Source: a virus. Taken from it: DNA of 64,000 nucleotides. The stretch covers positions 1-64,000 of IMG/VR virus record IMGVR_UViG_3300046697_000300. The stretch is one strand, 5' to 3'. Each line of letters begins with the position of its first letter. Positions within the stretch are counted from its first letter, which is position 1. Below are positions 1-64,000 of this stretch, in pieces. The notes under the pieces were generated by a model, which worked only from the letters and a program-made list of their open reading frames with translations, was not told the DNA's origin and did no database searches. The position numbers and the translations under genes are program-made.

Positions 1-356
1 TCGCGCTGCGGGATGGCGTCGCCCGGGCCTCCGCCCTGGTACCAGGTCGCGCCGACGTTTTTGCCGTAGATGTGCGGCTCGCGCACGGTCAGAACGTGGC
101 CGATGCGGTCGCGGCCGTCGTAGGGTAGCGTGACCCGCATGCCGTGCTCTCCGGGCGGCAGCCGGTCGTCTTCCGGGCTCCAGACGCAGTAGCGCATCAG
201 TTCGCCCTGCAGCCTGAGCGGCGGCGGGTTAAAGTTGACGACGGTGAACGGCTCGCACTGCCCGCTCTCGATAAGCTCTTCTCTCTTCGCTCTGGCGGCG
301 TCCGCAAACGCTGACTGCGCGGCTCCGACAGCTTCCTGCCCTGGCGTGATGGCCAT
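1..356 (-). CDS. hypothetical phage protein, 5' part only (gene continues past the left edge)
   Basis: ATG at 354-356 (minus) shortly after AAGGAGAA. Frame stays open to position 1 (MAITPGQEAVGAAQSAFADAARAKREELIESGQCEPF...). Not in the ORF track because it has no stop inside the window. Confidence 0.55.
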   Translation of the reverse strand, partial: MAITPGQEAVGAAQSAFADAARAKREELIESGQCEPFTVVNFNPPPLRLQGELMRYCVWSPEDDRLPPGEHGMRVTLPYDGRDRIGHVLTVREPHIYGKNVGATWYQGGGPGDAIPQR

Positions 357-362
357 AACCTT

Positions 363-381
363 GTTTCTCCTTGCCCTGCTC
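363..381 (-). promoter_or_regulatory. conserved leader block GAGCAGGGCAAGGAGAAAC (copy 1 of 3), includes the SD
   Basis: Minus-strand cacGAGCAGGGCAAGGAGAAACaaggttATG. Near-identical blocks at 9441-9460 and 44437-44454. Confidence 0.4.
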
Positions 382-423
382 GTGTTGGCCGCCGCGGCGG
401 CCGTTGATGTTTCCCTCGGCCGC

Positions 424-1104
424 TCAACCGGCGGCGAGGTGCCCTTCCATGCCCAGCGAATCCATCAGCTCGTCGCGCACCCGCTGCGCCGTGGTGCCCA
501 CGGTCGCGAGCATCGGCTCAACCTCGTGCCGGTGGATATGATTGACTTCCTCGATAAAGGCCTCGCGCCGCATTGCCTCCGCCGACCTCTCAATGTGCAG
601 GCAGTTCGCCAGATAGGTCGCGGGGTCGACCGGGGCGTTCGCCATCCGGCGCAGCTCGAGCTGAATCTTGTCCTTCCAAAAGCCCGCCGACGGCATCTCG
701 GCGTAGAACTCGTCGCCCACCATGAAGTAGTCACCATGCCTCGGCCACTCCCCTTTGAGCCGCGTCACGCCGTCCTCTGCGACCTCAGACTCCCAGGTAA
801 TCTGGGAACCCCAGGCTGAGGCCGGAAACCAGCGCTCAAGGATCGCGCCGCGGTTCTGATAGCGCGGAATCCACAACTCGCCAGATTCAAAGAACTGCGG
901 CTCGAGCGCTTCCACCTCCGCGAGGTCGATGTCGGCGCCCACGCGCGGCATGTGCCGCATCGAGCCGAACGTCTGTTCGAGCACATTCTGGGCCCACACC
1001 ACGCGCCAGGAGGGTCGCCCGAAGGGATTGAGGCCGCCGTAGCGGGTGATCTCCCGGCGTATCTCGCCTGGCACGTTCCGGTTGGCGTGTGCGTGCGGAT
1101 CCAC
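424..1104 (-). CDS. hypothetical phage protein
   Basis: Track ORF 424..1173. Start reset to GTG 1104, which follows AAGGAGAG by 8 nt. The ORF's extra 5' codons cover two hairpins, including the terminator. Confidence 0.6.
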   Translation of the reverse strand: MDPHAHANRNVPGEIRREITRYGGLNPFGRPSWRVVWAQNVLEQTFGSMRHMPRVGADIDLAEVEALEPQFFESGELWIPRYQNRGAILERWFPASAWGSQITWESEVAEDGVTRLKGEWPRHGDYFMVGDEFYAEMPSAGFWKDKIQLELRRMANAPVDPATYLANCLHIERSAEAMRREAFIEEVNHIHRHEVEPMLATVGTTAQRVRDELMDSLGMEGHLAAG

Positions 1105-1159
1105 TAGGCGATCTCTCCTTTTCAGTGCGAGGCGGCCGAAGCCGCCCCGCCTGGTTTGT

Positions 1160-1188
1160 AAAAGCGGACACAATTTATTCCGCTTTTT
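1160..1188 (-). terminator. intrinsic hairpin terminator after the capsid gene pair
   Basis: Perfect 9-bp stem AAAAGCGGA (1160-1168) / TCCGCTTTT (1179-1187) with a 10-nt loop. A-run on one side and T-run on the other, so it is symmetric. Lies right after the stop of 1198..1476. Confidence 0.6.
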
Positions 1189-1197
1189 ATTTGGGAC

Positions 1198-1476
1198 TTA
1201 TATACATAACTCCCTCGGGTGAACGGTGCCCCATGCCAGTCCCTTGATCTCGACTACATAGGTCGATTTCAGCGTCTCCAGTGTCCTTTCGTCGGGCCAC
1301 GACACGTCAACATAGGGGATATACGGCTCTCGGCCACCTTCGCCAATCGAACCTTGACAGCTTGCGTGAGTTCTCACGCCTTCGATGGTGTTCAGGTGTT
1401 CGACAATGGCCGCGATGCCAAGATCGGCATCCACCCAAACCTGAACAGGACGTGTTTCGTGATTTACGGAACCCAT
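1198..1476 (-). CDS. hypothetical small phage protein (92 aa)
   Basis: Internal ATG 1476 of track ORF 1198..1812, preceded by GGAGGG. The upstream part of that ORF overlaps the capsid gene out of frame. Confidence 0.6.
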   Translation of the reverse strand: MGSVNHETRPVQVWVDADLGIAAIVEHLNTIEGVRTHASCQGSIGEGGREPYIPYVDVSWPDERTLETLKSTYVVEIKGLAWGTVHPRELCI

Positions 1477-1520
1477 TTTCCCTCCAAGGGAGTCAAGTAT
1501 GTAATTCCCTTTTATTTCAG

Positions 1521-2834
1521 CTAGACCGCGTCCTGGAACGCGGGGTTGATGGCCAGCGTGTGGATCACACCGTTCCACCAGGGAATCTTTCCGTAGTAGT
1601 TCGCGGAGTCCTGGTAGATGATGTCGTACTCGCTCAGCCAGTTGCCATTCTGGTCCATGCGCGGCCACCAGAGCGAACCCGAGCCCGCGAACGGGATGAA
1701 CCGCTGCGAACCGGGATAGCGGACCGAGCGCAGGCCCGACTTGCGGAGCGAGTAGAGCTTGTCGATCGCCGCCGTCGACTCGGTGATGACGTCGCGGCCG
1801 GAGATCTTCCACTTGCCCATGGTGTTGGGGCCGATGTCGTAGTTCGCCGGCTTGCCGTCCGCCAGGAAATACGTGCTTTTCGCGAACCCGAGGATCTCGG
1901 CCGAGCTCGCCTGCGACAGGTGGGTGTACCAGAAGGCGTCGTTTCCGGCGTCGTCCCAGTTTTCCGTGCCAATCGCCTGCTGCTGGCGGGCCTTGAAGAT
2001 CGAGACCGTGCCCAGGGTCAGGGTGCCGTTGGTCGCGTTGAGCGCCGGCGCCTGGACCCAGGAGATCGAGCGGTCCACGCCGTCGTAGTCTCCGGCGTTC
2101 GAGGGGTCGACGATGTACTGCAACCCCTGCACCCAGAGCGGCGCGCCTGTGGTCAGGCCGGTCGGGATGAAGTTGTATCCCGCGGCCAGGCCAGCCGGCA
2201 CGTTGTCCAGGGTGACGGTGTCGCCGGCGCCGATCGAGTTCGATTGCTTGTCGGTGACGACCACGGTGCCGACCACGTTGAGCGCGGGGTCGGTGACCTG
2301 GTACTTCTCATAGATGTCGATCAGGCGCGCACCGAAACTGATGTTTGCCATCGGCACCACGTTGAGCAGGCCGGCATAGCTCGCGTCCACGGTTCCCACC
2401 ACACCGTTGTTATAGGTCTGGAGGTAGGTGTCGCGGTCATGGCCCTGCTTCACTTTGGCGTCGGCGACCATGCGCGCGACGGGGTCGATCGCGGTCACCT
2501 GCGCGCCGCCCTTGGCGATGCGCTGCATCAACTCGGTCGCCGCAAACGCCGAGGTCATGGGCACGGGAGCGATGATGAACTCCGCGTAGCCGGGGCCGAA
2601 GCCCTTGGGGTAGATGCCGCCGTCCGGCTGGTAGCCTCCGGTGTGCCCGCCGATGTTGAACTGGATCGGGTGACGGAAGTCCTGCTCGCCGATTTCGCCG
2701 GCTTCTTTCGTAGCTGTCGAGAACATTTTCTCGAGAATCGAGTCCATGTTCTGGGTCAGCTCAATGTCGCGTTGCACAACCTGCAGGTCCAGGGGCGCCT
2801 GGGCGACTGCGGTTGCAAAATCCTGAATTGCCAT
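1521..2834 (-). CDS. putative major capsid protein
   Basis: 437-aa ORF with AAGGA before ATG 2834. It follows the scaffold-like gene and portal candidate and precedes the strongest terminator in the window. Function is from synteny and size only. Confidence 0.55.
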   Translation of the reverse strand: MAIQDFATAVAQAPLDLQVVQRDIELTQNMDSILEKMFSTATKEAGEIGEQDFRHPIQFNIGGHTGGYQPDGGIYPKGFGPGYAEFIIAPVPMTSAFAATELMQRIAKGGAQVTAIDPVARMVADAKVKQGHDRDTYLQTYNNGVVGTVDASYAGLLNVVPMANISFGARLIDIYEKYQVTDPALNVVGTVVVTDKQSNSIGAGDTVTLDNVPAGLAAGYNFIPTGLTTGAPLWVQGLQYIVDPSNAGDYDGVDRSISWVQAPALNATNGTLTLGTVSIFKARQQQAIGTENWDDAGNDAFWYTHLSQASSAEILGFAKSTYFLADGKPANYDIGPNTMGKWKISGRDVITESTAAIDKLYSLRKSGLRSVRYPGSQRFIPFAGSGSLWWPRMDQNGNWLSEYDIIYQDSANYYGKIPWWNGVIHTLAINPAFQDAV

Positions 2835-2899
2835 GGTCTGGCATCCTTGCTGCCGTCAAAACCGGGCAGGCTCGGGCTCACTCGCGTTGGTTGTGCACA

Positions 2900-2919
2900 C
2901 GGCCGCATCATTGCGGCCG
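2900..2919 (-). other. perfect 8-bp stem-loop in the scaffold-capsid spacer
   Basis: CGGCCGCA (2900-2907) / TGCGGCCG (2912-2919), 4-nt loop, no U-tract. Confidence 0.5.
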
Positions 2920-2936
2920 GTGGTTCGGTTCTGGCG

Positions 2937-2960
2937 TTGCCCTGCGAATTGCCCTGCGAA
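2937..2960 (-). repeat. 12-nt perfect tandem duplication (TTGCCCTGCGAA x2 on plus; TTCGCAGGGCAA x2 on minus)
   Basis: Read directly: 2937-2948 and 2949-2960 are identical. Shares the GCAGGGCAA core with the leader blocks. Confidence 0.8.
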
Positions 2961-3043
2961 GTGGAACAGAGTCGAGCCCATGGTGGTCTGACGCCCCCGG
3001 TAGGCGGTTACACGGTGACCGAACTCTTGCCTGCTCCCGATGC

Positions 3044-4780
3044 TTACTTTCGGCCCGAACGCAGCCGGTGATACTGGGTGATGATCCGGGCCTGTTTGTC
3101 GCCCGGGCTTGCCCCTGGGAAACCAGGGTCGGCCTTGGCCAGTTCTTCGGCCTTGGTCATCAGTTGCGCTTCGGTCGCGCCCTGCGGCAGCGCCGAGCTT
3201 GCGCTCGTCGGCTCCGGCTGGACTGCGGCGGTCCGCGCGCCCAATCTTTGCGCCTGTTTGTCAGCGTCGAGTTTCACCAGATTCTGGATCCGCTCGATCT
3301 CTTTGGTCACCAGGCCGGGGATCAGGTCCGCGGCCTTGCGCTGGTACCAGTCGGCGCGCATCTTGCGGGTTTGATCGTTCTGCGGCAGCAGTTCGTGCTG
3401 CGCAATCTCGAGCAGCGTCCTTGAGCCAGGCTGCATCAGCGCGTTCTCGAAGGCCGTGAAGATTCTGACCACGATGTCTGCGGTCTTGGTTTCCTGGCCG
3501 TCGGCGCCCACGTATTTCTGCTGCAGGTAGAACTCGGGGATGTAGGTGCCCCCGTCGATCGCCTCTTTCAGGCGCTCGCCGATCACCTTGCCGGCCGAGC
3601 TTCCCATGTCGCTGCGCACGGCAGACTGGAACGTCGCGTTCTCGGCCGCCCTGGTTTCCTTGGTTGCTCCGGCCTTCTTGCCGGCCAACTCCTCGCGTTC
3701 CCTCGTCAACCGCGCCGCTTCCTCGGTGGCCCACTGTTTGAACTCGGGCGTCGCGTCGGCCGGAATCTCCGGCGCTTCGTCGGCGAAGTATTCGCCGCTC
3801 ATGATCAGGGGCGCGATCTCGGCCCACATCTGGGCGTATTCGAGCCGGTCGAGCCGGCGCTGATCCATCGAGCGCGCTTGCTCGTTCGGATAGACGCCGG
3901 TGTCCACCTTGGCCTTGAGTGCCGCGATCTTTGCCGTCATGTCGGCGTGGATGCTCGTCACTTCGCGGCCCACCACGGCGTCGATGAACGGCTTGCGGTC
4001 CGCCGCATAGGTTGGTTTGCCATCGGCTCCCATCACCGGCCTGCCGTCGGCCCCTACCACGGCGAACTGCGAGTCGAGCATCTCGAGCACCTGCGGCGCC
4101 GTCTCCGGAGCAACCGACAGGCGCATCGAGGCGGCCTTCAATCCCACCATGGCCGCCGAGTTTTCCTGCATGAACTCGGCGTCGGCTTTGGTTGGTACCA
4201 GGGCCAGCACCTCTTCGGCGCCGGCGAGTTTGCGGGCCATCGAGAAGACCTGACCCTTGAACTCCGGGTCGGCGTCGAGGAAGGCCTGCCGCTCGGGCTT
4301 CGCTGTGAGTAGGTCCGCCAGTTGCTTCGGGGTTGGCGGCGCTGCTTCCGGCGCTGCCGGTGCGGCTGCCTCGCCCGGTTTGGCTGGCTCGCCGGGCTTG
4401 GCGCCATCGGCCGGCTGCGCGCCGAGCTGGTCGGCTACGGCCTGGGCTGGCGGCTTCGCTGGTTCGGCTGCCGGTGCCGCGCCTGGCGCGGGCTGCGCGG
4501 CTTCCCACTCTCTGAGTTTGCGCAAGAACTCGACCTGCCCATCGCGGTTGCCTGGGAAGTCGGTGTTTTTCGGCTTCTCGCCGGCTGCCGCTGCCGCGGG
4601 TGCTGCCGGTGCGGCTGCTGGAGCAGCGGGCGCCGCGCCTGGGGCTGCGGGGGCTGCTGGGGGCGCTGCTGGTGCTGCGGGGGCCTGACTAGACGGCGCA
4701 GAGGATGGAGCGGCCGCGGGGGCCGCTGGGGCTGCTGCCGGTGCTGCTGCTGGCGCTGCTGGTACGACTGGACTTGCCAT
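3044..4780 (-). CDS. putative scaffolding protein with ~160-aa Ala/Pro-rich N-terminus
   Basis: 578-aa ORF with GAGGAA before ATG 4780. Low-complexity (AAPAAP)n N-terminus, then a charged helical-looking body. Sits immediately upstream of the capsid candidate. Function by position only. Confidence 0.5.
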   Translation of the reverse strand: MASPVVPAAPAAAPAAAPAAPAAAPSSAPSSQAPAAPAAPPAAPAAPGAAPAAPAAAPAAPAAAAAGEKPKNTDFPGNRDGQVEFLRKLREWEAAQPAPGAAPAAEPAKPPAQAVADQLGAQPADGAKPGEPAKPGEAAAPAAPEAAPPTPKQLADLLTAKPERQAFLDADPEFKGQVFSMARKLAGAEEVLALVPTKADAEFMQENSAAMVGLKAASMRLSVAPETAPQVLEMLDSQFAVVGADGRPVMGADGKPTYAADRKPFIDAVVGREVTSIHADMTAKIAALKAKVDTGVYPNEQARSMDQRRLDRLEYAQMWAEIAPLIMSGEYFADEAPEIPADATPEFKQWATEEAARLTREREELAGKKAGATKETRAAENATFQSAVRSDMGSSAGKVIGERLKEAIDGGTYIPEFYLQQKYVGADGQETKTADIVVRIFTAFENALMQPGSRTLLEIAQHELLPQNDQTRKMRADWYQRKAADLIPGLVTKEIERIQNLVKLDADKQAQRLGARTAAVQPEPTSASSALPQGATEAQLMTKAEELAKADPGFPGASPGDKQARIITQYHRLRSGRK

Positions 4781-4833
4781 CTTTTCCTCGTTTCGAGTGG
4801 GCCGCCGCGGCGGCCGTTGGTCCTGCTGGTTGC

Positions 4834-4863
4834 CCCGGCCCCGCTTTTGAAGGCGGGGCCGGG
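4834..4863 (-). other. perfect 11-bp GC-rich stem-loop between 4875..5699 and the scaffold-like gene
   Basis: CCCGGCCCCGC (4834-4844) / GCGGGGCCGGG (4853-4863), 8-nt loop. No U-tract on the coding (minus) strand. Confidence 0.5.
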
Positions 4864-4874
4864 TGCCTGTCCGT

Positions 4875-5699
4875 TTATTGCTGCTCTTCTACCGGCTTGC
4901 CGCCTGCCTCTGGATCCCCGGCGTCGTCGACGGCGTCGAGGAAACTCTCGGCAACCGCTTCGGGCTCGGGTTCGGGCTCATTTTCCGGCTGCGCTTCCAT
5001 GGTCTCGGCGACCGCCTCCGGCTCGAGGTGGGTCTGGCCCTCGTCGACGAAGGTCTGAGGTTCGGCGACGACGACGCCTGACTCGGGCTGCGCCTGGGGC
5101 TCCTCACCCGGTTGCGCACCGCCGGCCGTTGCATCGGCGGCGGCCTTGTCGGCCGCGTCGGCGTCGAGATCTTCGGCCGATGGGAGTTGCTGCTTCACGA
5201 TGCCGGAGCTGAGGGCTTCGGCGAGGGCGCCCGGTGTGCGCAGCGCGCGTGCCATCGCGCTCGCCTGAATGGCTTCGACGATTCTGTTCGAGGCCACCTT
5301 GTGCATCTCGACATCGGGATCGGCGATCAGCGCGAGCAAGGCCTCAACCTTGTCGAAGGGCTGCCAGCCGCTGGCCCTGGGGTTCGCGTTCATCTGCGCC
5401 TCGAGGTCCTTGGCGGCCTCGTCGCGTTCCGGGCCCGGCGGGAACTGGGCTGCGGCGGTCTGGCGCGCGTACTCGCCGGCAACGCCCAGGCGAATCGCGG
5501 CTGCGATCAGCATCGGGGCTCCGGTCACGGTTGACGGCACGCCGGCCTCGTCCAGGTAGATCAAGCTGAGGTGATGGCTGACCATCCTATACCAGCCGAG
5601 CCTCCCGATTGCGGGACTGCCGAGCGCAACGGCGCGATACCCAACGCCACCGACCACGTACAACACGGGGTCGCCCTTCTTGATTGCTGCAAAGTCCAT
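4875..5699 (-). CDS. hypothetical phage protein with strongly acidic C-terminal tail
   Basis: 274-aa ORF with GGAGGAatgtcATG at 5699. Lies between the portal candidate and the scaffold-like gene. Confidence 0.65.
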   Translation of the reverse strand: MDFAAIKKGDPVLYVVGGVGYRAVALGSPAIGRLGWYRMVSHHLSLIYLDEAGVPSTVTGAPMLIAAAIRLGVAGEYARQTAAAQFPPGPERDEAAKDLEAQMNANPRASGWQPFDKVEALLALIADPDVEMHKVASNRIVEAIQASAMARALRTPGALAEALSSGIVKQQLPSAEDLDADAADKAAADATAGGAQPGEEPQAQPESGVVVAEPQTFVDEGQTHLEPEAVAETMEAQPENEPEPEPEAVAESFLDAVDDAGDPEAGGKPVEEQQ

Positions 5700-5713
5700 G
5701 ACATTCCTCCGTT

Positions 5714-8275
5714 TTATTTTGCTCCGCCGGCGACCTTGAGAGTGTCGAGGGCGGTCTTGACGACATTGTTTGAAGCAGTGACCTGCGGGCCGATGGCCCC
5801 GCTCTTGCCCTGGGGCGGCAGCTCGGCGAGCTCGACCTCGCGGTCAACCATGGCCAGAGCCTTGCCCAGCAGTTCCTTGAGGGCCGCCTGGGCGCCCTGC
5901 TGTGTTGGATCGGGCGGAGGTGGCGGCGGCTGGCCGGCAGCGCGCACCTTGAGTTCGAGGTTGGCTTTGCGCACGCCCTGCGTGGTCTGCATGTCCTGGC
6001 ACATGCCGAAGTAGCGCTCGACCTGCGACCATCCGATGGGATTTTTGACGCGCAGGTCGGCGTTTTCGATCATGAACTCCTGAATGGTCGGAATCACGAT
6101 CGAGTAATCCCAGAGCACGGAGGGTTCGACGGGCAGCTTCACGCCGATCGAGCCGTCCGGCATCTCTATCGGCATGCCCGGCTGCTCGAGCAGCACGTTC
6201 ACATCCTGGAGGGTTTGGGCGCGCTGCGCCTTGACCGGCGAGACCACGTTCGGGTAGAGACGGCTGGCGATGGTGTCCTGGTTCGCCGGCACGTCGAGGA
6301 TGCGCTGCGCTGCCGGGTTGCCCTTGGTCAGCCCATCCATCAGGTGCTCGAAACTCTCGCGCTCCTGCTCGGCGGTCAGCGGCATATCCTGGTCCTCGTC
6401 GGGGTAGACTTTAACGCGGCCGCGCATCTTCTCGAGGTTGACGTAATTGTTGCGGAACTGCGAGCCCTGGTCTTCGACGACTTCCCATATCTCCTTCGCG
6501 GCGCCGCACTTGAGCAGCTTTTGCAGGCACTCGATTGCGTTCTCGGCGGCCTGTGCGTGCTCCTCCTTCACATTCTCCCAGTACGGGGCCATGCCCAGGT
6601 TCGCCTGGCCGAGCTGCATATTCTGGCCGCCATAGGTCTCAACGTCGGGGTTGGTGCCGGCGCCTGCCAGTTGCGGCGGCATGCCGTTCAGCAGTTGCGC
6701 AAACATCCAGAGCATCTGCGGGTAGAGCGCGAGGCCCGGGTTCACGGGGATGTCGAAGTGCATGAAGGCTTCTGACATCGGCCGTTTGTCGCCCGCGCCA
6801 AACTTCATCGGCACCGGCAGCACCGTCGCCGGGGCCAGCGTGTTGCCCTTCCACTTGTCGGTGTCGATCCTCGAGCCGTCCACCAGGTTGAGCCCGCAGG
6901 CCGCCCGCATCATGTAGTCGTCGTAGAGCTGCATCGCGGAGTTGAACCGCTCGTTGAAACTGACCACGTTTTCGGCGATCGAGATCGAGTACACGCCAAA
7001 CTTCTCGTGCAGCCGGCAGAGCGTCCACTCCTTGACCAGCGTGGCCTTCTTCACCGCGACGACTTTGGACCCGATCATCGAAATCTTGATCCCGTCAGGC
7101 GCTGCCGCCGTCATGCGGTCGGCGTAGTCCTTGTCGCCTTTGCGCCGGTAGGCCATGGGCTGCACCCAGACCTGCGAGAACGTCGGCCGCTGCTGGTCGG
7201 TGTCCGAGGTGTAGGCCGTGCCCATCGAGTAGCTCTCGTTGCGGCGCAGCCGGTCGTAGTCGGCGATCGACGAGGTGGAGGCGACCGCGCCCTCCTTGAT
7301 GTCTTCCCACGCCGCCGGGAACATCATGCGCGCCTCGCCCACGTCGATCTCCATATCGAACGCGAGCAGCGGCACGCCGGCCAAATCCTTGGCCTGGGGG
7401 TCGGTGTCGATCTCAAGGCCTGAGTGGATTGACTGCTTTACCATGGCCCGCGGAATTTTCTGGACTCCGGTCACGGTGAGCACGTTTCTGGGCGGCCCGG
7501 CTTCCATATAGTCCTGGGGTCCCATCCTGGCCGAGCACCCGGGGCAGCTAAAGTTCGTGTCGTCGCCGGCGCCGAGCTGGTCGAGCGGCGTTTCCTTGCC
7601 GCATTTTGGGCAGTGCATGCGCTCGGGCACGTCGATCGTCATCTCGCCCAGCACTGGCTGCGTGTCGTAGCCAGACCAGGCGCCGTCGAGCACGCCGCGG
7701 GTGTACTTGAAGTAGGAGCCGTACAGGTAGAGGAACTCAAACTCGCCGCGGGTCATCTGCCGGATCCCGTTGCGCCGTTCAATGATGCCGATGGCATCCT
7801 GGGCGGCCTCGGCGGTGGTCAGGTCGGCGAGCACGCGCGCGTCCTGCGGCCGCACGATGGTCATCGGCACCTCGCGGCTCATGTTGCCGATAAAGGTCTG
7901 GCCGAGCATCAGCGTGACCGGGTGGATAAACCGCTCGAGGCCTGTCGACTCGCCCTGGCGCACCTTGTCCGAGCCCTGGTACCAGGCCAGCGAATCGACC
8001 CAGTTGCCGGCCTGCTCGTTCCAGTCCAGCACCTGCACGCCGCGATACATCAGCACGTTCTTCATCCAGATCCGCATGCGCTCGAGCCGGTCCATCGACC
8101 ACTGGTTCCGGTACATGGTGATGATCGAGACGGTCTGGTTGATGTCCTCTTCGCTGAGGTCGAGCTCGATCCACTGGTTCTCGGCCGGGCGCTGCTCGGG
8201 GTTCTCTCCTGAGATTGCGGCAACCTTGGATCCAGTTGAGCCTGGAAGCGTAACCGGGATGATGCTTGCAGCCAT
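5714..8275 (-). CDS. putative portal protein (853 aa) with an embedded CxxC..CxxC zinc ribbon
   Basis: First large gene of a portal-X-scaffold-capsid order. TGATG coupling to the upstream gene. Function assigned from position and size, not from a recognised portal motif. Confidence 0.5.
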   Translation of the reverse strand: MAASIIPVTLPGSTGSKVAAISGENPEQRPAENQWIELDLSEEDINQTVSIITMYRNQWSMDRLERMRIWMKNVLMYRGVQVLDWNEQAGNWVDSLAWYQGSDKVRQGESTGLERFIHPVTLMLGQTFIGNMSREVPMTIVRPQDARVLADLTTAEAAQDAIGIIERRNGIRQMTRGEFEFLYLYGSYFKYTRGVLDGAWSGYDTQPVLGEMTIDVPERMHCPKCGKETPLDQLGAGDDTNFSCPGCSARMGPQDYMEAGPPRNVLTVTGVQKIPRAMVKQSIHSGLEIDTDPQAKDLAGVPLLAFDMEIDVGEARMMFPAAWEDIKEGAVASTSSIADYDRLRRNESYSMGTAYTSDTDQQRPTFSQVWVQPMAYRRKGDKDYADRMTAAAPDGIKISMIGSKVVAVKKATLVKEWTLCRLHEKFGVYSISIAENVVSFNERFNSAMQLYDDYMMRAACGLNLVDGSRIDTDKWKGNTLAPATVLPVPMKFGAGDKRPMSEAFMHFDIPVNPGLALYPQMLWMFAQLLNGMPPQLAGAGTNPDVETYGGQNMQLGQANLGMAPYWENVKEEHAQAAENAIECLQKLLKCGAAKEIWEVVEDQGSQFRNNYVNLEKMRGRVKVYPDEDQDMPLTAEQERESFEHLMDGLTKGNPAAQRILDVPANQDTIASRLYPNVVSPVKAQRAQTLQDVNVLLEQPGMPIEMPDGSIGVKLPVEPSVLWDYSIVIPTIQEFMIENADLRVKNPIGWSQVERYFGMCQDMQTTQGVRKANLELKVRAAGQPPPPPPDPTQQGAQAALKELLGKALAMVDREVELAELPPQGKSGAIGPQVTASNNVVKTALDTLKVAGGAK

Positions 8276-8643
8276 CAGTTCGGTCTCCTGCCGTTCAAAC
8301 TAAAGGTGCCGTTGGCGATCGCCGTGCGCGCGGCCTCGTGCACGTCGTCAAAGCTGATCTGCCGCTTCGGCGCCGGCGCCGAAGATTCCGGCGGCGCGGC
8401 CGCAGTCGCGACCGCCCGTTCATAGATCGGCGGCTGTCCGCTCAGTTGCGCGATGCGGTCGGTCAAGATCCGGCGTTCCTGCTCGGCCGTCTCGGCCCGC
8501 GCGTTTGCTGCCGCAATCAGCGCTGCGTCGCGAGCCTCGGCCATCTCGCGGGCGGCTTCGGCCTTGGCGGTTGCGCTCTCGGCAATCCTCACCCATGCCT
8601 CCGCGGCGTCCAGCCTCGCTCTCGAAACCAACGGCCATCTCAT
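8275..8643 (-). CDS. hypothetical coiled-coil phage protein (122 aa)
   Basis: Track ORF 8275..8703. Start reset to ATG 8643, which overlaps the stop of the 57-codon ORF upstream (ATGA). Confidence 0.55.
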   Translation of the reverse strand: MRWPLVSRARLDAAEAWVRIAESATAKAEAAREMAEARDAALIAAANARAETAEQERRILTDRIAQLSGQPPIYERAVATAAAPPESSAPAPKRQISFDDVHEAARTAIANGTFSLNGRRPN

Positions 8644-8813
8644 GCGAATATCCCCATCAGCCAGGCACCCAGCCTGGTCTCCGACGTTCCGGCATCCTGC
8701 CACTTGTCACCGACCCATATCAGGGTCAGGAAGAAGTCGGCGGTAATGCCGCGGCGCTCGCGAAACTCCGAGTACCAGCCGGCCCGGACGCGAACGTGCC
8801 AGGGCGCGTTCAT
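8640..8813 (-). CDS. hypothetical small protein (57 aa), below the ORF-track size cut-off
   Basis: Hand translation gives MNAPWHVRVRAGWYSEFRERRGITADFFLTLIWVGDKWQDAGTSETRLGAWLMGIFA*. ATGA overlaps at both ends (8810-8813 and 8640-8643) link it into the gene chain. Confidence 0.45.
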   Translation of the reverse strand: MNAPWHVRVRAGWYSEFRERRGITADFFLTLIWVGDKWQDAGTSETRLGAWLMGIFA

Positions 8814-9037
8814 TTCTTGCGCCTGGCCTTCTCTTTGGCGCTGGCCATGTCAAATTTACGCTTCACCGCGCCACGCACGCGGGCCTTCTCTTCCGGCGTG
8901 CCGTTCTCGCTCACCCTCGACAATGCGTTCGCCCCGTGGCTCCGGTCGGGAATCGGATAGGCGCGCTTCTCGGGAATGGCAAAGGCTGAGTCGGGCAGTG
9001 CGTCGCGGGTTGCCGTGGTCAGTTTCGCCATCGTCAA
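8810..9037 (-). CDS. hypothetical small basic phage protein (75 aa)
   Basis: Complete ORF, head-module position, Lys/Arg-rich C-terminus. Confidence 0.6.
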   Translation of the reverse strand: MTMAKLTTATRDALPDSAFAIPEKRAYPIPDRSHGANALSRVSENGTPEEKARVRGAVKRKFDMASAKEKARRKK

Positions 9038-9049
9038 TTCTCCGGGGCC

Positions 9050-9436
9050 CTAGTTCTCGGTTGCGTTGATTAAGATCGTGGACGCGGTCCTGGACGTCAC
9101 CACGCAGATCACGGTGCCGTGGGTGACCGGGCCGCCAGGGCAGACCGGGAACGGCGAGCTGCCGCCGTTGCCGATGGGCACCGTGTTGGGTGGGTGGTCG
9201 CCGGGATAGCCGGCAATCAGCACCGGCTCCTGCGTCGGACCCACTGCAATCGGCGGGCCGAGCACGTACAGGCCGTTGCCCTGCATGGTCGCGAGGCGAT
9301 AGATGAAGCCCTGGAGCACGCCGGCGTTAAGCGAGGCATCCTCTTGCAGCGAGATCCGGCTCGAGACCTGCGTGGTGCGAACGATGACTGCGGCGCCGCC
9401 AGCAACGGGCGCGGCGTACTGGGTTGTCTTTTGCAT
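9050..9436 (-). CDS. hypothetical phage protein (128 aa)
   Basis: Internal ATG 9436 of track ORF 9050..9652, preceded by GAGGAGAGGG. Upstream codons overlap the M15 peptidase gene. Confidence 0.6.
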   Translation of the reverse strand: MQKTTQYAAPVAGGAAVIVRTTQVSSRISLQEDASLNAGVLQGFIYRLATMQGNGLYVLGPPIAVGPTQEPVLIAGYPGDHPPNTVPIGNGGSSPFPVCPGGPVTHGTVICVVTSRTASTILINATEN

Positions 9437-9440
9437 TACC

Positions 9441-9460
9441 CTCTCCTCGTTGCCCTGCTC
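9441..9460 (-). promoter_or_regulatory. conserved leader block GAGCAGGGCAACGAGGAGAG (copy 2 of 3)
   Basis: Minus-strand ccaGAGCAGGGCAACGAGGAGAGggtaATG. Confidence 0.4.
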
Positions 9461-9473
9461 TGGCCCATCTGTT

Positions 9474-9923
9474 TCATAGCACCTGCGCCGGGGTGTACGA
9501 CCCCTGCCCGTTGGTTTCACCGACCAGCGCCTCACGGCGTTGCGTGGCCTTGCCTGAGTCGTAACTGAGATGCACGCAGGCCGGCGCACCCTTTGAGAAC
9601 TCGAGGATGACCTGGTCGAACGGAAGTTTGCTGTCCAACCGGATCCAGTCAAACACCGTCTGCAGGCCGCCCGCGACTGGCACGGTCACGCGAATGTCTG
9701 CCGCCGCGTTGCCGGCCTCGTAGAGGTGCTGCGAATCGCAAGCACCGCCGACGCGCGCGTTGTGCCCCGGGTCGCGATAGCCGTCGTCGACCGCGATCGA
9801 CCCAAACTTCACGCGCACCGGCTCGAGCAGTTTCTCGCAGAGCACGGTGGCGTTCGCGATCAGCCGCTGTTCGCAGCCGGCGACCCCAAGCTCGGTGTCC
9901 GCAAAATGTGGCGAGAGTTGCAT
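9474..9923 (-). CDS. peptidase M15-family (D-Ala-D-Ala carboxypeptidase-like) cell-wall hydrolase, probable endolysin
   Basis: Motifs SQHLYEAGNAAADI and a later VHLSY resemble the H..D...H zinc site of M15/VanY-type peptidases. GGGGAGAAGAG before the ATG. Lies in the lysis neighbourhood. Confidence 0.7.
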   Translation of the reverse strand: MQLSPHFADTELGVAGCEQRLIANATVLCEKLLEPVRVKFGSIAVDDGYRDPGHNARVGGACDSQHLYEAGNAAADIRVTVPVAGGLQTVFDWIRLDSKLPFDQVILEFSKGAPACVHLSYDSGKATQRREALVGETNGQGSYTPAQVL

Positions 9924-10018
9924 GAACTCTTCTCCCCGTCAAAATGCTCCGCGGGCCAGCCTACGACCGGCGGAGGATAGATCCGGCCGTGGCGATGCGG
10001 CTGGTCCGCGGAACCCTG

Positions 10019-10636
10019 TTACCTGGCCATCAACCTCGAGGTCGCCGATGCGATGCGTTTGACCAGTGATCTCTTCACGTTCGAGGAGACCGCTGGCGAT
10101 GCCGGGTTGCCGCCGAAGTAACCGGCGATTCCCGAGGAACAGTAGGGGTCTCTGTCAGCACCGAAAAAGATCATCCCGCACTGCACCGTGTTCCAGGTGA
10201 GATTGTCGCTGATGACGTACTTCACATAGCCGCCGGCCACGGCGCTCATGCGGCTGGCGCCCGTTGCAGGGATCCCGTTACCGGCCGAGGCCGTGAAACC
10301 TACCAGGAAATTGCCGCCGCTGAAATTCGTCTTGTTGAAAAGCCCGGAGAGATCCGGCTGCCAGGTCACGCCGCCGCCGAACACCGAAAGGCCGCAGCTG
10401 GGGGCCGTCACCTCGATGCCATCGAGGAAGAGACGGCTGGCCTTGGTCGCGCCGTAGTCCAGAAAGTCGTAGGACTCTTTGCTGAGGTTGCCGACGCCCC
10501 AGACGCCGTTACAGTTGATCGCGAGAGCGTCCGACGAGGCGACGAAGCCGGCCGGCGTGGGGTTCGTGGTGGTCTGGGCGACGGCGGCGATCGAGAGTGC
10601 AATCACGGCCAGAAATACGAGTCCGATATTTCTCAT
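10019..10636 (-). CDS. exported protein of unknown function (Sec signal peptide)
   Basis: MRNIGLVFLAVIALSIAAVAQ signal peptide. GGAGGAaccaATG. Gly/Ser-rich with an alternating pattern. Confidence 0.65.
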   Translation of the reverse strand: MRNIGLVFLAVIALSIAAVAQTTTNPTPAGFVASSDALAINCNGVWGVGNLSKESYDFLDYGATKASRLFLDGIEVTAPSCGLSVFGGGVTWQPDLSGLFNKTNFSGGNFLVGFTASAGNGIPATGASRMSAVAGGYVKYVISDNLTWNTVQCGMIFFGADRDPYCSSGIAGYFGGNPASPAVSSNVKRSLVKRIASATSRLMAR

Positions 10637-10663
10637 TGGTTCCTCCGTTTCGGTTGGTCTTGC

Positions 10664-11461
10664 TTAGTTGGTTTTCGGAACCCACGGCCGGCCCATGTGG
10701 CCGGTCCACGAGTCGCAGGTTTCGTTTCCCCCCGCGGCGTCGTAATAGCCGTAGGGGATCATCAGGTCGCCCTCGAGACCCCAACCGGAGCCCCAGGAGT
10801 TGCGTGCAAGTTCCACGCCCTTTGTGTCGTCGTAGCCGTAGACCAGCAGCTCGTGGCCGCCGACCGGCGTCTCGAACCTCGCGGGCAGCGGCAGCAATCC
10901 AGTCTCGGCCACCTCGTCGCTCTCGATCGCCTTGTACACCGGGATGCCGATCGTCCGGCAGTAGCCGGAGGCCAGCACCGACTTCGCGGTTGCAAGGCCC
11001 TCGTCGAACAGCACGCGGTGGTAGGCGCCGATCCTAAAGGAGTACGCGGCCGCATCCATCGGCGCGGTCGGCGCCTGGCCGATCGCGGTGTCAATAAATG
11101 GATCCGCCGGGTCCGGGCAGACGCCAAGCTGGTTGAGGACCTGAAACAGGGTGCGGCTGTCCGAGCCGTCGTCGGCAGGGAATGTGCCGTTCTTCATGCG
11201 TTCCTGGGCGTAGAGGAAGAGCGCCGAGAACATGGCCGGGCTAACGAGTTTGGTTGGGAAAGCGGAGGTGAACGCGCCGTAAAGCCAGTCGAGCCATCCT
11301 GCTCCTGACTGGCCTGTGCAGCTTCCGCTCGCGCCCTGGTCGCGCACCGGCCCGAGGCCTGGCTTCATGCTCACCGTGGCCGGACCCAAGGCCAGCGACC
11401 GCATCGCGAGGTGATCGCGAACGTCGAATGGGTCTTTCCGGACTCTGAAAATGCGGCTCAT
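10664..11461 (-). CDS. papain-like cysteine peptidase (C1 family-like)
   Basis: GSCTGQS (Cys), GGHELLVYGYDD (His) and NSWGSGWG (Asn) match the C1 catalytic-triad contexts. GAGGTccacATG. Confidence 0.7.
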   Translation of the reverse strand: MSRIFRVRKDPFDVRDHLAMRSLALGPATVSMKPGLGPVRDQGASGSCTGQSGAGWLDWLYGAFTSAFPTKLVSPAMFSALFLYAQERMKNGTFPADDGSDSRTLFQVLNQLGVCPDPADPFIDTAIGQAPTAPMDAAAYSFRIGAYHRVLFDEGLATAKSVLASGYCRTIGIPVYKAIESDEVAETGLLPLPARFETPVGGHELLVYGYDDTKGVELARNSWGSGWGLEGDLMIPYGYYDAAGGNETCDSWTGHMGRPWVPKTN

Positions 11462-11469
11462 GTGGACCT

Positions 11470-11685
11470 CTATTTCTCCGGCTCGTCCGGCGCGTCGTTC
11501 GTCTTGTGGCCAGCTGCGATTCTCACTGCGCCGGCCACCGTGCCCAGAACGGCGAACCCGATGGGCACCCAGCCCGGGCAGCCCTGGATGGCGATCGTGC
11601 CGGCGGCGGCCGAGCCAAAGGCGGTCATAAAGAAGCCGGCATACCCGGCCAGCGTTGTGGGGCTCATTCCAAAGAGTTTCGGCAT
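11470..11685 (-). CDS. holin-like small membrane protein (2 TM, charged C-terminus)
   Basis: 71 aa with two hydrophobic helices and a KTNDAPDEPEK tail. Lies immediately upstream of the peptidase genes. Confidence 0.5.
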   Translation of the reverse strand: MPKLFGMSPTTLAGYAGFFMTAFGSAAAGTIAIQGCPGWVPIGFAVLGTVAGAVRIAAGHKTNDAPDEPEK

Positions 11686-11737
11686 GGCGTTTTTCCCCTC
11701 TTTCGTGGCGATTTGGGCCCTTCGATTACCAACGCGC

Positions 11738-11956
11738 CTAGCGGTGCCAGGTGACGGTCACCGTCGGCGCGGCCAGGGTTGCTACGTTGTACTTCCCGGT
11801 CTCGATCACGTTCGGCGGCGTGCTCGGCAGCAGTGGCGGAGCCAGCGACGCGATCGTTGTCACGGCCGGCGCGCCCAGCGCGGGCGGGTAAAGTGCAATC
11901 AATTGCGCGGTCGAGGCCGGCGAAGGCGGTCCGGTCCATGCCGGCGTGAGGTTCGT
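11738..11956 (-). pseudogene. 3' fragment (72 codons + stop) of a lipoprotein gene split by the IS
   Basis: High-GC3 frame TNLTPAWTGPPSPAST...TVTVTWHR* has no start codon of its own. It begins exactly at the IS right-end boundary and is in frame with 13696..13848. Confidence 0.6.
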
Positions 11957-12140
11957 TTGATACTCCCCACGGATAAATCCGGGGGATTCTAGCGTTCTTT
12001 CGAACGCCTTAACTGTTTCAACCAGCGTAGCTGAATTTCTCCAGACTTACACACTGTCCGCAGTCGTTTAACGACTCCATGTATCCCAAGGCGTCGAGTA
12101 TCCTGATCCCTTCCGCTTTCAGATTTAGAGATGCGTTTCC
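11941..12140 (-). ncRNA. predicted TnpB guide RNA (omega/reRNA) region: tnpB 3' end + right end + 16-nt flank
   Basis: Inference from the known IS200/IS605 TnpB organisation. Hairpins at 11965-11985 and 11992-12007. 5' extent is not determinable by eye. Confidence 0.3.
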
Positions 12141-13193
12141 ATCCCGGCTATGATGACTTCCACAAGAAGGACAGTCCCACTCTCTATCTGAAAGAGTTAG
12201 GTCATTGTTTTTGTATCCGCATTCGCTGCACAGTTTCGTGCTTGGAAAGAACCTATCAACTTGGACTGCGTGCCTGTTATTCCAAAGTGATTTATACTTC
12301 CATTGTCGAACTGTTTCTCCGAATGCGGCATCGAGCATCGACTTAGCCAGCTTGGTTTTCGCAAGACCTTTGATGCTTAAATCTTCAAGACACAGTGCTG
12401 GATACTTTTCAACCAGACCATGCGTTAGTTGATGAGCAAAATTACTCCGTAGATTTGAAATCCGTTCATGGACTTTTGCAACAGAGACTACAGCTTTGGC
12501 ACGGTTACGACTACCTTTAACGCGACGGCACACCTTTTGTTGAGCTTTCTTTAGCTTTTGAGCATGACGACGGTAGAACTTTGGAACTGAGACCTCGCCC
12601 CCGTCAGACAGCGTTAGATATGTATTCAATCCAAGATCGCCACCTTGCATCTGCTCAGGTTTTACCTTTGGCAAACATTCTGTTAATTCAAACTCAGAAA
12701 CTAATATAACAAACCAACGACCCGTTGCTGTGCGCTTAAATGTCGCTGATTTTGTTTCACCGTCAATGATTCGTGATTGACGTATCTTTATCCAGCCGAT
12801 CTTAGGAACATACACTTTACCATCTTTTACCACTACTCTCTGTGGTATACGGAAGGTTTGTTTTGTACTCTTCTTGGTTTTGAATACAGGAAATCCGGCA
12901 TTCATCTTTGGGTTGAAGTGGTTATCGTATGCTCGTTTTAGATTCTTTAGAACCTGCTGCAAAGACTGAGAATCAAAGTCATACATCCACGGCCTCGACT
13001 CTTTGAATTTAGTGAGTTCCACGGATAATCGTGACTGAGATATGCTTTTCTTGTTTTCTTTGTAGAATGTCCGGCAGCAATCCAAAGCAAGGTTCCACAC
13101 AAGCCTAGATGCCCCCGCTTGGCACAAAAGTTTCTGTGCTTCGTCAGACGTTGGCTCCATGCGGAATTTGAACACCTTGCGCTGTTTAGACAT
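12018..13193 (-). CDS. tnpB: TnpB (RNA-guided RuvC-type nuclease of IS200/IS605)
   Basis: VFKFRMEPT N-terminus, GGDLGLN (RuvC-I), CLEDLSIKG (RuvC-II), CSECG...CPSCG zinc ribbon and RDGNASLNL (RuvC-III). ATG 13193 chosen over the TTG at 13208. Confidence 0.9.
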   Translation of the reverse strand: MSKQRKVFKFRMEPTSDEAQKLLCQAGASRLVWNLALDCCRTFYKENKKSISQSRLSVELTKFKESRPWMYDFDSQSLQQVLKNLKRAYDNHFNPKMNAGFPVFKTKKSTKQTFRIPQRVVVKDGKVYVPKIGWIKIRQSRIIDGETKSATFKRTATGRWFVILVSEFELTECLPKVKPEQMQGGDLGLNTYLTLSDGGEVSVPKFYRRHAQKLKKAQQKVCRRVKGSRNRAKAVVSVAKVHERISNLRSNFAHQLTHGLVEKYPALCLEDLSIKGLAKTKLAKSMLDAAFGETVRQWKYKSLWNNRHAVQVDRFFPSTKLCSECGYKNNDLTLSDREWDCPSCGSHHSRDGNASLNLKAEGIRILDALGYMESLNDCGQCVSLEKFSYAG

Positions 13194-13587
13194 TTTTCTG
13201 ATTTTCAACGTACTGTTTTATTACTTCCAGTGGAGACCCGCCAACTGTTGAAACAAAATAGCTATTCGTCCACAACGTCGGCAACTTTGATTTCAGCGTT
13301 CTAAACTCATTTCTCAGCGTGTGAGATGAAACACCCTTCATGTTCTTGACAAGGCGGTGAATGCCAAACTGAGGATCAATTTCCACGAGTACGTGAACAT
13401 GGTCTGGCATGATTTCTAGCGCAATTACTTCTGCCTTATACTTCTCTGCCGCTTGTCGAATAACAGATTCGCACCGTGCTGCAATATCACCAATCAAAAC
13501 ACTGCGCCTATACTTCGGAGTCCATACCACATGGTACTTGCTCGAATACACCACATTTAAGTTCGATTTGTAGTCTTCTAGTGCCAT
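13186..13587 (-). CDS. tnpA: TnpA, Y1 HUH transposase of IS200/IS605
   Basis: YHVVWTPKYRR, HUH motif HVHVLV and catalytic Tyr context WTNSYFVSTVGG. ATG 13587 chosen; the track start TTG 13623 coincides with a -35 hexamer. Confidence 0.9.
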   Translation of the reverse strand: MALEDYKSNLNVVYSSKYHVVWTPKYRRSVLIGDIAARCESVIRQAAEKYKAEVIALEIMPDHVHVLVEIDPQFGIHRLVKNMKGVSSHTLRNEFRTLKSKLPTLWTNSYFVSTVGGSPLEVIKQYVENQKNV

Positions 13588-13593
13588 AACAAA

Positions 13594-13623
13594 ACTATAC
13601 AGTACATCGGTGTATATTGTCAA
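13594..13623 (-). promoter_or_regulatory. putative tnpA promoter inside the IS left end
   Basis: TTGACA (13623-13618), 18-nt spacer, TATAGT (13599-13594). The ATG follows 6 nt later, so the mRNA would be nearly leaderless. Confidence 0.4.
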
Positions 13624-13695
13624 GAACTATTTTTCTACGCAAAACACGCCTTATATCCCCATGCCTGAAGGCAGGGGCTTTACGGCGCTTTCTCG

Positions 13696-13848
13696 GTAAA
13701 TGTACCCACAGGTGTAGCCGGTCGGGCACGCCGGCGCATTGTTTGAGACGGTGACGGTGGGCGGCGGGGTCACCGGCGCCTGGCCGTGGCTGCAGCCGAC
13801 CAGTGCGGCGGCGAGCACAAGGACCAGAAATTCGTTGCGTAGCTTCAT
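13696..13848 (-). pseudogene. 5' fragment (51 codons) of the IS-split lipoprotein gene
   Basis: MKLRNEFLVLVLAAALVGC lipobox. Track ORF 13651..13848 runs 14 codons into the IS before stopping. The junction falls exactly after TTAC. Confidence 0.6.
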
Positions 13849-13858
13849 TTGAATCCTC

Positions 13859-14236
13859 CTACGGGTTGATGGTTACGGTTGGCTTCGCCAGCGCTGGCGG
13901 CGACGGAAAAGACGGCACGGCGACTACTGCGACGTTGCTGTTGGGGCTGGTGACGCCCTGGGCGTCGACGCTCCTGACCACATAGTCGTAGGTCTGGAGC
14001 GGTTGAATCGTGAGGTCGAGGTAGCTGGTCACGGCGACCGGCGCCGTGTTGAGTTGCTGGTAGGTTGCGAGTCCGTCGGGCGAGCGGTAGGCATTGTAGC
14101 CGGCGACCGGATCCGGCGACGATGCCGGCGCATCCCAGGTCAGCGTCACGGTCTCCTGGGTCACCTTGGCCTGGGCCTCCGCGGATCTCGCCCATACCGC
14201 CAACACAACCAGCCCGATGGCAATCGCTCTCAGCAT
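13859..14236 (-). CDS. exported FN3-like domain protein
   Basis: ATG 14236 after AAGGAG. Signal peptide MLRAIAIGLVVLAVWARSAEA. VTLTWDAP...YNAYRS...YDYVVRSVD pattern typical of fibronectin type III folds. Confidence 0.65.
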   Translation of the reverse strand: MLRAIAIGLVVLAVWARSAEAQAKVTQETVTLTWDAPASSPDPVAGYNAYRSPDGLATYQQLNTAPVAVTSYLDLTIQPLQTYDYVVRSVDAQGVTSPNSNVAVVAVPSFPSPPALAKPTVTINP

Positions 14237-14246
14237 CAATCGCTCC

Positions 14247-14504
14247 TTACCGGAGAAGGTGAATATAACCCAGCGCACTCAGGGCCACCAGGGTCGCCGG
14301 CACGCCCGCCAGAAAAACGATGAACCAGAGCACGCCCTTGACGAAGCTCTCAAAGTTGCGCCGGGTGGTTTTGAAGTCGCGCCACTCGTTTACCATGCCA
14401 TCGTCTCCATACTTGCCGAAAAGGATCACGTCCGTGATCCGGCCCCAAATCTGGAGCTTGAGCAGTTCTCTCTCGACGCTCTCGTGCCCAGGTTCATACG
14501 GCAT
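14247..14504 (-). CDS. hypothetical membrane protein (C-terminal TM)
   Basis: 85-aa ORF with GGGGGAAGAG before the ATG. Hydrophobic VLWFIVFLAGVPATLVALSALGYI segment. Confidence 0.55.
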   Translation of the reverse strand: MPYEPGHESVERELLKLQIWGRITDVILFGKYGDDGMVNEWRDFKTTRRNFESFVKGVLWFIVFLAGVPATLVALSALGYIHLLR

Positions 14505-14552
14505 CTCTTCCCCCGCCCCGCTCGATCTTCCTGACTATCTACTACCGCTGCG

Positions 14553-14768
14553 CTAAATCTCCGGCGTGTGCCGCCCCTTCTCGGCCTTCACACCCTTGGC
14601 GTGGGCTGCCGATGCCGTGAGCTTCAGAAGCTCTGTCATGCGGCTGTTAAAAAGCACATGGACCTCCTGAATCTTGCGCTGATTCCGCAGACCGACGATA
14701 AGGCCGAATAACGCCACAAGACTAGGCGGTAAGGCAGAAATCATGGCAACTTGAATGCCTTCCGTCAC
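14553..14768 (-). CDS. hypothetical small membrane protein (1 TM)
   Basis: GTG 14768 after GGAG. N-terminal hydrophobic helix. Confidence 0.55.
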   Translation of the reverse strand: MTEGIQVAMISALPPSLVALFGLIVGLRNQRKIQEVHVLFNSRMTELLKLTASAAHAKGVKAEKGRHTPEI

Positions 14769-14771
14769 GGG

Positions 14772-14945
14772 TTACTCCTTGTTTGGCTTTTCCGCTTCAT
14801 CGCTAAACACGTTCCCGCGCCCGCCGAGGATCGTGCGGAGACTGGTCAGCACGCGCTTGGTGTAATTGTCGCCCTCAAGAGCACCGCGAGTGTAAAGCTC
14901 TTCGCGCATTGCTTTGTCAAGCTGCTCCCAACTTATCGCGTCCAT
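14772..14945 (-). CDS. hypothetical small protein (57 aa), below the ORF-track cut-off
   Basis: GGGAGGatcaATG at 14945. Hand translation gives MDAISWEQLDKAMREELYTRGALEGDNYTKRVLTSLRTILGGRGNVFSDEAEKPNKE*. Confidence 0.5.
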   Translation of the reverse strand: MDAISWEQLDKAMREELYTRGALEGDNYTKRVLTSLRTILGGRGNVFSDEAEKPNKE

Positions 14946-15155
14946 TGATCCTCCCAGCCAATTTCAGCAACCTTGCCCCACGTCGCATCGCCATCCTCTG
15001 CGCAAGCTCCGCTGGAATCCTTGGTCTGCATCCTCCCCGGCTCTTGCGTCGCGCAGGCGGGGATGGAAGTGGCGGAGGCTCTTCCCTCGTGACCATCTCC
15101 CAGAGGAACAGCGGATCGGTCTCCCTAATCCGCCGCATCTCCGCGCGCATACCTA

Positions 15156-15668
15156 TCACCGCAACGCCACGACTTTCAAACCACTCGGGGCCGGGAGCTT
15201 CTTCGCCAAGGTCGGCTGAGGACCGACAGCATCGAAAGGCTTCTCCAACTCCGCCACTGTTGGAGAAGAGAGCGTAGGAGCAAGAGGAACGCCCGGAACC
15301 ACGACAGGGCCGACAACGTTTGAAGGCGCACTGTTTTGCGCGGCTTGAACCGTTTCCACGTCATAGCACTTTGTCAGGCCAGTCGCATTGGAATCCGTGA
15401 AATTCGGAGTGCTCGGGCGCGCGGTCGGCGTGGTGATTTCCTTCCAGTTTGTGCTGCTGGTCGGATCGCACGAACCACTCACGGATTCGGCGTAGAACGC
15501 ATAGGTGCATGGCGCTGAGGTTGTGCATCCAGCCCAGTTTCCACTCACTAATGGAGCGATAGCCACAAGCACGACACTATGCCCAGAGGAGGCAGGAGGA
15601 ACCTGCGCGTGACAGCCAACCGAAATCGTGACTGCAATCAGGGCGAGTGTTGCGAGTGTGCGTTTCAT
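15156..15668 (-). CDS. lipoprotein, FN3-like
   Basis: MKRTLATLALIAVTISVGC lipobox. Cys-containing beta-rich body resembling the IS-split gene product. Confidence 0.65.
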   Translation of the reverse strand: MKRTLATLALIAVTISVGCHAQVPPASSGHSVVLVAIAPLVSGNWAGCTTSAPCTYAFYAESVSGSCDPTSSTNWKEITTPTARPSTPNFTDSNATGLTKCYDVETVQAAQNSAPSNVVGPVVVPGVPLAPTLSSPTVAELEKPFDAVGPQPTLAKKLPAPSGLKVVALR

Positions 15669-15686
15669 GTATTCTGCCTTGTTTGC

Positions 15687-16019
15687 TTAGTTTGTACCGT
15701 AAATACTCACGGTGTCGCCAACAGCGAAATTCGTACCTTCAGGTGATAAAGTTATACTAGTGATGGTTGCTGTATTGTGCCAAATGCCTTCACTTGAGAA
15801 ATTCCACGCATAGTCAGAACCGGGACCACCGGCACTACAAGCAGAAGATTCTGTCTTGTAAAGGTTGGTATTAACGTAGTCGGTAATTATAATCTTTCCA
15901 CCGCCTCCGTAACCACTCGCACCTAATGAGCACGACTGGGCTTGTGAAGCGCCATTGTCAGTTAACCTACCTGGACCCGTTCCTCCCGCCGCATAAATAG
16001 TGGTGTAGTCATAATTCAA
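15687..16019 (-). CDS. hypothetical Gly-rich protein, low G+C
   Basis: 110-aa ORF with a TTG start. Many A/T-ending codons, unlike the rest of the phage. Follows the 844-aa beta-helix protein. Confidence 0.5.
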   Translation of the reverse strand: MNYDYTTIYAAGGTGPGRLTDNGASQAQSCSLGASGYGGGGKIIITDYVNTNLYKTESSACSAGGPGSDYAWNFSSEGIWHNTATITSITLSPEGTNFAVGDTVSIYGTN

Positions 16020-16069
16020 ACCTGAATCCCCGTTAAATTTAATGTCTACCTCGGTAACAGCGACGTTAG

Positions 16070-18589
16070 TTAATTCGCGCTACAGGCAATAGCGTAAGTG
16101 CCGCCAGCCGTTGCGGTGTGTGTAACCGTTACCGTCCCCGTTGTTGGCACAACCGCCGTCCAGGGGACGATTGTGGTTGTGCTGTTCTGTGTTGCCGTGC
16201 AGTTGCTCGCCGACGTTACCCAAGAACAGGCGAGCGCGTCTGTCGTCGCAGCCGTGGTTGTTAATGTTCCACAATTCTCAAGCAGTTTCGACGAGGAAGT
16301 AAGAAGGGAACTGTCAGGAAATTCGAGGCCATTTGAAGGGTGAAAATATGGCGTTGTTTCATTTTGCCAGTACGCAGCATAACCGCTGCCGGTTTCGGCG
16401 TAGACACGGTCACCACTAACCCCAGCATCTAGGCAGAGGCCGCTTGCATAGGAGCCAAACGCCCCGAAGAGAGCGCAGTTCTTGTAGCCCGTGGTCGATA
16501 CCTGTAATCCGTTGTTTGCGCCTCCGTTAGACCCCGCTACAGATGATCCGTTTGGATAAAAACCGTTGCCATAAAGATCAAGCGAAGTGTTTATCCTGCT
16601 GCTGGCATCAATGCTGTTGATGGTCATTATTGCATCGGTAAAGTACGCGGAGCACGTACCCGATGATGAGCTTATCGTCACTGTCATGTCGTAGACGGCG
16701 GAGTTTTGTGGGAGTCTGATAGGGCTTCCGAGTATCCCAGCTGTCCACACTCCGGCAACATTCACGGTGTTTGCGCCACCGCTGGTCCCGGAAATTGTTG
16801 AGCCAGATGAGTCTACTGCGTAAGAGTTGACGCTGGAAGTACACCCTGAACCCCATGAGCTAGTCACACCCTGAATCTGGAATGTCCCTCCGACAACCGC
16901 GCCGGTAGGTACTTTGAGTTGCTGATAAATTTCGACTGTCTGCCCAGAAGTCGCAGTCAGTTCCGCTCCATAGGCGCCGGAATGAAGCGCTGCGGATGTA
17001 ACTGAAACCGTACCCGTTGACGATAGTGTTGTTGACCATCCAGTCAAGTCCCCGGTGCGAAAGTTCCCGTTTGTTAGAAGTGATTTATAGGCACCCATTG
17101 CCACGAACCCATAGTTAGATGGATCATTGTCGAAAGTGCCGACGAACGGCCCACCAAGATTTTCCAGCTGGCGTCCTACTGGCGCAGTCACATTGAGATC
17201 GGGGCGATAACAAGGACCGGCCACTCCTTGTAGGGTCGTGTTGGGTCCAAGGACGATCCCATAGGTAGCCGTAACGCTTGGAGCAACGCTGAAATAGGTG
17301 CTTGTAACGTAACCAGAGGGCGGGCAATCTGTTGTGAAAAGCGTGTTGTCTATATAAAGCGGGCCATCGCCTCCTGTTACCGATACATAGTGAGGCAACC
17401 AAGTTCCGAAGTCACCACCCCCGGGATTCTCGAAATGGCTTCCGTGCACCCAAGAAGTACCATTCGTTTGAGAAAGTTCCACGTTGTCAAATGAATCGTT
17501 ATTGAAGTGGATTTCCCCATCGCTAACTATTACAGGACCGCCGTCAGCGAACATCATGTTTTCGAAAACCATGTTTTCGCCGAAATTATCTCCTGGTCCC
17601 GGTGTACTCATTGAGAGAGTTTTTGCATTGTCGGCCCATCGCCCGTTTTCAGTCTTGATTCGCCACACGTTATTGTACATCACCGCCGCATTTGTGAATC
17701 CATAGATATTTACCGAATCAATAACTTGAGTGTTAAACCAGTGGGTGCCGTCGCCATAGTGCAGCCCATCCATCGCAAAGTACAAACCAGGTGAGGGATA
17801 ACCAAGTAGGGCAATCCCCTTTATCGCGTACCCAAATACGCCGTGCATCGGGTAGGTAGGATCTGATTGATACATGGTAATTCCCGCGACTCCCTCGCCT
17901 GCATCGGCATTCCACTGCAAAATCGTATGTCCGCCGTTGGAGTACCATGGGGCCTCATCTGAGATGACAGTAAAGGAGCCATGCACAACGCAGATAGCAT
18001 TGGAAGGAAATTGGAGGGAGGAAGAGGCCGCCTGCGCAGCCGTGTTAGCGGCAGATATTGCAGTTGTATCATCCGTAGAGCCGTCACATTTAGCGTTGTA
18101 TGGGGCTGCAATCACGCTGATTGATCGATTTATGCTCGATACCGCACTGGCAGCCGCGACGGTGCCTGTGAACGATGCGCTTGTACCATTGAGTGCGCCG
18201 GTCAGCGTGCCACCGGAGAGAGGGAGGTAGGTGCCAGTCGAATTGATGGTCACCTCCCCAGTCCCGCCAGATGGAGTGATAGTGATGTTCGATCCAGGGA
18301 TGATCTGCGTCACCCCGCCGAACCCCGAGCCGAGGCAAGCGGAGAGCGTTACGCATGGCGTCCACTGGCCGAGCGACGTGTTGAAGCCGTAAAAGGCAAA
18401 AGCCTGCGGCGTACTCTGCGCAGGCTCCGAGGTCGATGGGTTGGTGATCTTCTCAAACTGGCCGGCGGTCGCGTTCCACTGGTAGAGCGCGATCGGCGTC
18501 GGCTGCAGCCCGATGACCTGGCCTCGCACACCGAGCGCAGCGCACGCGGCAAGCGCAAGCAACCCGACAATCCTCGCGAGGTTTCGCAC
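16070..18589 (-). CDS. exported tailspike-like / pectate-lyase-fold protein
   Basis: Signal peptide RNLARIVGLLALAACAALGVRGQ. NAKCDGSTDDTTAISAANTAA matches the N-terminal motif of pectate-lyase-superfamily (tailspike-type) proteins. GTG 18589 (after AAGGG) preferred to TTG 18604. Confidence 0.7.
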   Translation of the reverse strand: MRNLARIVGLLALAACAALGVRGQVIGLQPTPIALYQWNATAGQFEKITNPSTSEPAQSTPQAFAFYGFNTSLGQWTPCVTLSACLGSGFGGVTQIIPGSNITITPSGGTGEVTINSTGTYLPLSGGTLTGALNGTSASFTGTVAAASAVSSINRSISVIAAPYNAKCDGSTDDTTAISAANTAAQAASSSLQFPSNAICVVHGSFTVISDEAPWYSNGGHTILQWNADAGEGVAGITMYQSDPTYPMHGVFGYAIKGIALLGYPSPGLYFAMDGLHYGDGTHWFNTQVIDSVNIYGFTNAAVMYNNVWRIKTENGRWADNAKTLSMSTPGPGDNFGENMVFENMMFADGGPVIVSDGEIHFNNDSFDNVELSQTNGTSWVHGSHFENPGGGDFGTWLPHYVSVTGGDGPLYIDNTLFTTDCPPSGYVTSTYFSVAPSVTATYGIVLGPNTTLQGVAGPCYRPDLNVTAPVGRQLENLGGPFVGTFDNDPSNYGFVAMGAYKSLLTNGNFRTGDLTGWSTTLSSTGTVSVTSAALHSGAYGAELTATSGQTVEIYQQLKVPTGAVVGGTFQIQGVTSSWGSGCTSSVNSYAVDSSGSTISGTSGGANTVNVAGVWTAGILGSPIRLPQNSAVYDMTVTISSSSGTCSAYFTDAIMTINSIDASSRINTSLDLYGNGFYPNGSSVAGSNGGANNGLQVSTTGYKNCALFGAFGSYASGLCLDAGVSGDRVYAETGSGYAAYWQNETTPYFHPSNGLEFPDSSLLTSSSKLLENCGTLTTTAATTDALACSWVTSASNCTATQNSTTTIVPWTAVVPTTGTVTVTHTATAGGTYAIACSAN

Positions 18590-18606
18590 GTTCCGCCCTT
18601 TCAAAA

Positions 18607-18879
18607 CTACTTAGGTTTCGCCGGCTCCGCCGGTTTCGCCGCCTTGGCTGCCGCGGCATCCTCCGCCGCGATCCGGTCCAGCCAATGCTGGCACTCCTGA
18701 ATTGCGCCGGCGATTGCCTGCACGTTAGCGATGGCCTGCTGTTGCTGCTGTTGTAGCTCGAGCAGCCGCCGCTCAATGTCTTCGCGCTTGACGACTGAGG
18801 CCCCCGTCGGCGCTGCCGGCGCTGGAGCCGCCGGCTTTGCCTCCCCCCGTACTCGTATTTCACTGAAGTCTTCCACCAC
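18607..18879 (-). CDS. hypothetical coiled-coil protein with a Q6 run
   Basis: 90-aa ORF, GTG start, overlaps the upstream gene end by 20 nt. Confidence 0.5.
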   Translation of the reverse strand: MVEDFSEIRVRGEAKPAAPAPAAPTGASVVKREDIERRLLELQQQQQQAIANVQAIAGAIQECQHWLDRIAAEDAAAAKAAKPAEPAKPK

Positions 18880-20746
18880 CCGTTATGCTCACGTTGCCGC
18901 TCATTCCCGCATTCGATGAACTGCCGCCGCCCTGATACTCCAGGGCTCCTATCGCTGGGGGATTTGGGCGCGTAAACTGCTGAAAGTCCCAAGTCAAATA
19001 TGTATTGCTGGCTCCCTGCGACTCCACTGGTCCTACTTGAACCCCCGCGCCGATGGCGGGACTGGTCGCCTGCAATTCGTAGTGCGTCCATGCTCCGTCA
19101 GCGGCGCTGACAAACAACGGATTCTCAATCGTGCCGTATGTCGCGGCGGGCGTTGTACTCGATGGCGTGGCTGCGCTGTAGAAGATGTTGTTTGATCCGG
19201 CCAGGGTGCCATTGGTTCCGTTAGCCGCGAAAAATACGTTCTGGCTGCTCGTATAGGTGTAGGCAGGCTGATAGATGATGTTGTTCGTGAAGTTGTCGGT
19301 GACGTTGTTCTGCGAAGTATTAACCTGGATGGCCCCCGACTCACCCTCGCCAGAAAAAGTGTTCAGAATCGAGGAACAATCGAACATCGTATTGTTATAG
19401 AAGTAGACGGTTCCCGCGCCAGTCGCCGTACCGCTTCTTTTATCCGCGATGCAATTATGGGGATTGTCCGTGCCCCCATCAGACGCTCTGGCTAGTCCGC
19501 AGTGGTGCAGGATGTTGTTGTAAACCAGAATGTATCCCGACGACGGATCGATGGTCGCCAGGTTGATGCAACTCCCGTTCACGTCTGCGATGTCATTGTC
19601 GTGAATGGAGAAGTTATAGTATCCCGATGAACTGTCCTGATTGACCTGAAATCCATTGTACGCGGCAGTATTGCTAATTCGGTTCCACGCAAACTCCCAC
19701 CCATCTCCCGTAAAGTAGACATCGTGGAACTGTTTATTGGAGCCATTTGGAAGCGCGGTCGTGTTGTTGGAGATATTCACGATATTATTGCCGAGGGCTT
19801 CTATTCCGCTCACATACGTAGAAGCTCTGACATCAGCCGCTTCAATTCCCCCACCCGCCTCGTTGTAGCAATCCGGGCACTCCAGCGTGTTGCCCACAAT
19901 ACGAAAATAATCCCACGCATGAAGCGCAGAAGTGTTCGATCCCTGCCCAATCAGTGTCATGCCAGAGATCACAGTGTAGCTCGCGTCTCCGGTGCTGCCG
20001 ATGCCATTCATGCTGTCAACTGTCCCGCCAAGAATCGCTGTAGCCCCAGGTCGTGCTTGAATTGTGATGAAGCTGGAGGATGTCCACCCACCTTTATCCA
20101 TTGTCAAGGCCCCACCCTCTCCGCTACCAGCGAAATACGGATAGTTGACGCCATCCAGAAAGACAAGGACATCTCCATTGGCGATGCAATGGTAATAGGT
20201 GTACGGGGTCCGATAAGTTGAATATCCTCCGCTTGTAACCGGCACATTCGTACTTGTCAGCGTCCACGGGCTGCCGTACGTGCCACTTCCACCCGCCCCG
20301 CCGCCCGCCGTGCCGTTCTCGATTGTGGTGCAATTGCTGCCTGGAGTATCATTTACGATCCCCGAACCGATGAACCAGATGTTGCCACTGCGTACCGTAA
20401 ACGTAAGGTTGGAGCAGGAACCACCGGAAGTCGTAACTACGATATTGCCTGTGCCAGTTGTTCCGCTGGCAATCTGTACGCTGATCTGGTCGTGCTCGCC
20501 GGTCACATCGTTGTTTGAACCCCACACGAGATACTGCGCCACGGGCGTGCCGTTGACGGTCACTGTAGACGTTCCCTGGCTCGATCCGAAATTGTGGCCG
20601 TAGATGCTCAGGTAGATTCCATCGCCGCCTTCGCCGCCCGTCGCCGGTCCAGAGAGCACGTCCTGATACAGACAGACAGGAGCGGCTGCAAAAAGTGGAA
20701 GCGTGGCGAAGAGCACAGCAAAGAGAATAAGTAGTCGTTTTATCAT
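18860..20746 (-). CDS. exported IPT/TIG + right-handed beta-helix repeat protein
   Basis: Signal peptide MIKRLLILFAVLFATLPLFAAA. IPT-like segment YLSIYGHNFGSSQGTSTVTVNGTP. Repeated NN(I/T)x motifs typical of parallel beta-helix repeats. TAATG coupling to the next gene. Confidence 0.7.
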   Translation of the reverse strand: MIKRLLILFAVLFATLPLFAAAPVCLYQDVLSGPATGGEGGDGIYLSIYGHNFGSSQGTSTVTVNGTPVAQYLVWGSNNDVTGEHDQISVQIASGTTGTGNIVVTTSGGSCSNLTFTVRSGNIWFIGSGIVNDTPGSNCTTIENGTAGGGAGGSGTYGSPWTLTSTNVPVTSGGYSTYRTPYTYYHCIANGDVLVFLDGVNYPYFAGSGEGGALTMDKGGWTSSSFITIQARPGATAILGGTVDSMNGIGSTGDASYTVISGMTLIGQGSNTSALHAWDYFRIVGNTLECPDCYNEAGGGIEAADVRASTYVSGIEALGNNIVNISNNTTALPNGSNKQFHDVYFTGDGWEFAWNRISNTAAYNGFQVNQDSSSGYYNFSIHDNDIADVNGSCINLATIDPSSGYILVYNNILHHCGLARASDGGTDNPHNCIADKRSGTATGAGTVYFYNNTMFDCSSILNTFSGEGESGAIQVNTSQNNVTDNFTNNIIYQPAYTYTSSQNVFFAANGTNGTLAGSNNIFYSAATPSSTTPAATYGTIENPLFVSAADGAWTHYELQATSPAIGAGVQVGPVESQGASNTYLTWDFQQFTRPNPPAIGALEYQGGGSSSNAGMSGNVSITGGGRLQ

Positions 20747-21729
20747 TACAGGCTCCTCAGAACGGTGCAGGTTGCGGCCCAGTAACCACTAGTAATGGTT
20801 CCTGAAACGGTTAGTGTTGTTGAGGTTGAATTGTAATCTTGAATCGTACCGCCATTATCCCCATCGATGTGTGCGCGTATAGTGCCGCTCAGGGCAGTTG
20901 ATGCAGTGTTCCCGTAGTCGGAAATTGAGCAAACAAGCCAGTCGTTTGCTTCAGGCGCAGTGACGGAGATTGAATATGTGGCGCCGTTTCCGGTTGCCGT
21001 CGTTGAACTGCCGATATGCAGCACGCCTGAATACTCACTGACGCAGATGCTAGAAGCGTGTCCACTCTTGAGAGGACTGGCCGTGAAAGTCATTGCCCCG
21101 GTGCGCGTGTTGGCATCGGCTCCAGTCCCGAACATCAGGGCATTGTAGTAACTATTCGCCGTCACGGTTGATCCTTGTTGCGAATAGCTGTTATAGGTTC
21201 CGCTGTCCACAACAGTCGGCGTTGGAGCAGTTCCAAGCGTGTCGATAGCTAAGTAGATCGTGCTTCCGCTAGTCGCTGAGTAACTCGCGGTTGTCAGAGT
21301 AGTTGCGCCGCTACTAAGCGTCTGTGTACATGCAGGAGTACCGATGTGAGCGATGCTGGCCGCGCTTATCGTGTACGTCGCGTTTCCCACGCTCGAATCC
21401 GTGTAGCCCACAAGCGTTGCTATGGCTTGCACAGTCTGCGTGGTTGAGACCGTGATCGGCGTGGTGTACGTGCTGGTCGTTCCGCCTGAGCAGAGATTGG
21501 CTGATTCTGTGGGCGTTGTTCCGTCCGTGGTGTAGCACAGAACCGCGAGAGGAGTCGCGGTGGAGATCGTCACTGTCTGTGTGCTGCTGTAGGTTCCTGC
21601 GCCGGGTGAGAATGTCGGCGTAGAGGCTGTAGAGCTTCCACCTCGGTTTGCCGCTGTCCATTGGCCAATCGTGTACTGACCAAACGCAGGAACAGAAAAG
21701 AGTAGGAGGAATAAAATCAGCTTCTTCAT
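20746..21729 (-). CDS. exported protein with chitobiase/hexosaminidase C-terminal-like (Fn3-associated) domain
   Basis: ATG 21729 (ATGA overlap). MKKLILFLLLFSVPAFGQ signal peptide. PTFSPGAGTYSSTQTVTIS...CYTTDGTTPT motif. Confidence 0.7.
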   Translation of the reverse strand: MKKLILFLLLFSVPAFGQYTIGQWTAANRGGSSTASTPTFSPGAGTYSSTQTVTISTATPLAVLCYTTDGTTPTESANLCSGGTTSTYTTPITVSTTQTVQAIATLVGYTDSSVGNATYTISAASIAHIGTPACTQTLSSGATTLTTASYSATSGSTIYLAIDTLGTAPTPTVVDSGTYNSYSQQGSTVTANSYYNALMFGTGADANTRTGAMTFTASPLKSGHASSICVSEYSGVLHIGSSTTATGNGATYSISVTAPEANDWLVCSISDYGNTASTALSGTIRAHIDGDNGGTIQDYNSTSTTLTVSGTITSGYWAATCTVLRSL

Positions 21730-23597
21730 CGTGCCCCCACATTGAACGTCACCGCGCCCGGAGTGCTTATTGAACTGGCCGTCTGATTGCAAATCTTGTA
21801 GTTCAGATATCCAGCAGTCGGCCATGTGTCCAAGATCAATCCACCCGTGCTGCCCCAGCCAGTTGCAGCACTCGTATCAGCGCTTGGTGTGATCAAAAAT
21901 GTCATGCTTGTCGTGACGCCAGTCATGGCGATCTGGACCGTGGAATTGCAGGTATTGGCCGAGACAGACCCCGTGCTGGTGGTAAATGTTGTATTCGCAA
22001 CTTGGATCACCGCGCCTGCTGCGGTAGGCGTTGCTGCGGCCATGTTCGCGGATGGTAGCACTCCACTTACATCCGCTGTCAGACTCACCGCCGAAGAGGT
22101 CATTGCTGATTCGTTCACACCATCGCCTGTAGCTGGTGCAGCCGCGTGCAGGATGCCCGCCGTGACAGTCGCTGGCAGTTTGAACACGTAAGCTGTGCCG
22201 CCTGTAACTGGGGCCGCGAATCCTGCGGAGTTTGCGGGGAGTGCGGGGATATTGCGTGTGCCTGCCGGTAGGCTCAATGCGGAGGGTGTCGTGCCGGTAA
22301 GCTGAACGCTCGTGAACGTGCCTGCCGCTGGAGTTGTGCCGCCAATGACCACGCCATCGATCGTGCCGCCTGTAATGGCAACTGAAGCGGGGCCGTAGGG
22401 ATTGGCGACGGAGATCGCACCGCTGGAATTGCTTATTGTGGTCCCGTCCGGCTTCACACCGCCCAGGATAGACGAGGTTGCTGTTGGCAGAGTATATGCT
22501 GAAGGCACCGCGCCACCGTCTGCTATCACGTCTCCCGAAGTGGCGTTCATTACAGCCAAATGTCCAACCGTCGCTCCAGAACCCGGCCCGGTAACGGGGT
22601 TGGTCAGCGCGGATTGTTTGCCGTTGAACGTGGCCCAGTCAGCTGAGGTTAGATAACCGTTAACAGAGTTAGTAGCCGCTCCCAATGTCGTCTGAATGTT
22701 CGCTGAGGTCGCCGCTGTTATTGCCGTGCCACTAGAGAACGCCGCGATATTCGGACTCACAGGCGAGCCGCTGGTGGTCACTGTGCCGCTACCGGAAGGC
22801 ATACAACTCCCGCCGGAACTGGTCAAGCACTTGAGTTGGTGCGCGGTCGAATCCAGATAGAGACGATCATAGGTGGATGCTGGGTTGGCTGGGGCTGCGA
22901 TCTCCAGCGCGTCCTGGTAGCTGGTTCCAGCGCCGCCGTTGAAGCCGGTTCCGCTCGCTGATGGGCCGGTTACGCCCAGCACCCCGCCCGAGCAGGCGTA
23001 GAACGTCCACGGGTTGGTGGTCACATCGACCACGCCTGTCTTCGCGCTGCAGGTGGCCGCGGCGAGGATCGTCGCCGCTGTCACCGCCGAGTCCTGCGAG
23101 TGTATGTTTGCGACCAGCTTGTACCACTCCGGGCTCAGAACGACGGTCATCAGCGCAGGTTCATGCGTGCCGCCGACCGCGTTCAAAGCCTCCTGGAGGC
23201 CGCCCGTGCCTGATTGCAGCGTAAATGTGGAGTGCTGGTTCACCGGCGCGAGGTTGACGCCGCAGCGCAAGTCTGTCGGCGTGAGGTAGCTCGACGGGGT
23301 AAGCACTTCGCTCGTAGCCTGGTTCTGGTCCTGAATCAGGACCGGAGCAAGGGCGAGCGTGTCGGCGAAGGCGTAGAACGTCGGGCTGTCGGCAAAGTCC
23401 AGTTGCGTGACCTGGCACCCGTTTACGTTCGAGAAGGTGTACGTGTTGGGCTTCTGGCCTTGAATCACCCAGCGGCCGTAGTTATCCGCGTAAACCCAGG
23501 GCGGCGCCCCGGCCGGATTGAACCCCTGAGCCAATACACACGCCGTCGCCGTCAGCGCCAGCACCAAAACCGCGAGAAGCCCGGTAAAGGTCTTCAT
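21726..23597 (-). CDS. exported fibre-like protein, paralog A (shared ~195-aa N-domain, long Thr/Ser/Gly/Ala-rich C-part)
   Basis: Signal peptide MKTFTGLLAVLVLALTATACVLAQG. N-domain aligns by eye with 23643..24650. Confidence 0.7.
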   Translation of the reverse strand: MKTFTGLLAVLVLALTATACVLAQGFNPAGAPPWVYADNYGRWVIQGQKPNTYTFSNVNGCQVTQLDFADSPTFYAFADTLALAPVLIQDQNQATSEVLTPSSYLTPTDLRCGVNLAPVNQHSTFTLQSGTGGLQEALNAVGGTHEPALMTVVLSPEWYKLVANIHSQDSAVTAATILAAATCSAKTGVVDVTTNPWTFYACSGGVLGVTGPSASGTGFNGGAGTSYQDALEIAAPANPASTYDRLYLDSTAHQLKCLTSSGGSCMPSGSGTVTTSGSPVSPNIAAFSSGTAITAATSANIQTTLGAATNSVNGYLTSADWATFNGKQSALTNPVTGPGSGATVGHLAVMNATSGDVIADGGAVPSAYTLPTATSSILGGVKPDGTTISNSSGAISVANPYGPASVAITGGTIDGVVIGGTTPAAGTFTSVQLTGTTPSALSLPAGTRNIPALPANSAGFAAPVTGGTAYVFKLPATVTAGILHAAAPATGDGVNESAMTSSAVSLTADVSGVLPSANMAAATPTAAGAVIQVANTTFTTSTGSVSANTCNSTVQIAMTGVTTSMTFLITPSADTSAATGWGSTGGLILDTWPTAGYLNYKICNQTASSISTPGAVTFNVGAR

Positions 23598-23642
23598 GGT
23601 TGCCTCGTTCCTTGTGGAGATTGGCCGTGCGCCCCTCTGCCA

Positions 23643-24650
23643 TCAATGGCAGAGGTAGGTCCAGGAGTACCCGGCGGTCGAGCTCGTGAGCCCGGCGGCG
23701 GGCGATGTCAGGGTTGCGACCGCAGGCGGCCCGATCACGGACGAGGCCACGGTAACGCCGGGGGCCACGCCGGTTGACGTGTAAACGCAGGTCGGGGCGT
23801 ACTGGTACCCGCTCGTCGGCGAGCCGGCGGTGCCGGGCGAGGGCCAGGTCAGCGTAAAGATGGGATCGGCGGCCGTTGGAACCGCAGAGCCGGTCCTGAG
23901 AGTCACAGTCCCGGTCACGCTGTTGCCAGCGATCGCGATCGTCGGCGAGGTGCCGGCGCCCGTGCCGGCCGCGACCGTGGGAGGCGTTGCACTCAACAGG
24001 TAGTATTGCGTGCCCGAGGCGTAGCCGCCCGAGCCCTTCCACACGTACTGCGTTGGCGGCGCCGTGGTGATGTCGACCACGATGGCGAAGACGCTGCCCT
24101 TGGCTGCCGCAATGATCGTCGCCGGCGTGGTCGAGGCCAGGGTCGAGTTCTGGGTTGAGATCCCGGTCACCAGCTTGTACCACTCGGGAGATAGGATCAC
24201 TTCCATCGCGTTCGCGGCCGTGAATCCGCCCACCGAGTTGATCGCCTCCTGGAGACCGCCTGTGCCTGATTGCAGCGTGAAGGTCGTATGGTTGAGCGAC
24301 GGCGCGATGTCCACGCCGCAAGAGAGCTGCGTCGGCGTCAAGTAGGTCGACGGCGTCGCGAGCTCGCTGTTGGCTGAGTTCTGGTCGGCGATCAGCACCG
24401 GAGCCAGCGCCACAGCGTTCGAGAACGCATAGAACGTCGGCCGGTTTTGAAAGTTGAGCTGCGTAATCTGGCACCCGTTGACGTTCGAAAACGTGTAGGT
24501 GTTTGGCGACTGGCCTTGAATCGCCCAGCGGCCATAGTTATCGGCATACACCACGGGGGGCGAGCCGGCCGGGTTGAATCCCTGAGCGAGGACGAGAGCC
24601 GGCGTCAGCGACGCCAGCAGGATGACTGCGAGTGCGAGGAACTTCCGCAT
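23643..24650 (-). CDS. exported fibre-like protein, paralog B
   Basis: ATG 24650 after AGGAGA. Signal peptide MRKFLALAVILLASLTPALVLAQG. QGFNPAG.PP.VYADNYGRW.IQGQ.PNTYTFSNVNGCQ.TQL is shared with paralog A. Confidence 0.7.
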   Translation of the reverse strand: MRKFLALAVILLASLTPALVLAQGFNPAGSPPVVYADNYGRWAIQGQSPNTYTFSNVNGCQITQLNFQNRPTFYAFSNAVALAPVLIADQNSANSELATPSTYLTPTQLSCGVDIAPSLNHTTFTLQSGTGGLQEAINSVGGFTAANAMEVILSPEWYKLVTGISTQNSTLASTTPATIIAAAKGSVFAIVVDITTAPPTQYVWKGSGGYASGTQYYLLSATPPTVAAGTGAGTSPTIAIAGNSVTGTVTLRTGSAVPTAADPIFTLTWPSPGTAGSPTSGYQYAPTCVYTSTGVAPGVTVASSVIGPPAVATLTSPAAGLTSSTAGYSWTYLCH

Positions 24651-24669
24651 GTCGATTCTCCTGGTGACT

Positions 24670-24685
24670 GGTCGCCGCGGCGACC
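24670..24685. repeat. perfect 16-bp palindrome GGTCGCCGCGGCGACC abutting the RBS of paralog B
   Basis: Read directly. Lies 20 nt upstream of ATG 24650. Confidence 0.7.
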
Positions 24686-24885
24686 TGAGTCCTATTGTGG
24701 AATTGGCCTTACGAGGGGTCCTGCTTAGAAATTGTAAATCTGCCAGCAGATGCGCGCGTAGCGTCTCAAAAGTCCATCCGCTTTGGTTCCCCTCACCCAC
24801 AGTGCGCCTCACATATCGCTTTCGAGGTACTGCCGGGCTCTGCCAGATACAGTCTACAACGATGCTACGACTTCTGAATATCTAT

Positions 24886-26571
24886 CTATAGGGACAATTC
24901 GTACCAAGAATGCAGGACATAAGAGCTTCCACCGACAGTAGAAATCGTGACTTGGAACGTAGCCCCCGGAGGAACAAGCAACGTAAAACCTGATATATTC
25001 CCAGTATTACAGTCGTTATTGATCTCCGTAAAGAGTATCGAACTTCCGTTTACGATCCCAGTGAGCAACCCTGAGGGACCAGTGCAGCCCCCCGTTGGAT
25101 CAGTTCCGTTCATACTCACCATTTCGCTAAGCACACGGCTCGTTGAATTGGTGTAGGTTGTCGAAGTAGTGTAAGTGGAACCACCCGCACAGGCTACAGA
25201 TTGACAATTGAGCAGCGGGTGTGTAGCTGATCCGTTCGTGGCTGAAGTCAGCCGCCCATATGCATCGACCGTCAGGCTCACGTCGGTATAGCTACCCGGC
25301 GTGACGCCAGAGTTTGCCAAGCCGATGTTTGTCTTGCCCGTCACTGGCGTTACCGTCAGTGGGCTAAGAAAGTTGTTCACCGGTTGCTGCGCCACCGATG
25401 TTCCGTTTAACTGGTCCGTCTGGTAATAGAAGGTCGGGAGATCGCCTGCGGTAATGCAGGAAACGAACGTGTCATAAGCTGTTCCGTCTGAGCCTAGGCA
25501 CTCACCGGCTTCGCCCACAGACCCGTTCACTAAATAGCCGCCCTTGGCGTTGATCAGCGCGTCCAGACCGGAGCCCTCGACGTCGACTCCCCATGCCGGC
25601 GTCGAGGTCCCCACTCCGACCGCACCGACATTGTAGAGGTTGTACCCCGACAGCGACAGCGGTCCGGAGATCGATTGCGCATTGTGATTGTAGGGGATCG
25701 TCAGGATCGGAATTGGATAAGTGACCTGGCCGTTGTAATAGGGAATCCCATTCGACAGGTTGTAGGCCGAGCCTGGCCCCAGCAGTTGCCAGAGTTGCGG
25801 ATATTGAAACAGGACGTTGCCGCTCGCGTCGACCAGCGAAACCTTGTAGCCGGTGCCGGTCGGCCATCCGGCATCGTTTGCCACCTGGCGGCAGGCGCTC
25901 GAGTTCATGATGGGCGGGGTTGCGCCTGTGGTCAGCGGCACGGCCTGCGTGAACTGCGCGGTCGGCGTTAGAGTTTGACCCTGGTAGGTCTCGGCGCCCG
26001 GCGCCGTGCCAATGTAGACATCCATGCCCACAGCGGAAGGTGGCCCGGTTCCTGCTGGCGGGAGCACATGGAGCTCGCCGACGCTGGTCAGTTGCTGGGC
26101 CACCTCCACGCTCGGCAGTGTCTGGCCGCCGAACTGGTCGTACCAGGTGAACTTCACGTAGTAATTGCCGACCGGGAGCGTGCCCACAAACTGCGGGCTC
26201 ACTATGGGCGGCGAATAGGGGTTGCCGATCCCCACCACCGAGCCGTTGACGTCGGTGGAGCACTGGCCGCCGTTGACCACGACGCCGGTGCCCCCGACGA
26301 AGAAGACCTGGCTGGGTTGAAAGGAGAGCGTCGCGTTCTTGGCTGGGATCCCGCTCGAGCTGAAAAGTGTGCCCTGGAGAATGACGTATGGAGCCACATA
26401 CTGCGCCGGAGCCGGCGCGGCCAGCAGCACAACTGCCACAAGGCACAAAAAAACGCGGGCAAGCTGTGCTCGCCCGCAATCAGAATCAGTTGCCTTGGTT
26501 GTCCCCGGATGCGCTCCGGAGCCATCAGCGACTGTAAGGTAGTCCATCGTCTCTGTCAAGACCTTTCTCAC
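24886..26571 (-). CDS. tail-fibre-like protein with N-terminal hydrophobic/signal segment
   Basis: 561 aa, GTG 26571 in a GTGA overlap. ARVFLCLVAVVLLAAPAPAQ segment. SGPLSLSGYNLYNVGAVGVGTSTPAWGVDVEGSG...INAKGGYLVNG resembles motifs common in phage tail-fibre proteins. Confidence 0.7.
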   Translation of the reverse strand: MRKVLTETMDYLTVADGSGAHPGTTKATDSDCGRAQLARVFLCLVAVVLLAAPAPAQYVAPYVILQGTLFSSSGIPAKNATLSFQPSQVFFVGGTGVVVNGGQCSTDVNGSVVGIGNPYSPPIVSPQFVGTLPVGNYYVKFTWYDQFGGQTLPSVEVAQQLTSVGELHVLPPAGTGPPSAVGMDVYIGTAPGAETYQGQTLTPTAQFTQAVPLTTGATPPIMNSSACRQVANDAGWPTGTGYKVSLVDASGNVLFQYPQLWQLLGPGSAYNLSNGIPYYNGQVTYPIPILTIPYNHNAQSISGPLSLSGYNLYNVGAVGVGTSTPAWGVDVEGSGLDALINAKGGYLVNGSVGEAGECLGSDGTAYDTFVSCITAGDLPTFYYQTDQLNGTSVAQQPVNNFLSPLTVTPVTGKTNIGLANSGVTPGSYTDVSLTVDAYGRLTSATNGSATHPLLNCQSVACAGGSTYTTSTTYTNSTSRVLSEMVSMNGTDPTGGCTGPSGLLTGIVNGSSILFTEINNDCNTGNISGFTLLVPPGATFQVTISTVGGSSYVLHSWYELSL

Positions 26572-26948
26572 TCGGCGGTTTTGCCGACGCCGCTGTCCTC
26601 GAGTTCGTCCTCGTGGACGGTTTCGAGTTCGCCGGCGCCATCGCCCTGGCTCACCGCGGCTGGCTGCACCAGTTCGGGGCCGGCGACGTGGCCGCGCATC
26701 TCTGCGGCGCGCCGGCGATCCATCTCTTCCTGGGCCAGCTTCGTGTTCTGCTCCTGCACCGTGACGGCCCGCTGCCGCAGCGCGTTCTCTGCGTCCGCCG
26801 CGGCCTTTTGCTCCATCAGGTTGCGATGATCCCTGCCGATCCTCACCATCTCGATAATCGCTGAGTGTGTCTGGACCGGGTAGGCCATCAACTGATCGTT
26901 GAACTTCCTGGCAATTCCGTACATTTCACTGGGTTGCAGCTCTTGCAT
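26568..26948 (-). CDS. hypothetical protein (126 aa), acidic C-terminus
   Basis: ATG 26948 preceded by AAGGAGCAGGGC. Internal start of track ORF 26568..27035. Confidence 0.6.
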   Translation of the reverse strand: MQELQPSEMYGIARKFNDQLMAYPVQTHSAIIEMVRIGRDHRNLMEQKAAADAENALRQRAVTVQEQNTKLAQEEMDRRRAAEMRGHVAGPELVQPAAVSQGDGAGELETVHEDELEDSGVGKTAE

Positions 26949-27366
26949 GCCCTGCTCCTTTTTGCTTCCGCGCCCGTTCGAGCTCCGTGCAATCCGGTCC
27001 GCACGGGATGCGGTGCCCTTCGTATTGCCGGTCAAGATCGAACCGGCTCTCTGCCTCAGCGTCGAGCAGCGCCCGGCCGCAAAGGTTGCAGCGCCGGTAC
27101 TTCGCCACGGTCAACTGCGGCGTCCCGCCGGCTTCCTGGTCCATCCGGCAAAGCAGGTTCGCAGCGATGCGGCCCAGCCAGACCTTGTCCTTATTCGACT
27201 CGAGGCCTGGTATCGCCTTGGCCAGTGCCCAACCAGGTACGTCGATCGCCTCGGGTTCTACCAGCGCAATTTCTTTGAGGCGCGGCGTCTTCCAGCCAAA
27301 CTGCCGGCGGATCCGCTCGTCACGCCAGCGGTCGTCGCGTGTTCTTTGCCAAACTGGGGTTGCCAT
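26926..27366 (-). CDS. hypothetical protein with a Cys-rich zinc-finger-like segment
   Basis: ATG 27366 within track ORF 26926..27465. CNLCG...CGPDC. The start overlaps the upstream gene by 47 nt, so it is uncertain. Confidence 0.5.
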   Translation of the reverse strand: MATPVWQRTRDDRWRDERIRRQFGWKTPRLKEIALVEPEAIDVPGWALAKAIPGLESNKDKVWLGRIAANLLCRMDQEAGGTPQLTVAKYRRCNLCGRALLDAEAESRFDLDRQYEGHRIPCGPDCTELERARKQKGAGHARAATQ

Positions 27367-27676
27367 TCGAGGGGTCAATCTCATTCGAGGAAATCTGTGT
27401 GCCGTCCTCGAGGTAATACTCGGCCAAGTAATTCGGGCTAGAGCCCTTTGGGTAGCCGCGGTCAAAGTTCATGATCTGCATCGATCGGTCGCTGACCGTG
27501 ACCGCCTTCATGTACACCGGATGGCCTTTCGAGGTGAGTGACGTGATCGTCGCGCCGTTGTCCAACTTCCCTGGGGGCAGCGTCACCATCACGGTCGCAC
27601 TCGCCTCGGCGAGTGCTGGGCCGGAAAGGACGGCGGCCGCCCCGAGTCCGAAAAAACTGCGGCGAGTAATGCTCAC
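27320..27676 (-). CDS. small Tat-exported protein
   Basis: GTG 27676 after GGAGAA. Twin-arginine signal ITRRSFFGLGAAAVLSGPALA. Confidence 0.6.
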   Translation of the reverse strand: MSITRRSFFGLGAAAVLSGPALAEASATVMVTLPPGKLDNGATITSLTSKGHPVYMKAVTVSDRSMQIMNFDRGYPKGSSPNYLAEYYLEDGTQISSNEIDPSNGNPSLAKNTRRPLA

Positions 27677-27822
27677 TTGATTCTCCGCAAAGCGTTGCGG
27701 CTGGTCACGGCCTTGTACCCGTCGCCGAACTCGACCAGGCAGGAGTTCATCTCGCCGCGCACCAACACGCGGCAGGTCTGGCCCTTGCGGCCCATTCGGT
27801 TCCAGGCGTAGCGGTAAACCAT
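27673..27822 (-). CDS. hypothetical small protein (49 aa), below the ORF-track cut-off
   Basis: Hand translation gives MVYRYAWNRMGRKGQTCRVLVRGEMNSCLVEFGDGYKAVTSRNALRRIK*. Its stop overlaps the next GTG start (GTGA). Confidence 0.45.
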   Translation of the reverse strand: MVYRYAWNRMGRKGQTCRVLVRGEMNSCLVEFGDGYKAVTSRNALRRIK

Positions 27823-28070
27823 CAGCACCTTTTCAACGGACGGCAGGAGGTCGCGGGACTTACTGCCGCCCGGATTAGCGGCCCGACTTGGCCCGGGCTG
27901 CTAACTGAATCCGTAATTGCGTGGGCGACGGTCCCTTTCGTGCTGGACCCGACTTGTATTGCGTCATTCACGTCGCAACCTACGCCCGCGCAAAATCGTG
28001 GGCCCAGCTACCGCTGCTCGCCTTCGCCAGGCCCCAAAGCCGGCGAAGCAGCAGAAAGCCGGCACCGAGG

Positions 28071-28199
28071 TTAATCGAGAGTCAGGTCCGCCTCCAGAAA
28101 AACCATCTCAAGCGGTCTGCGTTTGATCCCGGTGTAATCTCCGCTCGCGATCCGGTGCTCTTCGCCTTCGATGTAAAACTGCAACCCGTTGAGGCTCAC
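28071..28199 (-). CDS. possible 42-aa ORF coupled by a GTGA overlap
   Basis: GTG 28199 overlaps the stop of 28196..28570. VSLNGLQFYIEGEEHRIASGDYTGIKRRPLEMVFLEADLTLD. It could instead be the frameshifted tail of the upstream gene. Confidence 0.3.
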   Translation of the reverse strand: MSLNGLQFYIEGEEHRIASGDYTGIKRRPLEMVFLEADLTLD

Positions 28200-28570
28200 G
28201 GCACCAACTGCATCGTCGCCGCCGGCCCCTTGCCGTCCGCGTCCCGGCTCATTGTCTTGCGCCAGGTGCGCGCTCGCAGCAACTTGATCACCGGGATCCA
28301 CACGGCCTCGGTTACTTCCTGGCCCTTGCGGATCACTACTCTTTCGCCGTGAACCCATTCCGCACGCTCCTGACTCACCAACTTGTCGGCATGTGCCAGA
28401 TCCAGGTGGCCGTGCCGGCGACTCTTGCAAGCCTCGCCGCTCGGCGGCTCCGTCCACTCAGCGCGGCCGGCCAGCACGCAGATCGGTGTGCTCGACTTGA
28501 GTCCCGCCGGCCGCCTCGCGCTCACTATTCTGTCCCGCCCACAGTCTCGCCTCACCGGTAGCTGCGCCAT
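28196..28570 (-). CDS. hypothetical protein (124 aa)
   Basis: Frame choice is supported by my hand tally of third-codon positions over 28199-28570, about 85% G/C. ATG 28570 has only a weak SD. Confidence 0.5.
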   Translation of the reverse strand: MAQLPVRRDCGRDRIVSARRPAGLKSSTPICVLAGRAEWTEPPSGEACKSRRHGHLDLAHADKLVSQERAEWVHGERVVIRKGQEVTEAVWIPVIKLLRARTWRKTMSRDADGKGPAATMQLVP

Positions 28571-28730
28571 GCCTGGATAGTTTGCGCGGGAACTTTGGCC
28601 CCCGGCGGCGCGCCCTGCAGGCGGGGCTATCCGGCCCGGCCTGCGCATTTCTGCCCAACTTATTTGACTGGGATCAGCAAATTAAGATCGCACGGCTTCG
28701 GAAACCCCAAACCCCGCACTCGGTGCAACC

Positions 28731-29048
28731 TTAACTCCGCCGGGCCGCATCGTCAATAGCAAACTGTGGAAGTTGTGCAAAAACGTCACTTACCCCGCTC
28801 GCGATGACCACGTCCGCCAGCATGGCTGGGCGCTCGGGCTTAAACAACCAACCCAGCCGATCACCACCCCACTCGACCGAGATCCGGCCGCGCAACTCAG
28901 CGCCAGACCCGAAAGGCAGGCACCTAAACGTCCTGTTCGGAGGAACCCACACCACATACCAGGCCCCGGGCTGGAGTAGCCGGCACCGGGCAATAAGCTC
29001 GCGCAGAGCTGCGTGCACCTCTCTTAGATCTCGACCTAGTTTGTTCAC
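28731..29048 (-). CDS. hypothetical protein (105 aa)
   Basis: Complete ORF. Its start overlaps the ASCH gene stop by 4 nt. Confidence 0.55.
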   Translation of the reverse strand: MNKLGRDLREVHAALRELIARCRLLQPGAWYVVWVPPNRTFRCLPFGSGAELRGRISVEWGGDRLGWLFKPERPAMLADVVIASGVSDVFAQLPQFAIDDAARRS

Positions 29049-29482
29049 GCTGCATCTCCGATCAGCCCCGGCGGCACGTTGAAGAAACCGAGTTGGCCTT
29101 TGAACGGCACCGCCGCGGCCAGCGCCACAGGGTTACGCAAAACCAGGCCCACTTCGCCCTGAAACCACGGGCTCGCGGATCCAGTCACTCGCCCCACAAT
29201 CTCGACGGACCCAACGATACACCCGCAGAACGGCTCGAGGGCGCGCCAGTCTTTCAAGAGGCCGACCTCGCTCTGCTGCTGGATTGACTTCGCCTGCATC
29301 TCCTCGGCCGCACAAAAATCGTCGAAGACCTCCGCCGGCTTCCAGAACTTGCCTACGTGGATCCACACTGGCCCGATGTACTGCTCCACCGCCGCCGGCG
29401 ACCTCCGGTCGCGGTTCTCGATGTCCTTGCCGCCGTACAGAATGAACCACCACCACGGCGCCCGGATGCTCAGAGCTTTCAT
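29045..29482 (-). CDS. ASCH-domain protein
   Basis: MKALSIRAPWWWFILYGGKDIENRDRR matches the characteristic ASCH N-terminus (SIrqPWa..I..G.K.iEnR). Confidence 0.7.
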   Translation of the reverse strand: MKALSIRAPWWWFILYGGKDIENRDRRSPAAVEQYIGPVWIHVGKFWKPAEVFDDFCAAEEMQAKSIQQQSEVGLLKDWRALEPFCGCIVGSVEIVGRVTGSASPWFQGEVGLVLRNPVALAAAVPFKGQLGFFNVPPGLIGDAA

Positions 29483-29730
29483 CGCCGCGACCCCTGGTTG
29501 CGGTATGCCGCCGCGTCAATCATCAACTCGGCACAGATGCGGCTCAAGGTGTTCCGGTGCATGTGGAGATCCGTGGCGGCCTTACACTGGTTGCCGCGGT
29601 GTTCGCGCAGGGTCTGCGAGATAAACGACCTCCGGAAAGCTGCGACCGTAGTCTCGAAGTCGAGGCCGTGGTTGCGTGCTTCCTCGCATGCGGCGGCGAT
29701 CGCGGCGTGAACCTGGCCCAGCGGTGTCAC
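29479..29730 (-). CDS. Fis-type helix-turn-helix DNA-binding protein (83 aa)
   Basis: C-terminal REHRGNQCKAATDLHMHRNTLSRICAEL matches the Fis/NtrC-type HTH_8 pattern. Start set at GTG 29730 (GTGA overlap with the upstream stop). The track ORF extends to 29877. Confidence 0.6.
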   Translation of the reverse strand: MTPLGQVHAAIAAACEEARNHGLDFETTVAAFRRSFISQTLREHRGNQCKAATDLHMHRNTLSRICAELMIDAAAYRNQGSRR

Positions 29731-30125
29731 ATCCGGAACTTCGCGTCGGTCGTTTCCCTGTACTGCGTGAGATCGAAGTATCTCCATCCCCGAAAGCCCT
29801 CCATGTAGATTCTGTCTTTGAGCCGCACGCATGGCGGCGCGCAGACTGCGACCTTTGCGTCCTTCCGTATCTGCCACTCGCTCTCGCCGCCATCCAGGCG
29901 CCGCAGTTCCGGCAGCGTGCCGTCATTCACAATGATCTCCTCGACTTTGAAGGATCCGAGGATGCGGCCCCCATAGGTGAACCAAAGGCGATCGACCTGC
30001 TCCTTCGGCCGCCCGCGGCCGAGCGTGAAGTAGTAGCGGTGGAACGCCGGCACTGCCGGCGAGAACATGCGCGCTGTCGATCGCGCGCTCACGCAGGCCG
30101 GCCAGGTTTTGATGATCTCAGCCAC
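29727..30125 (-). CDS. hypothetical protein (132 aa)
   Basis: GTG 30125, 8-nt overlap with the upstream gene. Confidence 0.55.
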   Translation of the reverse strand: MAEIIKTWPACVSARSTARMFSPAVPAFHRYYFTLGRGRPKEQVDRLWFTYGGRILGSFKVEEIIVNDGTLPELRRLDGGESEWQIRKDAKVAVCAPPCVRLKDRIYMEGFRGWRYFDLTQYRETTDAKFRM

Positions 30126-30822
30126 TGCGCCACTCCTCCGCCAGCGCCCGCCGGGAAAGTTCCTTGTCTATCTCGGCCGCAATCAACGCGCCGGCCTTGA
30201 CGAGGTTTCGTAGCGCGTCAGTTGTCGGCTTCCACATGCCTTTGGCCAATGGCCACTCCATCGCGATATTCGGCAGCCCTTTTACCTCGCCGTTAAACTG
30301 CAACACGGCAACGCGCAGATAGGCCAGGGCGGCGGCCGAGAGCGGCCCTGATCTCCGGCGCTCGTCCGCCCTCATCCCAAAGCCCTCAGCCGTGAATTGC
30401 CGGGCGCGCTCGATCGCGATCAACGCCGACCCTTTGCTGCCAAGGACAGCCGCGTCTCCCCCCTCAGTGAGCGGCGCGAGCGGGATCTCGCGCGCGCCGC
30501 TGTGCCGGGGAGCTCTCGCGAACGATGGGACATCGCAGGCGTCACGGCGATCTGCGATACGGAACACTTGCTCATCGAGGTACGGGTTGTCGTCACCTGG
30601 CTGCCGGGTAGCGTTGCGCTGTCCGACGTCCTCAACCCCTGCGACCGCCGGCCCGCTGGTCAGCAATTCCTTGAGGTGTTGTTCCGCCGCCTGTTCGCAG
30701 GCCCGACGGCTGAGACCGCTTTGGTCGAGCAGTGTGAAGGCACGAACCCATGCGCCGCAAATGCAAAAAACTACTGCCAACCCGGTCGCGCGGTCGTCGA
30801 CAGCCCTGATCTCGTGTTTCAT
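30118..30822 (-). CDS. hypothetical protein (234 aa); C-terminal helical region faintly MazG-like
   Basis: ATG 30822 in an ATGA overlap with the integrase stop, GGAGG upstream. C-terminal LVKAGALIAAEIDKEL recalls phage NTP-pyrophosphohydrolase tails, but this is a weak resemblance. Confidence 0.55.
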   Translation of the reverse strand: MKHEIRAVDDRATGLAVVFCICGAWVRAFTLLDQSGLSRRACEQAAEQHLKELLTSGPAVAGVEDVGQRNATRQPGDDNPYLDEQVFRIADRRDACDVPSFARAPRHSGAREIPLAPLTEGGDAAVLGSKGSALIAIERARQFTAEGFGMRADERRRSGPLSAAALAYLRVAVLQFNGEVKGLPNIAMEWPLAKGMWKPTTDALRNLVKAGALIAAEIDKELSRRALAEEWRSG

Positions 30823-31991
30823 TTCAAAGCCTCCAGGTAGTCCGCCCACGCGGCTAGCATTTGTTTGCGCTCGGCGCCGAACAGCGCCCGGTTGTAGGTG
30901 CCTCTCACGCCGAGCGGCGTGTGATTCATGGCCTTCTCGATCCAGTCGGCATTGTAGCCGCGCTCGTTCAAGTGCGTCGAGCCGGTGCGGCGCAGATCGT
31001 GGGGACAAAAATGCGGCATGCCCCAGTCGACGCGCGAGATGGCTTTGTTAAGCGCTGCCGCGGGCAGCGGCTGCGTCGTCGAATTATACTGCGGCAGCAC
31101 GAACGGCGACTCGCCGGCCAGCGTTTTAAGGTGCTGAAACAGGCCGGCGGCGCGCGGGCTTAGATAAAAAATGTGCTCGGTCCCCATCTTCGAGAGCTCG
31201 GCCGGCAGCTCCCAGGTGGCCTTCTCAAAGTGGACGTGCTCCCAGCGCGCCAGGCGCAGTTCGCTCTTGCGGCAGAGGGTCAGGAGCATAATCTCGAGCG
31301 CCACCGCCAGCCGCGGCGGCCTCAGCGCCGGCAGTTTTTTGAAGAACAGTTTCAGCTCCTCTTCGCTGAGATAGCGTATGCGCGAGCGGTGCTGCGTGAC
31401 GTAGCGCAGCGGCGTCATGTCGACCGGGTTACGGGGTAGAACGCCACAGGATTTCGCGTAGTCGAAAAGCCGCTTTAGCAGGTGGCGGAGGGCCGCGGCC
31501 GCTTCTGGCTTGCCGTCGTCGCGGCGCTTGAAAATCATCTTCTGGATGTCCCAGGGGTCGACCACGCACATCGGCTGGCGGCCGAGTTTTGGGTAAACGT
31601 CGCGTTCCAGATAGCGACTCACCGCGCGCGGATCCTTGCGCACCTTCTCGACGACCTCCTTCACAAACCGGCGGCCGAACTCGCGGACCGTCACGCGCTG
31701 GTTCCTCAGGAGCCTCTCCTTGCGGATCGTGTCCGACGGCCGCTCGCCGCGAATCACGATTTCCTCGAACGAAGCGCGGCGTTTCCGGGCAGCCTCAAGC
31801 TTCACCCAGGGCCATCTGGCAAAGGTCACGGCCTCGTCGCGGCCGTCGATCGAATAGCGGTAAACCCACATTCGCCGGCCTGTCGGATGGCACCGGAGCC
31901 AGAGGCCGCCGCCGTCGGCAAGCCAGTAAGGCCTGTCTTTATTGGCTAATTCGTGCAGCTTGGTCTCTGTCAAATTGCCAGCCGGTGACAC
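30819..31991 (-). CDS. int: tyrosine recombinase / phage integrase (P4-type, N-terminal arm-binding domain)
   Basis: YWLADGGGLWLRCHPTGRRMWVYRY N-domain. Catalytic contexts LLTLCRKSELRLARWEHV (Arg), HDLRRTGSTHL (HxxR) and VRGTYNR (Tyr). Confidence 0.9.
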   Translation of the reverse strand: MSPAGNLTETKLHELANKDRPYWLADGGGLWLRCHPTGRRMWVYRYSIDGRDEAVTFARWPWVKLEAARKRRASFEEIVIRGERPSDTIRKERLLRNQRVTVREFGRRFVKEVVEKVRKDPRAVSRYLERDVYPKLGRQPMCVVDPWDIQKMIFKRRDDGKPEAAAALRHLLKRLFDYAKSCGVLPRNPVDMTPLRYVTQHRSRIRYLSEEELKLFFKKLPALRPPRLAVALEIMLLTLCRKSELRLARWEHVHFEKATWELPAELSKMGTEHIFYLSPRAAGLFQHLKTLAGESPFVLPQYNSTTQPLPAAALNKAISRVDWGMPHFCPHDLRRTGSTHLNERGYNADWIEKAMNHTPLGVRGTYNRALFGAERKQMLAAWADYLEALK

Positions 31992-32081
31992 ATTCCGCTC
32001 CTGTTTGAGTCCATCGAAGCATAGACCAAGTGGTTTCAGAAGTCAAACAAGCCCAGGCATGGAAAATTCCGGCGTTTATTC

Positions 32082-32109
32082 TTGACAAACTCTAAGATTA
32101 GCGTATTGT
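32082..32109 (+). promoter_or_regulatory. putative sigma70-type promoter of the plus-strand operon
   Basis: TTGACA 32082-32087, 16-nt spacer, TATTGT 32104-32109. Followed by AAGGAGGGAG and ATG 32132. Confidence 0.4.
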
Positions 32110-32131
32110 AAGAAACCAAGGAGGGAGCGCC

Positions 32132-32530
32132 ATGCCAACTCGAAGCGAGTATCAGCCAGTCCCGGTGACGGCAGCCCGTAACGTCGGCGAGATGTTCAGC
32201 AAGGACATCGTCATCATTACCGCGTGGGACGCAGAACACTTAATGCTCCACACAACGACATGGGGCCGCAGGCCTGACGACAATGTTCAGCTGCTGACAG
32301 CTTCGCCTTCCCTGCTTGCGCCTCAATTGCAGATGAGCAGTTATGCCCCCACAGTGGCTGGAGCTAAGGCTTTGGAGAGCGGGGCAGTTCGAGCAGACGC
32401 GGAGTGGCCTGCCGAGGCGATCGTCAATCTCCATCTTCTGGGAAAAGGAGTAGGGTGGGCGCTAGCGATCGAAAGCGCAGCGGCGTTAAGCATTTACGGC
32501 ATCTGGTATCTGTGGCATCTTTGGCTGTAA
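32132..32530 (+). CDS. hypothetical protein with C-terminal TM helix, lower G+C
   Basis: Strong SD AAGGAGGGAG. C-terminal WALAIESAAALSIYGIWYLWHLWL. First gene next to the int/attP spacer, a typical moron position. Confidence 0.6.
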   Translation: MPTRSEYQPVPVTAARNVGEMFSKDIVIITAWDAEHLMLHTTTWGRRPDDNVQLLTASPSLLAPQLQMSSYAPTVAGAKALESGAVRADAEWPAEAIVNLHLLGKGVGWALAIESAAALSIYGIWYLWHLWL

Positions 32531-32625
32531 GGCGCACCGGCCAATGACCTCGTCAACAAGGCCATCACCGAAACCGAAGAATTGATCGGCGAGGTCGACG
32601 AGGCGGTGTGGGAGGGTCAAAAGCT

Positions 32626-32817
32626 ATGAGAAAAGGCGCTCGCTTTACCAGCCGCTGTCCCCGCTGCCAGGCCTCGGCCGGCGCGCCCTGCCGCGACAAG
32701 GATGGCAACCCGATGCCCGGCGTCCACTTCCAGCGCAAGACCGAACTGCGCCGCGCGATCGACGCGGCGTTCTATCTCTACGCGCCGCCTAAACGTGAAA
32801 GAGAGGCCACCGAATGA
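32626..32817 (+). CDS. small zinc-finger-like protein
   Basis: ATG 32626 after GGGAGGG. CPRCQ...APCRD. Confidence 0.55.
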   Translation: MRKGARFTSRCPRCQASAGAPCRDKDGNPMPGVHFQRKTELRRAIDAAFYLYAPPKREREATE

Positions 32818-33191
32818 CCCAAAAGAAGAAGCCTGATCCGGAGCGCACCATGGTGGCCAACGAGCCCCTCGTTCTTACTTACGGTCCTGTCGTCCTAAAC
32901 CGGCTCACTAGAGACGTGCGCGTCAATGAACGGCCGCATCATCTTGCGCCCACCCAGTTCCGGCTGCTCGAGTTTCTGCTGCTTAACCAGGGCCTTTGCT
33001 GGAGCCGCAACGAGCTCGCCCAGCGCGTCTGGCAACGTGGGAAGCGCGCCAACTCGATCGACGTCGCCATCTGCAAACTGCGCACGCAACTCGGCGGCGA
33101 GGGCGCCCGCATCATCGAGACGGTGCGCGGCAAGGGCTACCGGGTTCTCGACGAATTTCATACTTCAACAAAGAAGGGAGGAACCATATAA
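32814..33191 (+). CDS. stand-alone OmpR/PhoB-type winged-helix DNA-binding protein (no receiver domain)
   Basis: LAPTQFRLLEFLLLNQGLCWSRNELAQRVW...SIDVAICKLRTQL...IETVRGKGYRV matches the Trans_reg_C pattern. ATGA overlap start. Confidence 0.75.
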   Translation: MTQKKKPDPERTMVANEPLVLTYGPVVLNRLTRDVRVNERPHHLAPTQFRLLEFLLLNQGLCWSRNELAQRVWQRGKRANSIDVAICKLRTQLGGEGARIIETVRGKGYRVLDEFHTSTKKGGTI

Positions 33192-33195
33192 CCAT

Positions 33196-33444
33196 ATGAA
33201 AACCTTGCTCCTGATTGGCGCGCTCGAGTGCGCCCTCTGGTTTACCGGCATCGCCCTGGGGTTTGAGGCGGGGCAAAAGCATCCGGCGCACGTTTACTCG
33301 GTCTACGGCCGCGATGGGCTGTTGCTCGACACCTCCACGGGCCGGCTCTGCGTGCCCGCCGGATGGGTTGCCCCGGCCTATGGCGACGTGCCCGAAGGTT
33401 ACACGGCCCTCGCGCCCGCCGGCGTGCTCCCATGCCCGCGGTAA
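33196..33444 (+). CDS. small membrane/exported protein (82 aa)
   Basis: ATG 33196 inside track ORF 32926..33444. MKTLLLIGALECALWFTGIALGF hydrophobic N-terminus. Confidence 0.5.
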   Translation: MKTLLLIGALECALWFTGIALGFEAGQKHPAHVYSVYGRDGLLLDTSTGRLCVPAGWVAPAYGDVPEGYTALAPAGVLPCPR

Positions 33445-33692
33445 GCGGCAGGCTCGGCCGCCTGCTGGCCCGGCGCACGGCCCGGGTTCGCGTCTGCGCT
33501 GTCTGCGGCCGCAAAATCCCCGCCAATGAAACCATCGAACTGCTCGATCCCCGGCCTTGCTCGAACTGCGGAAGCCGGCTGCGCCAGTGGGACCGCCAGC
33601 CGCCGGGCATCTTTGAGACGGCTCGCGCCTGCTGGGATCTGCTCTCCTGGTGGTGGTGGTGCCGGGTCGCGGCGCCCGGACCAAAGCCGTAG
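33432..33692 (+). CDS. zinc-ribbon protein (86 aa)
   Basis: ATG 33432 inside track ORF 33363..33692. CAVCG...CSNCG. Confidence 0.5.
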   Translation: MPAVSGRLGRLLARRTARVRVCAVCGRKIPANETIELLDPRPCSNCGSRLRQWDRQPPGIFETARACWDLLSWWWWCRVAAPGPKP

Positions 33693-33714
33693 CTGGGCGA
33701 GTTTTTCATCTTTC

Positions 33715-34047
33715 CCACAGGCTTTTTGCACAGGAAAGTCACAGCGGTGGAAAACTATAGGCGCGACCCCACACTCCGTGCCTGTTTTCCTTTTTCCCAC
33801 ATCGCAATCCACAGAATCATCCACAGGTTGGCAACCATGTATGATGCTCGCGCGTCGCAACTTAGCCTTTCCGTCCACAGCTTCCACAGGCCCTACGGGT
33901 ACTACGGGTTTGTTTTATCTCTTTACTCTCCCTAACAACCCCCGTCGCGGCTGCGGGGGCCGTGCCTCGCCAGGTTCCTGCATCTCGCAGGCCACACTTT
34001 GCGCTTGACATCCCAGCCGAACGCCGTTACTTTTCTCGTGATCCACA
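33715..34047 (+). promoter_or_regulatory. array of same-orientation CCACA(G) repeats, several DnaA-box-like; candidate replication origin / iteron region
   Basis: Exact CCACA at 33715, 33769, 33797, 33809, 33821, 33875, 33884, 33992 and 34043, all on the plus strand in a 466-bp non-coding gap. TCATCCACA and TGATCCACA are 8/9 matches to TTATCCACA. Confidence 0.5.
34005..34033 (+). promoter_or_regulatory. putative promoter of the chaperonin operon
   Basis: TTGACA 34005-34010, 17-nt spacer, TACTTT 34028-34033. Confidence 0.4.
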
Positions 34048-34158
34048 CGAAAGGCTGCTGCTCATGCACCTGCTGCTGCTCGTCCCACGTTCTGCGCGCT
34101 TTTGCCGCGGCCTCTCACTGTTCGACCCCCACCCCCAACCCAACGTAAGGAGCTCCTT

Positions 34159-34506
34159 ATGAGAAACGGAATTTTCACGTTCGCTGGCTGCCTCGTCCTC
34201 ACCGTCGCGCTCGTCGCCGCGCAGGCGCCACCAACGCCACCGCCAGCGGCGCCGCCTGCGGCCCCGGCGGCGGCGCCGCAACCAGCCGAGCCTCCCGGCC
34301 CAGCGCCGCAGCTCACCAGCACAGAAGCCCTCGAGGTCGAGAACCTCACCCTCAAAATGCAACTGCTCAACGGCCAGTTTAACGAACTCCTCACGCAGAT
34401 CAACGGCGAGCATCCCGGCTGGCAGTTCCATCCTGAGCTCAACCGCTTCGTTTACGTCACCCCCCAGCCAGCCCCGGCGCCCGCGGCGAAGGAGCCCAGG
34501 AAGTAA
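34159..34506 (+). CDS. exported Pro/Ala-rich protein (115 aa)
   Basis: TAAGGAG before ATG 34159. Signal peptide MRNGIFTFAGCLVLTVALVAAQA. TAATG coupling to the chaperonin gene. Confidence 0.6.
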   Translation: MRNGIFTFAGCLVLTVALVAAQAPPTPPPAAPPAAPAAAPQPAEPPGPAPQLTSTEALEVENLTLKMQLLNGQFNELLTQINGEHPGWQFHPELNRFVYVTPQPAPAPAAKEPRK

Positions 34507-36266
34507 TGCCCAGACAGATCAAGCACGAAGACGACTGCCGGCAGACGATTCTGCGCGGCATGGACGCGGTCGCCGACCTGGTCGGCTCAACCCTCGGCCC
34601 GCGCGGCCACACGGTCATCATCGGCCAGCCCATCGGCCCGGCCAAGGTCACCAAGGACGGCGTCACCGTGGCCGAGGGCGTCTCGGTTCCCGATCCCTGG
34701 GAGAACGAGGGAGCCAAGCTGATCCAGCAGGCGGCAAGAAAAACCAACACCGAGGCCGGCGACGGCACCACCGCGGCGACCATCCTCACCCGCGCGCTCT
34801 ACCGCGAGGGCATCCGGCAGGTCACCGCCGGGGCCGACTCTCAAGCCCTGGAGCGCGGCATGCGCCTGGCCGTCGCCCGCGTCGTCGAGGAGCTCGGGAA
34901 GATCGCGACGCCCGTGGCCCAGGAAGACCTGACAACGCTCGAGGCCGTCGCAACCGTTGCGGCCAACGGCGACAAGGAGATGGGTTCAGAGATCGCGAAG
35001 GCCGTGCACCACGCAGGCCTCGAGGGCAATTACACGCTCGATCCGTCGCTGACCTCGAAGACCACTTTCGAGATCGCGAAGGGCCTCGAATTCCAGCGCG
35101 GCCTCGACAAGTGGCCACAGTTCATGAACGACCAGCGGGGCATGGCCATCTTTGGCGCCTGCAACATCTTCATCACCGACATGCACCTGATCGAAGTCGA
35201 GCAGGCCGCGGCGCTGCTCCGCAAATACTCTTCGTTCGGCGGCATGGTGCCGCTCTTGATCATCTGCGAAGACGTGAGCCAGGGCGCGCTCCAGGTGCTG
35301 TCGGCAAACAACGGCCGCAGCGTCAACGTATGCCCGGTGCGCGCTCCCGGCTCCGGGCTTGAGAAGAAGGAAATCCTCCAGGACATCGCCATCCTGACCG
35401 GCTCGAGGGCGTTTATGATTGCGCGCGGCGACAAGATCGAGAGCGTCGACAAAGACCACTTCGGCTCGGCCGACCGCGTTCTGGTCACGCCCGTCCGCAC
35501 CACCATCGTCGGCGGCCACGGTCAGGCCGAGCGCGTTGAACTGCGCAAGGACGAACTCAGGGCCAGGATCAAAGACGCCGAGACTCCCGAGTACGGCCGG
35601 GCGCAGCTCGAGCGGCGGCTGGCCATGATCTCGGCCAAGATCGCCATCATCAAACTCGGCGCCGGCGTCAACTCCAAACTGCTCGAAAAGCGTGACCGCG
35701 CCGAGGACTCGCTCAACGCGACCCTGGGCGCGCTCAAGGAGGGCATCGTCCCCGGCGGCGGCGTGGCGCTGATTCGTACGCTGCCAGGCCTGGGCGAACT
35801 GATCCAGACCATGGCCGGCGACGAGAAGATCGGCGCGCAGGTGGTAGCCTCGGCCCTCACCGTGCCGCTGGCCACGCTCGCCAAAAACGCCGGGGCCAAA
35901 CCCGACGTCGTCGTCCAGCAGGTCATCGAGATGCCCCTGGCCAAGCGTCTCGAATTTGACGACGCACTGGCCCAGGCAAAGCCCGGCATGGCCGAACCGG
36001 ACGGCGACGTTTACCCGCAGGGTACCGGACGGCTTGACTTTTCCGGCTCCGGCTTCGGCTACAACGCGGCCAGGGACTGCTACGAGCACCTGCCGGCCGC
36101 CGGCATCATCGATCCGGCCAAGGTGGTGCGGCTCGCGCTCGAGAACGCAGTCGAGCTTTCAGGCTTGCTCATCACCGCCTCGGGCGGCGTCGTCGAGGTG
36201 CCGGATCCAGCGCAGCTCGCGGCGATGGTTGCAGCCCGCCAGGCTGCCCAGGGAGGCCGTCCATGA
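34506..36266 (+). CDS. groL: GroEL-type (Cpn60) chaperonin, phage-encoded
   Basis: LGPRGHTVII, VTKDGVTVAEGV, AGDGTTAATILT and C-terminal GIIDPAKVVRLALENAVELSGLLITA align with canonical GroEL motifs. No GGM tail. ~35-aa insertion near the C-terminus. Confidence 0.9.
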   Translation: MPRQIKHEDDCRQTILRGMDAVADLVGSTLGPRGHTVIIGQPIGPAKVTKDGVTVAEGVSVPDPWENEGAKLIQQAARKTNTEAGDGTTAATILTRALYREGIRQVTAGADSQALERGMRLAVARVVEELGKIATPVAQEDLTTLEAVATVAANGDKEMGSEIAKAVHHAGLEGNYTLDPSLTSKTTFEIAKGLEFQRGLDKWPQFMNDQRGMAIFGACNIFITDMHLIEVEQAAALLRKYSSFGGMVPLLIICEDVSQGALQVLSANNGRSVNVCPVRAPGSGLEKKEILQDIAILTGSRAFMIARGDKIESVDKDHFGSADRVLVTPVRTTIVGGHGQAERVELRKDELRARIKDAETPEYGRAQLERRLAMISAKIAIIKLGAGVNSKLLEKRDRAEDSLNATLGALKEGIVPGGGVALIRTLPGLGELIQTMAGDEKIGAQVVASALTVPLATLAKNAGAKPDVVVQQVIEMPLAKRLEFDDALAQAKPGMAEPDGDVYPQGTGRLDFSGSGFGYNAARDCYEHLPAAGIIDPAKVVRLALENAVELSGLLITASGGVVEVPDPAQLAAMVAARQAAQGGRP

Positions 36267-36622
36267 CCCAGGTCATCAGCAAACTCATCGAGACGGACCT
36301 GCGCGACCTCGACGTGCAGTGCGCCAAGCCCGGGGACCGGCCCGTGGTTGAGCCCGGCCGGCATCGCGCAGCTCTTGCGGCCAAACGCCTGCGGCCGCTG
36401 GGTCCACGGCTTGCCGGCGAGATCATTCGCATCAAGGAGGGCATGGGCTTCGGCTTCATCCGGCCCGACGGCGGACTGCCCGAGCACTACGTGCACGTCA
36501 GCGCCCTGGTCGATCGCAGCCTCTGGAAAGAAGGCCAGCGCGTAACCTTTGTGCCGGGGCCGCCGTCTGGCGGCCGCAAGGCTCCGCCGGCCCTGGCCGT
36601 CGAGGCGGAGGAGGCCCCGTGA
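36263..36622 (+). CDS. cold-shock-domain (CSD)-containing protein
   Basis: GEIIRIKEGMGFGFIRPDGG...HYVHVSAL...EGQRVTF matches the CspA RNP1/RNP2 pattern. ATGA overlap with groL. Confidence 0.7.
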   Translation: MTQVISKLIETDLRDLDVQCAKPGDRPVVEPGRHRAALAAKRLRPLGPRLAGEIIRIKEGMGFGFIRPDGGLPEHYVHVSALVDRSLWKEGQRVTFVPGPPSGGRKAPPALAVEAEEAP

Positions 36623-36852
36623 AAATCACCATCGAAAGCACCTCACAGATCGTCACTATCGTCCAGGGCGTCGCTGAAATAACCGCTCGGGTTTGGGAGG
36701 GCCAGACCGAGAGCGGCATCAAGGTCGCCTGCCTGATTCCCAGGATTGTGGCACGTCGAGCCGACGACCTTACCCAGTTTGAGGCCGAGTTAAAAGAGCA
36801 GCCGGTTGCCACGGCGGCGCTCTTTGCCTTTCCGCTGCGCATGATTTTGTAG
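36619..36852 (+). CDS. hypothetical protein (77 aa)
   Basis: 4-nt overlap with the upstream gene. Confidence 0.5.
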   Translation: MKITIESTSQIVTIVQGVAEITARVWEGQTESGIKVACLIPRIVARRADDLTQFEAELKEQPVATAALFAFPLRMIL

Positions 36853-36861
36853 GGGGAAAGT

Positions 36862-37101
36862 ATGCCCATGTTTTTCAGACAACCCGGCGGAATCGTTGAA
36901 CTCTCCGACCGCGGCGAGTGGCGCCGAATCACCCGCGAGGTGCCCATGGCCAACGCGATGGCACCCTTCGCCGCCTCCGAGCGCGCGCGCCTGCTGCCCC
37001 ACTGGCGGCGCATCGGCCGGCGGATCCGCGTGGCAACGCTTGCCGCGGCCCTGCTGTTCTTTATTTTGGGCCTGGCCCTGATGATGTGGGTGACGCCATG
37101 A
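36862..37101 (+). CDS. hypothetical membrane protein (79 aa)
   Basis: GGGGGAAAG before the ATG. C-terminal TM VATLAAALLFFILGLALMMWV. Confidence 0.5.
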   Translation: MPMFFRQPGGIVELSDRGEWRRITREVPMANAMAPFAASERARLLPHWRRIGRRIRVATLAAALLFFILGLALMMWVTP

Positions 37102-37646
37102 CGAACCAGATCGACGAGGCCGCGGCCATCAGAGACGCCGCGACCATGGGCATTACCGACCTGATGGCCAAACACCGGATCGGCTACGGCCGGGCGCTCA
37201 AATTGCAGCGCGCCGCCGGCGAACAGTCTGACGCAGCCGAGGCGGCGGCGCTGCCCGACCTGCGCAGTGCGTTTGACCGCGACGAACCAACTGCGACAGA
37301 AACAGGCTCGAACGAGGAGCGGCCAGACGCCGGAGCACCGATCGAGCCAAGCGGCGACATCCGTTTGGCGGCCGCCGCTGCGATCGTTAAGAACGGGCAA
37401 CCGTTCACGATCTCCCTCAATGTTCCCGAAGAAAGGCTCGAGGACCTGGTTCACGGGTTGGCCCGGGAGGAGGCAATCGCAGCTCTGCTACGGCTCAATC
37501 CAGACGAGACCGGCCGACTGCTCAGTTTTATTCTCCAGGCGCGGCTCGACCGCATGCTGTTTGGCCCGCCAGAGGCCGAGATGGCCAGTCTGGGCGAGCG
37601 GCTCCTACGGATGCGCGCGCCAGGCCCTGGCCTGGCCGCTCAGTAA
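37098..37646 (+). CDS. hypothetical protein (182 aa)
   Basis: ATG 37098 (ATGA overlap) inside track ORF 36918..37646. Confidence 0.55.
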   Translation: MTNQIDEAAAIRDAATMGITDLMAKHRIGYGRALKLQRAAGEQSDAAEAAALPDLRSAFDRDEPTATETGSNEERPDAGAPIEPSGDIRLAAAAAIVKNGQPFTISLNVPEERLEDLVHGLAREEAIAALLRLNPDETGRLLSFILQARLDRMLFGPPEAEMASLGERLLRMRAPGPGLAAQ

Positions 37647-37673
37647 CCCGACGCGCTGGGAGGCGCGACTAAG

Positions 37674-38057
37674 ATGGCTGACACCAAACTCGAACCTGTC
37701 AATCTTGGATCCATCGCGCGCGGCGCGCTGATGAAACTCTTCGAGGTGGAGATCCAGAAGATCGCTGCCAACATCGCCGACCGCTCGACTCCGGCCACGG
37801 CCAAGCGCGAGATCACCCTCAAAATCGAGTTCAAGCCCGACACCGACCGGCGCTCGATCGACGTCACCACCTCGGCCGGCTGCCGGCTCGCCTCGGTCGA
37901 AGCCCACGCCAGCCGCCTTTACACCGGCAAAGGCGTCGACGGCCAGATGTACCTTTTCGACGAGGATCCGCGCCAGGAGATGCTGTTCGCGCCCCCGGCC
38001 GAAGACCCGAACATGCTCCAGTTCCCCACCGGCACCGCCGGCGGGAACGGCAGCTAA
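37674..38057 (+). CDS. hypothetical protein (127 aa)
   Basis: GGGAGG 10 nt before the ATG. Confidence 0.6.
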   Translation: MADTKLEPVNLGSIARGALMKLFEVEIQKIAANIADRSTPATAKREITLKIEFKPDTDRRSIDVTTSAGCRLASVEAHASRLYTGKGVDGQMYLFDEDPRQEMLFAPPAEDPNMLQFPTGTAGGNGS

Positions 38058-38103
38058 ACCGCAACCGTCAACCCACTCAGGCGCTTCCGGAGGAGCGCAT
38101 GCC

Positions 38104-38889
38104 ATGGATGCAGAAACTGTCGATAAAATTGCGGCGCTGGCGAAGCAGGCCACCGACCGCGTTGAGCTGACCACCGCGCTGGCGCTGCCCTACGACGGCG
38201 CAAGCGTGAACTATCTTTTCAAAACCAACGTCACCGAGTACGGCATCGAGCTGGGCGACCGGGTCGCGCCGTTGCGGCCGCAGGCGCTGCAGGTCGAAAC
38301 CCTGACCGGCTTCATCGACGCGGTAAGGGGCGGCGTCGCCGGAGACATCACAAAGGGCCGCGTGGTGCACGTCGAGGATCCCTTTACCGTCAAGGTTCTT
38401 GACGCCGAGCCCGACACCTTCGGCGTGCGCAACCTGCGCCTGGTCGCGAAGTTCAAGCCGACGGGTCAGTTCGAGTTCGAGACCTACACGCCCGGTGAGA
38501 AATTCATCATCGCTTTGCGCACCTGCTTCCTCTTCACCGAGGGCGACGACTCTCTCTGGATGCTCAAACTCGCCTCGAACTTGAAGGCCGGCGAAACCGT
38601 GCACGCTCAGGACGACGGCGTCAACCAGACGGTCACCATGAAACTCAACCAGGTCGAGTCGGTCGACGTTCCGGTAAAGCCCGAGATCGTGCTCTGCCCA
38701 ATCCGCACCTTCGCCGAGGTCGCGCCGGCGATCGAGCGCTTTCTGTTGCGGCTCAAGCCGGCGGCGAGCCAGCTCCCACTGATTGCCTTGTTCCCGCTCG
38801 GGGGCACCAAGTGGAAGGGCGACACGATGCTCGCGATCAAGCACTACCTCGCCAAGCACCTGCCAGAGAACTCGACCATTCTGGCTTGA
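38104..38889 (+). CDS. hypothetical protein (261 aa)
   Basis: GGAGGAG before the ATG. No motif recognised. Confidence 0.6.
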   Translation: MDAETVDKIAALAKQATDRVELTTALALPYDGASVNYLFKTNVTEYGIELGDRVAPLRPQALQVETLTGFIDAVRGGVAGDITKGRVVHVEDPFTVKVLDAEPDTFGVRNLRLVAKFKPTGQFEFETYTPGEKFIIALRTCFLFTEGDDSLWMLKLASNLKAGETVHAQDDGVNQTVTMKLNQVESVDVPVKPEIVLCPIRTFAEVAPAIERFLLRLKPAASQLPLIALFPLGGTKWKGDTMLAIKHYLAKHLPENSTILA

Positions 38890-38952
38890 AACCGGAGGGG
38901 CCCCCGACGAAAAACGGTCGCCCCTCCAACACCTCGCACACCGGAGGCACCC

Positions 38953-39414
38953 ATGCCAATTTTCCGCACCAGACAGATGCGCGTCCTGGCCGAGCGTAAC
39001 CAGCCCGGCGCCTGGCCCAGGATTCACGAGATGCTGCACGTCACAGGCAGCAAAATGGGCTCCTACGCCCACTCGGCCGACGGCGTCGTCACCATCACCA
39101 CGGTTGACAACGTGGTGCGCGCCGATCCCGGCGACTGGATTGTGAAAGACCAGACCGGCACCATCTACGTGCACACCCCCGACAACTTCGCGGCGACGTT
39201 TGAGGCGCCGCCAGACGAGGGCAGCCGGATGGCCACGCTCGACCGCGATCAAAAGGTCGGTCTTGCCGGCCAGCGGCCGGGCGAGCTCTTCACCGTTGAA
39301 TCGTCGGAGATGCTCGAGGGTCGACGCTTCTATCGGCTCCGCGAGATCCCGGGCCTCTTCCTGCGCGAGTCGCTCGAGTCAACGCCCTCATCGGCGCCGC
39401 CAGCAAACCGGTAA
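38953..39414 (+). CDS. hypothetical protein (153 aa)
   Basis: GGAGG before the ATG. Confidence 0.6.
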   Translation: MPIFRTRQMRVLAERNQPGAWPRIHEMLHVTGSKMGSYAHSADGVVTITTVDNVVRADPGDWIVKDQTGTIYVHTPDNFAATFEAPPDEGSRMATLDRDQKVGLAGQRPGELFTVESSEMLEGRRFYRLREIPGLFLRESLESTPSSAPPANR

Positions 39415-39426
39415 GAGGATGCCGCC

Positions 39427-39837
39427 ATGGCCAGATACAGAGAACTGCCGGTCGTCGTCGATGCCACGCAGTGGTTTAAGAACGGCGACCACCCAGACGA
39501 TTACACCCGGTCGCGGCGCGGCCTCACGGCCACGGGCACCGTGCTCTTCTCTGCCGAGCACGCTAGGCGGCAGGGCTGGGAGGGCGACGTGGTGCGCTAC
39601 TACCGCGACCCGTTGGTCCCTGGGTCTTTGCTCTGCATGGACTGCGGCAAGACCATGCACGTCCACGGGTGGCTCGATACCGGGGGGAGCGGCCAGGCGG
39701 TCTGCCCTGGCGACTTTGTCGTCACCGGCGTCGACGGCAAGCCCTTCGCTGTAAAGCCGGATGCCTTCAAGCAACGCTACCAGCGGGTCATCCAGCCACC
39801 GGCCAGTGTGACCGAGAATTTACCGGAGCCGCTGTGA
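39427..39837 (+). CDS. hypothetical protein (136 aa)
   Basis: AAGAGGA before the ATG. Confidence 0.6.
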   Translation: MARYRELPVVVDATQWFKNGDHPDDYTRSRRGLTATGTVLFSAEHARRQGWEGDVVRYYRDPLVPGSLLCMDCGKTMHVHGWLDTGGSGQAVCPGDFVVTGVDGKPFAVKPDAFKQRYQRVIQPPASVTENLPEPL

Positions 39838-40073
39838 AAGAGTGCGCGCTCTGCCACCGGCCATTCGGCGCGACGAAGCGGCTTTGCTTCGCCTGCGGCC
39901 GGCCCATTCTTAAAAATCACAAGTGGCACGTCGTCGGTTGCTACATCGTGCACGATGACTGCCAGAACCCAACCCAGCGGCCCCTGGTGCGCACGCCGGC
40001 GCCGTCCGGGGCTATACCCTTCCAGACGGCCGACGCGCCCGAGGAGGCAGCAGAGGAGCGTAATGCGGCCTAA
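39834..40073 (+). CDS. small zinc-finger-like protein (79 aa)
   Basis: GTG 39834 in a GTGA overlap. CALCH...CFACG. Confidence 0.5.
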   Translation: MKECALCHRPFGATKRLCFACGRPILKNHKWHVVGCYIVHDDCQNPTQRPLVRTPAPSGAIPFQTADAPEEAAEERNAA

Positions 40074-40503
40074 AAAAATTATTCTGATCGCCGACCCCAA
40101 CGAGCAGCGGCTCTCGGTCATGCTCTACACCCTCGCCACAAACGGCTACCGCGTGCTGCGTGCGTCGTCCAGCCAGGAGGCGGTCGCGTCCTACGCGACA
40201 GCCGAGATCGTCGACCTCGTGATCGTCTCCGAGACCAAGGACAACCCGCAGTTCCCGGCCCGGCAATTGGTCGAGCAGTTGCGCAAGTTGCGCCGGCACA
40301 TTCCGGTGCTGCTGCTCACCGACGGCGAGCCCCAGGCCGGCGATCTCTGGGCCGACGCGGTCGTCGCGAGAATTGCGTGCCCGTCGCTCGAGCTGCTGGA
40401 GCGCGCGAGGGTCATGAGCGCGCGCAAGCGCGGACCCAGAAAAGTGGAATTCAGCAAGGCTCCGGCGGCCGAGCCCGTCGTCATTGAGGCGGTCGCGCGA
40501 TGA
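40063..40503 (+). CDS. CheY-like receiver-fold protein lacking the canonical phospho-acceptor Asp (pseudo-receiver)
   Basis: KKIILIADPNE ... VDLVIVSETKD ... IPVLLLTDG follows the REC beta-alpha pattern. By eye, Ser/Glu sit where the acceptor Asp is expected and no conserved Lys is present. GAGGAG before ATG 40063. Confidence 0.65.
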   Translation: MRPKKIILIADPNEQRLSVMLYTLATNGYRVLRASSSQEAVASYATAEIVDLVIVSETKDNPQFPARQLVEQLRKLRRHIPVLLLTDGEPQAGDLWADAVVARIACPSLELLERARVMSARKRGPRKVEFSKAPAAEPVVIEAVAR

Positions 40504-40724
40504 AAACGTCCCGACCGGGGTCCGAGGTTCGCGAAGTGATGGATATTCGCCAGGCCGCGGCGTACCTGCAGCTCTCCTCAGACACCATTTATAAATACGC
40601 CCTGCAGGGCAAGATCCCGGCTTTCAAACTCGGCAACCGCTGGCGTTTTACCCGTGGTCAGCTCAACAGGTGGATGGATCAACTGTCAGATGGAGGCAAA
40701 GATGGGCACCAGGACCGGCATTGA
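40500..40724 (+). CDS. xis: excisionase-family (MerR/AlpA-type) HTH DNA-binding protein
   Basis: IRQAAAYLQLSSDTIYKYALQGKIPAFKLGNRWRFTRGQLNRWM matches the HTH_17 excisionase pattern. ATGA overlap start. Confidence 0.7.
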   Translation: MKTSRPGSEVREVMDIRQAAAYLQLSSDTIYKYALQGKIPAFKLGNRWRFTRGQLNRWMDQLSDGGKDGHQDRH

Positions 40725-41973
40725 ATGGACCGACTCCACATGGTCGCCGATGCGCGCGCGAGTGAAGCCCGACGCGGTAGCGATTGCCGTAGAAAAGGGC
40801 TACACGTCGCTGGTTGCGATTGCCGACAAGATGGCAGGCCGCACCGGGCAGCACTGCGAGCATGTCTCGCCGGGTTGCGAGCGCTGCTACGCCGAAACCA
40901 ACAATCACCGCTGCCTGCCGGCCAACGGCACCGGGTTGCCCTACGATCGACGATCGCGCGATCTGGTCGAGGCCTTCGTCGACGAGAACGCGCTGATGCA
41001 GCCGTTCCATTGGCGGCCTGTTCTCCAGAACGACGGGACATACCTGAGAGGCAGCGAACAGGCGCGGCGCATGGCCCAGTTGCCGGCGCATCGTCCGCGG
41101 CGCATCTTTGTCGAGAACCAGTCGGACCTCTTCGGCGAGTGGGTGACGGACCAGATGCTCGACCGCGTCTTCGCGGTGATGGCGCTGTGCCAGTGGCATA
41201 TCTTTCAGGTGCTGACCAAGCGGCCGGCGCGGCTGCAGAGCTATTGTTCCGACGACGCGGCCCTAGGCCGCATCCTGCGCGCGGCAGACGGGTTAGCCAA
41301 AATCTTGAAAGGCCGGGCAGTGATGAAGGCCTGGGAAGTGGACGACGGTATGGGGGGCCGCCACCTTCCCAACGTCTGGCTGGGCGTGAGCGTTGAGAAT
41401 CAGGCCGCGGCCGACGAGCGGATCCCGCTGCTACTTAGGACGCCAGCGGCCGTGCGGTTCATCTCAGCGGAGCCGCTGCTGGGGCCGATTGCGTTACCGC
41501 ATCTCGTCTCCTTAGCCTGCATGGTCACGAGCGAGCTTCCAATTCCGCCAGCATTAAGCGTTCCCGCTGGCCAGCACATTGCGTTCTCAAATCCGCACGG
41601 AGCTCTTGCCGTCGCCGCCCAGGGTGGCGGTCTGCTCGGCATAAAGCCCGGCGAGTTTGTCGATCAGGGCACTGGCCTCGATTGGGTGATCTGCGGCGGC
41701 GAGAGCGGGCCTGGCGCGCGGGTGATGCACCCGGCTTGGGCGCGTAGCCTGCGCGACCAATGCGTGGACCCGGGCGTGCCGTTTTTCTTTAAGCAGTGGG
41801 GCGCTTGGCGCCCGGCTAAGGATGGCAGGCTGATCGTCGCAGAGGATGGCCACATCCGGCCGAAGCACGAGACCCTCACCGACAAAGATTGCCGCATGCG
41901 TCGTGAGGCCAAGAAGGCCGCCGGCGCCGAGCTCGACGGCCGCGAGTGGAAGCAGTTCCCGGGGGGTAAATGA
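40702..41973 (+). CDS. phage Gp37/Gp68 family protein (DUF5131), unusually long
   Basis: TGIEWTDSTWSP ... SPGCERCYAE ... FISAEPLLGPI ... DWVICGGESGPGAR ... FFFKQWG signature. ATG 40702 after GGAGG. Confidence 0.75.
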   Translation: MGTRTGIEWTDSTWSPMRARVKPDAVAIAVEKGYTSLVAIADKMAGRTGQHCEHVSPGCERCYAETNNHRCLPANGTGLPYDRRSRDLVEAFVDENALMQPFHWRPVLQNDGTYLRGSEQARRMAQLPAHRPRRIFVENQSDLFGEWVTDQMLDRVFAVMALCQWHIFQVLTKRPARLQSYCSDDAALGRILRAADGLAKILKGRAVMKAWEVDDGMGGRHLPNVWLGVSVENQAAADERIPLLLRTPAAVRFISAEPLLGPIALPHLVSLACMVTSELPIPPALSVPAGQHIAFSNPHGALAVAAQGGGLLGIKPGEFVDQGTGLDWVICGGESGPGARVMHPAWARSLRDQCVDPGVPFFFKQWGAWRPAKDGRLIVAEDGHIRPKHETLTDKDCRMRREAKKAAGAELDGREWKQFPGGK

Positions 41974-42125
41974 GCAAAGATGCTTACGACCTGTTCCTCG
42001 AGGCCAAGGTTCTTTCGACGCCCGATACGGGGTTCGAGGTTCAGGCCTCCGAGATTAATCCCCTTTTGAAGCCGCACCAGTCGGTTATCGTTCGCTGGGC
42101 CGTGCGACGCGGCCGCGCCGCCTAA
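41970..42125 (+). pseudogene. 51-codon stump resembling the N-terminus of phage helicase-domain/DNA-methylase proteins
   Basis: MSKDAYDLFLEAKVLSTPDTGFEVQASEINPLLKPHQSVIVRWAVRRGRAA*. It stops just where such proteins continue into the GLGKT Walker A. ATGA overlap start. Ends 13 nt from the terL stop. Confidence 0.4.
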
Positions 42126-42138
42126 GCCATTGGCACCC

Positions 42139-43842
42139 TTAGGCCCTTGGAATCTTGAGGCCGCCAATCCGGGGGCCCGTCAGGGGCAACCCCGCAGCAA
42201 CCGCCTTTTCCTTCTGCGCAATCCGGTGGGCTTCCTGCAGCGCCCAGCGCGCGATCGAGGTCTCATCGACGCCCGAGGCGCGCATCTCCTTCACCCTCTC
42301 CAGCATCTTGAGCCGCTCGGGCTTCACTGCCTCCACCAGCCAGGTGTTATAGGCATAGGCCACCATGTCGTAGAGGTCGTCGTCGGCGTCGCCGTGGATC
42401 TTCTTCACCGCCTTGCGCTCGTCGATCACCCGGGTCGCGACCGAGTTAAAGGTGCGCGGCATGGCCGTGGTCAGCACGATCTCCCTGCCGGCGAGGCCGG
42501 TATAGAGTTTCTGGGCGTTGTCGGCCGGGTTCTTGTGGCTCTTGATCAGCGAAACCCCGTGCTTCGCAAACACGCCGGCGATGATGTCGAAGTTGGTCTC
42601 GCCGGTGCCGTCCTCGTTGTCATTGGCGGGGTCGATCGTGGCAAACAGGATTTTGCGCCGCTCGTCGCCCATGCGCGGCTTGATCCAGAACTCGCAGATT
42701 TTTTCCGCGAACTCTTTGGAGATCATCTTCTGCTCGCTCAGTTCACCGATCCCGAAGACGCGGCCGTTATCGTCGACCGCAAACAACCCCGCCGCGGCGT
42801 GCGAGTTCCCGTAGCCGTAGTCGATCGAGATGAAGTGATTCCACCACCACTCGACGCCCACCTGCTGGAAGGGCATCGACCACTCCGGCCGCAGGAACCC
42901 GAAGTAGAGGCTCTCGGCGTTGCACCAGCAGCCATGGAGTAGCTGCATCTGGATCTCCGGGGTCTGCGAGAGCAGGGAGTCGATCTTGTCCTGGCCATAG
43001 AGCGGGTTGTCGGTCACCGAGGCCGGGAAGAACGCGACGGTCTTGTGCGTCAACTCAGACGGCGATGGCGGCCAACTCCAGCTTGTGCCGGAGTAGACGC
43101 GGCCTGGCCACACCGAGGAGTGCAGCGGGTCCGCGTCGAGCCTGGTGCCGGGGTAGTGGAGCGGGCAGCGGTTGCGCAGGAAGACGCTCATCTGCCAGCC
43201 GTGCCCGACGCCGCCGGGGTTGGTCGCAAAGCGCGCCCGCACGCGCAACCGGCGGTCGACCGCGGCGAGCCAGGCGATCATCTGCCTAACCCGAGCCTTG
43301 GGGTGCAGACCGCTCTCGTCGATGCCCAGCCAGGAGTATGGGTTACCGCGGTACTTCTTGAGGTCGGCGTCACTTGAGAGGTAGCCGAACCGGATACGGG
43401 CGCCGCTGCTGCCCAGAATCTTCACCCAGCGGCCGCGCTTGAATTCATACCCGGGAAAGATCCACTGGCCGCCGCCGGTTCTCAGCCGGTACTTGGCGCC
43501 CAGCGGTTCATAGGCCGCCTTCATCCGGTCGCCGATCTGGTCAAACTCGCCCAGTGACTCGCGCAAAAGCAGACCCCTGAAACTCGGGATCATGTACTCC
43601 TGCATCGCGTCGCCAACCAGAAAATCGCTCTTGCCCCCGCCCGACTGGCCGCCGTAGAGAAGCATCTCCGCCGGCGAGCAGAGCGCGGCCTGCTGGGCGC
43701 CGTTGATCGGCCACCAGACCGGGTCGAGTTCGGCCGTCGGCGGTATCCAGGCAGGGAAATCGTTGGGGATTGAGAGCTCGCCGGGCGCGAGCGGCGGAGG
43801 CAGTTGGAACAGGGCCGGCGGTGTAAAGGATTGCGTGCTCAT
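42139..43842 (-). CDS. terL: terminase large subunit
   Basis: Walker A GGQSGGGKS, Walker B-like WLGIDESG, nuclease-domain FISIDYGYGNSH...TIDPAND. ATGA overlap with the upstream gene. Confidence 0.85.
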   Translation of the reverse strand: MSTQSFTPPALFQLPPPLAPGELSIPNDFPAWIPPTAELDPVWWPINGAQQAALCSPAEMLLYGGQSGGGKSDFLVGDAMQEYMIPSFRGLLLRESLGEFDQIGDRMKAAYEPLGAKYRLRTGGGQWIFPGYEFKRGRWVKILGSSGARIRFGYLSSDADLKKYRGNPYSWLGIDESGLHPKARVRQMIAWLAAVDRRLRVRARFATNPGGVGHGWQMSVFLRNRCPLHYPGTRLDADPLHSSVWPGRVYSGTSWSWPPSPSELTHKTVAFFPASVTDNPLYGQDKIDSLLSQTPEIQMQLLHGCWCNAESLYFGFLRPEWSMPFQQVGVEWWWNHFISIDYGYGNSHAAAGLFAVDDNGRVFGIGELSEQKMISKEFAEKICEFWIKPRMGDERRKILFATIDPANDNEDGTGETNFDIIAGVFAKHGVSLIKSHKNPADNAQKLYTGLAGREIVLTTAMPRTFNSVATRVIDERKAVKKIHGDADDDLYDMVAYAYNTWLVEAVKPERLKMLERVKEMRASGVDETSIARWALQEAHRIAQKEKAVAAGLPLTGPRIGGLKIPRA

Positions 43843-44426
43843 CCGACCTTAATTGAACCCAGCCGGCTCTTGATCTTCGGCGCCGCTCCGGCCGGCGTGG
43901 TCGGCGTTGGCGGCTCAGGTACGCTCGGCGGCTGCGCCGCTGTCACGGGAAGAATGGGGGTCGGGGCTTCGGAGACCTGGACGAGGGCCTGGTAGAAGTG
44001 CGCCGGCCTGGGCGTCGCGTCCGAGTTTGGGTCGTCGCCGCCGCCGTGCGGCAGCAGCTCCAGCGATCGCATGGCGCCGTGCTGGATCCGGCCGTTGACG
44101 ACCAGGGCAGTCCGGATCGCGTCCATCTTGAGCGAGCCGTGCTCTTTGGGGTCGAGGACCATGACCTCGACCAGCGACGAGTCGATCAACTCGTTGGTTA
44201 GTTTCTCGGCCTTGACCTGCTGGCGCGCGCGCTCCAGGCGCACCGCCTCGTCCTGGCGCTCGAGTTCGGCCTGGAACTCGGGCAGGTTGAAGGTCTTGAT
44301 CGCCTGATTTTTAGGGATCCTCGCGTGTTCGGCGCCCTTGTAGATGTCGCGGTACTTGCGGAATTCCGTGACCATGCGCAACTGCGGCCTGGTCAGGGGT
44401 GGGGGGTCTTTCTCTTTTTTTGCCAT
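43839..44426 (-). CDS. probable terminase small subunit
   Basis: 195-aa basic N-terminus and Pro-rich tail, translationally coupled to terL. Position-based call only. Confidence 0.45.
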   Translation of the reverse strand: MAKKEKDPPPLTRPQLRMVTEFRKYRDIYKGAEHARIPKNQAIKTFNLPEFQAELERQDEAVRLERARQQVKAEKLTNELIDSSLVEVMVLDPKEHGSLKMDAIRTALVVNGRIQHGAMRSLELLPHGGGDDPNSDATPRPAHFYQALVQVSEAPTPILPVTAAQPPSVPEPPTPTTPAGAAPKIKSRLGSIKVG

Positions 44427-44436
44427 GCCCGTTGCC

Positions 44437-44454
44437 CTTCTCGTTGCCCTGCTC
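44437..44454 (-). promoter_or_regulatory. conserved leader block GAGCAGGGCAACGAGAAG (copy 3 of 3)
   Basis: Minus-strand caaGAGCAGGGCAACGAGAAGggcaacgggcATG. Confidence 0.4.
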
Positions 44455-44477
44455 TTGCAAATTAATGAATCTGTGAA

Positions 44478-47400
44478 TTAGTAGTCGATCGGCACGCCGT
44501 GCTGGCGCAGCGTGTTCTCAAGCTCAGTAGCCGCCGGCACGTTCGAGCTGGCCAGCGTCTGGATCTTCCGGTCGGCCTTGGCTTCCATGATGTCAGAGAG
44601 TTCCGCGCGCTCGCTCGCGTCGGCTGCGTTCCACACCTTGACCGCGTCGTCGAAGTTGCTCATGTGCTTCACGTCGTACTGCAGGTCACTCATCGAGCCG
44701 CGCTCCTGGACCCTGGCAGCGTCCTGCGGCGAGATCTTGCCCGTCGACACCAGGTTCCAGAGGTCAGTCTGCGAGATCTGGCCGTCCCTGAATTTCTGGC
44801 TGAGTTGCACATTGCGCCGGCTTTCGGCCTGCCGCTCCTCGCTCTCCGGCTCGTCGGGTATCCCCCTAACGTAGAGGTCATGCGCCTTCTTCTCGAGGGG
44901 CGTGTGGTAGTTCGCCATGTTCGCGCCGAGCGAGGTGAAGAAGCTCTCGATCAGGCTCTGGTCGTTTGTGGTGAAGAGTTTCTGGACGGGGATCGGCGTG
45001 GTCTGGGTCGCGTAGCTCTTAGCAAAATGCGTCTTTGTTTCCTGCCGGCCAAAGTTGTCGCGGCCGGTGATGAACTCGATCGTCGGCCGTATCGTGACCG
45101 GGTTGAGCCGGTTATAGGTCCACTCAGCCGGGCTCGCCACCAGGTGGGCGATGTCCGAGTAAACGGTGCGGACCGAGATCGCCTTGTTGCCCCAGGCCGG
45201 GCCCCAGCTCTTTGGCGTGACGACGGTAAAGGCATCCTGCGGATCCCAATGCGCTCCGCGGCGCCAGCCCTGCTCGTGATTAAGGGCAGCGTTGATGATG
45301 CGGCATGCGGCATACATCAGCGCCGCGCCGCGCAACAGGGCCAGCCGCTGCTCCGAGCCAAACTTCGAGAAACCCTGCGCCACAAACTGCGCCCGGGCCT
45401 TGGTGAAGTCGGGCGAGAACAAGAGCAGGTGTTCGGCAGCCTTGAAGGTCCGGTTATTCATCACCTCAAGGTGCCGGAAGAACGCCGGATCCTGGCCGGA
45501 AAACGCAGCGTTGGTCTGGGCCGCGCTCATCAGGCCGATCTCGTCGCGGGTGAGCTTGGCCTGGGCGCCGGGCCTTCCGCCGCCGTAGCGCTCAAGGTTG
45601 CGCTCGTAGATGATCTTGTACGACTTGGCTTTGAGCCGCGGGATCCAGTCGCGGAAGAGGTACCTGTGATAGGCGCCCATCCCCGGCAGGCCGCTCAACA
45701 CGCCCTCGGGGTCGATCTCGACCATCTTGAGGCCGTGGCCGACGCCGTCCTGGACGGTCTTATCCTTGGTCAGGTCCTCGAGCGAGTCCAGCCGGAACGG
45801 GTTGATGAAGTGATCGAGCGCGTGCATGCCGAGCTGCACCTGGTGGAACCCTGAGCCGTAGAGGATCACGCCCTTCACGGTCGACCCGGCCTTGCCGACC
45901 GCCCGCGCCGTGCCCTTGATGATCTTCACGGGCAGGTGGTCTGAGGGTGACTCGAACCAACTGCGGGTGACGAGATCCGAGACCCGGCCGGCATACTTCG
46001 GGTGGATGACGATGTCGCCCTTCATGGCCAATTGCTTGCCCTCGGGCACCGGGAACCTGGGATCTTCGGGGGTAAACAGTTTCGCCTGCTCCGCCGGGTC
46101 CATCTTGGCATAGCCGGGTGCGAGCACCTCGCGGTCCTGGTCGTCGAGTTCCCAGGTAAAGTTGCGCAACTGGCTGGCCGGGATGCGCACGTAGTCGTCA
46201 ACGTTCTCGGGCCGCTTTGGCTGCTTCATGATCCGGGTCTCGCCGGCCGTGTTCTTGTCGACGATGGCCCAGCCTGAGCGGCTCTCAAGCGCAGCCAGAG
46301 GCCGGCCATCCTCGGGGTCCACCCCATACAAAAGCGATCGCACAAAGCCGCGGGTCATAAAGGTTTTGGTGAACGCATCGTGATACGACGATAAGATCCG
46401 GCCGGCGTCCATGGTCTTCGGGTCTTCGCCGCCCATGATCGCGTCGAAGAAACTCGGCCAAACCCGGCGCTTGAGAAAACTGGGGTTCGACATTAACTCA
46501 GAGAAGTCCGTCACCGCGCGCAACTTGGCCAGCGTCTCAGGATCAGTGGCAAAGGTGTGCATGGCGTAGTGTGACGCGCCCGCCGGCAGCAGGCCAGCGT
46601 CGGTCAGGATCTTCAACTGCTGCTGGTAGTAGCGGGTGTGCGCGTCGGCCACCTGCTGCTGTTCCGGGGTTAGATTGAGCGCATCTTTGAAGGCCTGGGC
46701 GTTGCGCTTGCCGCCGGGTTTTGACTCGAAGGCTACCGAGCCCGCGCCGGCTGCCCAGCGCTTGAGTGTTTGCGGGTCGCCACCGGCTTCGCCGTAGGCG
46801 GTCATCGCGTTGCGCTCGCGCTCGCTCGGCGCCACGCGCTTCAATTCCTTCTGGTAGCGATCGACGTCCATCGCGGCGCGCAGCTCGGCCTTGCGCAGGT
46901 CGCCCAGATTCTGGAAGTAGTCGGTCCACGGCGCCGGCTGTCCCCAACTGTCCCAGGCACCTGCTGCCGCGCCCTTGACGCCACCCCAGGCCTTTTCGAT
47001 CGCGGTGCCGGTCTTGGCCACGGCGGCGACGCCGGCGTCGCTCGCGGCCTCTACACGCTCGCCCATGCCCATCTTGCGGGCCGGCATCCCCTTGAGGTCA
47101 GCGATCGCGTCCTCAAGGCTCTTGCCGGTATCATGGCCGCCGGTCGTAACCGTGGTGGGGGTCGCCCGTGGCGCCTTGAGCCCGGCAAGTCGGTCGTGAA
47201 ACTCCTCCTCGCTCTCGTCGCCGCGTTTGGCGGTGAGGTCTTCCGACACTGGCGTGCGCTTGAAGAGCGGCTGGCCCTCGGTCATCACGCTCTCGCGCAT
47301 GGCGTCGGTGACCGGCAGGTAGGGCACGGTCACAGCGCCCAGTTCGCGGTTCAGCCGGTCGGCTTCGGCCTGGGCGGCGTCGCGGTCGTAATAGTGCATG

Positions 47401-50400
47401 TCCTTGGCGGGCGTCAAACCCTCCGACGAGATCACGCTGAAATCCGGCTGGCCGTCGCGCGGCGGTCCTTGCGTCACGCGCCATTTGTTATCGGGCAGGC
47501 TCGTCTCGACGACCTTGGCGCCGAACGGCTTGCCGATTTTGTTGGCGGTCTGGGGCACGATCTTGTCGTAGAAATTCTTCATCCCCTCGCCGCCGACCTT
47601 GAGGTCGAGGCCAGAGAAGGTTTGGCGGCCTACGGTCCCGGCCGCGGGCGCTCCCGCCACGATCTTTGCCGCCAGGTCCTTGCCCACGTGGTCTGCCAGT
47701 TTCTCCTCGGACACATCCAGTTCGACCTCGCGCCAGCGCCCGTCGGGCATGCGCGCTGTCAGATCGTACTTGCCATTGCCAAAGCCGATCGCGTCCAAAC
47801 TCTCGATTTGTCTGCTCAGGTCGTATCGTGCCGCCTGCTGCTCACCCGGCGTCCAACTGATGCCGTCGTAGCCGTTCTCGGCGGCGTAGCGGATCATCCG
47901 CTTCATCAGCAGCTCCGGCCAGGTCTTCTTGAAAGGCGCGTTCGGCACGCCGCGATTCCCGTTTTCATTCAGCCTACGCTGCGCCTCGTCGTACTCGCGG
48001 GTGATCGCCGCGAGCCTTGGGTCATCTCTCTCCGCGCCGCGGAAATCAGAGCGAACGATGTTTGTCTGCTCGATTGCGTCTTTTGCGCTAGAGGCAGCAA
48101 CCGTGTACACGATCCGGCCGTTGACCGAAACCTCCCAATCTCCCGGCGCTCCTGCCGCCGGCTCCGCGCTGAATTTAGCGAATCCGCGCAATTGCTTCCA
48201 GAGGTCGTTGCGCCGTAGCTCAAGCGCCCTTACTTCCTCGGCCGGAAGAGAGCGCAGATACCCTTCCGTGCGCCCTCTCTGGTGCCAGTCGCTCTGCAAC
48301 TCCTCTAGGTGCAGCAGCTTTTCGCCGTTCGGGCCGGTGCGGTCGTTGAAGCGCACATGGCCGATGACGTTCGGCTCTTCCCAGTGCGGCGTGCGGAAAT
48401 CGACGGCGTGGGTGTCGCTCCGGCTCTTCGTGTCGGCGACGTACTGCATCGCCCGGCCAGCACTGCTCATGCCGTAATTCTGCTTGGAGATCATGAACTG
48501 TTGGCCCGGCGCGTCGATCGCCCAATGTGTCGGCGTCGTGTCCTTCTCGTTGAGCTTCAGCTCAGAGAGATCGTAGCGCGAACTGCCTTGCGACGGCAGT
48601 GTGAGCAGTAGTTCGCGGTAGTTCTCGCCCCCGGGCAGCGTGTAGCCCTCAAATTTTACGGGGCCGGCGAGGCGCGGTTCCAGCGCCTTAACCTCGCGCT
48701 GGTGCGGTGTTCCGCCTTTCTCGACCTCCTGTATTCCTATATCGTTCGCGGCCAGCGTCTCGCGCAGTTCCTGCGGCTTGACCGGCGCGGTCCCCTTGGC
48801 GCGCAGCAGGTCGCCCAGGCCAGTCCACTCGAGCTCTTCCGGCTTCACGCCGTTGTTTTCCAGCATGCGCAGGGCGGCGTTGGCCGGCATCGGGCCCTGC
48901 ATCTTCTGGCCGATCAGCCGCTCGCTCTTGAGGTAGAACGTCGGCGCTTTTTCCAGTCCCTGTTCCCTGTTCCCTGTTCCCTGTCTTTTGAAGAGCGACC
49001 CCTGCGGGCTGGCGTCCGACCCTCTAAACAGCGGCGCGTTGCGCTCCATCTCGCCGGCCTTCTTGTCGATGTCGGCGAGCGGCGTCCGCAGTTGCTCCTC
49101 CATCGCCTGCTTCTCGGCCGCGGTCCTGGCCTCCTCAGCCTCCTTGACCGCGTCCTCCATGCCCGGGAAGGCGATCGGCTCGCCCTGGAGCGGAACAAAG
49201 CCCGGTGGCCGGCGGCGCTGGAAGAGGCCGCCCTGGCCGGCAGCCTCTAGTTCTGCTCGCGTCGGCGCTGTTCCCTCAGCGCCTGGTTGAAGGCCTGCAC
49301 CACCGGGCTCTCGGCTCCCCGCCGTATCAGGCGCGAGCCCTTGCCGAGGGGTTGCTTCGCGTACTGCTTCCCGGTTCGGTTGAGCCACTCCTCGGCCTTC
49401 TGCCCCTGCTCCTGCTCGAGCTGTTTGCTGTCCATACTCCCTCGCTCTCTTGATTACTTCGGCCAGTTTCGGGTCGGCGGCCGGCATCCCGTCGAGGACC
49501 GCCGGGCCCTTCTCGTCGATCGCGGCTTCGAGCGCCGCCTGCGCCAGGTCCTGCTGCTCGGTTCCCTTCCAGTCAATATCGGGGTCGCCCGCGAGCGCCT
49601 TCCCGACGATTTCCGCGGCGACCTGTGGGCCGTCGGCTTCCTTGTAGAGTTCCCTCAGTTTTGCCAGAACTCGCTCAAAGACCGGCATCGCGGCAAGCTC
49701 TTCCATGGTATCCGACCCGTAAAGCCCCGACCGGATATACCAGCGATGCCAGAGCTCCTCGCGCAACGTCGCTGGGTCGTAGTCGCCGCGAATCAGCAGC
49801 AGCGAACCGTCGGCGTCGCGGCCCTGGTCGAGTGCGAGCGCCAGCGCCTTGAGCGACTCTGCGGCCTGCCGCATGCCGGGCCGTACCCGCACGTTCGACT
49901 CAAACGATCGCACCCTGGCCACCATGCGCGAGGCCTCGGCGGCCACGAGATAAACCCCCTCGAAACGGTCCTCCGGAAAAGCGATCTTCCGGATGGCTTC
50001 GTAAGCCGGCGCGTTCATCACATGCACCGGCGCCCCGTCGACTTCCATGCGGTCGACTTTAGCCCTGGCGGCATTGTCCCAGGTCAGCCGGTTCTCGGCC
50101 GCAGAGAGCTCGCGCTGGTACCGTCCCCTGGCTATAAGTCGATTCTGCGTCTCTTCCGCGGTTTCGCCGGGGAGGCGACCGGCAGGTCGAGCGCCAGCGG
50201 GTACATCTCCAGAAGCTCCTCCGGCGTTGCGTCCCTGGTCGGGAACCAGATCTCCGGCTTCTGTCCGGGCCGGTACCGCACCTCGGGCGGCAGTATCACC
50301 TGCGGCTTGCCGAGTGGCTTCACTCGCTCGAGCGGCTGGCGTAGCAGCCGGCGGCGCCTCCTGAATCCGTGCCCCAGTTTCGGCATCTTCTCCCCCTACA

Positions 50401-53400
50401 ATCTGGCCCGTGTTTGGCTCGACCTGCGTCGCGCGGTCGTCGTACAGTTTCACCATCTTCGGGTCTTTGATGTTCGTGATCGGCAGCACCTGGCCCAGGT
50501 GTTGCTGGCTCCAGGCCTCGATCGACGCGCGGGCGACTCCGGTTGGGTCGTCGGCCACGCGCGCCGTAAAGAACCTGACATTCTTGACTAGCTTGCCGTC
50601 GACCCGCTCGCCATTGGCGAGGATGTTCCTGATCCGGTCGACCATCTCCGGAATCGGTTTCCCGATGAACTCTTTGCCTTTGAACTCGGTGTAGTGGGCG
50701 AGCGTCTTGTCGAGATCGACCCCGATCCACTCGGCCGCCGGATCCACTTTTGGCGGCTGCACCCGCTCAAGGTCGGTCGGCTTCACAGCCTCGCGGAGCT
50801 TGCCGTCAGAGAGCCGGACCCTGGCACGCACCAGCCCGGTTGAGGCCGGCGTCACGTATTGCACCACGCCGGCGGTGCCGTCCCTCAATCGGACGACGTC
50901 GCCCTTGGCTATCTCTCCGGGGCCTCGCTCTGCGGCGGCACTACCGGCTCCTGCTGCGCCGGCGCCTCGCCCTCCTTGGGTTGCGTCAGGCCGAACCTGC
51001 TGGCTGCCTGCCGGTACAGTTCGAGGCCCCTCAGCACCCGCTCCTTCGCCGCGCTTGTAAGCCTGGGCCAGCGCGGTCCTTGCGGCGCTATAGGCTCTGC
51101 GTTTGATCTCACTCGCGTTCCCCTTTCCCTCGGCCAGTTCCGTGGCGGCCGCGTTAAGGATGTCGTCGACCGTCCCGGTGCGCGTACTCAGCCGGTCATA
51201 AATTTCCTGGTCCTGGTCCTGCGCCGCGGTCTCAGCGGTCTTCGCGTTCTCGGCCGCGTTGATCTTGTTCTGGCCCTTTTCAAGCGTTGCCGCGCGGCCC
51301 TTGTCGGCGACCGTGGCAAAGAGCCTGCGCTCCCTGCCAATCTCGTCGCGGATATAGGCCGAGATCTCCGCCTTTTCGAGCGCCAGGTTGCGCCGCATCT
51401 CGACCGCTCCGAAGAGCGTCTGCTGCGTCTCGGCGTGTTCGCCGGCACCCGACGCCATCCTGGCTAACTCGGCTACCGTATCGTCACTTACGCGACGGCC
51501 CCGCATCTCCTGGCGCTCGATCAGCTTGAGAATTGCTTCCTGCTGCTCTGGGACCGCCGTGGCGTTGCCGATCTCGACGGCACGGCCGATGCGCAACTGC
51601 CCGCTGACGACCTTGTCGAAGAGTGAACTGTGGAGCCGCGACAGCGCCAGGCCGTTCGCGGCCGTGGCTTCACCCAAGGATATGCCCTTTTCTTTCAGAT
51701 CCGCAAGCCCAATTCCGCTATCGCGGAAGAACTTCGCTGCGTCAACTGCGGTTCCGCGGCCCTCGGCGATGTTCTGGAGCGCGGCCGTGGCCCGGGCTTC
51801 CTCGGCCGTTGTGGCCGGCAGGTGCAGCGCGTTTAGCCGGGGCACCTCGTTTTCCTTGGCGTGCTGGGCCCGGTGGTGGCCGTTGACGACGTAGAGTTTA
51901 CCGTTTGCGGGATCTCGCCAGACAGAGATCACGCCGGCCAGGTCCGGGTTCCATTTCTGGCCCTTGAGCAGGTTGGTTGTCCCCGATGCGTCGGTATTGA
52001 GTTTGTATTGGAAGCGCTTCGGATCGAAGGCTATCTCGGAGGTCTTGACCGAGCCTACTTCGCCCGGGCCTGGTTCGCGTCCTCGGGCGCCAGGCGCGCT
52101 TTCCACTTCGTTTTTGGGTTTAACTTCAACGCCTGGTCCAAGCTCACCACGGGCGCGCTCTCCCTGACTCTCGCGCTCAGACTTGTGGGCTTTGAGGGCG
52201 GATTCTGCGGTTTTGAGATCGGTGCCTGTGCCATAACTGAAATCGACTCCCTTCAACTGTACCTGTGATCCGGCCGGCTCGATGCCGTCGAAAACCTGCG
52301 CTCTGAGAATTTCCCTTGCCTTTTCCAGTTTCGCTTCAATGTCTTTTGGCGAGTCACCGCGGTAAAGGAACTCGTCGCCCTTGTCGTGGTACGCATCGAG
52401 GCCAGCCGCCCTCAGGGCCTCGGCCTTCGCGCGCAGCAGCTCGTCGCCGGCGGCGTAGCCAAAACGGTCATTGAAGGCCTTGAGCCCGTCTGCGTCGCTC
52501 ATCGCGACCGCGGCGGCCGGCTGCTCGCGCTGCTTCTCTTCAAAGGCCCGTCGGTTGGGCAGGCCGGTCTTCTCGCTGGTCAGCAGTTCGCGCCGCATCT
52601 CTTCGGGCGCCATCTCAGCCACACGCTGCCGGCGGCCAGCGTCGACGCGCCGGTCTGGAGTTCCCTTGAGCGGGATCTCGGTTTCATTCCCCTTACTGTC
52701 GGTAACCGTGATCGAGTTGACCTTGAACGGCTTGCCTGCTGTGACCTGGTTGCCCACGTACTTCTGAGCGGCCTCGGGCTTCACGTAGGCGATCGTCGCG
52801 TGGGGTTTGTAGTCGGCGAAGTTTGACCGGGCAAAGTCGCCATGCTGCTCGATCTCGCGGTTGAGCCGGGCAAGCTCGGTGCTCTCGACGGGCGCATGCA
52901 GCGGCACGGCGCCATCAGAGTGAACCGAAGGCGGAAAGGCTGCGACAGGCCCCAGCGTCGCATCGAACGGGGTCTGCGACTCAATGAAGAAGCGCAACCC
53001 CGGGGTTAGGTCATGTTGCAGGCCGTAGCGCACCGTAACATGGTTGCCGCCCACATCCTTGCCCTGGCCGGCAAGGTCGGCCTCGGGAATCGCGGCGCGG
53101 GCCTGCTCGATCGCCTGGGCGGCATCCGAACCAGCCGGGATGTTCGAGTGTGTGGTGCCGAACTCGTGCTCGGTCGCCGTCTCCTGCTGGCGCGCCTGAA
53201 AGTCCTGCCAGTGTTGATCGTTCCGCTGGCGCAGCTCGGCCGCGGCATCCTTGTCGCCGTCGCGCGCCTTCTCGTAGAGGCTGTGGTCTTTATTGGCGGC
53301 GTCGGCCACTTCGCGCGGCAGAATCTGCACCTCGTGCGACACGTCGGACCCGGGCGCGCGCACGTTGAGCGTGTAGGAGTGGAACCCATGATCCTCGTCG

Positions 53401-55496
53401 CCCTGGGCAAAGTTGTCCTGCTCGGCGTGCACTTCGAAGCGTTGGCGAAGCGCCGCGATCGTCGCCGGCACGTCGGCCGGGGAGTCGACGGCGATGCGGA
53501 ATCCGGAGTAGTCGCGTGCCGTGGCCGACGACTGGCCTTCGTCCTCGATCTTTTCCTCGAGCCGGTCGGCATCCTTCTCGGGTCTGGCTCCTGCTAACTT
53601 GGCCCCCGGTACATCACTTAGCGCCGTTTTGATGGTCGCCTTGACCTCGGGATGCTCCTCGGTTGCGCGCGCCTGAATCGCTTCGGGATTGTTGCCCTCC
53701 TGGAGCACGGGCCGCTCGGTCTCTGGCTCGACCGCGCCAATTGGTTTGACTGGTTCGCCGGCAGTGCCCGCAGGCGCTGCCGGGTTATTCGGCACCGATG
53801 TTCCCCGTGGAACATTCTCGCCGCCGCCGGCGGTGAGCTCTGCCGGCGCTGCCGGGGTTGGCGGCGCTGCAGCCGGCGCTGGTTGGCCGTAAGTGGCCTC
53901 TCTCGCGCCTACTCTCACCTTGGCGGTTGGCGTCCCCGGCACCACGCGGCTGCCCTCCTCGGCGCTGTAGCTGCCCGTGGGGCCCTGCTCCCGATAGGCT
54001 GGCCTGTAGCCGACCTGGCCCTCTATGGGTCCGGCACCAGCGCGCAGGCCGTGCTCCCCGTAGGCTCCTTCATACGTGCGCACGCCAGCCAGGTGCGCGC
54101 CCGTCAGTAAGGCAAACAGAGCATCAGCAGGGGCCGCCGTCCAGGCCTGGGTGGCTGTGATCACATCGCCCTTTTTATAGGCGTCGTAACCCAGGTTGAA
54201 CTGCTGCACTGCTTCCTTGGCCATGCCGGCGGCAAAACCCATACCGCCAAGGATCCTCACTGCCCGCGGCACCGACGATGATCCAAGCGCATACATCAGG
54301 GCAAGATTTTCCGGGGTTGTCAGCCCGTCCGCAACCTGTCTCGCGCCACCGCCCATGCCGCGCAGGACGTTCGCCACCGAGAGGCCGCGGTCTTGAATCT
54401 TTGCAATCTGATCAGGGTCGCCGGACTTGTAAGTGTCGATCGCTTCGCGCAGCGGATCAGTTGCGTTTTCCATGTTCTTCTGGCGCTCTGCCTGGTCCGG
54501 AGGCATCCCCGCAGAGATCAGAAGCCGCTTGTACTCTTCTGGCGTTGTCCGCCCAAACATGGGTGATTTTTTGTCGAGCGCGTCGAGCATGTCCACGGCC
54601 CGCGTGAGCAGGGGTTTTCCGGTTATGGGATTAGCGGCTAGAGCGGCCGGAATCCCCGCGACGTTCGTCCCGATATTGCGCACCGTCGCTGTAGCCTGTT
54701 TGGCGTTGTCCTCCGCCCTGTCCATCTCCCTACCGAGCGTGCCGTCACCGCTTGGGTAGGGTAGTTCGCGGATCGCATCCCAGGCGCGGCCAAAAAGTCC
54801 TTTCGTTGGCGCGGCCTCGAGCGCTCCCGGGTGGGCCACTGCGCGGGCCGGTTTGAGCGGCGTTGCGGTTGTCGCTTCGAATGGCTCTCTAGGAAGCGCC
54901 GCCTCCTGCTGAATCTGCTCCTGCATGTTGCGCGGCGGTGCGCTGGCTGGTGCCCGGGAAAAGCCCTCTGCCGCCGGCCCGGCAAGTTCCATCTTTTCAG
55001 GTATAAGGGGTTTCAGCGGCACGAGTTCAGTCGGCAGCGTCGCGCGGTTGATGTCGATCTGTTGTGCCTGCCGTTCGGCGGTGAAAGCCGGCAACACCTT
55101 GTAGCCCTTGGGCACGTCCTCGTAGTCGGCGGCCTCCTGCGGGGTCTCCATCTCCGCGCCTGGCTGGCGTGTCAGGCGCAACCCTGGAGGCATGGCCGCC
55201 GGTGTCGGCGGCTTGTACTGGCCGCCAGGGAGAAACTGCGGCTCTAAGATGCTGGTCTGCCGCGGCGCCGGAGTGATCGAGTCGACTGCGGGTCTCTGGC
55301 CTTGGGGCTGGGCTGGCTGCGCTGGCGCCTGGGGAGCTGCGGCGGGCGGAGCCTGGGCCGGTGCCGCCGGTGGCAGCACCTTGTAGCCGTCGGGCACGTC
55401 GGAATACTGCTGCGGCTGGGTGTCCGATCCAGCCGGCGGCAGCACCTTATAGCCCTGGGGCACGTCCGAATACTGCTGTTGGTCCTGGTCGTCCAT
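44478..55496 (-). CDS. giant multidomain (polyvalent-type) protein, 3672 aa
   Basis: Uninterrupted ORF. Start set at ATG 55496 (TAATG overlap with the upstream stop). Domains read by motif: RelA/SpoT-like, 2H phosphoesterase, GGDEF-like, ParB-like, HAD-like and an EELQSDWHQ module (see findings). Confidence 0.85.
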   Translation of the reverse strand: MDDQDQQQYSDVPQGYKVLPPAGSDTQPQQYSDVPDGYKVLPPAAPAQAPPAAAPQAPAQPAQPQGQRPAVDSITPAPRQTSILEPQFLPGGQYKPPTPAAMPPGLRLTRQPGAEMETPQEAADYEDVPKGYKVLPAFTAERQAQQIDINRATLPTELVPLKPLIPEKMELAGPAAEGFSRAPASAPPRNMQEQIQQEAALPREPFEATTATPLKPARAVAHPGALEAAPTKGLFGRAWDAIRELPYPSGDGTLGREMDRAEDNAKQATATVRNIGTNVAGIPAALAANPITGKPLLTRAVDMLDALDKKSPMFGRTTPEEYKRLLISAGMPPDQAERQKNMENATDPLREAIDTYKSGDPDQIAKIQDRGLSVANVLRGMGGGARQVADGLTTPENLALMYALGSSSVPRAVRILGGMGFAAGMAKEAVQQFNLGYDAYKKGDVITATQAWTAAPADALFALLTGAHLAGVRTYEGAYGEHGLRAGAGPIEGQVGYRPAYREQGPTGSYSAEEGSRVVPGTPTAKVRVGAREATYGQPAPAAAPPTPAAPAELTAGGGENVPRGTSVPNNPAAPAGTAGEPVKPIGAVEPETERPVLQEGNNPEAIQARATEEHPEVKATIKTALSDVPGAKLAGARPEKDADRLEEKIEDEGQSSATARDYSGFRIAVDSPADVPATIAALRQRFEVHAEQDNFAQGDEDHGFHSYTLNVRAPGSDVSHEVQILPREVADAANKDHSLYEKARDGDKDAAAELRQRNDQHWQDFQARQQETATEHEFGTTHSNIPAGSDAAQAIEQARAAIPEADLAGQGKDVGGNHVTVRYGLQHDLTPGLRFFIESQTPFDATLGPVAAFPPSVHSDGAVPLHAPVESTELARLNREIEQHGDFARSNFADYKPHATIAYVKPEAAQKYVGNQVTAGKPFKVNSITVTDSKGNETEIPLKGTPDRRVDAGRRQRVAEMAPEEMRRELLTSEKTGLPNRRAFEEKQREQPAAAVAMSDADGLKAFNDRFGYAAGDELLRAKAEALRAAGLDAYHDKGDEFLYRGDSPKDIEAKLEKAREILRAQVFDGIEPAGSQVQLKGVDFSYGTGTDLKTAESALKAHKSERESQGERARGELGPGVEVKPKNEVESAPGARGREPGPGEVGSVKTSEIAFDPKRFQYKLNTDASGTTNLLKGQKWNPDLAGVISVWRDPANGKLYVVNGHHRAQHAKENEVPRLNALHLPATTAEEARATAALQNIAEGRGTAVDAAKFFRDSGIGLADLKEKGISLGEATAANGLALSRLHSSLFDKVVSGQLRIGRAVEIGNATAVPEQQEAILKLIERQEMRGRRVSDDTVAELARMASGAGEHAETQQTLFGAVEMRRNLALEKAEISAYIRDEIGRERRLFATVADKGRAATLEKGQNKINAAENAKTAETAAQDQDQEIYDRLSTRTGTVDDILNAAATELAEGKGNASEIKRRAYSAARTALAQAYKRGEGAGAEGPRTVPAGSQQVRPDATQGGRGAGAAGAGSAAAERGPGEIAKGDVVRLRDGTAGVVQYVTPASTGLVRARVRLSDGKLREAVKPTDLERVQPPKVDPAAEWIGVDLDKTLAHYTEFKGKEFIGKPIPEMVDRIRNILANGERVDGKLVKNVRFFTARVADDPTGVARASIEAWSQQHLGQVLPITNIKDPKMVKLYDDRATQVEPNTGQIVGGEDAETGARIQEAPPAATPAARASEATRQAAGDTAARGAVPARTEAGDLVPDQGRNAGGASGDVPAGARPAGRLPGETAEETQNRLIARGRYQRELSAAENRLTWDNAARAKVDRMEVDGAPVHVMNAPAYEAIRKIAFPEDRFEGVYLVAAEASRMVARVRSFESNVRVRPGMRQAAESLKALALALDQGRDADGSLLLIRGDYDPATLREELWHRWYIRSGLYGSDTMEELAAMPVFERVLAKLRELYKEADGPQVAAEIVGKALAGDPDIDWKGTEQQDLAQAALEAAIDEKGPAVLDGMPAADPKLAEVIKRAREYGQQTARAGAGAEGRGVAQPNREAVREATPRQGLAPDTAGSREPGGAGLQPGAEGTAPTRAELEAAGQGGLFQRRRPPGFVPLQGEPIAFPGMEDAVKEAEEARTAAEKQAMEEQLRTPLADIDKKAGEMERNAPLFRGSDASPQGSLFKRQGTGNREQGLEKAPTFYLKSERLIGQKMQGPMPANAALRMLENNGVKPEELEWTGLGDLLRAKGTAPVKPQELRETLAANDIGIQEVEKGGTPHQREVKALEPRLAGPVKFEGYTLPGGENYRELLLTLPSQGSSRYDLSELKLNEKDTTPTHWAIDAPGQQFMISKQNYGMSSAGRAMQYVADTKSRSDTHAVDFRTPHWEEPNVIGHVRFNDRTGPNGEKLLHLEELQSDWHQRGRTEGYLRSLPAEEVRALELRRNDLWKQLRGFAKFSAEPAAGAPGDWEVSVNGRIVYTVAASSAKDAIEQTNIVRSDFRGAERDDPRLAAITREYDEAQRRLNENGNRGVPNAPFKKTWPELLMKRMIRYAAENGYDGISWTPGEQQAARYDLSRQIESLDAIGFGNGKYDLTARMPDGRWREVELDVSEEKLADHVGKDLAAKIVAGAPAAGTVGRQTFSGLDLKVGGEGMKNFYDKIVPQTANKIGKPFGAKVVETSLPDNKWRVTQGPPRDGQPDFSVISSEGLTPAKDMHYYDRDAAQAEADRLNRELGAVTVPYLPVTDAMRESVMTEGQPLFKRTPVSEDLTAKRGDESEEEFHDRLAGLKAPRATPTTVTTGGHDTGKSLEDAIADLKGMPARKMGMGERVEAASDAGVAAVAKTGTAIEKAWGGVKGAAAGAWDSWGQPAPWTDYFQNLGDLRKAELRAAMDVDRYQKELKRVAPSERERNAMTAYGEAGGDPQTLKRWAAGAGSVAFESKPGGKRNAQAFKDALNLTPEQQQVADAHTRYYQQQLKILTDAGLLPAGASHYAMHTFATDPETLAKLRAVTDFSELMSNPSFLKRRVWPSFFDAIMGGEDPKTMDAGRILSSYHDAFTKTFMTRGFVRSLLYGVDPEDGRPLAALESRSGWAIVDKNTAGETRIMKQPKRPENVDDYVRIPASQLRNFTWELDDQDREVLAPGYAKMDPAEQAKLFTPEDPRFPVPEGKQLAMKGDIVIHPKYAGRVSDLVTRSWFESPSDHLPVKIIKGTARAVGKAGSTVKGVILYGSGFHQVQLGMHALDHFINPFRLDSLEDLTKDKTVQDGVGHGLKMVEIDPEGVLSGLPGMGAYHRYLFRDWIPRLKAKSYKIIYERNLERYGGGRPGAQAKLTRDEIGLMSAAQTNAAFSGQDPAFFRHLEVMNNRTFKAAEHLLLFSPDFTKARAQFVAQGFSKFGSEQRLALLRGAALMYAACRIINAALNHEQGWRRGAHWDPQDAFTVVTPKSWGPAWGNKAISVRTVYSDIAHLVASPAEWTYNRLNPVTIRPTIEFITGRDNFGRQETKTHFAKSYATQTTPIPVQKLFTTNDQSLIESFFTSLGANMANYHTPLEKKAHDLYVRGIPDEPESEERQAESRRNVQLSQKFRDGQISQTDLWNLVSTGKISPQDAARVQERGSMSDLQYDVKHMSNFDDAVKVWNAADASERAELSDIMEAKADRKIQTLASSNVPAATELENTLRQHGVPIDY
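49832..49866. repeat. 35-nt segment identical to 55653-55687
   Basis: gtgcgagcgccagcgccttgagcgactctgcggcc read at both places. Here it encodes AAESLKALALAL in the giant gene's high-GC3 frame. Confidence 0.85.
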
Positions 55497-57193
55497 TATT
55501 GCCCGGGTCGCGACTCGGCGACCCATTTACCGCCTCGCTTTACTTCAATGTGACCGTCGGGTGCCTGCCGGCGCAGCCCCTCGGGGGCGGGCTGCCGCGG
55601 TGCCTTGCGGCTCGTCGCGGCGGCCGCGGCCGGCGACTGCACCAGTTGGCCCGTGCGAGCGCCAGCGCCTTGAGCGACTCTGCGGCCCGCGGCGGCCGCG
55701 GCCGGCGACTGCACCAGTTGGCCCTGCGGGTCGATCATCCAGCCGTCCTTCGCTAGCTTCGCGTTCGCGTCCTGGCGCAACTTTGTGACCTTGGCGTCGT
55801 ACTCGGTGCCGGTGATTGAATCGAACTTTCCCGGCACCGTGGTGCGATAGTTGCCGTTTGGCTGTCGCTTCCAGGTGCTGGTGAACTCCGTGATCTTGCT
55901 CATGCCGTCGTCGGCCGCAGCCTTGACAGTATCCGGCGGCGTTGCGCTTGGCGGCTCCTTCTCCCGGCCGCCGGCCACCTGGTTGATCTGGTTGAGGTCG
56001 TCGAGCGTCGGTTGCTTGCCGCGGTTGGCCGGGTCGCGCTCCCATGCCCGCAGGGCCTGCGCCCGGGCCGTCTCCTCGGCGGTGGCCTGCCGTGGGTCGA
56101 AAAGCCGGCCGTTGGCGCGGTAGAAAGCGGCGTACTGGCCCTTGAGGCCGAGCCTGGTCGCTTCAGCATCCCACTGTTTGTACTTGGCTGCCCACTCGGC
56201 ATTGGTCTCGGCCGTCTTGACGGCTGCCTTTGCCTCGGGGGTGTTCTGGTCGGCCGTGGCTTGGGTCTTCACCAGGTCCGCCGCCGTGGTGCCGACGTGT
56301 GCATAGTCGGGCGCAACGGTCTGGAGATCCTTGCCCTTGTCCCGAATTGCCGAGGTCGCCGCGTTGAAGCGCGCGATGATGTCGGCCTTGCGCTGCTGGT
56401 CCTGGGCGAGTGTTCCCTGCCGCAGTTGCTCGTCCTCGGTGTAGTCCTTGTTTGGCGAGCCGTAGGGCGTCGCCTGATCGGGGTGGCCGCCAAAGCCCTC
56501 GGCGAAGTTCTTGAACACGCGGCCGACTGTGCCCCCGAAACTATCCTTGTAAAGCGGTTTGCCAGTCACCGGATCTGTCGCCCTGGGATTGGTGGGGATT
56601 GAATCGGTCTCGATTTTCGTGTCGATCGCCGTGGTGTCGGGCGCTGCGGGTTCGGCCTGGAAGGCTTGCCGATTCTGGTCGGCGATCGAGAGCTCGCCCT
56701 CGAGACCCTTTTGGGCGTAGCCTGCCCAAGGTGCCGCGCCAGCCGGTGCGGGCGCCGCGGGGTTCGATGGGTTCGGATTGGGTGCGGCCGGGTCGGGCGC
56801 CGTGGCTGCTGGTCCCAGCGTCTCTGGCGGCGGGGCGGCCGGCTGGCCGGGCTGGGGCCTCGTGTGGAGTACGGGCCTGGCCGGCGAGCCTGGAGGATCC
56901 TGAAAGCGTGGATCCGGATCGGCAGCCGCTGGCTGCGGAGCAGCAGCCGGAGCGGCCGGTTCGGGGGTCGGCGGAGGGGTTGCCTGCGCAATCTGCACGG
57001 CCTGCGCGCTGGCGTTCCTTTCATCGCTGGCGGCCTTATACGGGCCCGAGAGTTGGCTCAATGCGGCGGAGGCCTTGCCCGGGTTTGCGCGTAGTTCGTC
57101 TGGGTCGTATCCGGCCGCCGCGAGCGGCGCAGAACTCCGGCTCATTGAGGCCAGGTCGCTGCCGTCTGCCCAGTCTGTCCAGTCGTCAGCCAT
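55496..57193 (-). CDS. hypothetical virion-operon protein (565 aa) with Pro/Ala-rich centre
   Basis: ATG 57193 (TGATG overlap) inside track ORF 55496..57292. Confidence 0.65.
   Translation of the reverse strand: MADDWTDWADGSDLASMSRSSAPLAAAGYDPDELRANPGKASAALSQLSGPYKAASDERNASAQAVQIAQATPPPTPEPAAPAAAPQPAAADPDPRFQDPPGSPARPVLHTRPQPGQPAAPPPETLGPAATAPDPAAPNPNPSNPAAPAPAGAAPWAGYAQKGLEGELSIADQNRQAFQAEPAAPDTTAIDTKIETDSIPTNPRATDPVTGKPLYKDSFGGTVGRVFKNFAEGFGGHPDQATPYGSPNKDYTEDEQLRQGTLAQDQQRKADIIARFNAATSAIRDKGKDLQTVAPDYAHVGTTAADLVKTQATADQNTPEAKAAVKTAETNAEWAAKYKQWDAEATRLGLKGQYAAFYRANGRLFDPRQATAEETARAQALRAWERDPANRGKQPTLDDLNQINQVAGGREKEPPSATPPDTVKAAADDGMSKITEFTSTWKRQPNGNYRTTVPGKFDSITGTEYDAKVTKLRQDANAKLAKDGWMIDPQGQLVQSPAAAAAGRRVAQGAGARTGQLVQSPAAAAATSRKAPRQPAPEGLRRQAPDGHIEVKRGGKWVAESRPGQ
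55617..55723. repeat. 35-nt direct repeat (55617-55651, 55689-55723) flanking a 37-nt insert
   Basis: Both copies read gcggcggccgcggccggcgactgcaccagttggcc. Period 72 nt, in frame in the 565-aa gene (GQLVQSPAAAAA x2). Confidence 0.85.
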
Positions 57194-58245
57194 CAGCGTG
57201 CCCCTTTCGAGTCGGCGAGAACTCTTGCGATGAACCGGCCGCCGGCTGTTTTTATGACCGCCTTTTGTCCTGCGTGCCACTCGAGGAGGCACTTTAAAAC
57301 GTGGTTAGAAATGTCGCGCTCGGTGAAGCCTTCGGCAAACGGCTTACCCCGCACCACCTTCTCGAGGTTCCAGTACGATCGCCAGAGGTTTGAGCCCTCG
57401 GCGCCGATCAGCCACAGCGAAGCGCTGCCCAGGCCGGCCTCAAAGACATGCCGCAGCACCCACGAAACTGCCCTCGACCGCGGCATCCACTGGTCCGCAA
57501 TCCGCTCCCCCCAGCGCGCGTAGGCGGCCGCGACGACCCGGCCGTGCCAGGTCCTGCTGAATTTGAAGGCCAGCCAGAGCCGGAAGAGCACCGTGCGCCG
57601 GCTGCCCCACCCATCCCAGAGCCGCGCCGCAATCCAGCATCCACCGACTGCGGTCGCGATGCCTCCTGCGGCTGATTTTCCGAGGCCTTGGGCGAGAGCT
57701 CCGAAGCCCGAAACGGCCGCGTTGCCGAGTTCATCCAGGAAGCTAGGTTCCTCTGCCGCCTTTTGGCTGGTCTCGAGCGAGGTGTTGCCCGCCACGGCCT
57801 GCTGGCCGCTCAATGTCGTCTCCAGGCTTGCCGGCACCTCGCTCGCCTGGAGCGTGCCTTTGTTGTAGGCGGCTTCGTTTGAGATCCGCTCGGCGTTCTG
57901 CTGCGCCTGTTGGCCCGAGAGCGTGCGCTCGTTGGCCTGCTCATCGGCCTGGGTCGCAGCGATCGCCGGCGCTGCGTTCTGTCCCGTGCGCACGGCTGCC
58001 CCCTGCATGGCCTGGCCGGCCGCCGCGGCAGCCGCGTCCGAAGTATTGGCGAGCACCTTGTTCTGCGAGGTCTCGAACTCTCCGCCGGCTTTGTAGGGGT
58101 TGGCCGAGGCATATTGGGAGAGTTGGTTTTCGTAGTCCTGCACACCCGTCTGAGCGCCGGTGTAGCTCTGCTGGGCGTTCTGGTTGAACGTCTGGTTCTG
58201 CTGCTCGGCGGTCGACAAAACCTGCGCTTCCTGGCCTCTGCTCAT
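57193..58245 (-). CDS. hypothetical Gln/Ala-rich protein with central hydrophobic segment (internal-virion-protein-like)
   Basis: 350-aa ORF with AAAGGAA before the ATG. GIATAVGGCWIAARLW hydrophobic region. Confidence 0.65.
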   Translation of the reverse strand: MSRGQEAQVLSTAEQQNQTFNQNAQQSYTGAQTGVQDYENQLSQYASANPYKAGGEFETSQNKVLANTSDAAAAAAGQAMQGAAVRTGQNAAPAIAATQADEQANERTLSGQQAQQNAERISNEAAYNKGTLQASEVPASLETTLSGQQAVAGNTSLETSQKAAEEPSFLDELGNAAVSGFGALAQGLGKSAAGGIATAVGGCWIAARLWDGWGSRRTVLFRLWLAFKFSRTWHGRVVAAAYARWGERIADQWMPRSRAVSWVLRHVFEAGLGSASLWLIGAEGSNLWRSYWNLEKVVRGKPFAEGFTERDISNHVLKCLLEWHAGQKAVIKTAGGRFIARVLADSKGAR

Positions 58246-58257
58246 AGTCGGTTCCTT

Positions 58258-58692
58258 TCAAAGCACGCGAAAAAAATGGGCCAAGCGATGGTCAATCTGT
58301 TTCATGCCCTGCTCGCCGAGCACTTCAATCAACTCCGGCGTCGCGCGCTGGCGCGGCACAAAAGCGTGCGCGTCGTCGTAACCCCGTTCTTTGAGAAGCT
58401 GGAGCGCCATGGGGATGTGACCCATCGAAAACTCCATCTCCTCGCGACCGCCGCCGAAGCTCATCACCTCGATCGTGCGCAGAAAAACGTGACCGCAGCG
58501 CGCCCGCCAGGGCCGGTCCCCCGTCCTTGCTTCGGTCACCAGCGCCAGCGCCACGTTCGGAAGCCTGCGGCCCAGGTCTGGGTGGCCGTCCCTCATTTCA
58601 AACACCGGCGGAAAAGGGTAACTCGTTCCGTCCCTCCGGTTCTGCGCCGCCGCCGCTCGCCATAGCGCCGGCAGATCTTTGGGCTCCATCAT
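58258..58692 (-). CDS. hypothetical protein (144 aa)
   Basis: ATG 58692 chosen inside track ORF 58258..58836 to avoid overlap with the upstream gene. ATG 58719 is an alternative. Confidence 0.5.
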   Translation of the reverse strand: MMEPKDLPALWRAAAAQNRRDGTSYPFPPVFEMRDGHPDLGRRLPNVALALVTEARTGDRPWRARCGHVFLRTIEVMSFGGGREEMEFSMGHIPMALQLLKERGYDDAHAFVPRQRATPELIEVLGEQGMKQIDHRLAHFFRVL

Positions 58693-58705
58693 CCGGACTC
58701 GATAC

Positions 58706-59068
58706 TCACATACGGGCATGAGGCAAAGCCTTGAACTCCGGCACGTTGTGTTTTCTGGCGTAGGCCCTGAGCGCCGCGTGGTGATGGTTAAGGCGCTCGA
58801 GAAGGTGCCGCTCGAACTCCCGCGGGTCGAATACATTGCCGGCTGAGTCCTTGAGCGTGCCGTCGGGCTCGATCGAGAAATCCCCGCCCAGTTTGATCCT
58901 CACTGTGTTTGGCCCGACGTGGTACTCAAAGGCGCCGGTGCCCATCCAAAAATGAAGCTCCAGCCGCGCCGGCTGGCCTGACTCGGTGTGCACGCCTCGC
59001 TCGATCAGGCCCACTTTGTGCATGCCGGCGTCGAGGTTCATGTGGTGGTACTCCCGCTCCCAGCTCAT
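58706..59068 (-). CDS. hypothetical protein (120 aa)
   Basis: 4-nt overlap with the upstream gene. Confidence 0.6.
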   Translation of the reverse strand: MSWEREYHHMNLDAGMHKVGLIERGVHTESGQPARLELHFWMGTGAFEYHVGPNTVRIKLGGDFSIEPDGTLKDSAGNVFDPREFERHLLERLNHHHAALRAYARKHNVPEFKALPHARM

Positions 59069-60138
59069 ACGTTTGTCAGCCTCCCGCCGTTGCCGGCCGC
59101 TGCCGTGCCGCCGCCCTGCGCGCCCGGAAACACGCCGCCCGAGACGACGACCGTCGTACCGCCCGGATAGAGCGTTCCAGGGTTGCCTGGCGCGACCGAG
59201 ATCAGTACGCCGCCCACGATGGTCTGCGCCCCGAAGGTCGCGCCCGTTCCTGGGCCGAAGGTCGCGAGAGCCAGAACGTAATCGGCACTCGCGCCAGATC
59301 CGCCAAACGTCACGTTGTACCCGATGATCTGGCCGCCCGAGATGATCGGCACAATCACCGGCGGCACCGGCGTGCCGGTACCGACCACGCTCACCTTGCC
59401 GATCGGCGTGATGCCGTCCTCAAGCAGCGAGCCCAGCGTCGGCCGCAAGACGTAACCCTGGCGGCTGCGACCGACAAACTGCGTCGATCCTGGCGGCACA
59501 CCGACGATCACCGCCGCCGGCAGCACGCCCTGTGCCCCGCCCTTCAAGGTTGGCATCGAGGTCAGCGGCCCTGCTGCTCCCTGAATCTCGACGGCTGCCG
59601 TCGCGCCGACCGCCACGCTGGTTACGACGCCCAGATTGGTCTGGTTGAAGGCCCCGCCGTCGGAGGTGGCCGCGCTCGACACCAGACCGGCCTCGATCGC
59701 CGACTGCGAAGCCAGTATGGCCTGGTTCCAGACCTGTTTATTGAAACTCGACTCGAGCCGGAAGAACAACGTGCGGCCGGGCAGGTTCAAGACAATGCTC
59801 GTCGCCGTCGTCGGCTCGAGCACCGTGACGCCGCTCGTAAATCCCTTCACCGTCGAATAGCTCACCCGATTCCAGAGCGTTGCCGGCTGCGTGAGTTTGG
59901 GCGGCGTGATGGTCACGGTAAACGTGCCGTTTGACCCCTCGACCGCGATCGATCCTTGCGGCGGCGGCGCCGCGTTCTGCTGGTCCGACCCCTGGGTCAC
60001 GCCAACCGTGCCCGAGACCTTGGCGATCTGCGCGCTCCATCCCTGGAAGAGATTGCGCGCGTCCTCCTGGGTCGCCCGCGGCAGCTTGCCGACCAGCGAT
60101 TCAATCAGCGCGAAGTCATTGGGGGGTATCGTGCTCAT
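59065..60138 (-). CDS. hypothetical Gly/Val/Thr-rich virion/tail-type protein (357 aa)
   Basis: Beta-rich composition, structural-operon position. Confidence 0.65.
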   Translation of the reverse strand: MSTIPPNDFALIESLVGKLPRATQEDARNLFQGWSAQIAKVSGTVGVTQGSDQQNAAPPPQGSIAVEGSNGTFTVTITPPKLTQPATLWNRVSYSTVKGFTSGVTVLEPTTATSIVLNLPGRTLFFRLESSFNKQVWNQAILASQSAIEAGLVSSAATSDGGAFNQTNLGVVTSVAVGATAAVEIQGAAGPLTSMPTLKGGAQGVLPAAVIVGVPPGSTQFVGRSRQGYVLRPTLGSLLEDGITPIGKVSVVGTGTPVPPVIVPIISGGQIIGYNVTFGGSGASADYVLALATFGPGTGATFGAQTIVGGVLISVAPGNPGTLYPGGTTVVVSGGVFPGAQGGGTAAAGNGGRLTNV

Positions 60139-60140
60139 GG

Positions 60141-63100
60141 TTATCCATTCCCCGCGTCGAACGATCCGCGCGCGACCTTGACCGGGATGATGTAGGCGGT
60201 AAGTCCCTTGACGCTGGCCCAGGAGCCTGGCGTCTTGCCGTTGTCGTAGAGCACGCTCCAGTATTCATCGGTGACGCCGCGGCCCGGCTTCCTGGTCAAA
60301 TCGACCTGGCCCTGCGGCGTGAGAGACATCGGCCGGCAGCGCAGCATCTTCTTCGGCCCGTTGATGTCGGTCACCTTGTTGCGGCCCGAGAGAAAACTCA
60401 CGTTGATGTCGCCAAAGCCCACGCAGGTGGTGACGACGCCCTCGGGCTTCGACGGTTTCTGCATTTGCTTGGCCGAGACCGTCTGGTACTTCCAGTCGAT
60501 GCCGGCGCCGTTATCGTCGAACCGGCCCGGCGTGCGCGCGTTCACGATGCCGCTGGGGTCGGTCTGGGTGTAGGCCAGTTGCGACTGGTAGAAGTCGCTC
60601 GAGGTATGGTCGGTGCCGTCCGGGCCGAGAGGCAGCGGCGGAGGGTTCGCCACCACGCGCTGGATCCGCCGGCAGATAAAGGCCGAAACATCGTTGAAGG
60701 CCCAGCGCCGCGAGGCTTCCTGCGAGACCTCCTTTTGCGCATAGGTCGAGAAGTGGATCGGGTTGAGCCAGCCCTCAAGAAAACTCAGGGTGAACTCCTG
60801 GTTCGGCGTCGGCGAGTTGCCGGTCGGCACCTGGATGCGCACCGTGTGGGTATCGTTGTCGATCATCAGCGCGATGGTCTCTGCGGCCGCCCAGTTGATC
60901 GTCGCCCACTCGCGCGGCACTTCCTTGGTCATCAGGTCGGGGTCGCCCGTGCCGTCGTATTTGTAGAGGCCGGAGCGGTGCACGAAGGCGATGAACTGAT
61001 GGTTGCAGGCGAAGGCGCGCGGGCCGCACGGCCCCACGCCCTCAGCATCCTGCGACGGACCCCAGCGCGTTTTTGCGTCCCAGGTGACGGGGTCGCCGGT
61101 GCCAGGCGTGATCACGATGGCCGACTGCGAACGCATGGCATAGATGGCGTTGCGAAATTCGATCAACCCCCAGCACACCTCGCCGCATTGGGTGAGCAGA
61201 GGCAGCGGGCTGGTGTCGGCGTAGATGCTCTCGTACTCCCCAAAGAGGCCAATGACCGGCCCAGTCGTAAAGCCCGGCGCGCCGCACACCGAGATCCGGT
61301 TGCAGGTGGTGAGGAAGTCGACGCGCACGCCCGCCGGCGGCGCCTGCACCCGCAGCCGGTCGGTCGAGTTGTTCGCGGACTCGAGGTAGGTGTCGGAGAA
61401 GTTGAACGTGCCCGTCGTCGTCACGTTGTCGAGGATCACGGTCGGGATGATGGTGACCCCATCCGAGAGGAAGCTCTTCGGGTAAACCTGGTTCTGGGTT
61501 GGCACATCCAGGTTGACCGTGCCAACCCACCAGAACGGCCCTGACTGGGTCGAGTCGGCGACGCTCCAGTTGATGGCGCGGCCGATGATATTCACGGGGC
61601 CGATGGGCACGTTGAAGACTGCGATCTCCCAGCCTGCCTCGTCGACGATGTACTTCGACACCGCGGCCTGGGTAAAGCCCGAGAACGTCTGGTTGCGGTT
61701 GATCCAGGACGGCACCGCGTATCTGTAGCCCTGGGTCTCGTTGATGCCGCCGTCGGCGGTATCGGCCACGATGTCGCCGCCCGGCCCTGTGCCGTTCACG
61801 GTCACAGACATCGGCCCCGCGGCAGTGTTGTCGACGGGAACAGTCTGGCCGACCTGCGAGGTGGCTGAAAGCGCATAGGCCGAGATCGGCGGCTCGGCAG
61901 TGCCGGTCGCAACGTCGGCCTCGTAGACGTTCACGGTGACCAGTTGCGGATACTGCTGGGCGTCGGCGAGCTCGGCGAGCGAGACCTGGACCTCATCCTG
62001 AAGCAGGGTATTCACGATCGACGACGACGGGCCGAGCGGCGTCTCGCCGCTTGAGTTTGAATAGCTCAGGCGGATCCACACGTCGCGGCCGGCAACAAAC
62101 GCCCCAGCGCCCGGGTTGCGGGTGAGCGCAGCAGCCTGCGATGGCGTCGGCAGTTGGCCTTTGGTGATGCGTGCGCTGTTGATGGTGGGCGCGGGCGCGC
62201 CGACCGCGGTCGCGGTCACGATGGGCGTCGCGCCGAGGGCGGAGGACAGGGCGAGCTCGTAGGCGGCCTGTGGCGGAGCCGGCGCCGCGAAGGCCACATC
62301 AGCCTCATAGACGTTGACGCCGGTGATCGCGTAAGGCGGTTTGAGCTGCCCGAGCCAGCCAGGAAGATCGGCAAGCGCAGGAATCGTGACCTGGACGCCC
62401 TGGTTGATGGCCGTGGTGGTGATCGAGGCCACGGCGCCGGCAACGGTTTCGCCCATGCCGTTGGTGAAGGTGAGGAAGATATAGACGGTGCGGTTGGCAG
62501 CGAAGGTGCCACCGGCATTGATCAGCGCGAGGACCGGGGCCGGAGGCTCCGGCAGCCGGTTCGCGATGACCATGGTCAATTCTTTCCAGGTCACCGGCAC
62601 AAGGCCTGCCGCAACCTGGGCCGGCGAGAGCACCTCGATGACCTCCGCGCCTTCGGAGGCTGGCCCGGTCGGCCAGACCGGCTCGAGGGGTCCGGTCGCG
62701 CCGTTGTTCTGGGCCTGGTAGGTATGGCCGTTGCCCTGCCGGCCAGAGTTCGAGTTTGAAGGGCAGGCGACCTCGCCCTTGTATATGGCCGGCGTGATCG
62801 GCAGCCACTGCCACCCGTAGGGCTTCATGCCTAGGGGGTCAAGAGTGAGGGTCTTGGGGTTGTAGCAGGAGAGTCCGGCCGTCGGCGTCTTGAGGTCCGA
62901 GTAGGCGCTCCAGACCCGATTACCGGCCTGGGTGTCGATCTTGTGGCTGGCCGTCGGCAGCTCAAACACGCCGGCGGGCACCGGGATCAACCGGCCAGAG
63001 CCTATGGGAGACTCGCGTTCCAGAATTCCAGAAGATGTAAAGCGCAGCATCTGCTGGAAAAAGGGATCGGTCGCCGAGAGCGACTGATACTGGAAGTCCC

Positions 63101-63311
63101 AGAACCCGGTGCCGGGCGCCGCGGCGCCCTGCATGATCAGGCAGTTTCCGGCCCGCGTCGCCGCCGACAGAGCTCCGCCCGTCGAATCACGGGTAAAGTC
63201 TGTGTTGCGGCAGACCGCCGCGCATCCGGCGGGCAGGTTGGTCGGATCGTCCTGATCCACCTGCCCGAGCATGCGCGAAATGGCAACCGGAACTCCTGAG
63301 AATACTGGCAC
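60141..63311 (-). CDS. large virion/tail structural protein (1056 aa)
   Basis: GTG 63311 after GAGGAG. Size and position are typical of a tail tube/nozzle or baseplate-hub component. No motif recognised. Confidence 0.7.
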   Translation of the reverse strand: MPVFSGVPVAISRMLGQVDQDDPTNLPAGCAAVCRNTDFTRDSTGGALSAATRAGNCLIMQGAAAPGTGFWDFQYQSLSATDPFFQQMLRFTSSGILERESPIGSGRLIPVPAGVFELPTASHKIDTQAGNRVWSAYSDLKTPTAGLSCYNPKTLTLDPLGMKPYGWQWLPITPAIYKGEVACPSNSNSGRQGNGHTYQAQNNGATGPLEPVWPTGPASEGAEVIEVLSPAQVAAGLVPVTWKELTMVIANRLPEPPAPVLALINAGGTFAANRTVYIFLTFTNGMGETVAGAVASITTTAINQGVQVTIPALADLPGWLGQLKPPYAITGVNVYEADVAFAAPAPPQAAYELALSSALGATPIVTATAVGAPAPTINSARITKGQLPTPSQAAALTRNPGAGAFVAGRDVWIRLSYSNSSGETPLGPSSSIVNTLLQDEVQVSLAELADAQQYPQLVTVNVYEADVATGTAEPPISAYALSATSQVGQTVPVDNTAAGPMSVTVNGTGPGGDIVADTADGGINETQGYRYAVPSWINRNQTFSGFTQAAVSKYIVDEAGWEIAVFNVPIGPVNIIGRAINWSVADSTQSGPFWWVGTVNLDVPTQNQVYPKSFLSDGVTIIPTVILDNVTTTGTFNFSDTYLESANNSTDRLRVQAPPAGVRVDFLTTCNRISVCGAPGFTTGPVIGLFGEYESIYADTSPLPLLTQCGEVCWGLIEFRNAIYAMRSQSAIVITPGTGDPVTWDAKTRWGPSQDAEGVGPCGPRAFACNHQFIAFVHRSGLYKYDGTGDPDLMTKEVPREWATINWAAAETIALMIDNDTHTVRIQVPTGNSPTPNQEFTLSFLEGWLNPIHFSTYAQKEVSQEASRRWAFNDVSAFICRRIQRVVANPPPLPLGPDGTDHTSSDFYQSQLAYTQTDPSGIVNARTPGRFDDNGAGIDWKYQTVSAKQMQKPSKPEGVVTTCVGFGDINVSFLSGRNKVTDINGPKKMLRCRPMSLTPQGQVDLTRKPGRGVTDEYWSVLYDNGKTPGSWASVKGLTAYIIPVKVARGSFDAGNG

Positions 63312-63338
63312 GGGCCGCTCCTCGCTTCCGTGAGCGAC

Positions 63339-63719
63339 CTACGAGTTCTGCTGCGTGTTGACCAGGATCTCAAGGAAGTGCTCGCCGTTCAAAATCGCGT
63401 CGGGATAGTTCGCCGAAGCCAGCTCGGCGCCCTCTGAGGCATACCAGCGCAGGCCGAAGGACGTAACGCCGCCGGCAACGGTGCGCTGCACCTGGGCATA
63501 GTAGCCACCGGCAAAGCCAAACCAGCGCGGCGAGACCGGGGGCGGGTTCTGGCCCGGGTTCGGTTGCGGAACCTGGCCAATGGCCTTGGGGTCCTTGATC
63601 GCGTTCAAAGGCAGGTTGTCGGCGGTTCCCTGGATATAGGCGCCGGTGACGGCGATCGAGACGATGTTGCGGTCCGGGTTCGATGCCGGGCTCGCTTGCG
63701 CCATGGACAATGCGTTCAT
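63339..63719 (-). CDS. hypothetical virion-operon protein (126 aa)
   Basis: GAAGGAAGTG before the ATG. Confidence 0.6.
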   Translation of the reverse strand: MNALSMAQASPASNPDRNIVSIAVTGAYIQGTADNLPLNAIKDPKAIGQVPQPNPGQNPPPVSPRWFGFAGGYYAQVQRTVAGGVTSFGLRWYASEGAELASANYPDAILNGEHFLEILVNTQQNS

Positions 63720-63722
63720 TTT

Positions 63723-63932
63723 TCACTTCCTTCGTTGAAGTCGCCCTGCTGGGTGCTGCTCTTCTTCCGGCTCCTCTTGCTCGAGCCGCCGCTTGCCACA
63801 TTTTTCACAACAAACCTCGCGCCGCCGGCCTCTGCCGACGGGCATCATCAGCGCGTCCTGCCGAATCTCACTGCCGCAGTCCGAGCATTTCTCGGCCTGG
63901 TCGGCGGGCACAAAGTGCCCCCGATGACTCAC
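63723..63932 (-). CDS. small zinc-ribbon protein (69 aa)
   Basis: CSDCG...CEKCG. The last of five consecutive GTG codons (63932) overlaps the upstream stop (GTGA). The track start is 63944. Confidence 0.5.
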   Translation of the reverse strand: MSHRGHFVPADQAEKCSDCGSEIRQDALMMPVGRGRRREVCCEKCGKRRLEQEEPEEEQHPAGRLQRRK

Positions 63933-64000
63933 CACCACCACCACCCCGCACCGCGCTGCCGCCGGGCGTTTGAGCCGGCGCGCGCCGTGTAACCCTGCTT
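63929..64000 (-). CDS. 3' end of a gene entering from the right edge
   Basis: Open frame KQGYTARAGSNARRQRGAGWWWW* ends in the GTGA overlap. Only 23 codons are visible. Confidence 0.3.
   Translation of the reverse strand, partial: KQGYTARAGSNARRQRGAGWWWW

Follow-up and report, generated by a model that had tools for sequence, protein, structure and literature searches.

The window, by which we mean the whole stretch of 64,000 nucleotides that was analysed, contains a lipoprotein gene that is split by an insertion sequence, and beyond it genes for a small hydrophobic protein and a peptidase. The features of this locus are listed below by their positions in the window.

13696-13848, minus strand: 5' fragment of the lipoprotein gene, codons 1-51, with signal peptide and lipobox LVGC, ending ...CGYIY
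13696-13699, minus strand: left cleavage/target tetranucleotide TTAC, outside the IS, equal to positions 150-153 of the wild-type gene
11957-13695, minus strand: IS608-type insertion sequence, 1,739 bp, 44% G+C; homology to other copies stops exactly at both coordinates
13678-13681 and 13657-13677, minus strand: left end, composed of the guide AAAG and the imperfect hairpin IPL with a bulged T, respectively
13594-13623, minus strand: putative sigma-70-like promoter TTGACA-18-TATAGT (11 of 12 matches), upstream of tnpA
13186-13587, minus strand: tnpA, Y1 HUH transposase of 133 aa, with HVH at residue 63 and a catalytic-type Tyr 124
12018-13193, minus strand: tnpB, predicted RNA-guided endonuclease of 391 aa, overlapping tnpA by 8 nt
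11957-12100, minus strand: probable omega-RNA scaffold, comprising the tnpB 3' end, the intergenic stretch and the right end
11957-11989, minus strand: right end, with guide GAAT (11986-11989), hairpin IPR with a bulged T (11965-11985) and tail
11937-11956, minus strand: sequence next to the right end, ACGAACCTCACGCCGGCATG, predicted to supply the guide of the omega RNA by analogy with PMC8612924
11738-11956, minus strand: 3' fragment of the lipoprotein gene, wild-type codons 108-179 and stop, beginning right after wild-type TTAC 318-321
11470-11685, minus strand: small hydrophobic protein of 71 aa, downstream of the lipoprotein gene, holin-like by position only
10664-11461: papain-like peptidase gene, after the 71-aa gene; a Peptidase_M15_3 gene lies further on

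With a signal peptide followed by [LVI][ASTVI][GAS]C as the criterion, the interrupted gene encodes a bacterial-type lipoprotein, as the earlier note had recognised; its N-terminus is MKLRNEFLVLVLAAALVGC, LVGC occupies residues 16-19, and G18-C19 is invariant in 11 homologues. The protein has no Pfam or PHROG match. Its structure model (pLDDT 68, moderate) resembles a weak fn3/Ig-like beta-sandwich, and Foldseek returned weak fn3-like matches only (best E = 0.0095). As called, the open reading frame of the 5' fragment spans 65 aa (13651-13848) and runs 14 codons into the IS. Compared with the 540-nt wild-type gene of ten IS-free relatives (L001-L010), the 5' fragment has no mismatch over 153 nt, and the 3' fragment has 5 mismatches over 219 nt, its first 98 nt being identical. 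The downstream 71-aa protein, which the earlier note called a holin, has two hydrophobic stretches and a charged C-terminus; this name is plausible by position, but no Pfam or PHROG family matches the protein. That the DNA belongs to a phage is reasonably supported by the gene content of the window (an integrase, DUF5131, the Peptidase_M15_3 gene and tail-fibre-like fn3 proteins) and by a 64.3-kb contig, both ends of which lie within the IS. The phage is probably temperate, with the IS in the late-gene strand, and its host is most likely an acidobacterium from peat or soil.

Judged from its ends and coding capacity, the element is IS608-like (IS200/IS605 family) and autonomous, with both tnpA and tnpB. 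The left-end hairpin reads CCCCTGCC-TTCA-GGCA(T)GGGG and lies 18 nt beyond TTAC, with AAAG directly 5' of its foot, while the right-end hairpin, CCCCCGGA-TTTA-TCCG(T)GGGG, precedes a tail, AGTATCAA, that ends at 11957 and includes the cleavage site TCAA (11957-11960). Both hairpins are subterminal, imperfect and located on the same strand, and there are no terminal inverted repeats. Target duplication is absent, as the flanks are ...ACATTTAC and ACGAACCT.... Each hairpin is the minimum-free-energy fold of its single-stranded DNA, with the T bulged; relative to shuffled sequences, the right-end hairpin has z = -2.9, and the left-end one z = -0.9, so that energy alone does not set the latter apart. 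Compensatory hairpin variants were found in L017 and in L149, a Terracidiphilus derivative that is likewise preceded by TTAC and ends in TCAA. Each end motif occurs once in the window, with 0 expected from shuffles, and the identical bounded 1,739 bp recurs at other loci; the identity of the element is therefore far beyond chance. The earlier note had proposed an IS608-like element with ends exactly at 11957 and 13695, inserted 3' of TTAC, with a TCAA end, bulged-T hairpins and no duplication of the target, and all of this was confirmed to the base, with the same boundaries in the copies elsewhere. Its view of the element as low in G+C and recent also agrees with the G+C content (0.44, versus 0.63 for the remaining window) and with the near-identical copies at other loci.

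The tnpA product, in which Y124 lies within KQYVENQ, matches PF01797 (1.9e-42) and the equivalog NF033573 (1.6e-42; 144.7 bits versus a cut-off of 55), and its best match among solved structures is the TnpA of ISHp608 (2a6m, 5.6e-49). A TTGACA box and a TATA-like hexamer are present in L149 as well. The tnpB product is a predicted RuvC/zinc-finger RNA-guided nuclease: it matches PF01385, PF07282, PF12323 and NF040570 (1.6e-86; 291 bits versus a cut-off of 100), aligns end to end with the TnpB of ISDra2 (8h1j/8exa, 2e-66), and retains intact the RuvC-type D/E/D motifs GGDLG (184), LEDL (269) and RDGNA (350) and two CxxC pairs. In the published TnpB mechanism the guide is taken from the right-end flank, and the transposon target serves as the TAM (PMC8612924). 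By analogy with this biology, an omega RNA is probable at the right end of the element. The region has a folding z of -2.4. Across 8 related elements, which come from only about 4 distinct lineages, double changes preserve the pairing at 12 of the 42 predicted pairs; no part of the IS matched an Rfam family, either at the gathering threshold or at E <= 1.

Five fully bounded sites, that of the window included, carry the 1,739 bp and differ by 0-1 mismatches; they lie on mostly phage-like metagenomic contigs. All five copies lie directly 3' of TTAC, at the left cleavage position, and end in TCAA. Four additional contexts contain only the right end: L017, L019 and L028 carry 1,494-1,700 bp of the element at 99.9-100% identity, and L030 carries 262 bp at 100%. 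An identical GGGGAGTATCAA tail is shared by L017, L019 and L030, and L028 is a divergent right-end variant in which homology stops within the right end. The flanks of the copies range from 42 to 65% G+C and belong to several unrelated phage-like contigs. Identical copies across loci clearly point to an element that was recently, and very, active. Its DNA showed no similarity to any record of the phage database, plasmid records matched the tnpA portion only (67-79% identity), and a search for the exact end motifs found them neither in IMG/VR nor in the GTDB representative genomes. A metagenome scan with a degenerate left/right-end pattern yielded, among the matches listed, mostly other IS608-like elements with a shared hairpin; among these matches, the exact element was present only in L030.

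The earlier note held that precise excision of the IS would restore an in-frame open reading frame of 123 aa. The arithmetic is correct (153 nt + 219 nt, in frame), but the normal gene would not be restored, as 168 bp is missing. The wild-type lipoprotein has 177-180 aa, not 123 aa, in the ten IS-free relatives and in ten more distant homologues. Its 540-nt gene contains TTAC at 150-153, 291-294, 302-305, 318-321 and 387-390, and the window lacks exactly the 168 bp (56 codons) between the first of these and TTAC 318-321. In L001-L010 the gene reads ...ACATTTAC/AGCTGG...(168 nt)...GGTTTAC/ACGAAC..., where slashes mark the junctions; the left end of the IS abuts TTAC 150-153, and its right end abuts the base after TTAC 318-321. 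The two fragments are thus 168 bp apart in 10 of 10 IS-free relatives, the very situation in related genomes that the earlier note had named as contrary to its reading, and excision would give an internally deleted gene without 56 conserved residues. This segment is kept in all 11 homologues, with many invariant residues including three cysteines, and accounts for a large share of the better-predicted core in the structure model. According to this model, the 123-aa allele left by excision would be without about half of the predicted beta-sandwich core. The picture of a simple insertion fails, and comparison with the relatives indicates that the insertion went together with a deletion that has a TTAC site at either boundary. 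One of the relatives, L007, has an intact gene and matches the window at 100% identity along the 5,673 bp that lead to the first TTAC. On the other side, beyond the first 98 nt, the right flank is 86-94% identical to every IS-free relative, which means that the exact IS-free ancestor of the window strain is unsampled. The disrupted allele was found in two different phage backgrounds and at a mosaic boundary.

Such a deletion is not a regular outcome of insertion of this element, since at L013 and L016 the open reading frame stays open across the junction when the flanks are joined, as would be expected had the IS merely entered a gene; neither of these two sites yielded an empty counterpart. 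We also considered L011 as a second site of an IS-linked deletion. There, the similarity to L016, whose gene encodes 210 aa, extends precisely to the point where TTAC meets the IS, and the last 63 codons of this gene are missing rightward. This site was rejected as evidence because homologues vary between 112 and 205 aa at the C-terminus and there is no close IS-free relative.

An IS608-type element resides in the lipoprotein gene, and we consider it probable that the TTAC-to-TTAC deletion of 168 bp was made by the IS machinery. The junctions were read in short-read assemblies traversing a 1.7-kb repeat, and one might imagine that the samples hold a pair of genuine alleles, in which the IS occupies the first TTAC and the TTAC at 318-321, respectively, and that these were misjoined across this unphased sequence. 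Indeed, the IS is a multi-copy exact repeat, and some contigs break inside it (L152/L157, L153, L162-L164). However, at least four samples, represented by the window's contig, L012, L015 and L160, independently gave an assembly in which the IS and the deletion, with both junctions, lie on one contig and the join is identical. Samples with the allele are JGI 3300046698, 3300037095, 3300037092, 3300050026 and 3300048780, and SRR23247732. The left junction is present on 9 contigs, the flanking 54-aa fragment P0012 is also on 9, and the right junction was verified at 11 loci on at least 10 distinct contigs. ACGAAC follows the right end at all 11 loci where that junction was read through, and every left junction consists of ACATTTAC and the left end. 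The complementary junctions required by misjoining, GGTTTAC/CGAGAAAG and TATCAA/AGCTGG, were never seen, and an exact protein look-up found no 121-aa read-through product of the former. It is thus highly improbable that the allele is an artefact of assembly. Equally improbable is a deletion that preceded the insertion, with slippage between the 5-nt repeats TTTAC shared by the endpoints removing 168 bp in frame and the IS later hitting the TTAC at the joint, so that excision would restore a 123-aa parent. The shared repeat and the preserved frame are in accord with it, as is the right flank of the IS strain, which is unlike that of all recovered IS-free relatives and leaves the direct ancestor unsampled. 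On the other hand, the segment is the one that all 11 homologues retain, with its invariant residues and its place in the predicted core, and an independent insertion on a pre-existing deletion joint would have a chance of about 1 in 200, given 201 TTAC sites in the non-IS window; the chance of the deleted segment ending in TTAC is about 1 in 100. The 123-aa allele is absent from a collection of 15 billion proteins, as judged by exact look-ups, which cover fully called gene products. The IS-free joint of the 168-bp-deletion allele would be TACATTTAC-ACGAACCTC, and the search for an empty site that the earlier note had called for ended with the pattern absent from IMG/VR.

Two routes could have led to an IS-dependent deletion: TnpA may have taken the second TTAC for its target, or neighbouring copies may have recombined. 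We infer the former, tentatively and with only a slight preference over the near-equal recombination route. Recombination would involve IS copies at TTAC 150-153 and at 318-321, in one or two co-infecting genomes, with the loss of one copy and of the 168 bp; both TTACs are on the same strand, so the two copies would be direct repeats. This is a real possibility, as it yields the exact junctions observed from well-established reactions only. The element is very active (identical at five fully bounded sites and found in the contexts with only a right end), the phage group is highly mosaic near the site, phage genomes recombine readily, and a two-copy genome, 3.5 kb over length, would favour the deletion product. 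It requires, however, two insertions within 168 bp among about 200 TTAC sites, and neither single-insertion intermediate was found: exact protein look-ups of fully called gene products revealed no allele that keeps the 168 bp beside an IS inserted at a single TTAC, and the read-through products of insertion at 318-321 or 291-294 are absent from the 15 billion proteins. Microhomology repair of a TnpB cut was set aside as the origin of the deletion, as the site has no TAM once the IS occupies it, and the TTTAC pair itself is the sole microhomology that could have served.

In the TnpA route that we slightly favour, the IS would first insert 3' of TTAC 150-153. TnpA, acting on both integrated ends in single-stranded DNA, would then cut the right end at TCAA. 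Treating the TTAC that lies 168 nt downstream like an integration target, the left guide would pair with it. The 3'-OH of the right end would be joined after that TTAC, and the 168 nt would be released as a circle. It was shown previously that IS608 TnpA recognises its target TTAC via the left guide AAAG and, in vitro, performs strand transfer between an IS end and a single strand bearing TTAC (PMC3201880, PMC5027513). Our literature search found no published case of an adjacent deletion made by TnpA. In this explanation, the lipoprotein gene is interpreted as non-essential.

A separate problem is whether TnpB might spread the disrupted allele. The wild-type sequence after TTAC 318-321 equals the right flank of the window for 98 nt and is the predicted TnpB target. 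By analogy, the omega RNA of the window copy is predicted to carry the guide ACGAACCTCACGCCGG; since wild-type alleles have this sequence after a TTAC, cleavage of co-infecting IS-free relatives by TnpB is predicted. Such cutting would favour copying of the IS and the deletion into them. Homing of this kind, if it operates, would account for the occurrence of the disrupted allele in two phage backgrounds and at a mosaic boundary. The full scenario, in which TnpA makes adjacent deletions in vivo and a homing drive by TnpB and the omega RNA spreads the IS and the deletion among co-infecting phages, seems to us rather unlikely.

Insertion sequences are uncommon in phage genomes. IS608-group elements in phages have already been reported, and the modestly unusual part of our findings is the deletion. 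The presence of the exact element at several phage-like sites, together with IS-free relatives in the same samples, offers a natural system for the study of movement and persistence of IS608-type elements and TnpB in viruses. As the TTAC-to-TTAC deletion shows, insertions of this kind cannot always be undone cleanly; should TnpA be responsible for it, a genome-rearranging reaction would be added to a transposase regarded as seamless. Genome-editing screens gain a further candidate in the compact 391-aa TnpB, for which the predicted TAM is TTAC. The current understanding of the family is unchanged by these findings.

Classical deletions adjacent to an IS, or between two copies, resemble the present case in that DNA beside the IS end is lost, the IS is kept and the endpoint lies exactly at the IS terminus. 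Classical adjacent deletions arise by intramolecular transposition by DDE transposases and have arbitrary endpoints, whereas here both endpoints are the tetranucleotide target of the element and the candidate enzyme is a single-strand HUH transposase. The closest model is IS608 (ISHp608) of Helicobacter pylori, with which the element shares the tnpA-tnpB order, insertion 3' of TTAC without duplication, the TCAA right end and the left guide AAAG directly 5' of an imperfect bulged-T hairpin (PMC3201880). The distance from the right cleavage site to the hairpin foot is 10 nt in IS608 and 8 nt here (PMC3201880), and the left spacing, quoted as 19 nt for IS608, was counted here as 18 nt. Unlike IS608, our element resides in a high-G+C phage from peat/soil metagenomes and is coupled to a 168-bp deletion. 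With ISDra2 of Deinococcus radiodurans it shares a TnpB alignable end to end, with intact RuvC and zinc-finger motifs, and a structured 3' region with covariation; as there, the right-end flank would be the guide and the target would be the TAM (PMC8612924). The TAM of ISDra2 is TTGAT, whereas TTAC is predicted here, where the nuclease, the omega RNA and homing are putative; moreover, ISDra2 TnpB retention concerns a bacterial chromosome, and ours a phage-against-phage setting. In Campylobacter phages CP220 and CPt10, ISCaje4 and other IS200/IS605 elements likewise place an IS608-subgroup tnpA and tnpB in a phage genome, and related copies occupy different places in related phages (PMC2853527). 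In contrast to that case, exact copies were found here in several unrelated phage-like contigs, ten IS-free relatives show the empty site, and a deletion bounded by target sites is documented.

The 1,739-bp insertion sequence (IS) at 11957-13695, lying on the minus strand within the phage lipoprotein gene, is a genuine IS608-type element; the earlier note had delimited it correctly, and all its coordinates proved right on re-checking against the sequence. On the minus strand, the left junction reads TGT GGG TAC ATT TAC followed by the IS start, CGAGAAAGCGCCGT AAAG CCCCTGCC-TTCA-GGCATGGGG, while the right junction reads GAAT CCCCCGGA-TTTA-TCCGTGGGG AGTATCAA followed by ACG AAC CTC ACG. Each hairpin is the fold of lowest free energy for its single strand, the window has a single occurrence of each end motif (shuffles expect 0), and the G+C content, 44% in the IS vs 63% in the remaining window, changes sharply at either end. 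The gene content of the IS consists of two overlapping genes:

13587-13186, minus strand: tnpA, 133 aa; Y1_Tnp (2e-42), NCBIfam IS200/IS605 transposase equivalog
13193-12018, minus strand: tnpB, 391 aa; HTH, OrfB_IS605 and Cas12f-like TNB domains

TnpA, which among solved structures matches ISHp608 TnpA best (2a6m, 5.6e-49), has both the HUH motif and the tyrosine, and a near-consensus promoter was found upstream of its gene by motif matching. TnpB can be aligned end to end with ISDra2 TnpB (2e-66), and its RuvC-type and CxxC motifs are intact. The last ~144 nt of the IS have a predicted fold in which 12 of 42 pairs still pair via double changes among eight related elements; this is consistent with a candidate omega RNA, and a search of this segment against Rfam gave no family matches.

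Exact look-ups of both IS proteins led to contigs from many samples, where the same 1,739 bp (0-1 mismatches) occupied five fully bounded sites, including the window's own. TTAC ends every left flank and TCAA ends every element at these sites, and similarity between copies breaks off exactly at 13695 and 11957. At least four more contexts contained the right end only; the tail is identical in L017, L019 and L030 (GGGGAGTATCAA), and L028 is a variant with homology ending within the right end and the tail GGGGAGGATGTCAA. The remaining host contigs, at 42-52% G+C, look phage-like (DnaB, HNH, methylase, sheath protein). In L017 and in a 353-bp non-autonomous derivative from a Terracidiphilus sp. 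MAG (L149:687-1039; JBAVYF010000490.1), the right hairpin shows compensatory changes. This derivative comprises TTAC, a left end containing a promoter motif of the TTGACA type and a right end closing in TCAA, and keeps the last ~240 nt of the tnpB/omega region, 81% identical. It suggests that Acidobacteriota host this IS lineage, and the nearest genomic relatives of the IS were found in Acidobacteriota MAGs. In a metagenome scan covering many environments (L029-L148), the left end was 92-100% conserved over its first ~50 nt (CGAGAAAGCGCCGTAAAGCCCCTGCC...GGGG) across dozens of otherwise unrelated IS608-like elements among the matches listed.

A 168-bp deletion running from one target site to another accompanies the insertion. 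Removal of 11957-13695 does fuse 153 nt and 219 nt in frame into a 123-aa ORF, as had been claimed, but it would not restore the parental gene. All 11 homologues retrieved with the joined product are 177-180 aa long, and the closest, P0001, has both fragments essentially identical and 56 extra residues between CGYIY and TNLTPAW. Ten IS-free contigs read ACATTTAC, AGCTGG...(168 nt)...GGTTTAC, ACGAAC; the flanks are thus separated by 168 bp in the wild type, and precise excision would therefore yield a deleted gene instead of the parent. The excision product itself was absent from a collection of 15 billion proteins. TTAC occurs in the wild-type gene at positions 150, 291, 302, 318 and 387; the left junction of the window corresponds to TTAC at 150-153, and its right flank begins right after TTAC at 318-321. 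L007, a relative with the intact gene, is 100% identical to the window as far as the first TTAC, over 5,673 bp. The missing segment contains many residues invariant in the homologue alignment and forms much of the better-predicted beta-sandwich core in a moderate structure model.

The two junctions share a contig in four or more assemblies made independently (the window's contig, L012, L015 and L160); the left one occurs in 9 contigs, and the right one was verified at 11 loci, which come from 10 or more distinct contigs. Complementary junctions, required by a chimera, were not seen among them. Samples 3300037092, 3300037095 and 3300050026 contain the IS allele together with intact alleles.

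As for the origin of the deletion, its dependence on the IS is much more likely than its prior existence. A pre-existing deletion followed by independent insertion would demand that the IS strike 1 of ~201 TTAC sites, in an allele that was never observed, and we regard it as very improbable. Two routes to an IS-dependent deletion both fit. In vitro, IS608 TnpA transfers strands between an IS end and a single strand that bears TTAC, the target TTAC being recognised by the left guide AAAG during integration (PMC3201880, PMC5027513). In a TnpA-catalysed route, the IS would first occupy TTAC 150-153; TnpA would then cut the right-end TCAA and, further downstream, TTAC 318-321, after which the usual strand exchange would link the right end with ACGAAC and free a 168-nt circle. 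A literature search found no published precedent for a deletion made by TnpA in this manner. The other route involves insertions at two same-strand TTACs and subsequent homologous recombination between the direct copies; its intermediates, sought as read-through products predicted for insertions at other in-frame TTACs, did not turn up in that collection of 15 billion proteins.

At two other sites, L013 and L016, the ORF stays open across the junction once the flanks are joined, like a simple insertion within a gene; an empty site was recovered for neither. In L011 (L011:3058-5290 compared with L016:1893-2525), homology to an intact 210-aa gene ends exactly at the TTAC-IS junction, and the remaining 63 codons are missing right of the IS, which could reflect another IS-linked rearrangement or merely a variable C-terminus. 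Without the IS, the window has 130 TTACs on the minus (coding) strand vs 71 on the plus strand, nearly twice as many.

The TnpB systems that have been studied take their omega RNA guide from the flank adjoining the right end and use the target motif of the transposon as TAM (PMC8612924). Here this flank is ACGAACCTCACGCCGG..., which follows a TTAC in wild-type alleles, where 98 nt after that TTAC are identical to the right flank of the window; during co-infection, TnpB is therefore predicted to target IS-free relatives. These would be cut and would acquire both the IS and the deletion through repair templated by the IS-bearing genome. The disrupted allele in a second upstream background and the position of the IS at a drop of identity from 100% to about 86% would fit such predicted homing. 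The former appears in a short contig (L154:1-1490), which combines an L001-type upstream gene (100% identity) with the disrupted lipoprotein gene (ACATTTAC followed by the left end) and has one SNP in tnpB; hence, either the disrupted allele resides in a second phage background or this contig is chimeric. In relatives of the L001 type (L001:9260-9976, compared with window 13859-14278, minus strand), the gene upstream of the lipoprotein encodes 238 aa, namely the fn3 domain of the window's 125/139-aa protein and a C-terminal Cys-rich module of ~95 aa with 76% identity to lipoprotein residues 35-127. This module holds a near-copy of TTAC and the predicted TnpB target (GGTTTAC followed by ACGAACCTCACCCCGG, one mismatch).

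Left of the IS, identity to L007, the closest IS-free relative, is 100% over 5.7 kb; to the right (11299-11858, minus strand) it drops to ~86% past the first 98 nt. For the small membrane protein, the window has a 71-aa allele that differs from the 81-aa version present in 10 of 10 IS-free contigs. Judging by these alignments, the IS position is a mosaic boundary. The tail-fibre-like gene block at 14000-22000, with 50-59% G+C vs 63-68% elsewhere, differs more from relatives than any other part, suggesting that it is an exchanged module.

The window is probably a temperate phage, with genes for an integrase, DUF5131, a chaperonin-like protein, fn3/tail-fibre-like proteins and downstream peptidases; the name 'holin' for the gene downstream of the IS was given by position only. 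Contig Ga0494740_000408 (L152 and L157; 64,288 bp) has both ends inside the IS, one in tnpA and the other ~127 nt before the right junction, suggesting that a phage genome of ~65 kb, complete and either circular or circularly permuted, was broken by the assembler at the repeat. Other features of the window are:

5177-5268: tRNA-Leu
27993-28071, minus strand: Rfam match to CyVA-1 RNA (42.5 vs gathering 41.4 bits, E = 3e-6)
34506-36266, plus strand: Cpn60/GroEL-like gene (E = 1e-55)
44478-55526, minus strand: ORF of 3,682 aa

The geometry of the IS matches the IS608 scheme of TTAC, AAAG guide and TCAA, whereas its right tail has 8 nt instead of the 10 nt of IS608 (PMC3201880), the latter being also the length of the variant tail in L028. 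IS608-group elements are already known in phages (PMC2853527), so this IS belongs to an established kind, and the coupled 168-bp target-to-target deletion is its one modestly unusual feature.

Follow-up and report, generated by a model that had tools for sequence, protein, structure and literature searches.

An IS608-like element in a peat phage lipoprotein gene and the IS-free sibling alleles matched by its predicted TnpB guide

A lipoprotein gene of a phage found in peat metagenomes is interrupted by an IS608-like element that we take to be a recently arrived, active and ordinary insertion sequence, whose TnpB would act chiefly in the element's own retention (probability about 0.7 for this explanation as a whole). 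TnpA would move the element by peel-and-paste into TTAC sites, and the insertion described here would have been joined to a 168-bp TTAC-to-TTAC deletion in which the core of an FN3-like lipoprotein was lost. A transcript running from the 3′ end of tnpB through the right end into the flank would load TnpB with the guide ACGAACCUCACGCCGG, directing it to cut DNA that carries TTAC and a match to the guide, ~15-21 bp from the target-adjacent motif (TAM). Such cutting would serve mainly self-retention: once excision has left an empty joint, TnpB would cut it, and repair templated by an IS-plus copy would put the element back. IS-free sibling genomes sharing a cell with the element would also be cuttable, as a side effect.

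The omegaRNA, the TTAC TAM, the cutting of the donor joint and the retention itself are probable from established knowledge of the family; the anatomy, boundaries, mobility and target-site preference of the element, the deletion, the co-occurring perfect targets and a joint best read as an excision product are observed in the sequences themselves. The element is ordinary and its retention mechanism is already published. What the locus adds is population evidence: one site offers records of the donor, the recipients, a probable excision product, recombinants and candidate escape deletions, and so a natural test case.

Anatomy of the element and its predicted guide RNA

All positions refer to the window, the 64,000-nt stretch of DNA that was analysed. 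It covers nearly all of a circular phage genome of 65,655 bp (the source contig), which its 127-base terminal repeat marks as complete and which encodes a terminase, a tyrosine integrase and GroEL. The features of the element are the following.

11957-13695, minus strand: intact IS608-like IS200/IS605 element, 1,739 bp; the same element stands at other TTAC sites
13696-13699, minus strand: TTAC (TTAC1), predicted TAM as well as left cleavage site; stands before the left end at all insertion sites seen
13657-13681, minus strand: left end, with DNA guide AAAG (13681-13678) and hairpin (13677-13657); the IS608 GL is AAAG (PMC3201880)
13594-13623, minus strand: promoter-like TTGACA-18-TATAGT upstream of tnpA, a consensus match only, at 11 of 12 positions
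13186-13587, minus strand: tnpA, Y1 transposase, 133 aa (PF01797, E 2e-42)
12018-13193, minus strand: tnpB, 391 aa (PF12323, PF01385 and PF07282, three Pfam domains of IS605 TnpB)
11957-12097, minus strand: predicted omegaRNA/reRNA scaffold, about 140 nt, its 5′ end placed by conservation
11957-11989, minus strand: right end, with GAAT (11989-11986), hairpin (11985-11965) and TCAA (11960-11957)
11941-11956, minus strand: predicted 16-nt guide ACGAACCUCACGCCGG, read from the flank, its length set by analogy with ISDra2 (PMC8612924)

Independent evidence for the boundaries comes from copies of full or 98% identity in other flanks, in which TTAC precedes the start and TCAA forms the end; the element has a GC content of 44% against 60-65% in its flanks. 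A Y1 HUH gene, an adjoining tnpB, end hairpins and insertion at a fixed tetranucleotide without duplication place it in the IS605 group of the IS200/IS605 family, as do ends that carry subterminal hairpins with 4-nt DNA guides and no inverted repeats. The HUH motif of TnpA (HVH) lies at residues 63-65 and the catalytic tyrosine is Tyr126; tnpA and tnpB overlap by 8 bases. In the right-end hairpin, a G-C pair is replaced by a compensatory A-T pair in the L001 copy. Identity with an IStron was rejected, there being no Rfam hit and just 108 bp from the left end to tnpA, and so was identity with TldR, given that the catalytic residues, tnpA and both ends are all present.

By its ends and gene order, the element is closest in kind to IS608 of Helicobacter pylori, with which it shares tnpA followed by tnpB, a TTAC target, the GL AAAG, a TCAA right end, subterminal imperfect hairpins and the lack of target duplication (PMC3201880, PMC5027513). 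It differs in the spacing of TTAC from the left hairpin (18 nt, 19 in IS608) and in residing in peat phage genomes.

The RuvC triad of TnpB consists of D186 (12636-12638), E270 (12384-12386) and D351 (12141-12143), all kept in 12 full-length cluster members, and a C4 zinc finger includes C322 and C341, which bears out the initial annotation's view that all three RuvC motifs and the zinc ribbon are in place. TnpB aligns along its length with ISDra2 TnpB (E 2e-66), the three RuvC acids being in register. The ISDra2 protein, known as a TnpB-reRNA complex (PDB 8H1J, 8BF8; PMC8612924), is a full-length homologue with the same triad and zinc finger; its RNA stems from the 3′ end of tnpB together with the right end and takes its guide from the flank, as predicted for the window. 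In contrast, ISDra2 targets TTGAT, and residues of the presumed TAM-reading region differ from those of the window TnpB.

The predicted scaffold is conserved both in sequence and in pairing. The strand at 11941-12140 folds better than 200 of 200 shuffles (z -2.9). Across 9 related right ends the sequence is near-invariant from ~12097 to 11957 and diverges past TCAA; 8 of the 40 predicted pairs change on both sides among these ends, which represent about three lineages, so that the counts are not independent. The covariation score of the scaffold is 0.241, compared with 0.03-0.07 when the pairing is slid. No Rfam model matched the predicted guide-RNA region. Directly after TCAA, the minus strand reads ACGAACCTCACGCCGG at 11956-11941, exactly the 16-nt guide proposed beforehand. 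TTAC is likely to be the TnpB TAM as well as the insertion site, by analogy with ISDra2 and the Geobacillus elements, in which the TAM equals the transposon target (PMC8612924; bioRxiv 2023.03.14.532601); SfaTnpB, a tested TTAC-reading TnpB, has the TAM NTAC (PMC12781874).

Transcription of the element somewhere in peat is seen in one metatranscriptome, whose contigs cover tnpA and tnpB with 0 differences from the window variant, a match from which the source copy cannot be named. Among the RNA contigs of run X15, none lay over the guide or the phage flanks, but contigs drop short RNAs, so this is no evidence of absence.

Copies at other sites and the interrupted lipoprotein gene

Copies with 0-1 differences stand at other sites in four contigs (L053, L055, L056 and L059), whose neighbouring genes match phage gene families, and a further contig (L060) has the same TnpB with a different right flank. 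More distant copies include L062, with 18 differences within its first 1,600 bases, and one in a 44%-GC phage, with 39-41. For the full element, TTAC stands before all 7 distinct left junctions, as it does in L008 and L014; the base before TTAC varies and no target is duplicated. The earlier identification of TTAC as the target site therefore holds at every left junction seen. Near-identical copies at other TTAC sites indicate that the element is recent here and mobile, and the 22 synonymous against 9 amino-acid changes that separate it from the L001 copy indicate selection for function.

The contigs that hold the full-length copies found (L053, L055, L056, L059, L060, L062 and L001) are phage-like or unassigned and have 44-62% GC; none of the copies found is in a GTDB genome. 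The element appears to pass from phage to phage at a single peat site, implying that these phages share host cells. In L060, a second, different TnpB gene of 443 aa follows the element copy by ~800 bp (L060:2269-3600). A widespread copy (L062-L071) ends in GGGGAG GATG TCAA instead of GGGGAG TA TCAA, which suggests a shifted end and guide.

Short non-autonomous relatives of ~315-350 bp have lost tnpA and nearly all of tnpB but retain the two ends and the entire RNA scaffold (L008:2830-3144, L009:2830-3144, L014:691-1039, L021 and L007; several lie in large-phage fragments). They could be stand-alone guide cassettes that serve TnpB in trans. L008 and L009 share the left flank and differ in the right, giving different guides at apparently one insertion; this looks like a rearrangement adjacent to the right end, similar to the 168-bp deletion of the window.

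The two remaining parts of the lipoprotein gene flank the element.

13696-13848, minus strand: 5′ part, codons 1-51 of the 179-aa wild type
11738-11956, minus strand: 3′ part, codons 108-179

Between these parts 168 bp are absent from the window allele; the gap opens immediately behind one TTAC and closes with the last base of a later TTAC. The gene of the sibling phage encodes 179 aa and is 168 bp longer, and since wild-type alleles have this extra length, the insertion came with a TTAC-to-TTAC deletion. Removing the element in silico leaves an open gene of 123 codons. No 123-aa homologue was found in a family whose 15 members, leaving out a 238-aa paralogue, have 176-181 aa. The initial annotation had expected TnpA excision to restore the uninterrupted allele; instead, the IS-free join carries a 56-codon deletion. 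The lost codons hold several invariant residues and the predicted core strands of a weakly FN3-like fold (best match to FN3 domains, E 0.015). Protein-pattern scans with the 3′ piece gave no match.

Either of two plausible TnpA reactions could have produced the deletion, with the element entering the second TTAC and its left end being rejoined to the first, or entering the first TTAC and its right end being rejoined after the second; the products are indistinguishable here. After such a deletion the wild-type allele is still matched by the guide, yet the intact gene can no longer be regained by excision. Inferring an IS605 'empty site' from one genome can therefore mislead.

IS-free targets, sibling recombination and loss of the element

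The wild-type 179-aa allele still carries TTAC followed by a 16/16 match to the guide. Such natural IS-free alleles co-occur with IS-plus genomes, in agreement with the earlier prediction that the uninterrupted allele would be a target. That it would be the only one does not hold: besides its 16/16 site the sibling has a 15/16 site in an upstream gene, mismatched at position 12, and chance 20/20 matches occur in unrelated bacteria. This upstream gene of the sibling, of 238 aa (L041:4426-5142), consists of an FN3 domain and a diverged duplicate of the lipoprotein domain, the duplicate supplying the 15/16 site.

IS-free 179-aa alleles, mostly of the sibling phage, were found in 15 samples and the IS-plus allele in 8; both were found in 3 (3300048778, 3300037095 and 3300050026), from which we infer presence in the same cells. 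No IS-free locus in the 15 samples had a change in the TAM or guide match. Because perfect targets persist without TAM or seed changes, sibling cutting, if it occurs at all, is rare or recent.

Other searches for targets were negative within their scope. Exact empty-site scans for the window site and the L001 site gave no match among viral contigs, in collections that may omit near records; the phage genome holds no self-target (best, 4 mismatches); five other phage records carrying or neighbouring the IS family hold no target; and the guides of other copies matched none of the loci gathered in this analysis. Outside this phage, three exact 20-base matches occur in metagenome contigs, two of them in ppk1 (L011:12625-12644 and L013:3162-3181).

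The sibling phage is 99% identical to the window over 4837-8820 and 92% over the lysis genes, and has a different module upstream. In most sibling contigs the 192 bp preceding the site and at least 66 bp following it match the window exactly, whereas L040 differs there by ~10%. Identical patches shared by the two phages include 10680-11035 (356 bp) and 13696-13887 (192 bp). Through module swaps beside the 356- and 192-bp patches, the region of lysis and secreted-protein genes exists in six or more haplotypes.

By module typing, the element stands next to sibling-type upstream DNA in L082 and next to sibling-type downstream DNA in L048, from the same sample, and in L051, a Logan contig; the reciprocal IS-free recombinant types are L075 and L043. 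A crossover immediately to the right of the cut, the product expected of short-tract homing, was absent from the IS-plus alleles found. Every window-type lipoprotein-holin haplotype with a readable junction was IS-plus (8/8), and no IS-free one was found among them.

Loss of the element was read from public contigs placed on the window. In run X2 the IS-plus allele is continuous, at a depth of about 676. In X12, a single peat run, three joints bypass the element, on short bridging contigs of 88% likeness to the window. They involve these further features.

11888-11891, minus strand: TTAC3, the next downstream TTAC, end point of the IS-plus-69-bp deletion in X12
11938-11946, plus strand: 9-bp repeat ATGCCGGCG, at guide positions 11-19, one end of the 2,184-bp deletion in X12
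14122-14130, plus strand: the 9-bp repeat again, inside the FN3 gene upstream

The joint of 11956 to 13696 corresponds to precise excision (depth 3.2, one short contig at 88% likeness) and, being impossible as a wild-type allele, is best read as an excision product. In the joint of 11886 to 13695, TTAC is joined after the next TTAC, with the element and 69 bp removed (depth 5.3). The joint of 11937 to 14122 lies between the 9-bp repeats and removes 2,184 bp (depth 7.3). Contigs end at 11892, 13696, 14122 and 14151, the positions predicted by the three branches, and the summed depths agree approximately (left side, 15.7 versus 13.2; right side, 13.1 versus 11.7). All three products are in frame, and the two larger deletions erase the target. 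Two further joints, 11989 to 13619 and 11993 to 13264, were excluded, being attributed to short relatives in other genomes. The X12 form of the phage diverges from the window past 14693, with another arrangement of the secreted-protein module.

The repeat at guide positions 11-19 overlaps the ISDra2 TnpB cut zone, 15-21 bp from the TAM, and a deletion between such repeats would be expected if a cut were mended through microhomology. With no more than three 9-bp repeat pairs available, the breakpoint is a 1-in-3 choice.

Retention, spread between siblings and the place of known systems

In the IS605 family, the established role of TnpB is retention through cutting of the empty site (PMC8612924; bioRxiv 2023.03.14.532601), and the TnpB of IS608 increases retention (bioRxiv 2022.10.12.511977). 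Compatible with this preferred reading, the two not being mutually exclusive, is an RNA-guided drive or interference between siblings, in which TnpB cuts IS-free siblings on co-infection or superinfection, these are lost or turned IS-plus, and target-destroying deletions are the escape products. We hold this to be possible, with the balance against it. It gains from the two phages recombining, and so meeting in cells, and from the three samples that hold targets and IS-plus genomes together, but IS-free alleles are commoner than IS-plus ones and their target is unmutated. That all window-type haplotypes are IS-plus, though the insertion wrecks a conserved gene, also speaks for it, and would be explained equally well by clonal spread of one prophage. 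The IS allele beside sibling-type DNA on either side (L082; L048 and L051) points to transfer between the phages. Against this stand the reciprocal recombinants L043 and L075 and the missing class of crossovers just right of the cut; some mosaics, too, may be assembler joins across the 192- and 356-bp identical patches.

The X12 deletions are similarly ambiguous. Target-free products (5.3 and 7.3) outnumber precise excision (3.2), and one ends within the guide, as escape from cutting would predict; the few repeat pairs on offer weaken the second point, and selection for a restored reading frame would equally give in-frame products. Much the same pattern would arise if selection acted against a polar insertion. 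The stronger claim, of a drive in progress, has IS-plus sweep one lineage and cross into the two-target sibling, with survivors of IS loss enriched for target-erasing deletions and one of these repaired at the TnpB cut site; we regard it as unlikely.

Published work supplies a precedent in plasmids, where a TnpB gene drive was described by Mears et al. (PMC11870625), and a 2026 review names 'transposon non-restorative homing' and treats co-infecting phages as a theoretical target (PMC13565253). In both the plasmid case and ours the IS-plus replicon is predicted to cut IS-minus copies of the site. The plasmid drive, however, has been shown for plasmids only, whereas the rivals here are natural phage haplotypes, and the window donor lacks 168 bp present in the recipient, so that homing needs longer resection. 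Phage homing endonucleases (T4 SegB/SegF and intron HEGs, with marker exclusion; PMC13565253) would likewise bias inheritance in co-infection and co-convert flanking markers, but they recognize a fixed site through protein, while the target of the window TnpB would be set by RNA and change with each jump. TldR, a phage-borne nuclease-dead TnpB (PMC10705468), is also a TnpB homologue in temperate phage; it is domesticated and without RuvC activity, whereas the window copy has the three catalytic residues, tnpA and both ends. We found no paper testing a TnpB drive between phages in a literature search without most subscription journals. At this locus, existing reads make it possible to ask whether inheritance between co-infecting phages is biased by TnpB in the way known for plasmids; if it is, the element could favour its own spread between phages.

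It is rather improbable that the element is a passenger, a mobile IS with a TnpB that is silent or irrelevant in the phage, clonal spread of a single prophage having made the IS-plus allele common. The X12 deletions would then reflect use of the wrong TTAC by TnpA together with microhomology deletions, favoured because the holin and peptidase genes downstream are thereby freed of a polar insertion. This account fits the unaltered targets and the lack of RNA evidence for the guide of the window copy, and TnpA chemistry alone could explain why the 168-bp and 69-bp deletions both end at TTAC, alternative end use being documented (bioRxiv 2023.03.14.532601). It accommodates less readily the purifying selection on the nuclease residues and RNA structure, the intact promoter-like site and the transcription of the element somewhere in peat.

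That the guide is kept to attack host ppk1 (polyphosphate kinase 1) is highly improbable and largely refuted. The exact matches in L011 and L013 (TTAC plus 16/16), two peat-type metagenome contigs, are what suggested it. Some 0.2-0.3 matches of this kind should turn up in every 1e11 bases; among 401 Terriglobales genomes, matches with <=2 mismatches were found in 4, compared with ~20 hits for controls; and the guide simply equals the flank of a fresh insertion. At this chance level, the ppk1 matches are harmless unless the bacterium carrying them is the host.

The host itself is weakly pointed to as a member of Terriglobales: a scaffold-bearing short relative sits in a Terracidiphilus MAG and, of 301 Terriglobales genomes, 22 hold terminase relatives at 29-35% identity, a tally that includes the unpublished G014, G026, G028, G032 and G036. 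Elsewhere in the phage genome, the minus strand at 27993-28071 of the window matches the Rfam CyVA-1 RNA, with a score barely above the gathering score.

Follow-up and report, generated by a model that had tools for sequence, protein, structure and literature searches.

A single 11-kb gene near the terminase

The window, by which we mean the whole 64,000-nucleotide stretch of viral DNA that was analyzed, carries on its minus strand an 11-kb open reading frame (44478..55496) that encodes a polyvalent protein of 3,672 aa. The frame is uninterrupted and has its stop end at 44478. The earliest in-frame ATG lies at 55526; the 3,672-aa product starts at 55496, with an ATG overlapping the stop codon (TAA) of the ORF before it (TAATG). 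A single ORF of this length, coupled to the gene upstream, had been proposed from inspection of the letters (the sequence-only reading), and both points were borne out. The upstream ORF (55496..57193, minus strand), to which the giant gene is translationally coupled, encodes a Pro/Ala-rich protein of 565 aa with only nine close homologs, none of which has a Pfam domain. On its other side, the giant gene stands two genes before that of the terminase large subunit, TerL (42139..43842, minus strand), which was identified by matches to phrog_979 (E 6.5e-23) and phrog_2 (E 8e-19). A 195-aa ORF (43839..44426, minus strand) occupies the terS position. Of the neighbors that the sequence-only reading had named, terL was confirmed; terS was not, as the 195-aa ORF has no match in Pfam or PHROGs, nor were the "virion-type" genes upstream, as no upstream ORF matches either collection. 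TerL, DUF5131 and an endolysin-like gene mark the contig as a phage, and searches with PHROGs, Pfam, tblastn and BLASTP against a P22-type portal found no portal, capsid or tail gene on it. Because none of these genes is recognized by profile, the term "virion operon" is founded on TerL and synteny only, and we infer the virion context of the giant gene from its position and its relatives. The gene had no megablast match among 50,697 phage records, and promoter-like and terminator-like sites are not enriched around it.

An ORF of this size might be an artefact, either a fused gene call or a chimeric assembly of smaller genes, and the corresponding region is indeed called as several genes in two relatives (L007 and L008). 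However, these splits trace to frameshifts or garbled sequence in long-read assemblies from ENA, and the terminase of L007 is fragmented as well. Two further candidate explanations were rejected on the same ground: that the C-terminal 923 aa form a separate gene in the relatives, and that L008 recodes a stop codon. The intact 3,672-aa protein, by contrast, is called in identical copies on five metagenome contigs from three JGI samples, and is therefore not a product of assembly; GC content is even along the gene, and 100 of the best 150 relatives that share its 'HLEELQSDWHQ' module (MOD, discussed below) are 2,000 aa or longer. We thus regard an artefact as extremely improbable.

The protein begins with a low-complexity region (55089..55472, minus strand) in which the three predicted DVPxGYKVLP repeats were located, as Y(S/E)DVPxGYKVLP, at aa 9-20, 31-42 and 125-136. 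L007 has three GVPxGL(I/V)xEP repeats at the equivalent position. Further on in the N-terminal part, phmmer revealed a conserved region (54057..54389, minus strand; aa ~370-480) that includes a segment of moderate hydrophobicity. This region has matches in seven MOD proteins and recurs ahead of MOD in relatives of 800-1000 aa; its Kyte-Doolittle maximum is 1.32, at aa 454-472.

Enzymatic and DNA-binding domains

The first enzymatic unit is a RelA/SpoT-like nucleotide pyrophosphokinase domain (53262..53609, minus strand; aa ~630-745; Pfam PF04607). The isolated segment scores 31.7 bits (cutoff 27), but the whole protein falls short of the cutoff, with 24.8 bits. In the PDB its profile matches the RelQ, RelP and Rel structures of small alarmone synthetases (E 4e-7), the nearest solved relatives being those of the RelQ/RelP type. 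The synthetase motifs (RxK, the D of DxxGxR, the E of ExQ and HxxY(K)) are present, and residues R638, K641, K649, D662, E722 and Y741 are invariant in an alignment of nine sequences. It is followed by a 2H phosphoesterase domain (52662..53099, minus strand; aa ~800-945), which scores 43.1 bits with PF13563 (cutoff 27) and whose two HxT motifs, HVT at 819-821 and HAT at 899-901, are likewise invariant in a nine-sequence alignment. The 2H profile has as its top PDB match Acb1, the phage anti-CBASS 2H phosphodiesterase, with which the domain shares the 2H fold and the two HxT motifs; this match is weak (E 0.13), and the score with the Acb1 family model PF23474 (17.8 bits, cutoff 27) is also under significance. 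Acb1 is a small free protein, whereas the 2H domain described here sits inside a chain of 3,672 aa.

The third unit is a GGDEF-type nucleotide cyclase domain (52152..52604, minus strand; aa ~965-1115), identified by PF00990 (36.5 bits; cutoff 23.8). This Pfam model aligns only to the first half of the domain; matches to WspR and PleD-type structures in the PDB over aa 970-1068, along with recognizable C-terminal elements, indicate a GGDEF domain of full length. The D-E-F residues and the upstream DxD...K..ND residues are retained, and no RxxD I-site is found in the domain. In place of the canonical GG(D/E)EF active-site motif it reads KGDEF, which is kept in five close relatives; a more distant one (P0005) reads GGDEF. 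Apart from this departure from the canonical motif, a lone GGDEF domain would have to dimerize for cyclase activity. Of the four enzymes in the nucleotide "toolkit" proposed by the sequence-only reading, three, namely the RelA/SpoT-like nucleotidyltransferase, the 2H phosphoesterase and the GGDEF-like cyclase, are thus real and keep their catalytic residues.

Downstream of the cyclase domain lies a ParB/Noc-like N-domain (GHHR) with a helix-turn-helix (HTH) and a helical extension (51087..52049, minus strand; aa ~1150-1470). The region matches phrog_21 (E 7e-65), and G-H-x-R is invariant in the alignment of its relatives. Its profile matches Noc (7nfu, E 1.2e-3) with GHHR aligned to GERR, and the alignment runs into the HTH, in agreement with the ParB/Srx domain anticipated from the GHHR motif; the Pfam models ParBc and ddrB-ParB gave no match to this unit.

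The fourth proposed enzyme, a HAD (DxDxT) nucleotidase-like domain, fared less well. The corresponding HAD-like unit (50397..50735, minus strand; aa ~1588-1700) is delimited by motif residues only (DLDKT ... T ... K ... DD). D1594, D1596, T1598, T1644, K1677 and DD1686-87 are invariant in five sequences, and the unit is 51% identical to a hypothetical protein of phiRSL1; yet no PDB or Pfam profile matched it up to E 10, and Pfam was also blank on every member of the alignment. The small beta-rich stretch in front of it (50742..50918, minus strand; aa ~1527-1585), proposed to be KOW/SH3-like, likewise found no profile match; it has only three local homologs, two of which stand directly before a HAD-like unit. 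A further conserved domain, S9, with the motifs REExxHxW ... AKAxAGD (49407..50159, minus strand; aa ~1780-2030), is shared by six relatives and has no PDB or Pfam match. When nine segments of the protein were run through PADLOC, the only match was a weak one to HEC-01B, on S9.

Such a set of domains might also serve a host-takeover toxin rather than an anti-defense device, shutting the host down for the benefit of the phage: ATP depletion, (p)ppApp synthesis or pyrophosphorylation of tRNA would fall to the RelA/SpoT-like domain, nicking of host DNA to the ParB-like unit, and remodeling of RNA ends to the 2H and HAD-like domains. The RelA/SpoT-like and 2H catalytic motifs are intact, phage RelA/SpoT-type domains fused to MuF are bactericidal (p)ppApp synthetases (PMC12226406), and ParB-like DNases and 2H domains acting as RNases were discussed by Iyer et al. 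(PMC5512222). Our protein resembles Apk2 and the MuF polymorphic toxins (PMC12226406; PMC5576092) in that a RelA/SpoT-family pyrophosphokinase is fused to a phage carrier domain, but here the carrier is MOD with the C-terminal domain rather than MuF, and no immunity gene was identified near the giant gene. Moreover, the ParB unit resembles the DNA-binding N-domain and HTH of Noc/ParB rather than a dedicated nuclease, and the nearest solved relative of the 2H domain, albeit by a weak match, is the signal-degrading Acb1. We therefore consider a toxin of this kind rather improbable.

The MOD module and the C-terminal domain

MOD (47247..48959, minus strand; aa ~2180-2750) contains the HLEELQSDWHQ signature that the sequence-only reading had associated with huge proteins of phages and conjugative elements. 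The family is very widespread, with 11,343 representative clusters at E<=1e-3, and occurs mostly in giant proteins, so that part of the association stands. The link to conjugative elements is weak, because MOD is rare in plasmids, where it was found in only four large ones of P. aeruginosa. Among 61 aligned sequences, 26 residues of MOD are invariant, many of them polar. No match was found in Pfam, NCBIfam or PHROGs, nor by sequence profile in the PDB; a search of the PDB with Foldseek, using an AF2 model of good quality (pLDDT 83, pTM 0.78), also returned none at E<=1e-3. In other phages MOD genes lie near the portal: the gene order in one of them (L009) is TerL, P22_portal and MOD protein, with the MOD gene directly after the portal gene, and in MW202675 one gene separates the two.

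The remainder of the chain is a helical domain (44481..47129, minus strand; aa ~2790-3672) that is conserved among relatives at 25-79% identity. Its AF2 model (pLDDT 72.7, pTM 0.67) matched no PDB structure at E<=1e-3 in Foldseek but had 17 matches in BFVD at that threshold, the best with E 2.6e-12. The strongest are to the C-termini of phage proteins that bear the annotation "large polyvalent protein associated domain" (LPD). Matches to C-terminal parts of proteins annotated LT_GEWL (4.8e-5), helicase (6.4e-5) and MuF_C (4.4e-3) are weaker, and one annotated ART-PolyVal was not significant (E 0.61).

These two parts could be taken to form a conduit or core, in which case the protein would be primarily a structural DNA-ejection protein of the internal core or ejectosome, like T7 gp16 or the giant N4 virion protein, and its enzymes would be carried along secondarily and matter little for defense. 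The gene order, with large ORFs, the giant gene, terS and terL, is like that of T7-type morphogenesis modules. The ParB region shares homology with part of a 2,563-aa protein of P-SCSP1 cyanopodoviruses, whose gene comes after gp11, gp12 and three more genes and presumably occupies the gp16 position of the T7 gene order. T7 gp16 carries a lytic-transglycosylase domain, and one of the C-terminal fold relatives, the LT_GEWL protein, is annotated as containing such a domain. The 2,811-aa polyvalent protein gp47 of phi24B (LPD5/LPD1/LPD38/MuF-C) has been detected in virions by proteomics and proposed as an ejection protein (bioRxiv 10.64898/2026.04.10.717836). With phi24B gp47, N4 vRNAP and T7 gp16 our protein shares a very large size, a small genome, a location in the late or terminase region, and a proposed encapsidation and ejection. 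However, hhalign detected no similarity between the MOD or C-terminal profiles and phi24B gp47, and neither part resembles a solved core or ejection protein in sequence or fold; the Foldseek searches of the PDB described above returned no T7 gp16-type core, and the only link to it is the positional analogy of P-SCSP1. No RNA polymerase, transglycosylase or other peptidoglycan hydrolase domain was found in the protein, and a Kyte-Doolittle scan showed no strong transmembrane segment. In addition, purifying selection clearly acts on the catalytic residues of the three enzymes, so the enzymes are not idle passengers. A primarily structural role appears rather unlikely on these grounds; it would in any case be compatible with packaging of the protein as an effector and does not exclude it.

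We also considered an unpackaged cytoplasmic polyprotein, possibly cleaved at its linkers, whose products would act in nucleotide metabolism or RNA repair during replication, with the 2H domain and a HAD-type 3'-phosphatase healing cleaved tRNA. A 2H enzyme and a phosphatase are a known RNA end-healing combination, the domains are separated by A-, P-, G- and Q-rich linkers, PLF(K/R)-type motifs lie on both sides of MOD as possible cleavage sites, and no proven virion gene adjoins the giant gene. On the other hand, Pfam found no ligase or kinase domain, the HAD call is without profile support, no peptidase for processing was found among the domains, and Iyer et al. (PMC5512222) point out that RNA ligases never accompany the 2H domains of polyvalent proteins. 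Since the carrier formed by MOD and the C-terminal domain, as well as the portal-near MOD genes of other phages, favor virion association, we judge a cytoplasmic polyprotein to be quite improbable.

A proposed carrier with exchangeable enzymes

Comparison of the relatives revealed that MOD and the C-terminus are retained while the enzyme domains are exchanged. The RelA/SpoT-like and 2H domains are adjacent in five of the eight relatives that bear the former, and this tandem and the remaining domains recur in many metagenomic relatives. One relative (P0070) reads RelA-GGDEF-ParB-SH3-HAD-S9-MOD-C-terminus, without 2H, and L008, which is 57% identical, is without the GGDEF domain. In another (P0002) RelA, 2H and GGDEF are undetectable; its sequence starts inside the ParB extension, so this one may be 5'-truncated. 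Relatives with both MOD and the C-terminus carry the Pfam domains ART-PolyVal and ddrB-ParB; among MOD homologs PF18760, PF18819 and PF18823 occur, the latter two in homologs with MOD alone.

The protein is a further member of the polyvalent class, as the sequence-only reading had held: unrelated catalytic domains lie on one chain, the phage gene is near a terminase, the predicted C-terminal fold is shared with LPD-annotated proteins, and domains of the class occur in the relatives just described. Two or more disparate activities are joined in it, with RelA_SpoT, 2H, GGDEF and ParB/HTH accompanied by at least four further conserved units. Pfam found none of the hallmark domains of the class, namely MuF, which is a portal-associated head protein, the LPDs, ART-PolyVal, ddrB-ParB and the metallopeptidase (zincin; MPTase). 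Polyvalent proteins of phages and conjugative elements were defined by Iyer et al. in 2017 (J Bacteriol; PMC5512222), who included 2H, RelA/SpoT, GGDEF and DdrB-like ParB domains among their parts and proposed that such domains degrade or forge the nucleotide signals of host defense. Hence the class and most of the domain types were already described, together with the idea of signal interference, and the earlier suggestion that the combination is undescribed loses force. The likeness extends to the architecture, in which many unrelated catalytic and DNA-binding domains share one very large phage polypeptide, and to the proposed logic of co-delivery with DNA and action on host defense and nucleotide signaling. 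In contrast to the proteins of 2017, there is no Pfam match here to LPD, MuF or a zincin peptidase, the carrier parts lie outside Pfam, three nucleotide-acting enzymes stand in tandem, and the ParB unit is Noc/ParB-like with an HTH, short of the ddrB-ParB model.

These observations provide the basis for a model that we consider fairly probable, in which this polyvalent protein combines a conserved carrier with an exchangeable enzyme cassette, is made late, packaged and ejected, and acts early. The carrier would consist of the N-terminal repeats and hydrophobic region, the widespread MOD and the ~900-aa helical C-terminal domain; the cassette, between the N-terminus and MOD, would comprise the RelA/SpoT-like domain, the Acb1-like 2H domain, the KGDEF cyclase, the ParB/Noc-like unit, the HAD-like unit and two further domains. 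We predict that, after late synthesis, the carrier parts load the protein into the capsid, near the portal or within an internal core, and that it is expelled together with the DNA; its enzymes would therefore act in the first minutes of infection, ahead of any phage gene expression. For packaging within this class, phi24B gp47 is the one precedent that we found. The 2H domain might then hydrolyze cyclic or 2'-5'-linked oligonucleotide defense signals, and the RelA/SpoT-like domain might produce nucleotides of the (p)ppApp type, as phage domains fused to MuF do (PMC12226406), or of the (p)ppGpp type, or pyrophosphorylate RNA 3' ends, and so stall the host, while the GGDEF domain may synthesize a cyclic dinucleotide and the ParB/HTH unit may bind the incoming DNA. 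The ORF, the identities of its domains, the conservation of catalytic residues, the modular swapping and the relationship of the C-terminal fold are directly established; packaging, ejection, substrates and any role against CBASS, Pycsar, Thoeris or type III CRISPR defense are what we infer from them.

A bolder proposal, which we put forward as speculation and think unlikely, is that MOD, with its many invariant polar residues, is a carrier domain of a new and possibly catalytic kind, which together with the helical C-terminal domain provides the main route by which interchangeable cassettes are loaded into the capsids of many uncultivated phages. The cassette of the present protein (Acb1-like 2H, RelA-like and KGDEF) would then be a pre-packaged jammer of nucleotide signals, acting as the DNA enters, ahead of the first phage transcript, against signaling of the CBASS, Thoeris or type III CRISPR type.

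If the protein is packaged and active, protein counter-defense against nucleotide-signaling immunity could arrive with the genome, closing the vulnerable window before expression. We found no experimental test in the literature of the 2017 delivery prediction for these domain types (PMC5512222), and the 3,672-aa protein offers a compact test object, with three enzyme domains whose catalytic residues are intact and natural relatives from which single domains are absent. More generally, metagenomic phages very commonly carry MOD and the C-terminal domain, for which there is no family model; defining these families would improve the annotation of thousands of giant phage genes and might show how large cargo reaches capsids.

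The giant gene and its surroundings

The product of 3,672 aa is encoded by an uninterrupted reading frame that runs from 55526 to 44478 on the minus strand of the window, with an ATG start at 55496 overlapping the preceding ORF at its TAA (gcaATAATGgac). The ORF scan thus agrees with the sequence-only reading, which described a single giant ORF coupled to its upstream neighbor through TAATG. An exact-sequence look-up returned the identical protein on five contigs from three JGI samples, the longest being Ga0494740_000408 (64,288 bp), the evident source of the window; this recurrence shows that the ORF is real. It occupies 17% of a phage-like contig of ~64 kb and its GC content is even throughout (0.63-0.66); no excess of promoter- or terminator-like sites over shuffled sequence was seen within the gene or next to it.

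The gene had also been placed in a virion operon, downstream of virion-type genes and upstream of terS and terL. The TerL gene was confirmed. No match in Pfam, in PHROG or by tblastn in cultured phages was obtained for the 195-aa ORF in the place of terS, for any upstream ORF (565, 350, 192, 357 and 1,056 aa) or for the large ORFs (853, 578, 437 aa and others) at the window's opposite end, and neither the terS call nor the description of the upstream genes as virion-type was upheld. The upstream 565-aa protein is Pro/Ala-rich and has nine homologs only. Because TerL alone was confirmed, a virion operon around the giant gene is plausible, but no more than that. The layout (large upstream block, giant gene, terS position, terL) presumably resembles T7-type modules. 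In P-SCSP1 cyanopodoviruses, a protein sharing the ParB region of the giant protein comes after gp11, gp12 and three more genes, a place that we take to be the gp16 position in the T7 gene order. Almost all large ORFs of the window lack a Pfam, PHROG or cultured-phage match, relatives of 63-65 kb are present in ENA, JGI and Logan assemblies, and the phage looks like a member of a deep-branching, uncultivated lineage.

Several other genes in the window were recognizable. An IS200/IS605-type transposase of 396 aa (12018..13208, minus strand; phrog_506, E 1.7e-104) sits in a low-GC island within 12000-22000 (GC 0.47-0.57 versus ~0.64 elsewhere). A phage-encoded Cpn60/GroEL-type chaperonin of 586 aa (34506..36266, plus strand) is conserved in related contigs. 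One candidate lysis enzyme is a papain-like protein (10664..11461, minus strand; Peptidase_C1, E 7e-4); among its tblastn matches is a protein annotated as an endolysin in Alicyclobacillus phage MMB025. The DUF5131 (Gp37/Gp68-type) protein (40654..41973, plus strand) measures 427-439 aa here versus 260-289 aa in the related ENA contigs L007 and L008, and its Pfam match covers aa 67-436 for a model of 243 positions, which indicates an insertion of ~150 aa. An N6_N4 DNA methyltransferase gene adjoins DUF5131 in L007 and L008; no Pfam match to this family was found among the genes of the window's locus.

Enzyme and putative DNA-binding domains

The giant protein was searched against Pfam as a whole and then as segments cut at low-complexity linkers. 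The intact protein matched 2H (36.9 bits), GGDEF (36.4 bits) and, faintly, Acb1, with RelA_SpoT (24.8 bits) under its cutoff of 27. As segments, RelA_SpoT rose over the cutoff (31.7 bits), 2_5_RNA_ligase2 scored 43.1 bits, GGDEF 36.5 bits and Acb1 17.8 bits, the last under cutoff; the remaining seven segments had no Pfam match, and NCBIfam added only diguanylate-cyclase models. Together with the alignments described below, these results bear out most of the sequence-only domain reading: the three enzymes were confirmed and the ParB domain was supported; the HAD and SH3 assignments were not confirmed.

In the RelA/SpoT-like nucleotidyltransferase, R638, K641, K649, D662, E722 and Y741 are invariant in an alignment with eight relatives, and a PDB search with a profile of the domain led to Rel enzymes and small alarmone synthetases (2be3 at 4e-7; YwaC; YjbM; RelSeq), with the RxK, DxxGxR and ExQ motifs lined up. 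Both HxT motifs of the 2H phosphoesterase, at H819 and H899, are likewise invariant; Acb1 ranks first among solved structures for this profile, at an E-value of only 0.13, and in the literature searched Acb1 was not linked with polyvalent proteins. The GGDEF domain is full length and is matched over aa 970-1068 by WspR- and PleD-type cyclases in the PDB. Its signature reads KGDEF, as predicted, in the giant protein and five close relatives and GGDEF in one more distant relative, and the RxxD inhibitory site is absent.

The ParB segment matched phrog_21, labelled 'portal protein', at E 7e-65. This match is confined to profile positions 1004-1339 of 1362 and therefore concerns a C-terminal extension carried by some portal-family proteins. 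The segment's profile also matches the ParB-family protein Noc (7nfu, E 1.2e-3), with GHHR over GERR and an alignment that runs on through the HTH region. As G-H-x-R is also invariant in the alignment, the unit looks like a ParB/Noc N-domain with a predicted DNA-binding HTH.

The HAD-like unit, read as a nucleotidase, keeps its DxDxT, T, K and DD positions across five sequences and is 51% identical to a phiRSL1 protein, but it gave no Pfam or PDB profile match even at E 10. Three local homologs are the sole support for the stretch called KOW/SH3-like. Segment S9 (aa ~1780-2030) is a conserved unit with the motif REExxHxW for which an assignment was sought and none obtained. A short, conserved, moderately hydrophobic region around aa 370-480 recurs N-terminal to the 'HLEELQSDWHQ' module (MOD) in proteins of ~900 aa. 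At the N-terminus, the triple repeat Y(S/E)DVPxGYKVLP (55089..55472, minus strand) has as its counterpart three GVPxGL(I/V)xEP repeats in L007 (1544-1800), and further members of the MOD family have related [DE][LV]PxGYxV motifs at different places; the repeat is possibly a short linear motif for docking.

The MOD module and the C-terminal domain

MOD spans aa ~2180-2750. HMMER, run exhaustively over 1.84 billion representative proteins, yielded 11,343 clusters of homologs (E<=1e-3), of which 4,909 pass E<=1e-30. Among the best 150 relatives, 100 have at least 2,000 aa and 43 at least 3,000 aa (longest 7,058 aa). Shorter proteins of 500-1,000 aa carry the module as well. Almost all of the best 120 homologs listed lack a precomputed Pfam domain, and the few that bear one have PF18760 (ART-PolyVal), PF18819 (which we take to be MuF_C), PF18823 (presumably InPase), PF09954 or PF23719. 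In an alignment of 61 sequences, 26 positions are invariant and many of these are polar; H, R, E-x-Q-S-D, R-Y-x-L and F-Y-D are among them. The AlphaFold2 model is confident (pLDDT 83, pTM 0.78); neither Foldseek with this model (E<=1e-3) nor the sequence profile found a match in the PDB.

Among 50,697 phage records, MOD was present only in a Dolichospermum phage, which has two copies within a 2,387-aa protein, and in one environmental phage; in a set of 72,556 plasmids it was confined to four large ones of P. aeruginosa (220-280 kb), where it lies inside an 'LPD23 domain-containing protein' of ~5,000 aa (NZ_CP115292.1, 67300-82302). The module is thus not restricted to small phages. Gene position near the portal is informative: the order is Terminase_3, P22_portal, MOD protein and, further on, P22 coat in an NCBI contig, and portal, M15 peptidase, MOD protein in MW202675. 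On both sides of MOD are (P/S/G)LF(K/R/Q)(K/R) motifs (aa 2090, 2155, 2167 and 2743; window ~47260-49230, minus strand). GxPLF closes the family consensus, and 'EGQPLFKK' stands immediately before the start of several homologs of the C-terminal domain; these motifs are candidate processing or docking sites.

For the C-terminal domain (aa ~2790-3672), sequence search found only eight close relatives, and local searches among giant MOD proteins added more distant ones, down to 25% identity. Its AlphaFold2 model is moderate (pLDDT 72.7, pTM 0.67) and almost wholly helical. No solved structure matched the model, whereas predicted viral structures gave 17 matches at E<=1e-3 (best 2.6e-12, probability 1.00). 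These include C-terminal fragments of uncultured-phage proteins annotated as 'Large polyvalent protein associated domain-containing', uncharacterized proteins of Cellulophaga phages phi19:3 and phi46:3, and proteins annotated with LT_GEWL or helicase domains; one with a MuF_C annotation comes after them, at E 4.4e-3. Based on these predicted-structure matches, the tail left unassigned in the sequence-only reading appears to be a C-terminal domain that phage polyvalent proteins have in common.

Relatives and the polyvalent class

Mapping the segments onto 262 collected proteins revealed a common plan of variable N-terminal units, then MOD and, in one lineage, the C-terminal domain. P0070 (3,345 aa) reads RelA-GGDEF-ParB-SH3-HAD-S9-S10-MOD-C-terminus, without 2H; P0049 and P0017 read RelA-2H-HAD-MOD-C-terminus, and P0009 reads RelA-2H-ParB-...-ART-PolyVal-MOD-C-terminus. 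RelA, 2H and GGDEF were undetected in P0002, which may be 5′-truncated since its sequence starts inside the ParB extension. Of the 8 RelA-bearing proteins, 5 have RelA and 2H side by side. In two ENA contigs of ~63 kb the same gene is present (57-79% identity), and the L008 copy lacks the GGDEF domain. An apparent split into several genes in these contigs was rejected as frameshifts or garbled stretches of long-read assemblies.

Polyvalent proteins were defined by Iyer et al. 2017 (PMC5512222), who explicitly described DdrB-like ParB, 2H, RelA/SpoT and GGDEF domains in them. In their proposal, 2H domains may degrade nucleotides from nucleotide-activated defences, and interfering signals may come from RelA/SpoT and GGDEF domains. 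The polyvalent protein gp47 of phi24B (2,811 aa), found in virions by proteomics and proposed to be an ejection protein (2026 preprint, bioRxiv 10.64898/2026.04.10.717836), has no detectable similarity to MOD or the C-terminal domain. A comparable fusion to a phage carrier is that of the MuF domain of phages with RelA/SpoT-type domains, which are (p)ppApp synthetases (PMC12226406).

Three points are new: the MOD family is of this size and yet lacks any annotation; the RelA-2H tandem recurs, and some relatives are natural domain-loss variants; and, from structural models, a putative shared C-terminal domain is recognized. The giant protein, whose polyvalent architecture is supported by its domain types and C-terminal fold, is a genuine, well-preserved member of this known class. 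Interference with host nucleotide signals, put forward in the sequence-only reading and already published as a prediction (Iyer et al. 2017), would be a reasonable role for it.
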